Of a stretch of DNA of 32,583 nt, positions 1 to 32,583 are shown piece by piece (the stretch's first letter is position 1; every line of letters begins with the position of its first letter). Under the pieces are notes generated by a model. The model did not search any database and was not told the origin of the DNA. It saw nothing but the letters and a program-made list of their open reading frames with translations. The stretch is from positions 1 through 32,583 of the forward strand of contig PWVN01000185.1 of assembly GCA_003561835.1 (NCBI GenBank), in the 5' to 3' direction. Position numbers and translations under genes: made by a program. Source of the stretch: Syntrophomonadaceae bacterium. GTDB taxonomy: Bacteria > Bacillota > Dethiobacteria > PWVN01.

Positions 1-1373
1 AATTGTGTGTAGATGAACCCGCGACGGGCATCACCGAACGTCACGGCATGCGACCGTCGGCTCATAAATACATAGGCTGCTCCCAGCAAAATCACCGCGA
101 CGCTTGCCTGCAAGGGATCAATAAGCGCCATCACAGCCAAACAGGCAATCGCTCCCAGCAAAGCTGTGCTCCAATGAAAACATCGGAACCGTGGTCGAAA
201 CGAGGGGTTGGCTCCAAATGCCTCGACGAAAGCCGCCACATTAATAATCAAATAGGTGCACAGAAAGAACATCGTGACCAACATCGCCACCTGATTGAAG
301 GCAGCGCCGGCATCGTCTGCTGTTGCCATCCATAAAACTCCGACCGTGACGATGAAGGTCAAAATCAGCGCCCGGCGGGGTTCATCACCTGTTTGGGTCC
401 CCGCAGCAAACAGATTCAATGGTCGCAAGAGGCGGTCGCGAGCGATGGCCTGGAGGACGCGCGGAGCCGCCAGGAAAGATGCCAACGCACTAGAGATGGT
501 TGCGGCGAACATGCCCGCCACCACTAGCGAGGCGGCCCCCAGCGCGGCATTGGCTAACAACACGCCATAGGGCGACACCCGCATGAATTCCCGCTCGCTC
601 GCCCCGCCCAGCAAAACGATCTGCAAGCCATACACGACGAATCCAACGCCAATTGCCGCCAGCGTTCCCTGGACCAGCGAGCGCCCTGGATTCTTGAGAT
701 CGCCCGACATATTGATCCCAGCCATGATCCCGGTAACCGCCGGGAAATAAATGGCAAAGACAGTCCACAAACCCACGCCCTCCGTATAATTGGGTTTCCA
801 ATTGCTTGCAAACAGATCTGCACGAAAGGACATCGCTAGTCCGGACAGGAAAGTCAAGAGGGCCAGACTGAGTACAGAAAGAATCAGAAATTGCACCTTC
901 ACAGCCCAACGGATGCCGATGTAATTGATGATAAAAAGAACAAGCGCGGTACCCAAACAAACCCAACGAAGATGATCATGAAACCAAGGGACGCTCTGCG
1001 CCATGGCCTCCGCAAATCCCAAAATGTAAAATGGAACGGAAAGCGTCTGAGCCACAAACAGGGTAATGCCAATGGCTCCGCCAAACTCAGGCCCAAGCAC
1101 CCGCGAAATCAAAAAATACGCGCCCCCGCCGTGAACTTTCGTATTCGTGGAGATGGCAGCGATAGACAAAGCTGTCAGGATAACGATGATCTCTGCAATG
1201 ATCAGAATGATCAAGGCACCCGAAACTCCCGCCTGCGCGACCACGTAGCCTGCGCGTAGAAATAGTATAACTCCCAATATCGTCAGAACCGAGGGAGTAA
1301 ATACACCAGCGAATGTTCCCAATCGATGGGGAACAGGATCTGCTTGAGCCTCATCCAGTGTCGAGTTCATCAT
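1..1373 (-). CDS. SLC12-like cation:chloride cotransporter / APC-superfamily permease, 3' end cut by the window edge
   Basis: My own minus-strand translation from ATGATG (1373/1370) runs without a stop to base 3 (457 codons): MMNSTLDEAQADPVPHRLGTFAGVFTPSVLTILGVILFLRAGYVVAQAGVSGALIILIIAEIIV...FAIYFPAVTGIMAGINMSGDLKNPGRS... It is multi-TM, and the GVFTPSVLTILGVILFLR and FPAVTGIMAG motifs are typical of the SLC12/CCC branch. It starts 11 nt after the tatC stop. It is not in the supplied ORF track, presumably because no stop codon lies inside the window. Confidence 0.75.
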   Translation of the reverse strand, partial: MMNSTLDEAQADPVPHRLGTFAGVFTPSVLTILGVILFLRAGYVVAQAGVSGALIILIIAEIIVILTALSIAAISTNTKVHGGGAYFLISRVLGPEFGGAIGITLFVAQTLSVPFYILGFAEAMAQSVPWFHDHLRWVCLGTALVLFIINYIGIRWAVKVQFLILSVLSLALLTFLSGLAMSFRADLFASNWKPNYTEGVGLWTVFAIYFPAVTGIMAGINMSGDLKNPGRSLVQGTLAAIGVGFVVYGLQIVLLGGASEREFMRVSPYGVLLANAALGAASLVVAGMFAATISSALASFLAAPRVLQAIARDRLLRPLNLFAAGTQTGDEPRRALILTFIVTVGVLWMATADDAGAAFNQVAMLVTMFFLCTYLIINVAAFVEAFGANPSFRPRFRCFHWSTALLGAIACLAVMALIDPLQASVAVILLGAAYVFMSRRSHAVTFGDARRGFIYTQ

Positions 1374-1384
1374 TAGGGGACACC

Positions 1385-2173
1385 TCAATGACGCAAATTG
1401 TGTTTTTGACGACGCTCCGAGATCTGCACCACCCAGATACAAAACTCATACAACACCACCAACGGACCGGCCATGATCACTTGTGTGATCGGATCCGGAG
1501 GTGTCAGCACCATGGCCACAATCAGCAAGATAACGATGACCAAACGTCGCCGTTGACGGAGTTGCTGCGATGAGATTAATCCCAATCGCCCCAGCACCAC
1601 AAGGATGACAGGCATTTGAAAAGCGATCCCAAACGCCAGCAACAAATGCACCACAAAAGCAACATAACTAGTCACTTGTGGCACAGGTTGGATGCCCAAC
1701 CAGTCGTGCATTCCAAACATCATCCGAAGTCCGACCGGCAGCGTGAAGGTGTATCCCAACCATACTCCCACGATAAATAGCACAATGGAGAAACCACCCG
1801 TCTGACGGATGACGGCCTTTTCCTTGTTCGTGAGCCCCGGGAAAATAAATTGTCCAATGAAGAACAGCAAAAAGGGTGCACTCAACAGCAAGCCACTCCA
1901 AAGCCCAACCCGCATGGTGACAGAAAAAGCGCCAGTCACTTCGATCGATTGCAGAAACAAGTCGGGATGTTTAACCACGCGATCCAACGGAGCCTTGAGG
2001 AAAGCAAAAATCAACGGAACAAACGGCAACGTAATGGCCGTTCCTACGGCAAGAGCAAGCGCGCAGCGGATCAACATCTGCCGCAAATCCTCCAAGTGCT
2101 CTAAAAACGGCTTGGTGACTTCTTCCTCATCATCATCCGCTAGCTGGGAGCCGACCTCAGCGGATGAGCTCAT
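1385..2173 (-). CDS. tatC: Sec-independent protein translocase subunit TatC
   Basis: 262-aa track ORF with six hydrophobic segments. The TatC-like N-terminus (FLEHLEDLRQMLIR) and C-terminal PPDPITQ motif are present. It overlaps the tatA stop by 4 nt (ATGA). Confidence 0.9.
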   Translation of the reverse strand: MSSSAEVGSQLADDDEEEVTKPFLEHLEDLRQMLIRCALALAVGTAITLPFVPLIFAFLKAPLDRVVKHPDLFLQSIEVTGAFSVTMRVGLWSGLLLSAPFLLFFIGQFIFPGLTNKEKAVIRQTGGFSIVLFIVGVWLGYTFTLPVGLRMMFGMHDWLGIQPVPQVTSYVAFVVHLLLAFGIAFQMPVILVVLGRLGLISSQQLRQRRRLVIVILLIVAMVLTPPDPITQVIMAGPLVVLYEFCIWVVQISERRQKHNLRH

Positions 2174-2508
2174 AAAGAGTCCCTCGGTGAAGACGGATCT
2201 AGATTCACGGCACCCATCGCAGCTGTCTTCTGACCTGATTGCGGATGCGGCTTCTCAGATGTCGACGCACCCTTTTTCTGAAGCTGCTTTGGAGAAACCA
2301 CAGAGTGAGGCTGTTTCAGATCATCATCCTCATCGGCATGAACGATTTCATCCGTCACTTCTCGAGCGGCACGCCGGAATTCTTCTAGGGTTCGCCCCAG
2401 CGTGCGCGCCATCCGAGGCAAATTCTTGGCCCCAAAAAGCAACAGCACGGCCAGCAGGACGAGCAATAACTCGCCACCACCGGGCGTGCCGAAGAAAGCC
2501 AGTATCAC
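2170..2508 (-). CDS. tatA: Twin-arginine translocase TatA/TatE family protein
   Basis: GTG start with GAGG about 7 nt upstream. The N-terminus GGELLLVLLAVLLLFGAKNLPRMARTLGRTLEEFRRA is the classic TatA TM plus amphipathic helix (FGxxKLP). It has a long acidic/polar tail and sits immediately upstream of tatC. Confidence 0.85.
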   Translation of the reverse strand: MILAFFGTPGGGELLLVLLAVLLLFGAKNLPRMARTLGRTLEEFRRAAREVTDEIVHADEDDDLKQPHSVVSPKQLQKKGASTSEKPHPQSGQKTAAMGAVNLDPSSPRDSL

Positions 2509-2516
2509 GCCTGCCT

Positions 2517-2930
2517 CTATCGTGTGACAATAAATTCAGACCGGCGGTTTTGTCTCCACGCCTCTTCGTTGTGGCCGAAAGCCACCGGTCGCTCAGCACC
2601 AAAACTGCGCGTCTGGAGACGAGATCCATCAATACCCAATCCGATCAAATAAGCGCGGGCAGCCAACGCACGCCGCTCGCCGAGAGACAAGTTGTAGGCT
2701 CGACTGCCGCGTTCATCCGTGTGCCCTTCGACGATCACATTCACTGAAGGGTTCCGTCGCATGTAAGCGGCCACTTCTTCCAGCTTCCACCGTTCTGGTT
2801 CGGCAATCTGAGCACTATCAAACGCAAACAAAACTGCTTCAAATTGTCCTTCGATATGCTCTCCATCAAAGGCGCTTCGAGGTCCCAAGCCATCCGTAAA
2901 AATATTATCTCCGGGGAGTCCACCAACCCC
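2517..2930 (-). CDS. OmpA_C / Pal-like peptidoglycan-binding protein, 5'-truncated at the breakpoint
   Basis: The OmpA C-terminal domain is readable: FAFDSAQI...[31 protein letters not shown]...GAERPVA. The frame stays open upstream of the track's TTG (2888) to 2948 (..[14 protein letters not shown]..). There is no signal peptide, lipobox or credible start, so the N-terminal part is missing. Confidence 0.75.
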
Positions 2931-2931
2931 G

Positions 2932-2952
2932 GTGGAAGAATTGCAGGGTTAG
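2932..2952 (+). pseudogene. rpsE: Terminal fragment (last ~6 codons plus stop) of ribosomal protein S5 gene
   Basis: The plus frame reads ..VEELQG* with its stop at 2950-2952, 11 nt before the rpmD ATG. S5 proteins end in GK-x-VEE-hL-G, and rpsE canonically precedes rpmD. The rest of the gene is absent. Confidence 0.4.
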
Positions 2953-2963
2953 GAGGAAAGAAC

Positions 2964-3152
2964 ATGAGCAAGGAGATAAAAATCACCCTTATACACAGCC
3001 CCATCGGCAGAAGCCAGCGGCAGAAGGATACCGTCAAGGCCCTGGGGTTCACCAAAATGTACCAGACGGTGTCAAAGCCCGATTCGCCGGCCATCCGGGG
3101 AATGATCGCCAAGGTTTCCCATCTGCTTCGGGTTGAGGAAGCGGGTTCCTAG
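2964..3152 (+). CDS. rpmD: 50S ribosomal protein L30
   Basis: ATG at 2964 preceded by AGGAGGA (2951-2957). The 62-aa product is [29 protein letters not shown]... The track ORF 2844..3152 carries a spurious N-terminal extension across the breakpoint. Confidence 0.95.
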
Positions 3153-3178
3153 GCGGCGACTAAAAAGGAGGTGTACGA

Positions 3179-3616
3179 ATGCGGCTCCATGAACTGAAAC
3201 CCGATACGGGTACAACCGGAAGAAAACGCAAAGGCAGGGGGATCGGTTCCGGCCTGGGGAAAACCGCCGGCCGGGGGCAAAAAGGCCAAAAATCCCGCTC
3301 CGGCGGCGGCGTGCGGCCCGGATTCGAGGGGGGACAGATGCCCCTGCAGCAGCGCCTGCCCAAACGCGGCTTTACCAACCTGGCCCGCCGGGAATTTTCC
3401 GAAGTGAATGTGGAAGTCTTGAACCGCTTCGAGAACGACACGGTGGTGACCCCCGAAATGCTGCTTGAGGCGGGCTGTGTGAAAAAACTGCAGGCCGGCC
3501 TGAAGGTCCTGGGCCGGGGGGAACTGGAACGGAACCTGACGGTCAGGGCCCATAAATTCAGTAAAGCGGCTGCAGAAAAGATCGAGGCCGCAGGCGGCAA
3601 GGCAGAGGTGATATAA
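3179..3616 (+). CDS. rplO: 50S ribosomal protein L15
   Basis: MRLHELKP...[38 protein letters not shown] is the canonical L15 N-terminus. The position between rpmD and secY also fits. Confidence 0.95.
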
Positions 3617-4876
3617 GTGCTGGAAACCCTACGGACAGCGTGGAAAATCAAGGACTTGCGGCAAAAGATTCTCTTTACCCTTTCCATGCTCTTTGTTTTC
3701 CGCCTGGGCTCCTTCATTCCCATCCCGGGGGTGGACCCCTCCAGGCTGCAGGAACTCTTTCAGGGGGACAACCTTTTTGGCCTTATGAACGTGATCACGG
3801 GGGACGCCTTGAGCCGGTTTTCCATCTTCGCCATGGGCATTTTCCCCTATATCAACGCTTCCATCATCATGAACCTGTTGACCATCGTCATCCCCAAACT
3901 GGAGCAACTGGCCAAGGAAGGGGAAGAGGGGCGGAAGAAAATTGCCCAGTTCACCCGCTACGGGACAGTGCTCCTGGCCCTGATCCAGGCCACGGGCATG
4001 ACCTTTACCCCCTTTATCCAGCAGGCCGTCATCAACCGGGGGGGCTTTGCCAACTTCACCATCATCATATCCCTGACGGCGGGGACCGCCTTCCTCATGT
4101 GGCTGGGGGAAATGATCACGGATCGGGGGATCGGCAACGGCATATCCCTCATCATCTTTGCCGGCATCATCGCCGGGTTTCCCTCGGCAGCGGCCGTCCT
4201 CATCGAGACGGTGCGGGTGGGTGAGGCCAGCATCATCCTGGCCGTCGTTGTTGTCCTTATCCTCGTCGGCCTCCTGGTGGGGATCGTGGGGCTGGAAGAG
4301 GGGCAGCGGCGCATCCCCGTCCAGTATGCCAAGCGGATCGTGGGCCGCCGCATGTACGGCGGGCAGTCCACCCACATACCCCTGAAGGTGAACCAGGCCG
4401 GCGTGATTCCCGTCATTTTTGCCTCCGCCATCCTGACCCTGCCGGCCACCCTCGCCCAGTTCATCGACCAGCCCATCGTCAACCGCATCGGGGATGCCCT
4501 GACCTTCGGCAGGCCCTTGAACACCGTTTTGTACTTTATGCTGATTTTCTTTTTCACTTTTTTCTACACGGCCATTCAGTTCGACCCCATGAAGGTATCG
4601 GGGGACATGAAGAAGTACGGCGGGTTCATCCCGGGGCTGCGGCCCGGGCGGCCCACGGCTGAGTACCTGGCCCGGGTTTCTTCCCGCCTGACCTTTGCCG
4701 GCGCCCTGGCCTTAGCTTCCATCGCCGTAATGCCCATCCTCTTTCAGAATGCCACCCGGGTCAACATGATGTTCTCCGGGACGGGCCTCATCATCATCGT
4801 GGGGGTGGCCCTGGAGACCATGAAGCAGATCGAAACCCACATGCTGATGCGGAACTACCAGGGGTTCATGAAATAG
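3617..4876 (+). CDS. secY: Preprotein translocase subunit SecY
   Basis: GTG start directly after the rplO stop. The 419-aa, 10-TM protein begins ..DLRQKILFTLSMLFVFRLGSFIPIPGVD. Confidence 0.95.
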   Translation: MLETLRTAWKIKDLRQKILFTLSMLFVFRLGSFIPIPGVDPSRLQELFQGDNLFGLMNVITGDALSRFSIFAMGIFPYINASIIMNLLTIVIPKLEQLAKEGEEGRKKIAQFTRYGTVLLALIQATGMTFTPFIQQAVINRGGFANFTIIISLTAGTAFLMWLGEMITDRGIGNGISLIIFAGIIAGFPSAAAVLIETVRVGEASIILAVVVVLILVGLLVGIVGLEEGQRRIPVQYAKRIVGRRMYGGQSTHIPLKVNQAGVIPVIFASAILTLPATLAQFIDQPIVNRIGDALTFGRPLNTVLYFMLIFFFTFFYTAIQFDPMKVSGDMKKYGGFIPGLRPGRPTAEYLARVSSRLTFAGALALASIAVMPILFQNATRVNMMFSGTGLIIIVGVALETMKQIETHMLMRNYQGFMK

Positions 4877-4889
4877 CGGGGGGCGACGG

Positions 4890-5636
4890 ATGATAACCCA
4901 CAAGTCTTCCCGAGAGTTGGAATTGATGCGCCGGGCCGGCAGGATCGTGGCCGAAGCCCTGGACATCATGAAGGGGGCCATCCGCCCGGGGCTGGCCACC
5001 CTGGAACTGGACCGCCTGGCGGAGAAGCACATCCGGAGAGAGGGGGGAATTCCCGCCTTCAAGGGCTACCGGGGTTTTCCCGCCAGCATCTGCGCCTCCG
5101 TCAATGAGGAGGTGGTCCACGGGATCCCGGGCCTTCGCCGCCTGAAAGAGGGCGATATCATCAGCATTGATGTGGGTGTCCAGTACCAGGGTTACTTCGG
5201 GGATGCGGCCGCCACCTTTCCCGTGGGCCAAATAGAGGAGGAGGCAGAGTGCCTCATCCGGGTCACCCGGCGGGCCCTGGAAGCGGGGATCCAGCAGACC
5301 AGGGAAGGAAATTTTTTGAGCGATATATCCAATGCCGTCCAGACCTATGCCGAAAGCCGGGGGTTTTCCGTGGTCCGGAACTACGTGGGCCACGGCATCG
5401 GCTCCGAGATGCACGAGGAACCCCAGGTCCCCAACTTCGGGCCGCCGGGCCGGGGGCCAAAACTCTCCTCCGGCATGACCCTGGCCATCGAACCCATGGT
5501 CAATGCCGGCACCTGGCAGGTGGACACCCTGGCTGACGAATGGACGGTGGTTACCCAGGACGGCCGGCTCTCGGCCCACTTTGAACACACCGTGGCCATC
5601 GTTAAAGGGTGCCCGGAAGTTTTAACGGTCCTGTAA
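4890..5636 (+). CDS. map: Type I methionine aminopeptidase
   Basis: 248 aa containing ..HGIPG..GDIISIDVG...HGIG..HEEP..EPM.. metal-ligand motifs. Confidence 0.95.
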   Translation: MITHKSSRELELMRRAGRIVAEALDIMKGAIRPGLATLELDRLAEKHIRREGGIPAFKGYRGFPASICASVNEEVVHGIPGLRRLKEGDIISIDVGVQYQGYFGDAAATFPVGQIEEEAECLIRVTRRALEAGIQQTREGNFLSDISNAVQTYAESRGFSVVRNYVGHGIGSEMHEEPQVPNFGPPGRGPKLSSGMTLAIEPMVNAGTWQVDTLADEWTVVTQDGRLSAHFEHTVAIVKGCPEVLTVL

Positions 5637-5702
5637 GGGCCCAAATACCCGGACAGCTGAACGCAGGCAGCCGAGCCGGGCAAAGGGAGGGAAGATATCT
5701 GG

Positions 5703-5924
5703 ATGTCCAAAAAAAAGGACGCCATTGAGGTGGAGGGAAAGGTTGTCGAACCCCTGCCAAATGCCATGTTCCGCGTGGAATTAAAGAATGGCCATAAAAT
5801 ACTGGCCCATGTTTCCGGGAAGATCCGCATGAACTTCATCCGCATCCTGCCGGGAGACAGGGTCTTGGTTGAGTTGTCCCCTTACGATTTGCAGCGGGGC
5901 CGGATAACTTACCGTTTCAAATAA
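5703..5924 (+). CDS. infA: Translation initiation factor IF-1
   Basis: 73 aa: [54 protein letters not shown].. This is essentially the consensus IF-1. Confidence 0.97.
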
Positions 5925-5931
5925 GCCATAG

Positions 5932-6057
<126 letters not shown>

Positions 6058-6129
6058 GAAGTATATTTTACCATCTGGTAGGGAAACCTAATTGCATTGT
6101 CAACTTTTTGCCATACAGGAGGTGTAGAA

Positions 6130-6501
6130 ATGGCTCGTATTGCAGGTATCGACCTGCCCCGGGAGAAGCGAGTGGAAATCGCTCTGACTTATATCTACGG
6201 CATCGGACGCTCCACGTCCAGAAAGATCCTGAATTCCACCAAGGTCAACTCCGACACCCGGGTCAGGGATTTGACGGAAGATGAAGTGGCCCGCCTCAGG
6301 GAATATATCGATAGAGGGGTCAAGGTGGAGGGAGACCTGCGCCGGGAAATCACCATGAATATCAAAAGGCTCATGGAGATCGGCTGCTACCGGGGAATCC
6401 GGCACCGACGGGGCATGCCCGTGCGGGGCCAGACCACGAAAAACAACGCCCGCACCCGCAAGGGACCCAAACGGACCGTGGGCATCAGAAGGAAAAAATA
6501 G
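6130..6501 (+). CDS. rpsM: 30S ribosomal protein S13
   Basis: [30 protein letters not shown].. AGGAGG lies 8 nt upstream of the ATG at 6130. The track ORF starts 33 nt earlier. Confidence 0.95.
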
Positions 6502-6516
6502 AAGGGGGGAACTGCG

Positions 6517-6909
6517 TTGGCTCGAAGAAAAACCGCCCGTACCAAACGGAGGGACCGCAAGAATATTGAGCATGGCATTGCCCATATCAAGTCTACCTTT
6601 AACAATACCATCGTCAGCATTTCCGACCTCAAGGGGAACAGCATAGCCTGGTCCAGCGCCGGGAATGTGGGCTTCAAGGGATCCCGCAAGTCCACGCCCT
6701 TTGCCGCCCAGCTGGCGGCCGACAGCGCCGCCAAGGCGGCCATGGAGCACGGGATGCGGGAAGTGGAAGTGTATGTGAAGGGCCCGGGGGCCGGCCGGGA
6801 AGCCGCCATCAGGTCCCTGCAGGCCGCCGGCCTGGAAGTGAACATGATCAAGGATGTTACACCCATTCCCCATAATGGCTGCCGCCCACCAAAACGGCGC
6901 CGGGTATAA
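6517..6909 (+). CDS. rpsK: 30S ribosomal protein S11
   Basis: TTG start. The product reads ..[45 protein letters not shown].. Confidence 0.95.
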
Positions 6910-6939
6910 GAAGTGAAGCAGGAGGTGCAAGGATAAAGG

Positions 6940-7566
6940 ATGGCTCGTTACAAAGATTCGGTTTGCAGGCTCTGCCGACGGGAAGGAACGAAATTGTATT
7001 TAAAAGGCGAAAGGTGCTACACGGATAAATGTGCCGTGAGCCGCCGGGCCTATGCCCCCGGCCAGCACGGCCAGCGGCGGACAAAGGTCTCGGAATACGG
7101 TACCCAGCTCAGGGAAAAGCAGAAGGCCCGCCGCATCTACGGGGTCCTGGAAGGCCAGTTCCGGAAATACTTTAAGGAAGCCGACCGGCGCAGGGGGATC
7201 ACCGGGGAGAACCTGTTGCGGATCCTGGAAAGCCGCCTGGACAATGTGGTTTTCAGGCTGGGCTTTGCCCTGTCCCGGGCTGAAGGCCGCCACATGGTGC
7301 GCCACGGCCACATCAACGTCAACGGACGCAGGGTGGACATCCCCTCCTACCAGGTAAAGCCCGGGGATGTGGTCAGCGTGGGAGACAAGGGCAGGAAGAA
7401 TGCCCGCATCAAGGAAGTGGTAGAAATTATGGAAGGCCAGGGGACGCTGGAATGGTTGGAAGTGGACAGGGAAAACCTGGTGGGCAAAGTCCTCCGGGTT
7501 CCCAGCCGGGATGAAATCGATATCCCCGTCCAGGAACACCTGATCGTGGAGCTTTACTCCCGTTAA
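6940..7566 (+). CDS. rpsD: 30S ribosomal protein S4
   Basis: [32 protein letters not shown].. contains the S4 zinc-ribbon-like N-terminus, and an S4 RNA-binding domain follows. Confidence 0.95.
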
Positions 7567-7625
7567 GCCGCTGCCAGAGGATCCGGCGAAAACCCATTTG
7601 GGCAAAGGAGGGCTTATAATCAATT

Positions 7626-8573
7626 ATGATAGAAATTGAAAAGCCGAGGATTGAGAGAGTAAAGGGCAATGAGGAGAACACGTACGGAAGTTTTGTGATC
7701 GAACCCCTGGAACGGGGGTACGGCATTACCCTGGGCAATTCTCTCAGGCGGATACTCCTTTCCTCCCTTCCTGGTACGGCCATTACAGCCATAAAGATTG
7801 ACGGTATTCTGCATGAATTCTCAACCATACCCGGAGTGGTGGAAGATACCATAGAGATGATTTTGCACCTGAAAGAACTATCCATGAAGATCTACAGCGA
7901 CGAACCCCAGACCCTCATCATCGAGAGGGAGGGGGACGGCGCCATCTACGCCCGGGACATCAAGGTGCCCGCGGATGTGGAAGTCCTAAACCCGGACCTC
8001 TATATCGCCACCATGGAAAAGGGGGCCAAGCTGTACATGGAGATGACGGCTTCCGTAGGCCGGGGGTATGTGCCGGCGGAGCGGAACAAGCAGGCGAACC
8101 AACCCCTGGGCGTCATTCCCGTAGACTCCATCTTCACCCCCATCCGCAGGGTCAACTACAGGGTGGAAGACACCCGGGTGGGCCAGATTACCGACTACGA
8201 CAAGCTGACCCTGGAAGTTTGGACGGACGGCAGCATCAAGCCCGATGAGGCCATCAGCCTGGGCGCCAAAATTTTGAACAAGCACCTGAGCCTCTTCGTG
8301 AACCTGACGGAAAAGGTCGATGAGGTGGAGATCACCACGGAAAAAGATGAAGACGAGCGGGAGAGGATTCTGGACATGACCATCGAGGAACTGGACCTGT
8401 CCGTCCGCTCCTACAACTGCCTCAAGCGGGCCGGCATCAACACGGTGGGGGAACTCATCAACAAGACGGAAGATGACATGATGAAGGTCCGCAACCTGGG
8501 GAAGAAATCCTTGGAGGAAGTCCAGCAGAAGCTGGCGGAGTTGAACTTTTCCCTCAAGGAAAGCCATGAATAG
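7626..8573 (+). CDS. rpoA: DNA-directed RNA polymerase subunit alpha
   Basis: 315 aa beginning [41 protein letters not shown].., with the C-terminal domain ..[22 protein letters not shown].. Confidence 0.95.
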
Positions 8574-8590
8574 AAAAGGAGGGAGCAGGG

Positions 8591-8932
8591 TTGGCCGACT
8601 CGAAACTGGGACGCAGGAGCGAAGCCCGCAAAGCCTTATTGCGCAACATGGTAACTTCGCTTTTACGGTCCAAACGGATTGAAACAACAGAAACCAAGGC
8701 CAAGGAAGCCCGCATCATTGCGGAACGGATGATTACCCTGGCCAAGCGGGGGGACCTGCATGCCAGGCGTCAGGCCCTGGCTTATCTCTTGGATGAAGAT
8801 GTGGTCAAGGACCTCTTCGACAACCTGGCCATCAAATATGATGACCGCCAGGGGGGCTACACCCGGATCATCAAAAAAGGCCCCCGTCGGGGCGACGGCG
8901 CCCCCGTTGTCATCCTGGAGATGGTTGAATAA
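8591..8932 (+). CDS. rplQ: 50S ribosomal protein L17
   Basis: TTG start. The product reads ..[35 protein letters not shown]... and the gene follows rpoA. Confidence 0.93.
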
Positions 8933-8941
8933 GGACCAAAA

Positions 8942-8969
8942 GGGCAGAAGCAGGGTTTCTGTCCTTTTT
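8942..8969 (+). terminator. Rho-independent terminator after rplQ
   Basis: GGGCAGAA (8942-8949) pairs with TTCTGTCC (8957-8964), including one G-U pair, around a 7-nt loop. It is followed by TTTTT. Confidence 0.6.
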
Positions 8970-9003
8970 CACGCAGGAGGTTTTTTTGGGGGGGGCAGGG
9001 GAC

Positions 9004-9828
9004 ATGATTTCGGTGCAGGATCTTTTCTTTACCTATGAGAAGGCGGGAGAGGAAGGGGCAAAGGCCCTTAACGGCATCAACCTTACCATAGACCGGGGGG
9101 AGTATACGGCCGTCATCGGCCACAACGGTTCGGGGAAATCCACCCTGGCCAAGCATTTCAATGCCCTTCTGACCCCCACCGCCGGGGAAGTCCTGGTGGA
9201 TGGCATGTCCACCCGGGAACGAAAGTACCTCTACGAGATCCGCCAGCGGGTGGGTATGGTTTTTCAAAACCCGGACAACCAGATTGTGGCCACCACCGTG
9301 GAAGAGGATGTGGCCTTCGGCCCCGAAAATCTGGGGCTCCCCCCCCGGGAAATCCGGGAGCGGGTGGCGGAAGCCCTGGAACTGGTCCGCATGGCGGACA
9401 TGCGCCGGCATGCCCCCCACCTCCTTTCGGGAGGGCAGAAACAGCGGGTGGCCATCGCCGGGGTCATCGCCATGCGGCCCAGGTGCCTGGTCCTGGATGA
9501 ACCCACGGCCATGTTGGACCCCCGGGGCCGGGAGGAAGTCCTGCAGACGGTTCTCCGCCTCAACGAGGAGGAGGGCATCACCGTCATCTATATCACCCAC
9601 TTCATGGAAGAGGCCCGCCGGGCCCGCAGCCTGGTGGTCATGGACCGGGGACGGATCGTCCTTAAGGGCCCTCCCCGCCAGGTCTTTGCCCGGGGAGACC
9701 TGCTGCGGTCCCTGGGGCTGGAAGTCCCCCCCGTCACGGAGCTGGCCCAGCGCCTCAAGGGCCGGGGCCTTCCGGTGGCCCCGGACATCCTGGATGCCGA
9801 GGAGCTGGTAACTTCGCTATGCTCCTAG
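9004..9828 (+). CDS. ecfA1: ECF transporter ATPase component EcfA1
   Basis: MISVQDLFFTYE.. with Walker A GHNGSGKST, signature LSGGQKQRVAIAG and Walker B LVLDEPT. The start is taken at ATG 9004 rather than the track's 8986. Confidence 0.9.
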   Translation: MISVQDLFFTYEKAGEEGAKALNGINLTIDRGEYTAVIGHNGSGKSTLAKHFNALLTPTAGEVLVDGMSTRERKYLYEIRQRVGMVFQNPDNQIVATTVEEDVAFGPENLGLPPREIRERVAEALELVRMADMRRHAPHLLSGGQKQRVAIAGVIAMRPRCLVLDEPTAMLDPRGREEVLQTVLRLNEEEGITVIYITHFMEEARRARSLVVMDRGRIVLKGPPRQVFARGDLLRSLGLEVPPVTELAQRLKGRGLPVAPDILDAEELVTSLCS

Positions 9829-10688
9829 AAGTGCAGGGCCTCACCCATGTGTATATGCGGGGGACCCCCTTTGAGGTCACGGCGCTGCAGGAAACCGACC
9901 TGCAGATCAAAAAGGGGAGCATTACGGGGATTATCGGCCAGACGGGTTCCGGAAAAACCACCCTGGTGCAGCATTTCAACGGGCTGCTGCCCCCTTCCCG
10001 GGGGCGGGTCCTCTACGAGGGCCGGGACATCTGGGAGGAAAAAACCCTCCTGCGGGAGGTCCGGCGCCAGGTGGGGCTCCTCTTTCAGTACCCCGAGGAG
10101 CAGCTTTTCGAAGACCGGGTCTACGACGATGTGGCCTTCGGGATCAAGGGGCTGAAGCTTCCCCCCCGGGTGGAGGAGGAACGGGTCAAAAGGGCCCTTA
10201 ACCGGGTGAACCTGGACTACCGGGCCGTTAAGGACCGTTCGCCCTTCAGCCTCAGCGGCGGCGAAAAGCGCCGGGTGGCCATGGCGGGGGTCCTGGTTAT
10301 GGACCCGAAGCTCCTGGTCCTGGACGAGCCCACGGCGGGCCTGGACCCCCGGGGGCGGCGGGAAATTCTGGAGGAGATCCGGGAGCTCCACCGGGAGGGC
10401 GGTTTGACGGTGGTCCTCGTTTCCCACAGCATGGAGGATATCGCCTGGCTGGCAAAGGACCTCCTGGTCCTTCAGGACGGCCGGATCATCCTGCGGGGAA
10501 CCCCCGGGGAGGTTTTTGCCCGGGAGGAACTGCTGAGGGAGGCGGGGTTGGCGGTGCCGGAGGTGAACCGGGTCTTGAAGGGCCTGAAGGAAGCGGGCTT
10601 TGACCTGGACACGGGCATCTACACGGTGGAGGGAGCCGAAGCGGAGATTTTGCGGGTTGTGGGGGGTAAGCGCCGTGAGCCTCATTAA
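9819..10688 (+). CDS. ecfA2: ECF transporter ATPase component EcfA2
   Basis: Walker A GQTGSGKTT, signature LSGGEKRRVAMAG and Walker B LVLDEPT. It overlaps the end of ecfA1 by 10 nt. Confidence 0.9.
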   Translation: MLLEVQGLTHVYMRGTPFEVTALQETDLQIKKGSITGIIGQTGSGKTTLVQHFNGLLPPSRGRVLYEGRDIWEEKTLLREVRRQVGLLFQYPEEQLFEDRVYDDVAFGIKGLKLPPRVEEERVKRALNRVNLDYRAVKDRSPFSLSGGEKRRVAMAGVLVMDPKLLVLDEPTAGLDPRGRREILEEIRELHREGGLTVVLVSHSMEDIAWLAKDLLVLQDGRIILRGTPGEVFAREELLREAGLAVPEVNRVLKGLKEAGFDLDTGIYTVEGAEAEILRVVGGKRREPH

Positions 10689-11478
10689 GAGCATTACCAT
10701 CGGCCAGTACCTGCCCGGGACTTCCCCCCTGCACCGGCTGGACCCCAGGCTGAAGATTATTTCCTTGATTTTGTATATTACCGCCATTTTTTTCGTCCGT
10801 ACCTTTGCCGGCTACGGGGCAGCCTTCCTTTTTACCTCCTTTCTGCTGCTCCTGGCCCGGCTGCCCCTGGGCTACGTGATCCGGGGGCTCAGGCCCGTCC
10901 TCTTCCTGGTGGCCTTTACCATCCTCCTCCACTTTTTCATGACCAAGGGGGGGGAGGTGCTGGTGCGAATCGGCCCCCTAACCGTCGAATCGGCGGGGGT
11001 GAGGCTGGGGCTCTTCATGAGTTTGAGGCTCCTGTTCCTGGTGGTGACCACCTCCCTTCTAACCCTCACCACCTCCCCCATCGCCCTGACGGACGGGATC
11101 GAGTACCTGTTGAAGCCCTTCAAGAGGGTGGGCCTGCCCGCCCATGAAATCGCCATGATGATGACCATCGCCCTGCGGTTCATTCCAACCCTCATGGAGG
11201 AGAGCCAGAAGATCATGAAGGCCCAGATGGCCCGGGGGGCGGATTTCGAGTCCGGCGGGTTCCTCCAGAGGGCCCGCAGCATGGCCCCTCTCCTGGTGCC
11301 CCTCTTCATCAGCGCCTTCCGCCGGGCCGACGACCTGGCGGTGGCCATGGAGGCCCGCTGCTACCGGGGCGGGGAGCACCGGACCCGGATGAAGGAGATG
11401 GTGGTTACGCCCTTGGACTACTGGGCCCTGGCGGCGGTGACGGCCTTTTTGCTCCTCATCGCCCTGTCGGGCATCTAG
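10675..11478 (+). CDS. ecfT: ECF transporter transmembrane component EcfT
   Basis: GTG at 10675 gives VSLIKSITIGQYLPGTSPLHRLDPRLKI.., the typical EcfT/CbiQ N-terminus, and the ..ARGADF.. motif region is present. It overlaps the end of ecfA2. Confidence 0.88.
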   Translation: MSLIKSITIGQYLPGTSPLHRLDPRLKIISLILYITAIFFVRTFAGYGAAFLFTSFLLLLARLPLGYVIRGLRPVLFLVAFTILLHFFMTKGGEVLVRIGPLTVESAGVRLGLFMSLRLLFLVVTTSLLTLTTSPIALTDGIEYLLKPFKRVGLPAHEIAMMMTIALRFIPTLMEESQKIMKAQMARGADFESGGFLQRARSMAPLLVPLFISAFRRADDLAVAMEARCYRGGEHRTRMKEMVVTPLDYWALAAVTAFLLLIALSGI

Positions 11479-11495
11479 GGGGAGGGGGACAGCTC

Positions 11496-12254
11496 ATGAA
11501 TTACAAGGTCACCCTGGCCTATGACGGCACCCGCTACAGCGGGTTCCAGAGGCAGGCCAATGCCAACACCATCCAGGAAGAGGTGGAGAAGGCCCTGGAG
11601 GTCATCTACGGCCGTCGAGTGCGGATCAGCGGCGCCGGCCGCACTGACAGCGGGGTTCACGCCCGGGGCCAGGTCATCTCCTTCGAAGCCGACGGGCGGG
11701 TCCCCCTGAAGTCCCTGCCCCACGCCTTAAAGGGCCTCCTGCCCCGGGACATCGTAGCCTGGAAGGCGGAACCGGCGGCGGAGGGGTTTCACGCCCGCTT
11801 CTCCCCCTCCCGGAAGGAGTACTGCTACACCGTGGACAGCGGCGCCTTTCCCGATGTCTTCACCCGACGCTACGCCTACCACTACCCGGGGCCCCTGGAC
11901 CTTAAGGCCATGCAGGCGGCGGCGGCGGAGCTGAAGGGCGAACATGACTTCTCCGCCTTCCAGGGGGCGACCAGCGATACCCGGGAAACCTGCCGCCGCC
12001 TGGAAGAGGCATCTGTCTTCTCCCGGGGGCACTACGTGAAGATGGTCTTCCGCTCCGGGGGGTTCCTCTACAAGATGGTCCGGATCATGGCAGGCACCCT
12101 GCTGCAGGTGGGAGGGGGGAACCTCAAACCCGGGGACCTCCGGGACATCCTGGCCTCGGGCTGCCGGGAGGGGGCGGGCCCCACGGCTCCTCCCCACGGG
12201 CTGTGCCTGGAGTTAGTCCTTTATGAAGGGGTTTTTGGGCCGGGGGCAGGGTAA
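11496..12254 (+). CDS. truA: tRNA pseudouridine(38-40) synthase TruA
   Basis: YDGTRYSGFQRQ.. and the catalytic motif GAGRTDSGVHARGQV. The order ecfAAT-truA-rplM-rpsI is canonical for Firmicutes. Confidence 0.93.
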   Translation: MNYKVTLAYDGTRYSGFQRQANANTIQEEVEKALEVIYGRRVRISGAGRTDSGVHARGQVISFEADGRVPLKSLPHALKGLLPRDIVAWKAEPAAEGFHARFSPSRKEYCYTVDSGAFPDVFTRRYAYHYPGPLDLKAMQAAAAELKGEHDFSAFQGATSDTRETCRRLEEASVFSRGHYVKMVFRSGGFLYKMVRIMAGTLLQVGGGNLKPGDLRDILASGCREGAGPTAPPHGLCLELVLYEGVFGPGAG

Positions 12255-12287
12255 AAAAGATAAAACCCGGTTAACCTGCGGTTTATC

Positions 12288-12316
12288 TTGACATGGCCGG
12301 GCAAATTTAATAAAAT
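12288..12316 (+). promoter_or_regulatory. Sigma-A type promoter for rplM-rpsI
   Basis: TTGACA (12288-12293), an exactly 17-nt spacer, then TAAAAT (12311-12316), about 85 nt upstream of the rplM ATG. Confidence 0.6.
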
Positions 12317-12322
12317 TACCAT

Positions 12323-12398
12323 GTAGTGTGCTCTTTTCGGTTGGATTGAGCCCCGGATCGAAGGGAGGGCACGGCAGATACAAACAGGAGGGAAAAGG
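12323..12398 (+). promoter_or_regulatory. Candidate ribosomal protein L13 leader (5' UTR structure)
   Basis: The ~76-nt 5' UTR has a stem GUGCUCU (12328-12334) / AGGGCAC (12366-12372) enclosing further pairing. An L13 leader motif is known upstream of rplM in Firmicutes. I cannot verify a match to the covariance model by eye. Confidence 0.35.
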
Positions 12399-12827
12399 AT
12401 GCGGACTTTTATGGCAAAAGCCACTGACGTGGAACGGAAGTGGTATGTGGTTGATGCCCAGAACAGAGCCCTGGGGCGGGTGGCCAGCGAGGTGGCCCGG
12501 CTCCTCAGGGGAAAACATAAACCGGTATTCACTCCCCATGTGGATTCGGGGGATTACGTCATCGTCCTCAACGCGGGAAAGGTCCTTTTGACAGGAAACA
12601 AGGCCTCGCAGAAGTTCTACTACCGTCACTCCGGGTACCCCGGAGGCCTGAAGGCCATCTCCTACGGGGACCTCTTGAAGAAGAACCCCCGCAAGGTCAT
12701 GGAACTGGCGGTAAAGGGCATGCTGCCCCAGACCAAGCTGGGTAGGGCCATGTTCAAAAAGTTGAAGGTATACCAGGGCAGCCAGCACCCCCATGCCGCC
12801 CAGATGCCTGAACAATGGGATAGTTAA
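12399..12827 (+). CDS. rplM: 50S ribosomal protein L13
   Basis: [49 protein letters not shown].. AGGAGGG lies upstream. Confidence 0.95.
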
Positions 12828-12845
12828 GGGAAAGGAGGAATATCA

Positions 12846-13238
12846 GTGGCCCAAGTCAATTATATCGGCACAGGTCGTCGCAAGAATTCCATCGCCAGAG
12901 TGCGTCTGATTCCCGGGGGCGGCAGCACCATCGTCAACGGCAAGCCCCTGGATGAATATTTTGGTCTGGAGACCTTGAAGGTGATCGTCAGGCAGCCCCT
13001 GGTCCTGACGGAAACCCTGGATAAGTTCGATGTCATCGCCAGCGTTTCGGGCGGCGGTTTTTCCGGTCAGGCGGGAGCCATCCGCCACGGCATCGCCAGG
13101 GCCCTCCTCAAGGCCGACGTGGATTTTCGCCCCTCGCTGAAGAAGGCAGGGTTTTTGACCCGGGACCCCCGCATGAAGGAGAGGAAGAAGTACGGCCTCA
13201 AGAAAGCCCGGCGGGCACCCCAGTTTTCCAAAAGATAA
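12846..13238 (+). CDS. rpsI: 30S ribosomal protein S9
   Basis: GTG start. The product reads (M)[20 protein letters not shown]...[19 protein letters not shown]...[17 protein letters not shown]. Confidence 0.95.
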
Positions 13239-13240
13239 AG

Positions 13241-13262
13241 CAGCGGACGCTGCTTTTTTTTT
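13241..13262 (+). terminator. Rho-independent terminator after rpsI
   Basis: GCAGC-GGAC-GCTGC hairpin (13241-13254) flanked by AAA upstream and followed by eight T (13255-13262). Confidence 0.75.
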
Positions 13263-13333
13263 ACCCGGGAAATCGAGCAGCGCTGCCGGCAGGAATCCGG
13301 TCCGGCAGCCGCTGAAGGAGGAGAGATGGGCTC

Positions 13334-13489
13334 ATGGATATTTACCAGGTGGATGCCCACATCCTGTGGGAGAGGGGATGGCTGCCAGGGGGAGAAGAGG
13401 CTCGTTTTTTCACGAAGAGCGGCCCCCTTTCGGCCCGCCGCCTCCCCCTGGAAGGGGGCGGTGAAGGTTCGGCCCCCCTGGGCTCATGA
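13334..13489 (+). CDS. Hypothetical 51-aa small ORF whose stop overlaps the ppx start
   Basis: Hand translation: MDIYQVDAHILWERGWLPGGEEARFFTKSGPLSARRLPLEGGGEGSAPLGS*. A purine-rich SD-like run GAAGGAGGAGAG (13314-13325) lies upstream. The stop TGA (13487-13489) overlaps the ATG of the next gene (13486) as ATGA. It is below the track cutoff and I recognise no family. Confidence 0.25.
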   Translation: MDIYQVDAHILWERGWLPGGEEARFFTKSGPLSARRLPLEGGGEGSAPLGS

Positions 13490-14502
13490 GGGGCCCCGCT
13501 GCCGGGGCGGGGTCCCTGAGAGGACGGGAGAGAGCTCAAGGGAAGGCCGTTATCGATGTGGGTTCCAATTCCATCAAGCTGTTTGCCGCCGCAAAGACCC
13601 GGGAGGGGGGTGTCAAGACCCTGGCGGACCGGGTCCGGATCGGGGGCCTGGGCCGGGGACTTCGCCCGGGGGGCGCCCTGTCCCGGGAGGCCATGGAGGA
13701 AAACTGCCGCATCATTTGCTCCCTTGTCCGGGAGGCGGCGGAACTGGGCTGCCGGGACGTGGCGGCGGTGGGAACCATGGCCCTGCGGGAAGCCCGGAAC
13801 AGCCGGGAGTTTTTGGCCCTGGTAAAGGAAAGCTGCGGCCTCACCATCCGGGTCCTGATGGGCCTGGAGGAGGCCAGGTGGGCCTACCGGGGGGTCTGCG
13901 GGGGCTTCCCCCGGGCCGGCAACCGGGTGGTCTTCGATATCGGCGGGGGCAGCATTGAATTCATCGCCGGCCGGGGAGAGGAAGCAGGGGGTGGTGTTTT
14001 GTCCCTACCCCTGGGGATCCTGGCGGTAACGGAGGAGTTTCTTGCCTCGGACCCGGTTAGGCCCGGGGAGGAAAGGGCGGCGGGGGAAGCCGTCAGAGCC
14101 CGCCTGGTATCAGGGGGAGTGCCCCTTAAGGGAGAAGAGCTTATCGGTATAGGGGGTACAGTGACCAGCATGGCTGCCGTCAAGCAGGGGCTGGCCGTCT
14201 ACGACCCTCAAAGGGTCCACGGCTTAACCCTGAGCCTTGAAGAGGTGGAGGGCCAGGTGGCCCTCTTCAGGAGCAAAACCCTGGCCGAGCGGCGGCGGAT
14301 TGCGGGCCTTTCCCCGGACCGGGCCCCGGTGATCCTGGCCGGGGCCATCATCCTGCGGGAGGTCCTGCGGCTTCACCCGGCTCCCCTGCTCCTGGTGAGC
14401 GACCGGGGTTTGCGCCACGGGGTCATGGAGGAACTCCTCCGGGCCAGCGGGCCAGGGACCATTTTCCAGGAAACTGCCGGGGAGCTTCATCATAGGGATT
14501 AA
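13486..14502 (+). CDS. Ppx/GppA family phosphatase (exopolyphosphatase / pppGpp phosphohydrolase)
   Basis: ..AVIDVGSNSIKLFAA.. (ASKHA phosphate-1 motif), ..VFDIGGGSIEF.. and ..IGIGGTVTS.. The start is uncertain because there is no clear SD before 13486. Confidence 0.85.
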   Translation: MRGPAAGAGSLRGRERAQGKAVIDVGSNSIKLFAAAKTREGGVKTLADRVRIGGLGRGLRPGGALSREAMEENCRIICSLVREAAELGCRDVAAVGTMALREARNSREFLALVKESCGLTIRVLMGLEEARWAYRGVCGGFPRAGNRVVFDIGGGSIEFIAGRGEEAGGGVLSLPLGILAVTEEFLASDPVRPGEERAAGEAVRARLVSGGVPLKGEELIGIGGTVTSMAAVKQGLAVYDPQRVHGLTLSLEEVEGQVALFRSKTLAERRRIAGLSPDRAPVILAGAIILREVLRLHPAPLLLVSDRGLRHGVMEELLRASGPGTIFQETAGELHHRD

Positions 14503-14611
14503 TACCGGCCCCGGCTGAACCCCGAAGGAGGAAGCTTTCTCCAACCGAAGGCCCAAGCGGGAAGTTTGAGCCCGGGACGGGCAGATGCGGATAACCAGGG
14601 AGGTAGTTGGC

Positions 14612-15262
14612 ATGAAAAAATTCTTTCGCAGCCGGGCCAGGGACATCGAGGAAAAAATAGAAGAATACCTGTGCTGTATTTCCAAGGCGGGTCTCATCTT
14701 CAACGAGGGGATCCGGGACTATTTCCGGGATAAGCATGGGAGGTTGGAGGAGCGGCGCCAGGAGATTTCCCAGCTGGAGCGGGAAGCCGATGAGCTGCTG
14801 AAGAAGATCAAACACGACCTGTACGCCCACATGCTCATCCCCGAATCCCGGGGCGATGTTTTCGAGCTTCTGGACGACCTGGACGATATTGTGGATACCA
14901 CCAAGCAGGTTCTCCTGCAGCTTTCCATCGAGACCCCGGCAATCCCCCCCTTTCTCAGGGAGGATTTCCTGGATATGACCGGGGCCTCCATCAATGCCGT
15001 GGACGAACTGGTCAGGGGGGTGCGGGCCTTTTTCATGGAGACCCAAATGGTGGCGGATTACGTGAACAAGGTGTTTTTCTTTGAAAAGGAAGCCGACCGT
15101 CTGGAGGAGATCAGCAAGCGCCGGATCTTCTCCTCGGAGGAAACCCGCCTCTCCTGCAAGATGCATATCCGTCATTTTATCGAGAAGATCGCCCTTCTTT
15201 CCGACAAATCCGAGGAAATTGCCAAGAACCTCCTGATTTATGCCGCCAAACGTTCCATCTGA
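14612..15262 (+). CDS. DUF47 (TIGR00153, PhoU-like) phosphate-transport accessory protein
   Basis: MKKFFRSRARDIEEKIEEYL...EREADELLKKI... is a helical PhoU-like protein, and it sits directly upstream of a PiT transporter, which is the conserved pairing. The start is taken at ATG 14612, 27 nt inside the track ORF. Confidence 0.85.
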   Translation: MKKFFRSRARDIEEKIEEYLCCISKAGLIFNEGIRDYFRDKHGRLEERRQEISQLEREADELLKKIKHDLYAHMLIPESRGDVFELLDDLDDIVDTTKQVLLQLSIETPAIPPFLREDFLDMTGASINAVDELVRGVRAFFMETQMVADYVNKVFFFEKEADRLEEISKRRIFSSEETRLSCKMHIRHFIEKIALLSDKSEEIAKNLLIYAAKRSI

Positions 15263-15374
15263 GGGGTGGGCAAAGCCCGGTGAGAAAGGGAGAGAATCCC
15301 GCCGGAAAGGGTTTCAGATTCAGGGAGCCTGAGAATATTCCCGTGAACCCGGGTGCGGAAAGGGGGATGAGCCG

Positions 15375-16424
15375 ATGCCCGGCAGTTTCTTCTTCTTGAG
15401 CAGCGGCCTCTTCATGGGCTGGGGCCTGGGGGCCAACGATGCGGCCAATATCTTCGGCACCGCCGTGGCCACCCGGATGATCCGCTACAGGACGGCTACG
15501 GTTATCGCCGGCGTTTTCATCATCCTGGGGGCCGTCAGCGGCGGCGGGGGGGTCTCCCGGACCTACGGGCAGTTGGGGGCCGTCAACGCCCTGCCCGGGG
15601 CCTTTACCGTTGCCTTCGCCGCCGGCCTCACCGTGTTGTGGATGGTCCGGTTGGGACTGGCCGTATCCACCTCTCAGGCCATCGTGGGGGCCATCGTGGG
15701 CTGGAACCTTTTCTCCGGGACCCCCACGGATACGGGCACCCTCTACCGCATCATGAGCACCTGGGTCTTCGCCCCCTTCCTGGGGGGCCTGCTGGCCGTC
15801 GCCCTCTACCTGCCGGCCCGCCGCTTCCTCAACCGGACCCGGATCCACCTGCTCAGACTGGACAGCTACACCCGGGCGGCCCTCCTGGCGGCGGGCGCCT
15901 TTGGCGCCTACAGCCTGGGCATGAACAACATCGCCAACGTTATGGGGGTTTTCCTTCACGACTCCCCCTTTCGGGACCTGTACCTGGGGGCGGGCCTGAC
16001 CTTTACGGGAATCCAGCAGCTGTTCCTCCTGGGGGGGGCAGCCATGGCTTTGGGGGTCCTCACCTATTCCCGGAAGGTCATGATGACGGTGGGTTCAGGA
16101 ATCTACGCCCTTTCCCCCGTCACTGCCTTCATCGTGGTCCTGGCCTCCTCCCTGGTCCTCTTCGTCTTCGGCTCCCAGGGCCTCCAGTCCCTTCTTCTGT
16201 CCCTGGGGCTTCCCGCCCTCCCCCTGGTGCCCGTCTCCCAGTCCCAGGCGGTGGTGGGGGCCGTGACAGGCATAGGCCTGGCCCGGGGGGGCGGGAACAT
16301 CAACTTCCGGCTTCTGGGGAAAATCGGCCTGGGCTGGGTGGCCACCCCCGCCGCCGCCGCCCTTTTGGCCTACATCGGCCTCTTCTTCATGCAAAACGTC
16401 TTCCTGCAGCCCGTCTTTTTTTAA
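15375..16424 (+). CDS. Inorganic phosphate transporter, PiT (PHO4) family
   Basis: 349 aa and multi-TM. GANDAANIFGTAVATR at the N-terminus and a second ..GMNNIANVMG.. repeat are the PiT signature. Confidence 0.9.
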   Translation: MPGSFFFLSSGLFMGWGLGANDAANIFGTAVATRMIRYRTATVIAGVFIILGAVSGGGGVSRTYGQLGAVNALPGAFTVAFAAGLTVLWMVRLGLAVSTSQAIVGAIVGWNLFSGTPTDTGTLYRIMSTWVFAPFLGGLLAVALYLPARRFLNRTRIHLLRLDSYTRAALLAAGAFGAYSLGMNNIANVMGVFLHDSPFRDLYLGAGLTFTGIQQLFLLGGAAMALGVLTYSRKVMMTVGSGIYALSPVTAFIVVLASSLVLFVFGSQGLQSLLLSLGLPALPLVPVSQSQAVVGAVTGIGLARGGGNINFRLLGKIGLGWVATPAAAALLAYIGLFFMQNVFLQPVFF

Positions 16425-16519
16425 TCCCAAGCCGGGGATCCGGCTGCTCCTGCCGTCTTAGGGCGTCTTAGGTCAGGGGACTGAATATTTCCAAGATTCT
16501 AGCGCCGCCGCCGGTTCTG

Positions 16520-16528
16520 TGGTATAAT
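16520..16528 (+). promoter_or_regulatory. Extended -10 promoter element upstream of the carbonic anhydrase gene
   Basis: TGGTATAAT (TGn plus perfect TATAAT at 16523-16528), about 40 nt upstream of the ATG at 16570. The -35 is poor. Confidence 0.4.
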
Positions 16529-16569
16529 ACAGGTTAAGATTCTCACCACAACCGGGAAGGAGCATATGC

Positions 16570-17094
16570 ATGTCCGTATTCGATGAAATCATCCAAAGCA
16601 ACAGGGAATACCAGAAAAAGCATAAGAGCCTGGAGGCCTTTCCCCTCCTGCCCCGCAGGAAACTGGCCGTTTTAACCTGTGTGGATATGCGCCTGCAGGG
16701 GGTCCTGGAAGAAGCCCTGGGCCTCAAACTGGGGGATGCCGTCTTTATCCGGACGGCGGGCAACAACCTGAACTACGGGGAAATGCGCAGCGTCATCACC
16801 GCTGTCTTCAAATACGATATCAGGGCCCTGCTGGTGGTGGGCCATGAGGACTGCGGCATGGGTCGCTGCGAGGAGAACCAGCTGCAGGAGGTCATGCTGC
16901 AGCGGGGGATAAAAGAAGAAGCCCTGGCCGAATACGACAACCTGGAGATGTGGCTGGGCTGCTTCCGGGACGAGAGGGAAAATGTCAGGGAAACGGTAAA
17001 AAAGCTGTCCGACTATTCTCTGACCCCGGAGGACCTGGAGATTCAGGGGTTCTTTTTCAGCATCACCACGGGGGAACTTCAGCCCGTCACCTGA
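16570..17094 (+). CDS. Beta-class carbonic anhydrase-like protein
   Basis: CVDMR (Cys-x-Asp-x-Arg) and HEDCG (His-x-x-Cys) zinc-ligand motifs occur at the expected spacing. GGAAGGAG lies 7 nt upstream. Confidence 0.8.
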   Translation: MSVFDEIIQSNREYQKKHKSLEAFPLLPRRKLAVLTCVDMRLQGVLEEALGLKLGDAVFIRTAGNNLNYGEMRSVITAVFKYDIRALLVVGHEDCGMGRCEENQLQEVMLQRGIKEEALAEYDNLEMWLGCFRDERENVRETVKKLSDYSLTPEDLEIQGFFFSITTGELQPVT

Positions 17095-17105
17095 AGGAAT
17101 TCAAC

Positions 17106-17150
17106 GGGTCTTCCCCCCTCCTGGGGAGAAGACCCTACGGGTTTCTTTTG
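17106..17150 (+). terminator. Possible terminator after the carbonic anhydrase gene
   Basis: A 12-bp stem with one bulge, GGGTCTTCCCCC / GGGGAGAAGACCC (17106-17135), is followed by TTTCTTTT (17142-17149). The U-tract is separated from the stem by 6 nt and lies inside the 3' end of the convergent gene. Confidence 0.35.
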
Positions 17151-17584
17151 CCGCTGAAACATTGGGGGGTAATCTCCACCACCAGGGTCCGGGCGGCGGC
17201 TTGCGGGTCCAGTTCCAGGGACGGGGTCTTTTTGTATTTTGCGGCCAGTTCCGTAAGGAGGGCCAATTTTTCTGTCGGGTCCGTCACCACCCGGGCCGTT
17301 CCCTCCACCAGGACGCTGGTATAGCGGGTATTGTAGCTGCAGGGGCGTTTATGGGGGACGATGGCCGTCATCTCTGTTACTTGAAAACAGACCCGGGGGT
17401 CTTTTTTTATGTTGTCCAGTTTTCTTCCTGCGAGGCCGCAGTGAAAATAGATGCTGCCCCCCCGGTAGAGAAAGTGCAGGGGCACCAGGTAGGGGCCCTT
17501 GGGGCCCAGGGTGGCCAGGTGGCCCACCTCCGCCCGCCGGAGAAACTCCTCCATCCCGGGTTTGTCCATTTTCTGCTTTGCCAT
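17135..17584 (-). CDS. Pyridoxamine 5'-phosphate oxidase family (FMN-binding split-barrel) protein
   Basis: ..EEFLRRAEVGHLATLGPKGPYLVPLHFLYRGGSIYFHCGLAGRKLDNIKKDPRVCFQV.. is typical of the Pyridox_ox_2/NimA-like family. Confidence 0.8.
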   Translation of the reverse strand: MAKQKMDKPGMEEFLRRAEVGHLATLGPKGPYLVPLHFLYRGGSIYFHCGLAGRKLDNIKKDPRVCFQVTEMTAIVPHKRPCSYNTRYTSVLVEGTARVVTDPTEKLALLTELAAKYKKTPSLELDPQAAARTLVVEITPQCFSGKRNP

Positions 17585-17686
17585 AGCTCATCTTCCTTTC
17601 CCGCGATATACCCTATCTATTCTCAGGGCAGAGCTCTATTCCCTGCCGGGAAATTGGCGGAAAAGATTCTTCCGCCGAAGATATAG

Positions 17687-17695
17687 TGTTATAAT
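17687..17695 (+). promoter_or_regulatory. Extended -10 promoter element upstream of the MBL hydrolase gene
   Basis: TGTTATAAT (TGn plus TATAAT at 17690-17695), about 24 nt upstream of the ATG at 17719. A 7-bp hairpin or dyad GGCGGAA-N7-TTCCGCC (17656-17676) sits over the -35 region. Confidence 0.35.
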
Positions 17696-17718
17696 GGAAG
17701 AAAAACGGGAGCGCACAT

Positions 17719-18513
17719 ATGGGAAAAGATTTTATCTGCTTTCTGGGGACGGGCGGGGCCCGCTTCGTGGTCTTCCGGCAGCTCCGCTCCTCCGCCGGCA
17801 TCTGGTGCCGCTTCAACGGCCTCAATATCTGCATCGACCCGGGGCCCGGGACCCTGGCCCGCTGCTTTGCCGGGGAAGAAACCCTGAGCCCGGAAGACCT
17901 GGATGCCGTGATCCTCAGCCACCGCCACCTGGACCACTCCGCCGATGCCAACGTCATGGCCGAGGCCATGACCCGGGGCACCTTTCACAGGAGGGGAGCC
18001 CTCTTCGCCCCCGGGGATGCCCTGAACGGGCCGGAACCCGTGGTTTTCCGCTACCTGCGGCAGTCGGTAGAGCGGGTGGAGGTTTTGCGGCCGGGAGGGC
18101 GGTACCGGCTGGAGGGCATCTCCTTCACCACACCCGTGCGGCATCTCCACGGGGTGGAAACCTACGGCCTCTACTTCAGCCTTCCCGCCGGCCGGGTGGC
18201 CTTCATCATGGATTCCCTTTTCTTCCCCCAGCTGGCCTCCCATTATGCCCGGGCCGAGGTCCTGATCCTGAATGTGGTCCTCTTCAAGCATCCCGGGCAT
18301 CACAAGATCAAGCACCTGGACCTGGAAGCGGCGGAACAGATCCTTGCCGCTGTCCGGCCCCGCAAGGCCTTCATCACCCACTTCGGCACCACCATGCTGG
18401 ACAGGGACCCCCCCGCCCTGGCCGCCCGCCTCGCCTCCCGGACGGGGGTGGAGGTGGCGGCGGCGGAGGACGGGATGCGGGTGGAGCTGGAGGGGCTTCT
18501 GGGTCCCTGCTGA
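17719..18513 (+). CDS. MBL-fold metallo-hydrolase
   Basis: The HxHxDH motif is present (SHRHLDHSAD) along with downstream His/Asp ligands. 264 aa. Confidence 0.85.
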   Translation: MGKDFICFLGTGGARFVVFRQLRSSAGIWCRFNGLNICIDPGPGTLARCFAGEETLSPEDLDAVILSHRHLDHSADANVMAEAMTRGTFHRRGALFAPGDALNGPEPVVFRYLRQSVERVEVLRPGGRYRLEGISFTTPVRHLHGVETYGLYFSLPAGRVAFIMDSLFFPQLASHYARAEVLILNVVLFKHPGHHKIKHLDLEAAEQILAAVRPRKAFITHFGTTMLDRDPPALAARLASRTGVEVAAAEDGMRVELEGLLGPC

Positions 18514-18542
18514 AATACCCAAGCCGAGGAAAGAGAGAGAAG

Positions 18543-19844
18543 ATGCTGAAGAACATCACAGCCCGGTCAAAAAAACTGCCCCTCTTCTTCAACTACACCG
18601 TGGGATATGTGGGAATCGGCCTCATCACCAACGTGGTGGTTACCTGGGCCATGTACTTCTACTCCCCTCCCCTGACTTCGGGGAGGATTGTCTACATGTC
18701 CGCCACGACCTTCGGGCTGGTCATCGCCCTGGGGCGGATCGTGGATGCCGTTACGGACCCCCTGGTATCCGTCTGGAGCGACGGCTTTCGCTCCCCCTAC
18801 GGTCGGCGGATCCCCTTCATCGCCGCCGGGGCTTTGCCCACGGTGCTGGCCTTCGTCTTTATCTGGTACCCTCCGGTGGCAGGCCCGGCCCCGTTGAATG
18901 TGGCCTACCTTCTGGTCATGCTGGGGCTGATGTTTTTTGGGTTGACGGTCATCACCTGTCCCTTCCTGGCCCTGATGCCGGAGATTGCCATAGGCCCCGC
19001 CGAGAGGATGCGGGCGGCGGAAGGGATTGCCCTGGCCCACATCGCCGCCCTGGTCACGGCCATGCTGGGGGCCGCCTTCTTCATCGAGGAGTTCGGTTTT
19101 CAGGCCATGGCCGTCTTCGCCGGGACGGTGGCCCTGGTTTCCTTCCTAAGCCCCGTCCTGACGGTGCGGGAGGCTCCCCGGGAGAACCGGCGGGCACCCT
19201 TCCCCTTCCGGCAGGCCCTCCTCCTGACCCTGAAGAACCGGGTTTTCCTCCCCTATATCCTCTCCCTCCCCTTTTTCTGGTTCGGGTTCAACTTTGTCCT
19301 CATGGGGGTCCCCTACATCACCACGGTGCAGATCGGCCTCAGCGAATCGGGGGTGGGCATCGCCCTGATCCTGGCTTTGGTGGTGGCCCTGGTCTGCTTT
19401 CCCCTGGTGCGGCGCCTGTCCCTCATCAGGGGGAAGAAATACGCCTTCAGCGCCACCATGCTCTGCTCCTCCTTCCTCCTCATGGGCCTGGCCAGCGTGG
19501 GCTCATGGCCGGGGAGCATCCCCGTCCACCTCCAGGGGATGACCTTTATCGCCGCCGCCGGGATTCCCCTGGCCGGCCTCTTCATCCTCCCCAACGCCCT
19601 CCTGGCCGACATCACCGACGAGGACGAGAGGAACACGGGCCAGCGGCGGGAGGCCGTCTACTACGGCATGCAGGGCCTGGTCATGAAAGGCACCATCGGC
19701 CTGTCGGCCCTGGTCCTGGGCCTGCAGCTGGAGACCTTCGGCTACTCGGCAGACAGCTACCTGGGCATCCTCCTCATCGGCCCCGTGGCCGCCCTCTGCC
19801 TGCTGGCAGGCTTCTTCATCTTCCGCCTCTACCCCCTCAACTAA
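18543..19844 (+). CDS. MFS transporter, GPH (glycoside-pentoside-hexuronide:cation symporter) family
   Basis: MLKNITARSKKLPLFFNYTVGYVGIG.. with GRIVDAVTDPLVSVWSD (the GPH D-x-x-x-DP motif). About 12 TM segments. The 781-aa track ORF is this gene plus a spurious upstream extension through the MBL gene. Confidence 0.85.
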   Translation: MLKNITARSKKLPLFFNYTVGYVGIGLITNVVVTWAMYFYSPPLTSGRIVYMSATTFGLVIALGRIVDAVTDPLVSVWSDGFRSPYGRRIPFIAAGALPTVLAFVFIWYPPVAGPAPLNVAYLLVMLGLMFFGLTVITCPFLALMPEIAIGPAERMRAAEGIALAHIAALVTAMLGAAFFIEEFGFQAMAVFAGTVALVSFLSPVLTVREAPRENRRAPFPFRQALLLTLKNRVFLPYILSLPFFWFGFNFVLMGVPYITTVQIGLSESGVGIALILALVVALVCFPLVRRLSLIRGKKYAFSATMLCSSFLLMGLASVGSWPGSIPVHLQGMTFIAAAGIPLAGLFILPNALLADITDEDERNTGQRREAVYYGMQGLVMKGTIGLSALVLGLQLETFGYSADSYLGILLIGPVAALCLLAGFFIFRLYPLN

Positions 19845-19971
19845 AGTAAGTTGACTTTCGGGGTCAGGCCTAAAAGTAAACTTACTCACAATAGAATATA
19901 TTAAATTTAAGATTCTGGCACAAATTGGCATACAGTGGGACGCCAAGATCCACCCCCTCTGTCCCGGGCGC

Positions 19972-20904
19972 CTATTTTAATCCCCTGCCGCCGGCGGGGG
20001 TGCCCCTGCCGTCCCTCACCAGGGGGGAAGGGGTGCCGATCAGGGCCTTTTGCAGCTCCCGGAGGATTTCCGGCTCCAGGTCCCGGGCTGCAGCCAGGAG
20101 CAGGGGGATGGCCGGGGCCTGAAAGCCTTCTTCCTGGCCGGAAAAGGTGCCCGCCGGGACGGGGGCCCTCACGGCAAAGGGCAGGGACTCCTGCCACGCC
20201 TTTTCCTGCCCCGGGGTGAAGGGGACGGCCCTCAGGCCTTCTGTCCCGCCCTCTCCAGGGATGGGGAGGGGGAAAAGGCAGAAGGCCGCATCCAGTTCCT
20301 CCTTTTCCAGGGACTTAAGGGCTTCTCCCTCCACCAGGTAATACAGGGAAAGGGAAGCCAGGTCCAGTTCCAGGGCCTTAAGCAGCCGGTAGGCCAGAAT
20401 CTGGGTGCGGCTGCCGCCCTGGCCCAGGGAGACGGTCTTCCCCTTAAGGCCGCCGGCGTCCTTAAGGGGGCTGTCCGGGGTACCCAGGAGGTACAGGGGT
20501 TCCAGGCCCAGACGGGCAACCGGGGTCACATCCCCCCGGATAGGGTTTTGGGAAAACATTTCCCCTTCCTCCCGGGCGTAGTGGACCAGATCGGCGCTGA
20601 CGATGGCCAGCTTCGCCCGGCCTGCCGCCAGGAGGCGCAGGTTGGCCTCCAGTCCGGCGGAAAGCTCCGGCACCAGGAGGATTTCTTCACTGCGGGCATT
20701 GACCCGCTCTGCCACGTCCTGGCCCAGAGAAGCATACCGGCTGCCGCTCCCCCCCGTCAAGAGGGAGAGAGGCGTTTTTTCCTTTTCTTCTGCGGGTTCC
20801 CGGCTGCAGCCGGCAAGGAGAGGGGAGAGGGAGAGGGCAAAGACGAGGAGCAATATAAAGGGCAGGAGAAGCTTGGGCCGGGACGGCTCTTCTTTCGTTT
20901 GCAC
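19972..20904 (-). CDS. TAXI-family TRAP-type solute-binding lipoprotein
   Basis: GTG start with AGGTGA upstream. The signal peptide and lipobox read LLLVFALSLSPLLAGC. The body, ..LLTGGSGSRYASLGQDVA...LRLLAAGRAKLAIVSADL..LKGKTVSLGQGGSRTQ.., matches the TAXI (NMT1_3) pattern. Confidence 0.8.
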   Translation of the reverse strand: MQTKEEPSRPKLLLPFILLLVFALSLSPLLAGCSREPAEEKEKTPLSLLTGGSGSRYASLGQDVAERVNARSEEILLVPELSAGLEANLRLLAAGRAKLAIVSADLVHYAREEGEMFSQNPIRGDVTPVARLGLEPLYLLGTPDSPLKDAGGLKGKTVSLGQGGSRTQILAYRLLKALELDLASLSLYYLVEGEALKSLEKEELDAAFCLFPLPIPGEGGTEGLRAVPFTPGQEKAWQESLPFAVRAPVPAGTFSGQEEGFQAPAIPLLLAAARDLEPEILRELQKALIGTPSPLVRDGRGTPAGGRGLK

Positions 20905-20988
20905 CAGGGATCACCTCTCTCCTATCTTTGGGCATCATAAGACAAAATTCCTGCTCCCGGGAGAAATTTACAGGACATTTCCCGGGAA

Positions 20989-22434
20989 ATGGAGAAGATA
21001 AATACCAGAAAGAGCTCGCCCGCGGGAGGCTTTCGGAGCTCCCCCAAACCGGAGGTGACGGACTTGAGAACCGCCATAAAACTCTTTATCGCCCTCATGA
21101 GCCTGGTGCTGCTGGCCTTTTGGCTGCCCCGGGCCCTGATGCCGGAAGACGCCCAGGAACCGCCCCGGGAACCCCTGGAGTTTGTCGGCTTCTTGCCCCA
21201 GGGCGAAGGGGTGGACATCGAGACCCTCATCACCCTGGAGCTGGCGAACTTTCCAGACCCCGAGTCCCTGGAGGGACGCTTCAGCATCTACCCGGAGATT
21301 CCGGGGCGCCTGGAGGTGGAGGGGGAGAAGATTCACTTCATCCCCAGCATCCCCCTGGACTACCACACCCGCTACCTGGTCACCGTCAGCCAGGGGGTCC
21401 GCACCCTTCTGGGAGATGTTCTGGAAGAGGCCGTCACCCTGGAATTCACCACCAGGCCCCGGCCTCCCCTGACCATCTACGCCGTGGGGGACATCATGCT
21501 GGACCAGCTGACGGGAAAACGGCTCGAAGAATACGACCCCGCTTACCCCTTTGCCGGGGTTCGGGATATTCTCAAAGAGGGGGATGTGGTCTTCGGGAAC
21601 CTGGAGGCCCCCATCTCATCCAGGGGGAAGCCCCTTCCCGGGAAAAAATACACCTTCCGGGCCCTTCCCTTCTCCGTCGAGAGCCTTCTCGACGGGGGGG
21701 TGAACCTGGTCTCCCTGGCCAACAATCACATCCTGGACTACGGGGTCTTGCCCCTGGAGGACACCCTGGATATCCTGGACGACCGCGGGATCTTTCACGC
21801 AGGGGCCGGCCGGAACCTGGAGGAGGCCCATGCCGGCACCGTCATGGAAATCAAAGGCTACCGGGTGGGCCTTCTGGCCTACACCGACGACTATGCCGTC
21901 CCCACCGCCCACCGTTCCTTCTGGCAGGCCGGCCCGGACACCCCCGGTGCCGCCCTCATCCACGACCAAAATCAAATCGAGGAGGATATCCGCCGCCTGC
22001 GGGAAGAGGTGGACCTGCTCCTGGTCTCCTTCCACTGGGGAATCGAGTACACCTACCGGGTTACCCCCGGCCAGAAGGAACTGGCCCGCCTGGCCGTGGA
22101 TGCCGGGGCCGACATGGTGCTGGGGCACCACCCCCACGTCCCCCAGGGGGTGGAGCTTTACCGGGGGAAACCGGTGGTCTACAGCCTGGGCAACTTCGTC
22201 TTCTACCCCTTCAAGAACCCGGTAACCCACGATACCCTGATCCTTGAGGCCACCTTCCAGCAGGACGGGTTTACTTCCCTTTCCCTGCTCCCCGCCCGGG
22301 GAGGGGACAGCCAGCCCTACCTGCCGTCGGGCCGGGAGGCGGAGGGGCTCTTAAGCCTCCTGGGCCAACTCCTGGCGGAGTTCGGCACCCCCTTTGAAAC
22401 CCGGGACGGGAAAATACAGCTTCAGCTCGACTAG
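20989..22434 (+). CDS. CapA-family (PGA_cap metallophosphatase-like) protein with N-terminal TM anchor and Ig-like region
   Basis: ..YAVGDIMLD...VVFGNLEAPIS...VNLVSLANNHILDYG...FHAGAGRN...SFHWGIEY...MVLGHHPHVPQGVE..YSLGNFVF.. The start is uncertain because no SD precedes 20989. Confidence 0.8.
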   Translation: MEKINTRKSSPAGGFRSSPKPEVTDLRTAIKLFIALMSLVLLAFWLPRALMPEDAQEPPREPLEFVGFLPQGEGVDIETLITLELANFPDPESLEGRFSIYPEIPGRLEVEGEKIHFIPSIPLDYHTRYLVTVSQGVRTLLGDVLEEAVTLEFTTRPRPPLTIYAVGDIMLDQLTGKRLEEYDPAYPFAGVRDILKEGDVVFGNLEAPISSRGKPLPGKKYTFRALPFSVESLLDGGVNLVSLANNHILDYGVLPLEDTLDILDDRGIFHAGAGRNLEEAHAGTVMEIKGYRVGLLAYTDDYAVPTAHRSFWQAGPDTPGAALIHDQNQIEEDIRRLREEVDLLLVSFHWGIEYTYRVTPGQKELARLAVDAGADMVLGHHPHVPQGVELYRGKPVVYSLGNFVFYPFKNPVTHDTLILEATFQQDGFTSLSLLPARGGDSQPYLPSGREAEGLLSLLGQLLAEFGTPFETRDGKIQLQLD

Positions 22435-22455
22435 AAGGCTTCGGGAAGAGGTGAG

Positions 22456-22989
22456 ATGACCGTGATAAAAAAAATCGGCGTCCTTTCCGACACCCACATC
22501 CCCAACCGGGCCCGTTCCCTGCCCCCGGAGCTCTTCGACGCTTTCCAGGGGGTGGACATGATCCTTCATGCCGGCGACCTGGTGCAGGAGGAGGTCCTCC
22601 TGGACCTGATGGCCCTGGCGCCGGTGGAGGCGGTGGCGGGGAATATGGACCCTCCCCACCTGGAAAAGCGCCTCGGGGAGCGAAAGCTTCTGCAGATCGC
22701 AGGGCTGCGCATCGGCCTGACCCACGGCCACGGGCCCCGGGGGAAGATCATGGAGAGGGCCTACCAGGCCTTTGCTTCGGAGAGCCCCGACTGCGTCGTC
22801 TTCGGCCACAGCCACCAGCCCTGTAACATCCGCTACCGGGGCGTCCTCCTCTTCAACCCCGGTTCTCCCACCGACAGGCGCCGGGAGAAGTACCCTTCCT
22901 GCGGCCTGTTGACCATCGCCGGGAGCAGCATTTCGGGTGAGATCCTTCTCTTCAAGAAAAAAAGATCCTTCTTCCCCTTCCCGGGTTGA
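22456..22989 (+). CDS. YfcE/MJ0936-family metallophosphoesterase
   Basis: Motifs LSDTH, HAGD, GNMD, THGH and GHSH occur in the canonical order. GAGGTGAG is the SD. Confidence 0.88.
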   Translation: MTVIKKIGVLSDTHIPNRARSLPPELFDAFQGVDMILHAGDLVQEEVLLDLMALAPVEAVAGNMDPPHLEKRLGERKLLQIAGLRIGLTHGHGPRGKIMERAYQAFASESPDCVVFGHSHQPCNIRYRGVLLFNPGSPTDRRREKYPSCGLLTIAGSSISGEILLFKKKRSFFPFPG

Positions 22990-23076
22990 AGTTCCAGTTT
23001 TGCACCCTCCCGCCGGACCACAGCGGTGCCCCGTGAAAATAACTCCCCGGCGAACCGGGGAGGCCAGGAGGAAACC

Positions 23077-24864
23077 ATGGTCAAGCTCACCTTTATGCCC
23101 CAGCAGCACACCGCCCAGTACCCGCCGGGCACCAAAATTTCCGCAGCCGCGGAGGCAGCGGGCTTCCCCCTGGACCTGGTCTGTGGGGGCCGGGGCCGCT
23201 GCAAAAAGTGCACCGTCCTGCTGCAGGAAGAGGGCCGAAAGCCCCGGGAGGTCCTGGCCTGCCAGGAGGAACTGCACGCCGATGCCCTGGTCCAAATCCC
23301 CTACCGTCTTCTGAAACAGGAAGCCGTCATCCTGACGGGCGGCACCCCGGGCAAGGTGAGGCTCAACCCGGCAGCGGCAAAGGTCTTCCTGCCGGCGGAC
23401 CGGTTAAAACAGCACCCGGCCGACGGGGACCTGGAGCGTGTGAAACTGGCCCTGAACAGCCCCCGCCTCAAGCCCCCTCCCCTGGAGGTTTTGCGGAGCC
23501 TTTCCGCCCGTCTCAGGAGCCCAAAAGGGGTCACCGCCCTCCTCCTTCAGGACCGCCTGACCGCCCTGGAGGAAGGGGACACCACCGGGGATTTTTACGG
23601 CCTGGCCGTGGACATCGGCACCACCACCGTGGTGGCCTATCTCTACGATTTGCATACCGGGGCCCAGGTTTCCGTGGCCTCCTCCCTGAACCGGCAGACC
23701 ACGGTGGGGGCCGACGTCATGTCCCGCATCAACGAGGCCATGAAGGAGGAGGGACTGGTAAGGCTCCACCGTCTCGTCCTGGAAACCCTGGAGGCCCTCC
23801 TGCAGGAGGCGGCGGAAAAGGCAGGGATTTCTCCCGGGCAGGTCTACCTGGCGGTTCTGGTGGGGAACTCCACCATGCAGCACCTCTTCTGCGGGTTCCC
23901 CCCCTACTACCTGGGCCGGACCCCCTTCACCTCCACCGTCCTGGAGCAGGTCCTTCTCCCCGCCTCAAAGCTCCCCCTGTCCATGAACCCCGCCGGGCAC
24001 CTTATCTTTCTGCCCTTGATCGGCGGCTTCGTGGGGGCCGATACCACCGGGGTCCTGCTGGCCGCAAAGCTGGGGTATTCCCGGAAGCTGCGCCTGGTCA
24101 TCGATATCGGGACCAACGGGGAAATCCTTCTGGGAAGCAGGGAGAGGCTTTTGGCCTGTTCCACCGCTGCCGGCCCCGCCCTGGAAGGGGCAGGGGTCGC
24201 CTTCGGCATGCGGGGCACCGAGGGGGCCATCGAGGACGTTGCCATCACCCCGGAAAGGGTCTCGTATAAAACCATCGGCAGGACAAAGGCCCAGGGAATC
24301 TGCGGCTCCGGCCTGGTGGCCGCCCTGGCGGGAATGCTCCGGGCCGGCCTGGTCAAGCCCAACGGGCGGCTGCTGAGTCGGGAGGAATTTTTAACTGCCG
24401 GCGGCAGCGCGAAGCTGGCCCATCACCTGGAGGAGGTTGAGGAAAGCCGGGTCTTCCGGCTGACCCCTGCCGAAGAGGGGGGGATCTACCTTTCCCAGGG
24501 GGATATCCGGGCTGTCCAGCTGGCCAAGGGGGCCATCTCCACGGGAGTGGCCCTGCTCCTGGAAGAGCTGGGGGTGGCCGGGGAAGACCTGGCGGAGGTT
24601 CTGCTGGCGGGGGCCTTCGGCAACTACATCCAGGTAGATAAGGGGCAGGCCATGGGCCTGATCCCCGATTTCCCCGGGGTCCCCGTCCGGCCCATCGGGA
24701 ACGCCGCCGGGGCCGGCGCCCAAAAGGCCCTGCTTTCCCGGCAGGGCCTCAAAGAAGCGGGAAGGATCGCCGCCTCCGTCCGGCATGTGGAGCTGGCCAG
24801 CCACCCCAGGTTTCAGGAGCGGTTTATCGCGTCCCTGGGCTTTCCCCCGGGGAAGCGGGGCTAA
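23077..24864 (+). CDS. ASKHA/DUF4445 protein with N-terminal [2Fe-2S] ferredoxin domain (RACo-like corrinoid reductive activase family)
   Basis: The N-terminus carries CGGRGRCKKC...LAC, a ferredoxin Cys pattern. ..GLAVDIGTTTVVAYL.. and ..IDIGTNGEI.. are ASKHA phosphate motifs. The start is at ATG 23077, preceded by AGGAGGAAACC. Confidence 0.8.
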   Translation: MVKLTFMPQQHTAQYPPGTKISAAAEAAGFPLDLVCGGRGRCKKCTVLLQEEGRKPREVLACQEELHADALVQIPYRLLKQEAVILTGGTPGKVRLNPAAAKVFLPADRLKQHPADGDLERVKLALNSPRLKPPPLEVLRSLSARLRSPKGVTALLLQDRLTALEEGDTTGDFYGLAVDIGTTTVVAYLYDLHTGAQVSVASSLNRQTTVGADVMSRINEAMKEEGLVRLHRLVLETLEALLQEAAEKAGISPGQVYLAVLVGNSTMQHLFCGFPPYYLGRTPFTSTVLEQVLLPASKLPLSMNPAGHLIFLPLIGGFVGADTTGVLLAAKLGYSRKLRLVIDIGTNGEILLGSRERLLACSTAAGPALEGAGVAFGMRGTEGAIEDVAITPERVSYKTIGRTKAQGICGSGLVAALAGMLRAGLVKPNGRLLSREEFLTAGGSAKLAHHLEEVEESRVFRLTPAEEGGIYLSQGDIRAVQLAKGAISTGVALLLEELGVAGEDLAEVLLAGAFGNYIQVDKGQAMGLIPDFPGVPVRPIGNAAGAGAQKALLSRQGLKEAGRIAASVRHVELASHPRFQERFIASLGFPPGKRG

Positions 24865-26549
24865 AAGAAACAGCTCTTGCCGATGAACTCCCGCAGGATG
24901 GAGTTGAAGGGGACCTCCTCCGGCTCAAAGGGCAGGAAATACTGGAGGAAATGGAGGAGGCGCTTGGCCTCCATGTGCTCCCCGGTGTCGGGGGGGATGG
25001 TCTGGAGCAGGGGTTCGGCAAAGGGTTTCAAGACGGCCAGCTCGTAGGTCAGGGCGGAATTGAACATGACATCCGACTCTTCCTGAAAGAGAAAAATATT
25101 TTTCTCCTCCCCCCGCCGCACCGAAGGCCACCGCTTGATGGTGTCGGCGGCTTTATGGTTGCGGAACTGGCTGTCCCGCACCAGCCGGCGGAGGAGGCGG
25201 GTGTCGGTGGTGTGGATGCGGTTGTGGCGGTCCATGTTCAGGGACGTCAGGGCGCTCACATAGATCTTCAGCTTGCTGCCCCGGGGGATGGCCTCCGTCA
25301 GCCGCTCATTGAGACCGTGGATCCCCTCCACCATCAGCAGCTGCCCCGGCTGCAGCTGCAGGGGCCGGCCGCGAAACTCCCGCCTGCCTGTCTTGAAATT
25401 GTAGGTGGGCAACTCCACTTCCTCGCCCCGGATGAGAGCCGTCAGGTGTTCATTGAAGAGCTCCAGTTCCACAGCTTCCAGGGCTTCGAAGTCATATTCC
25501 CCCTTCTCGTCCAAGGGGGTCCTTTCCCGGTCCAGGAAATAGTCATCCAGGGACAGGGGCAGGGTTTTCATGCCGTTGACCAGAAGCTGGATGCGCAGGC
25601 GCTGGGCAAAGGAGGTCTTCCCCGAGGAAGAGGGCCCGGCGATGAGGATGAGCTTCAGGCGATCCTGCTCCGCCTTGATGATATCGGCGATATGGCCCAC
25701 CTTTTTTTCGTGAAGGGCTTCCGCCACCCGCATGATGTCCGCACCCCGGCCCTCCTCGATATGGGCGTTAAGGGCCCCCACCGTATCCACCCCCAGGATG
25801 GCGTTCCAGTGCTCCGCCTCCCGGAAGATCCCAAAGAGCTGGGGCTGCTCCCGGTAGGGAGGCAGGGCTGCGGGGTTGTCCTCGTCGGGGAAGCGCAGGA
25901 TCAGCCCCGGCAGGTAAAATCTCAGGGCGAAATGCTTCAGGCAGCCGGTGCTGGGCACCAGGTACCCGTACAGGTAGTCCCGCAGGGGCCCCAGGGAATA
26001 GAGGTCCAGGTGCTCCTTGGGCCTGTATTTCAAAAGATCAAATTTGTCCGTGTCCCCCTGGGCGGCAAAGATCTCCCGGGCTTCCTCCATGCTGAGCCGC
26101 TCCTTTATGAAGGGCAAATCTTCCTTGACCAGTTCCCTCATCCGCCTCTCCAGGGCGGCCACGCTGGAGCGGGTCAGGGGGCCTGCCCCCTGGATTTCAC
26201 AGTAGAGGCCCTTCCCCAGGGAGTGCTCCACCATCACCAGGCCCCGGGGGAAGAGGTCCCTGGCGGCGGCAATCAGCAGGAAGGTGAGGCTCCGCCGGTA
26301 AATGCGCATGCCGTCCCCGTGGCTGATATCGATGAACCCCACTTCGGACCCGGGCCCGGGTTTGTGGTTTAAATCTTTCAGGGAGTTATCCACCCGGGCG
26401 GCCACTATATCGTGGGGGAAATTGTCCCGAAGGGCGAGGCTGAGGTCCAGCAGGGTTTGCCCTGAGGGGACTTCCAGCCTGCGGCCCCCGGGCAGCAGCA
26501 CCCGGATCCCGCCGGCCCTTTCGGGGGTTACAGCCCTTTCTTTTGTCAT
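24861..26549 (-). CDS. Uridine/nucleoside kinase-family protein with N-terminal TGS-like and ThrRS-like additional domains
   Basis: The P-loop is IAGPSSSGKTSFAQRL, and a PRK/Udk-type body follows (..LSLDDYF...MVEGIHGLN..). The N-terminal region is about 270 aa and starts IRVLLPGGRRLEVPSGQTLLDL (TGS-like). AAGGAGAGG is the SD. Confidence 0.8.
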   Translation of the reverse strand: MTKERAVTPERAGGIRVLLPGGRRLEVPSGQTLLDLSLALRDNFPHDIVAARVDNSLKDLNHKPGPGSEVGFIDISHGDGMRIYRRSLTFLLIAAARDLFPRGLVMVEHSLGKGLYCEIQGAGPLTRSSVAALERRMRELVKEDLPFIKERLSMEEAREIFAAQGDTDKFDLLKYRPKEHLDLYSLGPLRDYLYGYLVPSTGCLKHFALRFYLPGLILRFPDEDNPAALPPYREQPQLFGIFREAEHWNAILGVDTVGALNAHIEEGRGADIMRVAEALHEKKVGHIADIIKAEQDRLKLILIAGPSSSGKTSFAQRLRIQLLVNGMKTLPLSLDDYFLDRERTPLDEKGEYDFEALEAVELELFNEHLTALIRGEEVELPTYNFKTGRREFRGRPLQLQPGQLLMVEGIHGLNERLTEAIPRGSKLKIYVSALTSLNMDRHNRIHTTDTRLLRRLVRDSQFRNHKAADTIKRWPSVRRGEEKNIFLFQEESDVMFNSALTYELAVLKPFAEPLLQTIPPDTGEHMEAKRLLHFLQYFLPFEPEEVPFNSILREFIGKSCFF

Positions 26550-26711
26550 TTAACGTCCTCTCCTTTGTCACTCTCCCCCCTTATTTCGGTACGGGCAGGG
26601 CAAAATCCTGCAAAATCCCCCGGGTGCTGCTGCCCGGGCAGGGAAACCCCCCTGCCGGGACGAAGTATAATGTAAGGAAACTTCATAACTGCAGCCCAAA
26701 GAGAGGAGACG

Positions 26712-27752
26712 ATGATTCCCTTGAACGTAATCGATCTGCGAAGCGACACCCTCACGGTCCCCACTCCCGAAATGCGCCGGGCCATGGCACAAGCGGAGGT
26801 GGGGGACGATGTCTACGGGGAGGACCCCACCCTAAACCGGCTGGAGGCGGAAGCCGCCGCCCTCCTCAAGAAAGAGGCAGCCCTTTTCGTCCCCTCGGGG
26901 ACCATGGGAAACCAGCTGGCCATCATGACCCACTGCCGCCGGGGGGATGAGGTGCTGGTGGATGCCGAATCCCACATCCTCCATTACGAGGTGGCGGCGG
27001 CCGCCGTCCTGACAGGGGCCCAACTGCGGCCCATCCCGGGCCTCCACGGGCCCGGGGGGGCGGAGAAAATGGTTGAGTTTGTGCGCAATGGAGGGGACGA
27101 CCACCAGCCGCCCACCACCCTTTTGTGCCTGGAAAACACCCACAACCGGCAGGGGGGAACGGTGATCGATGCCGAAACCACCCGGTCTCTCCTTAAGAAG
27201 GCCCGCTCCTTCGGCCTCAAGGTCCACCTGGACGGGGCCCGCATTTTCAATGCCGCCGTCAGTCTGGGACGAGACCCCGCCGACCTGGCGGAGGGCCTGG
27301 ATTCCGTCATGTTCTGCCTGTCCAAGGGCCTTTCGGCCCCCGTGGGCTCCCTGCTCCTGGGAAGCGGCGACTTCATCCGCCGGGCCCGGAAGAACCGGAA
27401 GCTCCTGGGAGGCGGCATGCGCCAGGCCGGGGTGCTGGCCGCAGCCGGCCTGGAAGCCCTCAATATGCGCCACCGCCTGGCCGAGGACCACGCCCATGCC
27501 CGACTCCTGGCCCGGGGCCTTTCCCGGGTACCGGGGATCGCCGTCGACATGGAAACGGTCCAGACCAACATGGTTCTCATGGATGTCCAGGGAACGGGCC
27601 ATGACGCCCCATCCTTCCTGAGCCTGCTGGCGGACCGGGGGCTTAAGGCCGGGAGTCCCGGCGGCAGCAAAGTCCGCCTGGTCACCCACAAGGATGTGGG
27701 GGAAAAGGATGTCCACAAAGCCGTGGAAATTATAAGGGGGATATTCTCATAG
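26712..27752 (+). CDS. ltaE: Low-specificity L-threonine aldolase
   Basis: [39 protein letters not shown]...PSGTMGNQ...[12 protein letters not shown] (the PLP lysine region). Confidence 0.88.
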
Positions 27753-27766
27753 AGGAGGGATCTTCA

Positions 27767-28909
27767 TTGAACTGCCGCAAATTCGGCAGCCTGGATTTTC
27801 AGGTGTCGGCCCTGGGGTTTGGCTGCATGCGTTTCCCCAAACTGGACCCGGACCCGGCCAGCATCGATGAAGCCGAAGCCATCAGGATGCTTCGCCGGGC
27901 AGTGGACGGGGGGGTCAATTACCTGGATACGGCCTACCCCTATCACAAGGGGCAGAGTGAGGTCCTGGTGGGCAAGGCCCTGAAGGACGGCTACCGGGAA
28001 AAGGTAAAACTGGCCACCAAGCTGCCCATTTGGATGGTCAAGGAAGGGGAGGGGCCGGAAAAGTTCCTCGCCGAGCAGCTGGAGAGGCTGCAGGTGGAGG
28101 CGGTGGACTTCTACCTGGTCCATGCCCTGAACAGGGAACTGTGGGAGAAGGCCCAAAAGTTCAAGGTCCTGGAGTTCCTGGAGAAGGCCCAAAGGGAGGG
28201 GAAGATCCGCTACGCGGGGTTTTCCTTCCATGACCAGCTGGATCTCTTCCAGGAGATTGTGGACGCCTACCCCTGGACCCTCTGCCAGATCCACTTAAAC
28301 CATGTGGACCGGCACTACCAGGCGGGCCTGGCAGGCCTGGAATATGCGGCCCGGAAAGGGCTGGCGGTGGTGGTCATGGAACCCCTGCGGGGGGGGAACC
28401 TGGTGGCCCGGGTCCCCGCGGACATCCAGGAGGTCTGGGACAGGGCCGGGAAGAAGCGGAGCCCCGTGGACTGGGCCCTGCGGTGGCTGTGGAACCTGGA
28501 GGGGGTTTCCACCGTCTTAAGCGGCATGAGCACCCTGGAGCAGGTTGAAGAAAACCTGGGGCTGGCCGCCCAGCCCCTCATACCCCTGACGGCGGCAGAG
28601 GAGGCCATCTACGATGAGGTACAGAGGAGGTACCAGGAGAAGAGCAGGGTCAACTGCACCGGCTGCGGCTACTGCCAGCCCTGTGACCAAAAGGTGTCCA
28701 TCCCCGATGTCCTCAGCATCTACAACGACATCTTCATGTACGGCGCCTCCGGGGAGTTCTTGCGCATGTACGGCCGCATGAAGGAATTGAAGATGGACGC
28801 CTCCCTGTGCAGTGAGTGCGGCAAATGCCTGGAAGCCTGCCCCCAGCAGGTCCCCGTCACGGACATCCTCCGGGAAGCCGAGGAATACTACCGCCAAAAT
28901 CAGGCTTGA
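27767..28909 (+). CDS. Aldo/keto reductase with C-terminal 4Fe-4S cluster-binding domain
   Basis: TTG start with GGAGGGA upstream. The N-terminus reads ..RKFGSLDFQVSALGFGCMRFP..LDTAYPYH... The C-terminus carries CTGCGYCQPC and CSECGKCLEACP. Confidence 0.85.
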   Translation: MNCRKFGSLDFQVSALGFGCMRFPKLDPDPASIDEAEAIRMLRRAVDGGVNYLDTAYPYHKGQSEVLVGKALKDGYREKVKLATKLPIWMVKEGEGPEKFLAEQLERLQVEAVDFYLVHALNRELWEKAQKFKVLEFLEKAQREGKIRYAGFSFHDQLDLFQEIVDAYPWTLCQIHLNHVDRHYQAGLAGLEYAARKGLAVVVMEPLRGGNLVARVPADIQEVWDRAGKKRSPVDWALRWLWNLEGVSTVLSGMSTLEQVEENLGLAAQPLIPLTAAEEAIYDEVQRRYQEKSRVNCTGCGYCQPCDQKVSIPDVLSIYNDIFMYGASGEFLRMYGRMKELKMDASLCSECGKCLEACPQQVPVTDILREAEEYYRQNQA

Positions 28910-28942
28910 GTTGTCAATTAATGTGCAAAAAGGCTAAAAGGC

Positions 28943-28963
28943 AAAAAGGGGGACAGGGTCCCC
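28943..28963 (-). terminator. Rho-independent terminator of the PAP2 gene
   Basis: On the minus strand GGGGAC-CCT-GTCCCC (28963-28949) starts 5 nt after the stop and is followed by CTTTTTGCCTTTT. Confidence 0.6.
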
Positions 28964-28967
28964 GTCC

Positions 28968-30011
28968 CTACTCTTTGGGGGTGAGCTTCAGGGAAACGAA
29001 GAGCATGGGAGCCAGGAAGGTAACCCAGATGCCTCCCAGAGCATAGCGGGCAAACCCCACCATCTTCACGGCAAAGGAAGCATCGGGGCCGCCGGAGGGG
29101 AGAATGCTCCCCAGGCCCAGGATGATGCCGAAGAGGACGGCCAGACCCAGGAGGGCCTTGGCAATTTGCTTCGGAAACGAGGTGGTGGTTACCGAGCGAA
29201 CTTTCTCCTTCTCCAGGATGTACCCGGCCCCGGCCCCGGCCAGATACCCCAGCAGTTTCGGGGGATCAGCCCCGGGAAGCAGAGCCGTCAGCAGTACCGG
29301 TGCCGCCACAGATAGGGCCAGGAGCAGGGAGGTGGAGAATTTTTTCTCCCACCCATTTTCGACGGCCACGGCGCTCAGCCAGATGAAGAAAAGGAGGAAG
29401 GGGAACCCGAAGGCCAGCCCTCCCAGGACGTCACCGAGAAAGTGATACCCCAGGATCAGCCGGGAGACGCCGATCAGGACGATGGCGATAACGGTCCACA
29501 CCCAAAAGCCGGTTTTCTTCAGACGCACCGCCAGATAGCCCCACACGGTAACCGCTGTCAGGGTGTGTCCGCTGGGGAAGGCCCAACTGTGGGGAGGATG
29601 GACGATGCCCTCCAAAGGCGGGCGTTCCAGCAGGGTCACATCCTTGATGAAGCCGCTGTAGGTGCCGGAGGTGAGGAGGACAAAGGCCGCCCAAAACCCC
29701 AGGGGCTTGTTCACACACCAGATCAGGATGCCGAAGAAGATCATGTAGAACTGATCATCCCCCAGGAAGGTAAAGACCCTGAACAGCAGTTCCACGGCCG
29801 GGCTGCGAAACTGCTGCAGGTGGGCGATGAAGGCAAGGCTGCGGGTCTGGGGCCAGGCTATGATGAGGATGATGGCTGATACAACGGTCACCAGCCAGCA
29901 GATAGTCAACCAGAGGCGTTCCCGCCCCCGGTCGGGAGAAAAATGAGGCCTTGTTAAAGGTGATAATTCCATTCTTCTTTTCAACTCCTTTACTTCTTGA
30001 TTTCTAACCAT
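28968..30011 (-). CDS. PAP2-family (phosphatidic acid phosphatase type 2 / undecaprenyl-PP phosphatase-like) membrane protein
   Basis: The three PAP2 motifs are present: KDVTLLERP, PSGH and SRLILGYHFLGD. About 8 TM segments. The start is ambiguous. ATG 30011 lacks an SD, while ATG 29972 has AAGGAG 12 nt upstream. Confidence 0.85.
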   Translation of the reverse strand: MVRNQEVKELKRRMELSPLTRPHFSPDRGRERLWLTICWLVTVVSAIILIIAWPQTRSLAFIAHLQQFRSPAVELLFRVFTFLGDDQFYMIFFGILIWCVNKPLGFWAAFVLLTSGTYSGFIKDVTLLERPPLEGIVHPPHSWAFPSGHTLTAVTVWGYLAVRLKKTGFWVWTVIAIVLIGVSRLILGYHFLGDVLGGLAFGFPFLLFFIWLSAVAVENGWEKKFSTSLLLALSVAAPVLLTALLPGADPPKLLGYLAGAGAGYILEKEKVRSVTTTSFPKQIAKALLGLAVLFGIILGLGSILPSGGPDASFAVKMVGFARYALGGIWVTFLAPMLFVSLKLTPKE

Positions 30012-30159
30012 GGAGGGACTGTGCTGACAGGATGTTTTAAAATTGCGTCAATTTCCCCTCTTATGAGTTCCACAAGCAGGCGGTCAAATCCTATGTGGAA
30101 AAGAGGGCATCCCAATTTTCTTTGGAGGTCTCAATATGACTGGCTGAGGGGAAATCGGC

Positions 30160-30192
30160 AAAAAAATAAGCCCGGCGTCCGCGAAGCCGGGC
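30160..30192 (-). terminator. Orphan rho-independent terminator (minus strand) with no coding gene upstream
   Basis: On the minus strand GCCCGGC-UUCGCGGAC-GCCGGGC (30192-30170) is followed by UUAUUUUUUUG. On the plus strand no U-tract follows. It lies ~150 nt upstream of the PAP2 start and downstream of the two repeat modules. Confidence 0.6.
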
Positions 30193-30233
30193 AGGTCCAC
30201 TATTCTGTTGAGAATCCTTAACCGGCAGTTGTT

Positions 30234-30268
30234 GGGACAGGGGGACAGGGACCTTGTCCCACTTTTCC
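30234..30268. repeat. Repeat module B (35 nt)
   Basis: GGGACAGGGGGACAGGGACCTTGTCCCACTTTTCC. It contains direct GGGACA half-sites plus the dyad GGGAC-N3-GTCCC. Confidence 0.85.
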
Positions 30269-30287
30269 GCCGCGGCACCAGGCGGGA

Positions 30288-30323
30288 GGGACAGGGGGGA
30301 CAGGGACTTTGTCCCAATTTTCC
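30288..30323. repeat. Repeat module C (36 nt), near-identical to module B
   Basis: GGGACAGGGGGGACAGGGACTTTGTCCCAATTTTCC. It differs from module B by one extra G and two substitutions, and starts 54 nt downstream of B. Confidence 0.85.
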
Positions 30324-30373
30324 CCCAGGACGTGCCCAGGAGAGCAATTACTCCACGAAGGGATGGAAAAATA

Positions 30374-30829
30374 ATGAAATACTCGGAAGCAAGGTTGGGG
30401 CGGATCTTCCTTTTGCGGCTGGAACATGGGGATACCATCCCCGGTGTTATTGAGGAGTTTGCCCGGGAGCACCACATTAAAGCGGCCGTCGTCCACTTCC
30501 TCGGCGGCGCTGACACCGGGAGCAAGGTCATCGTGGGCCCTGAAGACGGCAGGGCGCCAAAGCCCCGCCCTGTGGTTGCACAGCTGCCGGGGACCAGTGA
30601 AGCCGTCGGCACGGGCACCCTGTTTCTCAATGAAGAAGGGATCCCCAGGCTCCACCTGCATGCCGCCTTCGGGTGCGGCCGGGATACCACAACGGGCTGC
30701 ACCCGGGAGGGAGTCCAGGTATGGCAGATTGGCGAAGGGATCATCATGGAGCTTCTCGATGCGAAGGCAGGAAGGAAGAAGGATGCTGCAACGGGATTTG
30801 AACTCTTGGAGATGGATGAAGGAGAATGA
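30374..30829 (+). CDS. PPC (DUF296) domain-containing putative DNA-binding protein
   Basis: MKYSEARLGRIFLLRLEHGDTIPGVIEEFAREHHIKAAVVHFLGG... shows the PPC/DUF296 pattern. The start is at ATG 30374, inside the track ORF 30254..30829. Confidence 0.8.
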   Translation: MKYSEARLGRIFLLRLEHGDTIPGVIEEFAREHHIKAAVVHFLGGADTGSKVIVGPEDGRAPKPRPVVAQLPGTSEAVGTGTLFLNEEGIPRLHLHAAFGCGRDTTTGCTREGVQVWQIGEGIIMELLDAKAGRKKDAATGFELLEMDEGE

Positions 30830-30961
30830 CGTGCCAGGGGAAGGAAGACTGCTGCCGGAAGGAATGGAATTGTCCCTGCAGGGCAGGGAAGAAACCGGCG
30901 AATTCAAAGCCTGGAAAGGGGTGTTAACCGTGGGATAACCCGCAGGGATTTTCTCAGGAAG

Positions 30962-32053
30962 ATGGGTGCGACAGGCGGGGGCGGGCTCCTCCTTTATACT
31001 CTGGGCACGGGGTTTCTCAAGGCCTGCGGATGGGTGGAGGAACCCGACACCGACGGGGTCCGGCAGGAAGACCAGGAAGAAAAGGAGGCAGCACAGCCGT
31101 GGGAGCCGGCCTATGCGAAACTGGAAAGGGAGGGAAAACTGGCCGGGCGTATTCAGGAAGCCTACAAGATCATGGAGGAATGCCGCCTCTGCCCCCGCCG
31201 CTGCGGCGTAAACCGCCTGGAGGGGGAGAAGGGGTTCTGCCAGGGGGTTCAGAAGGCAGTGGTGAACGTCTATGGCCCCCATTTTGGGGAAGAGCTGCCC
31301 CTGGTGGGGCAGGGGGGCTCGGGCACCATCTTCTTCTCCAACTGCAACCTGCGCTGCGTGTTCTGCCAGAACTGGCCCATCGCCCACTTGGGGCTGGGAG
31401 AAGAGGTGGATGATGAAGAACTGGCCCGGATGATGCTGAAGCTTCAGAAAATCGGCTGCCACAACATAAACCTGGTCACCCCCACCCATGTGATGCCCCA
31501 CATTATCAGCGCCGTCCGGATTGCCCTTAAAGAAGGGCTTACGCTGCCCCTTTGCTACAATACCAGCGGCTACGAGCGGGCGGAGGCGATGAAACTGCTG
31601 GACGGCATCGTGGACATCTACCTGCCGGACCTGAAATTTATGGACGGCATGCAGGCCCAGCGGTACAATCTGGCCGCCGCCGCCGACTACCCCCGCCTGA
31701 CCCGGGAGGCCATCCGGGAAATGTATCGCCAGGTGGGGAACCTGATAACCGATGCCGGCGGCATCGCCCTGAGGGGGTTGATGATCCGCCACCTGGTCAT
31801 GCCCAACCGCATCGCCGGGACCGAGGAGTTCGTCCGCTGGGTGGCCGAGAGCCTTTCCCAAGACACCTATGTGAACATCATGGCCCAGTACCGGGTGGAG
31901 TTCAAAGCCTTTGAATACGAGGAGATTGCCCGGGCCATCACCTCCGAGGAATTTGTGGAGGCCATGGAATGGGCCCTGGAGGCGGGCCTGTCCAACCTGG
32001 ACCAGAGGTCCCTGGCCCAGCTGGCCATCCACCGCCGGCAGTTGTCCTCATGA
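30962..32053 (+). CDS. Radical SAM protein, PflX-like (COG1313, PFL-activase homologue of unknown function)
   Basis: The CxxxCxxC motif SNCNLRCVFCQNW is present, with an upstream Cys cluster CRLCPRRCGVNRLEGEKGFCQG and ..NINLVTPTH.., ..YLPDLKF.. The true start is uncertain (ATG 30962 or GTG 31034). The first ~45 residues look like a non-conserved extension. Confidence 0.85.
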   Translation: MGATGGGGLLLYTLGTGFLKACGWVEEPDTDGVRQEDQEEKEAAQPWEPAYAKLEREGKLAGRIQEAYKIMEECRLCPRRCGVNRLEGEKGFCQGVQKAVVNVYGPHFGEELPLVGQGGSGTIFFSNCNLRCVFCQNWPIAHLGLGEEVDDEELARMMLKLQKIGCHNINLVTPTHVMPHIISAVRIALKEGLTLPLCYNTSGYERAEAMKLLDGIVDIYLPDLKFMDGMQAQRYNLAAAADYPRLTREAIREMYRQVGNLITDAGGIALRGLMIRHLVMPNRIAGTEEFVRWVAESLSQDTYVNIMAQYRVEFKAFEYEEIARAITSEEFVEAMEWALEAGLSNLDQRSLAQLAIHRRQLSS

Positions 32054-32583
32054 CCAGCGGCCGGGGACAGCCCGGCCGCAGCGGCGGCAAACCCCGTCGT
32101 CCAGGCGTATTCGGGAGACTACGAACCCCACCCGCTCAATGACCTTTTCTCCGCAGCCGGGGCAAAAGGTGTTTTCCGCCTCATGGCCCGCCAGTTTGGC
32201 AATATAGACGAACTCGAGGCCGGAATCCAGGGCCGTGTTCCGGGCCTCCTCCAGGGTAGCAACGGGGGTCCGGGGCAGGGCGGAGAGCCTGTAGAGGGGA
32301 TAGAAGCGGGCGAAGTGCAGGGGCACTTCCGGGCCCAACTCCCCGGCGATCCACCGGCACATCTGCCTTACCAGCGCCATGTCATCGTTTAACGTGGGGA
32401 TGAGGATGCTGGTGATCTCCAGGTGGACCCCCGCCTTTCGCAAGAGCTTCAGACTGTCCAGAACCGGCGCCAACTCGCCCCCCACCACATCCCGGTAAAA
32501 GGCGGGGTCAAAGCTCTTCAGGTCGATGTTGGCCGCATCCAGGTGATTCGCCACCGCTGCCAGGGGCTCCTTATGGATATATC
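32048..32583 (-). CDS. amrS: AmmeMemoRadiSam-system radical SAM enzyme (AmrS-like), C-terminal part; 5' end outside the window
   Basis: ..LDAANIDLKSFDPAFYRDVVGGELAPVLDSLKLL..GVHLEITSILIPTLNDD...PLHFARFYPLYRL..TP..TLEEA...YIAKL and a C-terminal CPGCG..CRRCG. The frame stays open upstream of the track's GTG to the window end (..YIHKEPLAAV..). Confidence 0.75.
   Translation of the reverse strand, partial: YIHKEPLAAVANHLDAANIDLKSFDPAFYRDVVGGELAPVLDSLKLLRKAGVHLEITSILIPTLNDDMALVRQMCRWIAGELGPEVPLHFARFYPLYRLSALPRTPVATLEEARNTALDSGLEFVYIAKLAGHEAENTFCPGCGEKVIERVGFVVSRIRLDDGVCRRCGRAVPGRWS

Follow-up and report, generated by a model that had tools for sequence, protein, structure and literature searches.

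A Metagenomic Contig That Almost Certainly Joins Kiritimatiellia and Bacillota DNA Artifactually at Five Shared Nucleotides

The window, that is, the whole stretch of 32,583 nucleotides that was analyzed, is almost certainly an artifactual inter-genome chimera, in which, judging from the sequence and from its relatives in other assemblies, a Kiritimatiellia piece of about 2.9 kb (positions 1–2933) would have been joined end to end with a Bacillota piece of 29.6 kb. The join is regarded as a sequencing or assembly artifact because other assemblies of both organisms run normally past the breakpoint. It has no biological function, and the genes on its two sides are not neighbors in any cell. The first-pass annotation of this DNA had already favored a chimeric assembly or a concatenation over a recent rearrangement, and this preference is now supported by the related contigs, as 7/7 continue with an intact gene at the breakpoint. 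Its warning that nothing on the left should be read as genomic context for the genes on the right was correct. The adjacency is not shared elsewhere, nor is there a full-length OmpA-like start or a full-length rpsE at this place.

Results

Gene content on both sides of the junction

All genes to the left of the junction lie on the minus strand, and Pfam agrees with the identities that had been given to them from the translations alone. An SLC12-type amino-acid/cation permease gene (3..1373, minus strand; Pfam AA_permease, 2.6e-50) is cut by the window start and therefore incomplete, with its N-terminal 457 codons present; the homologue on the contig of the parent MAG (SLBD01000035.1, here L003) is 745 aa long and contains both AA_permease and SLC12 domains, and the best-segment protein identity to it is 100%. 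Further along lie tatC (1385..2173, minus strand; Pfam TatC, 2e-57), whose exact protein was found on the Logan contig SRR490155_1455543, and tatA (2170..2508, minus strand; Pfam TatA_B_E, 4.7e-15). The gene at the junction is a 5′-truncated pal (2517..2933, minus strand; Pfam OmpA, 4.5e-20, from residue 40 of the frame), of which codons 38–175 and the stop codon remain. Its OmpA_C-type frame (2517–2948) has its own stop at 2517–2519 and is open on the minus strand up to a stop at 2949–2951, and translation of both strands revealed no start, signal peptide, or lipobox in this frame. The best homologue of the fragment, P0001, is a full-length Pal of 175 aa with 99% identity that starts with MKNLKYALVLLMGVLLIVNVGGCKRRP..., which represents a signal peptide and a lipobox, and it is these elements that are encoded by the 37 N-terminal codons missing from the window. 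The earlier claim of a frame that is open from 2948 downward and lacks its 5′ part is thus borne out by translation as well as by P0001, of which the window retains only the part from codon 38 to codon 175.

The right block (2934..32583, plus strand) is a Bacillota genome segment that starts within a spc/alpha ribosomal operon and passes into housekeeping genes, as assigned by colinearity, Pfam, and composition. At the junction, translation gives the 3′ remnant of rpsE (2929..2952, plus strand), comprising the last seven codons, PVEELQG, and the stop codon TAG at 2950–2952. The first 160 of the 167 codons are absent from the window, so that the S5 remnant ending in VEELQG, which had been described upstream of rpmD, is confirmed by the translation and by the S5 length of 167 aa in the relatives. 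Both junction genes are therefore cut without any compensating sequence, pal by codons 1–37 and rpsE by codons 1–160. The first intact gene of the right block is rpmD (L30; 2964..3152, plus strand; Pfam Ribosomal_L30, 7.7e-22), and a GGAGG motif at 2952–2956 lies between the S5 stop and the rpmD ATG at 2964. Pfam-supported genes for L15 (rplO, 3179..3616), SecY (secY, 3617..4876; Pfam SecY, 6.3e-113), and a Peptidase_M24/Map protein (map, 4890..5636) continue on the plus strand, and the exact L15 protein of the window is encoded on the Logan contig SRR490155_153061, which corresponds to window positions 2986–4001. The order of the block is rpmD-rplO-secY-map-infA-rpmJ-rpsM-rpsK-rpsD-rpoA-rplQ-ecfA-ecfA′-ecfT-truA-rplM-rpsI, and the later genes identified by Pfam encode a Ppx/GppA protein, a PhoU-like DUF47 protein, a PHO4 phosphate transporter, a beta-carbonic anhydrase, an MFS transporter, an NMT1-like binding protein, a PGA_cap protein, a metallophosphoesterase, a RACo-type corrinoid activase, a PRK/TGS kinase, a beta-eliminating lyase, an aldo-keto reductase with Fer4 domains, and a PAP2 phosphatase. 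These remaining genes are ordinary housekeeping genes, and there is no further discontinuity among them.

Several features of the right block can be recorded in their own right. Inside the L30 coding sequence, positions 3001–3026 (plus strand) hold a 13-nt tandem near-duplicate, CCATCGGCAGAAG / CCAGCGGCAGAAG, which is probably fortuitous. The secY gene is directly followed by map after a 13-nt gap (4876–4890), with no adk between them. The classical order in Bacillus subtilis is secY-adk-map; as the relatives L007, L008, L009, and L014 share the secY-map order without adk, this arrangement represents a lineage trait and not an error. Directly after rpsI, a phosphate cluster (13486–16424, plus strand) comprises the genes for the Ppx/GppA phosphatase, the PhoU-like DUF47 protein, and the PHO4-family transporter; at the corresponding position, L007 (68% identical) carries a PhzF-family gene followed by a gene for an AMP-binding enzyme. 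The open reading frame 17499–19844 (plus strand, 781 aa) matches MFS_2/MFS_1 only at residues 366–781, with no Pfam match in the first 365 residues, and the minus strand is also open at 17689–18522 within it; given the GC-rich sequence, the frame as called probably reaches too far, or it may conceal a separate gene upstream or on the opposite strand. The gene at 23026–24864 (plus strand) encodes a RACo-type reductive activator of corrinoid proteins with Fer2, RACo linker, middle, and C-terminal domains, which hints at a corrinoid-dependent methyl transfer or a Wood–Ljungdahl-type metabolism in the Bacillota organism. Finally, open reading frames on opposite strands overlap at 30218–32053, one on the minus strand (30218–32032, 604 aa, no Pfam match) and one on the plus strand (30962–32053, 363 aa).

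Composition switches once

The composition of the two blocks is clearly distinct. The GC content is 0.536 in 1–2933 versus 0.616 in 2934–32583, with a range of 0.52–0.69 among the right-hand 500-nt windows. The GC contrast that had been estimated from hand counts is thus real (53.6% versus 61.6%), but the impression that the right side is often above 65–70% was overstated. GC3 is 0.49–0.60 in the left genes and 0.70–0.85 in the right genes, and the GGG/CCC-rich style that had been noticed on the right is confirmed by a density of GGG plus CCC of 85/kb, as compared to 30/kb on the left. The tetranucleotide comparison, which the first-pass annotation had suggested as a check, points in the same direction: in a strand-symmetric profile, the correlation of left versus right is 0.34 (usage deviation 0.42), whereas ten equal-sized right-hand chunks correlate with the rest of the right block at r = 0.89–0.97 (usage deviation 0.85–0.92). 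The corresponding z-scores of about +9 (Euclidean distance) and −23 (usage-deviation correlation) are far beyond chance.

With third-order Markov models that were trained only on parental sequence from outside the window, the left model had an advantage of +0.04 to +0.05 per nt in each of the windows that make up 1–3000 (three in all), and of at most +0.002 in every 1-kb window after 3000. This indicates one switch in the window and no second one. The cumulative log-likelihood goes up to about 2900, forms a plateau to about 5000, and then goes down. Composition by itself therefore places the switch only at about 2900–5000, and the exact position had to be taken from alignments.

The crossover lies in a pentanucleotide common to both parents

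To locate the junction, the window was compared base by base with L001, L003, L004, and L005 as left-type contigs and with L013, L012, and L006 as right-type contigs. The left parents read ...CCACCAACC-CCGGT-TGTACCCC, the right parents read ...GGGGAGTA-CCGGT-GGAAGAATTGCAGGGTTAG, and the window matches the left parents up to and including CCGGT and the right parents from the first base of this motif onward. Identity to the left parent stops at 2933 and identity to the right parent starts at 2929, which defines the crossover as the 5-nt microhomology CCGGT at 2929..2933. Beyond this motif, the parental types are unrelated: the right-type contigs mismatch the window at most positions just left of 2929, as do the left-type contigs just right of 2933. 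The breakpoint had been placed at about 2926–2931, which is within 3 nt of the site, although the alignments shift it to exactly 2929–2933. When 400,000 random blunt joins of the same parental sequences were simulated, the probability of at least 5 shared nucleotides was 0.0054. A match of 5 nt is thus improbable for a random blunt join, which favors a step that seeks out homology, for example a switch of template or the merging of overlaps.

The surroundings of the junction bear on two further explanations. The whole window contains no tRNA or tmRNA genes, the repeats around 2500–3400 are short and at chance level with no flanking repeats among them, and no integrase, transposase, or IS element was found at the boundary. 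There is indeed no space for an integrase or IS element, because rpmD starts less than 35 nt from the junction, and the truncated pal and then tatA occupy the left side. An origin by a mobile element or by horizontal gene transfer was rejected, as tRNA, repeat, and integrase features are lacking and the essential rpsE is destroyed. A repeat-induced misassembly, in which an assembler crosses between genomes via a longer shared sequence such as a conserved gene, an IS element, or an rRNA or tRNA gene, is the most frequent source of inter-genome translocation errors in assembled metagenomes (a class treated in PMC9661791). The parents of this junction, however, have only CCGGT in common at the crossover, and neither a repeat nor a tRNA or IS element is present at the site, which makes such an origin extremely improbable. 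A collapse of repeats in particular is ruled out, since the shared stretch has 5 nt and at least 21 nt (k-mer length) would be required.

Left-type contigs continue with an intact pal

The Logan assembly of run SRR490155 contains a contig of 2759 nt (L001) that is 100% identical to the window at 181–2933; its next six bases are TGTACC, as opposed to GGAAGA in the window. The window start lies only 180 nt outside the end of this contig, which covers 181–2939, and the left block therefore resembles an entire small low-coverage contig that is stuck on a large one. The window itself may be a complete contig of 32,583 nt. L003 has 97.4% nucleotide identity to window 1–2933, ENA ERZ27301263 (L004) has 96.1% identity to the left block, and ENA ERZ27301262 (L005) is 100% identical over window 2313–2933 (621 nt) and extends 350 nt beyond. 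The latter three contigs, which belong to other datasets, all encode P0001, and their alignments to the window all end exactly at 2933. Together with L001, this gives 4/4 left-type contigs that run on past 2933 as TGTACCCC... / TGTACCCCCTCC..., a continuation that encodes the Pal N-terminus and hence the 37 codons absent from the window. Beyond Pal, a TolB-like PD40 gene follows in L003 and L004, and L005 stops there in a cut, unannotated open reading frame. The complete order in L003 is aminotransferase, small open reading frame, TolB-like PD40/Tricorn-domain protein, Pal (175 aa), TatA, TatC, and SLC12 permease (745 aa).

As an observation on the parent itself, the region 3539–5267 of L003 shows a 386-aa PD40/Tricorn-domain (TolB-like) gene ahead of pal, with tatA-tatC and the permease gene directly after pal, and the Kiritimatiellae parent thus shows a tolB-pal-tatAC linkage.

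Right-type contigs continue with an intact rpsE

On the right, three relatives reach across the breakpoint: contig JAXDEL010206943.1 of GCA_036681025.1 (L013; 99.7% nucleotide identity to window 2929–3241), a Logan contig of SRR31818008 (L012; 98.2% identity to window 2929–4634), and L006, with 86.6% nucleotide identity. All three (3/3) carry a complete rpsE of 167 aa directly upstream of rpmD. In L013 and L012, S5 ends with ...KLRGVPVEELQG*, and the exact L30 protein of the window is encoded beside this intact S5. The spc operon is whole upstream of rpmD in L006 and in the more distant L007, L008, and L009 (about 68% identity), and L007 additionally contains the S10 operon. Downstream, wherever the relatives reach, their order equals that of the window (secY-map-infA-rpsM-rpsK-rpsD-rpoA-rplQ-ecfA-ecfA′-ecfT-truA-rplM-rpsI), with colinearity to L007 and L008 up to 13238, and L014 (98.5% identical to window 4607–10413) confirms the continuity of the right block.

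Run SRR490155 also yielded a right-type Logan contig of 1016 nt (L002), which equals window 2986–4001 and is separate from L001; the junction is absent from both. No intact rpsE from the right organism in this run emerged from a search of S5 homologues and of their 90% cluster, and P0367, the sole candidate Logan member of the S5 90% cluster, comes from SRR16248207 and SRR16248219. Same-run evidence for a continuation therefore exists for the left side alone. Exact scans of the JGI metagenome contigs with the 42-mer 2934–2975 and with the 34-mer 2900–2933 gave 0 matches each; as this means that the parents are absent there too, the scans are uninformative on the junction.

Apart from the junction, we note that GCA_036681025.1 holds both L013 (99.7%) and the colinear L007 (about 68%), and that its accession suffixes exceed 11 million (JAXDEL011495004.1). 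It seems to be a whole-metagenome deposit with at least two related Bacillota lineages.

Two phyla in one sample

A scan with one genome per species linked the left side to SLBD01000035.1, annotated as "MAG: Kiritimatiellae bacterium isolate CSSed162cmB_431," followed by a Victivallaceae MAG with 47% as the second match. MAGs with the prefix CSSed162cmB are from Cock Soda Lake sediment (PMC6704655). The Kiritimatiellia lineage belongs to the PVC group, and the other named relatives of Pal are from Verrucomicrobia or Kiritimatiellae. Relatives of the right-block SecY and S5 are named Firmicutes, Bacillota, Dethiobacteria, Dethiobacter, or Clostridia. These named relatives place the two sides in different phyla, a diderm one and one of Firmicute type, which agrees with the contrast that the first-pass annotation had drawn from gene content, and the separate assignment of each side that it had recommended leads to a Kiritimatiellae MAG (97.4% nucleotide identity) on the left and to Firmicutes, Bacillota, or Dethiobacteria on the right. 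Both organisms are present in one sample, as the exact proteins of each side were found on separate Logan contigs of SRR490155.

These data also permit us to judge whether the junction could be a real one, created by a very recent inter-phylum, microhomology-mediated illegitimate recombination at CCGGT in a living cell. Illegitimate recombination typically involves a microhomology such as these 5 nt, which is improbable by chance, and the two organisms do co-occur in the same sample. However, such an event would have destroyed the essential rpsE and cut off secY and the genes behind it from the promoter of the spc operon, and the viability of the recipient is not accounted for, as seven codons of rpsE are left and no second copy is present in the 29.6-kb right block, whose gene order follows that of relatives with rpsE right before rpmD. 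The contigs that are 98.2–99.7% identical to the right block keep rpsE intact, and pal, which is truncated here, is intact in left DNA of 100% identity (L005), with the full tolB-like/pal pair in L003 and L004 (96–97% identical). Neither side shows amelioration, with 100% identity to same-run Logan contigs and a fully distinct composition, the boundary is devoid of mobile-element features, and the junction occurs in 0/7 of the related contigs examined at the breakpoint. We therefore consider a recombination of this kind, with Kiritimatiellia DNA fused inside rpsE of a Bacillota chromosome in a cell of the community, very unlikely; a genuine in-cell junction retains a very small residual probability. 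If it were true, the window would be a snapshot of an inter-phylum DNA integration that selection and amelioration had yet to act on, and the cell would probably be a dead end or a merodiploid.

Discussion

How the artifact may have come about

The artifactual join would have arisen during library preparation or assembly. The most likely source is one chimeric fragment or read that formed at the CCGGT microhomology, or else an assembler, scaffolder, or gap-closer that fused two low-coverage contig ends over this tiny overlap; either would yield precisely the structure observed. In both cases, a stray link would have bridged dead ends of both parents. The Logan contigs of SRR490155 end 6 nt past the breakpoint on the left (2939) and 52 nt from it on the right (2986), and these ends near the junction suggest that both parents dead-ended here. 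The coverage of both organisms in SRR490155 appears to be patchy, as exemplified by the exact RpoA of the window, which is on no SRR490155 contig, and low-coverage dead ends were probably present in both parents at the junction. Chimeric reads would be expected to break the unitigs at 2933 and 2929, and as the Logan ends at 2939 and 2986 miss these positions, we only infer the mechanism at the read level.

It may also be that the join was made after assembly, by concatenation of a 2.9-kb and a 29.6-kb contig of one assembly or bin with no spacer, in which case CCGGT would be coincidental. This could have happened when a scaffold was written without Ns or by a join at the level of the file, and the result would still be an artifact. 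Such a concatenation agrees with the extent of the left block, which at 1–2933 is nearly that of the Logan contig (181–2939) and thus has the look of a complete small contig, and with the start of the right block close to a Logan contig end (2986). Furthermore, an overlap of 5 nt is too short for any standard assembler, being far below what a k-mer or overlap assembler could itself join on. Against this, a blunt join yields an ambiguity of at least 5 nt in only 0.54% of cases, and the left block ends 6 nt before the same-run Logan contig, which still follows the true sequence there; such a shortfall is odd for an untrimmed contig end. Differing k and trimming settings could account for this 6-nt shortfall. 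On balance, we regard a post-assembly concatenation as a rather unlikely but still noteworthy origin, and a chimeric fragment or read, or an end merge on a tiny overlap, as the probable one.

Consequences for the use of the contig

The junction matters solely for quality control, and a split of the contig at 2933/2934 should precede any binning, taxonomic assignment, or gene-neighborhood inference. Without the split, Tol-Pal, Tat, and an SLC12 permease would be credited to a Firmicute bin, or a Firmicute ribosomal operon to a Kiritimatiellia bin, and estimates of completeness or contamination, as well as "HGT" calls, would go astray. The window illustrates cleanly how a chimera can cross at just five shared nucleotides, and we infer that checks which search for misjoins only at long shared repeats would miss it.

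Comparison with known types of junctions

A rare class of artifacts are in vitro chimeras, which arise by template switching or ligation during amplification or library construction. They join unrelated templates at a short microhomology, as is found here with CCGGT, and they matter mainly at low coverage, as at these contig ends. A genomic island or another horizontally transferred insertion can look similar, in that a block of foreign composition abuts host DNA at a microhomology, but here the essential rpsE is destroyed, the hallmarks of integrase, tRNA, or repeats are missing, and for each side there is a separate same-run contig that is 100% identical and lacks the junction. The closest counterpart is the inter-genome translocation misassembly of metagenomes, the class that is targeted by metaMIC and DeepMAsED (PMC9661791; bioRxiv 10.1101/763813). 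As in these cases, a single contig is composed of two genomes from the same community, taxon and composition switch abruptly, the genes at the breakpoint are truncated, and the parental configurations can be recovered from other assemblies. Such misassemblies usually pass through a repeat or a conserved segment that both genomes share over the length of a k-mer or more. With only 5 nt shared in our case, a graph collapse is less likely than a chimeric fragment or read, or than a step of end joining or scaffolding. The error thus belongs to a well-known class, and it is only slightly unusual in that the crossover took place at 5 nt and not at a repeat of k-mer length.
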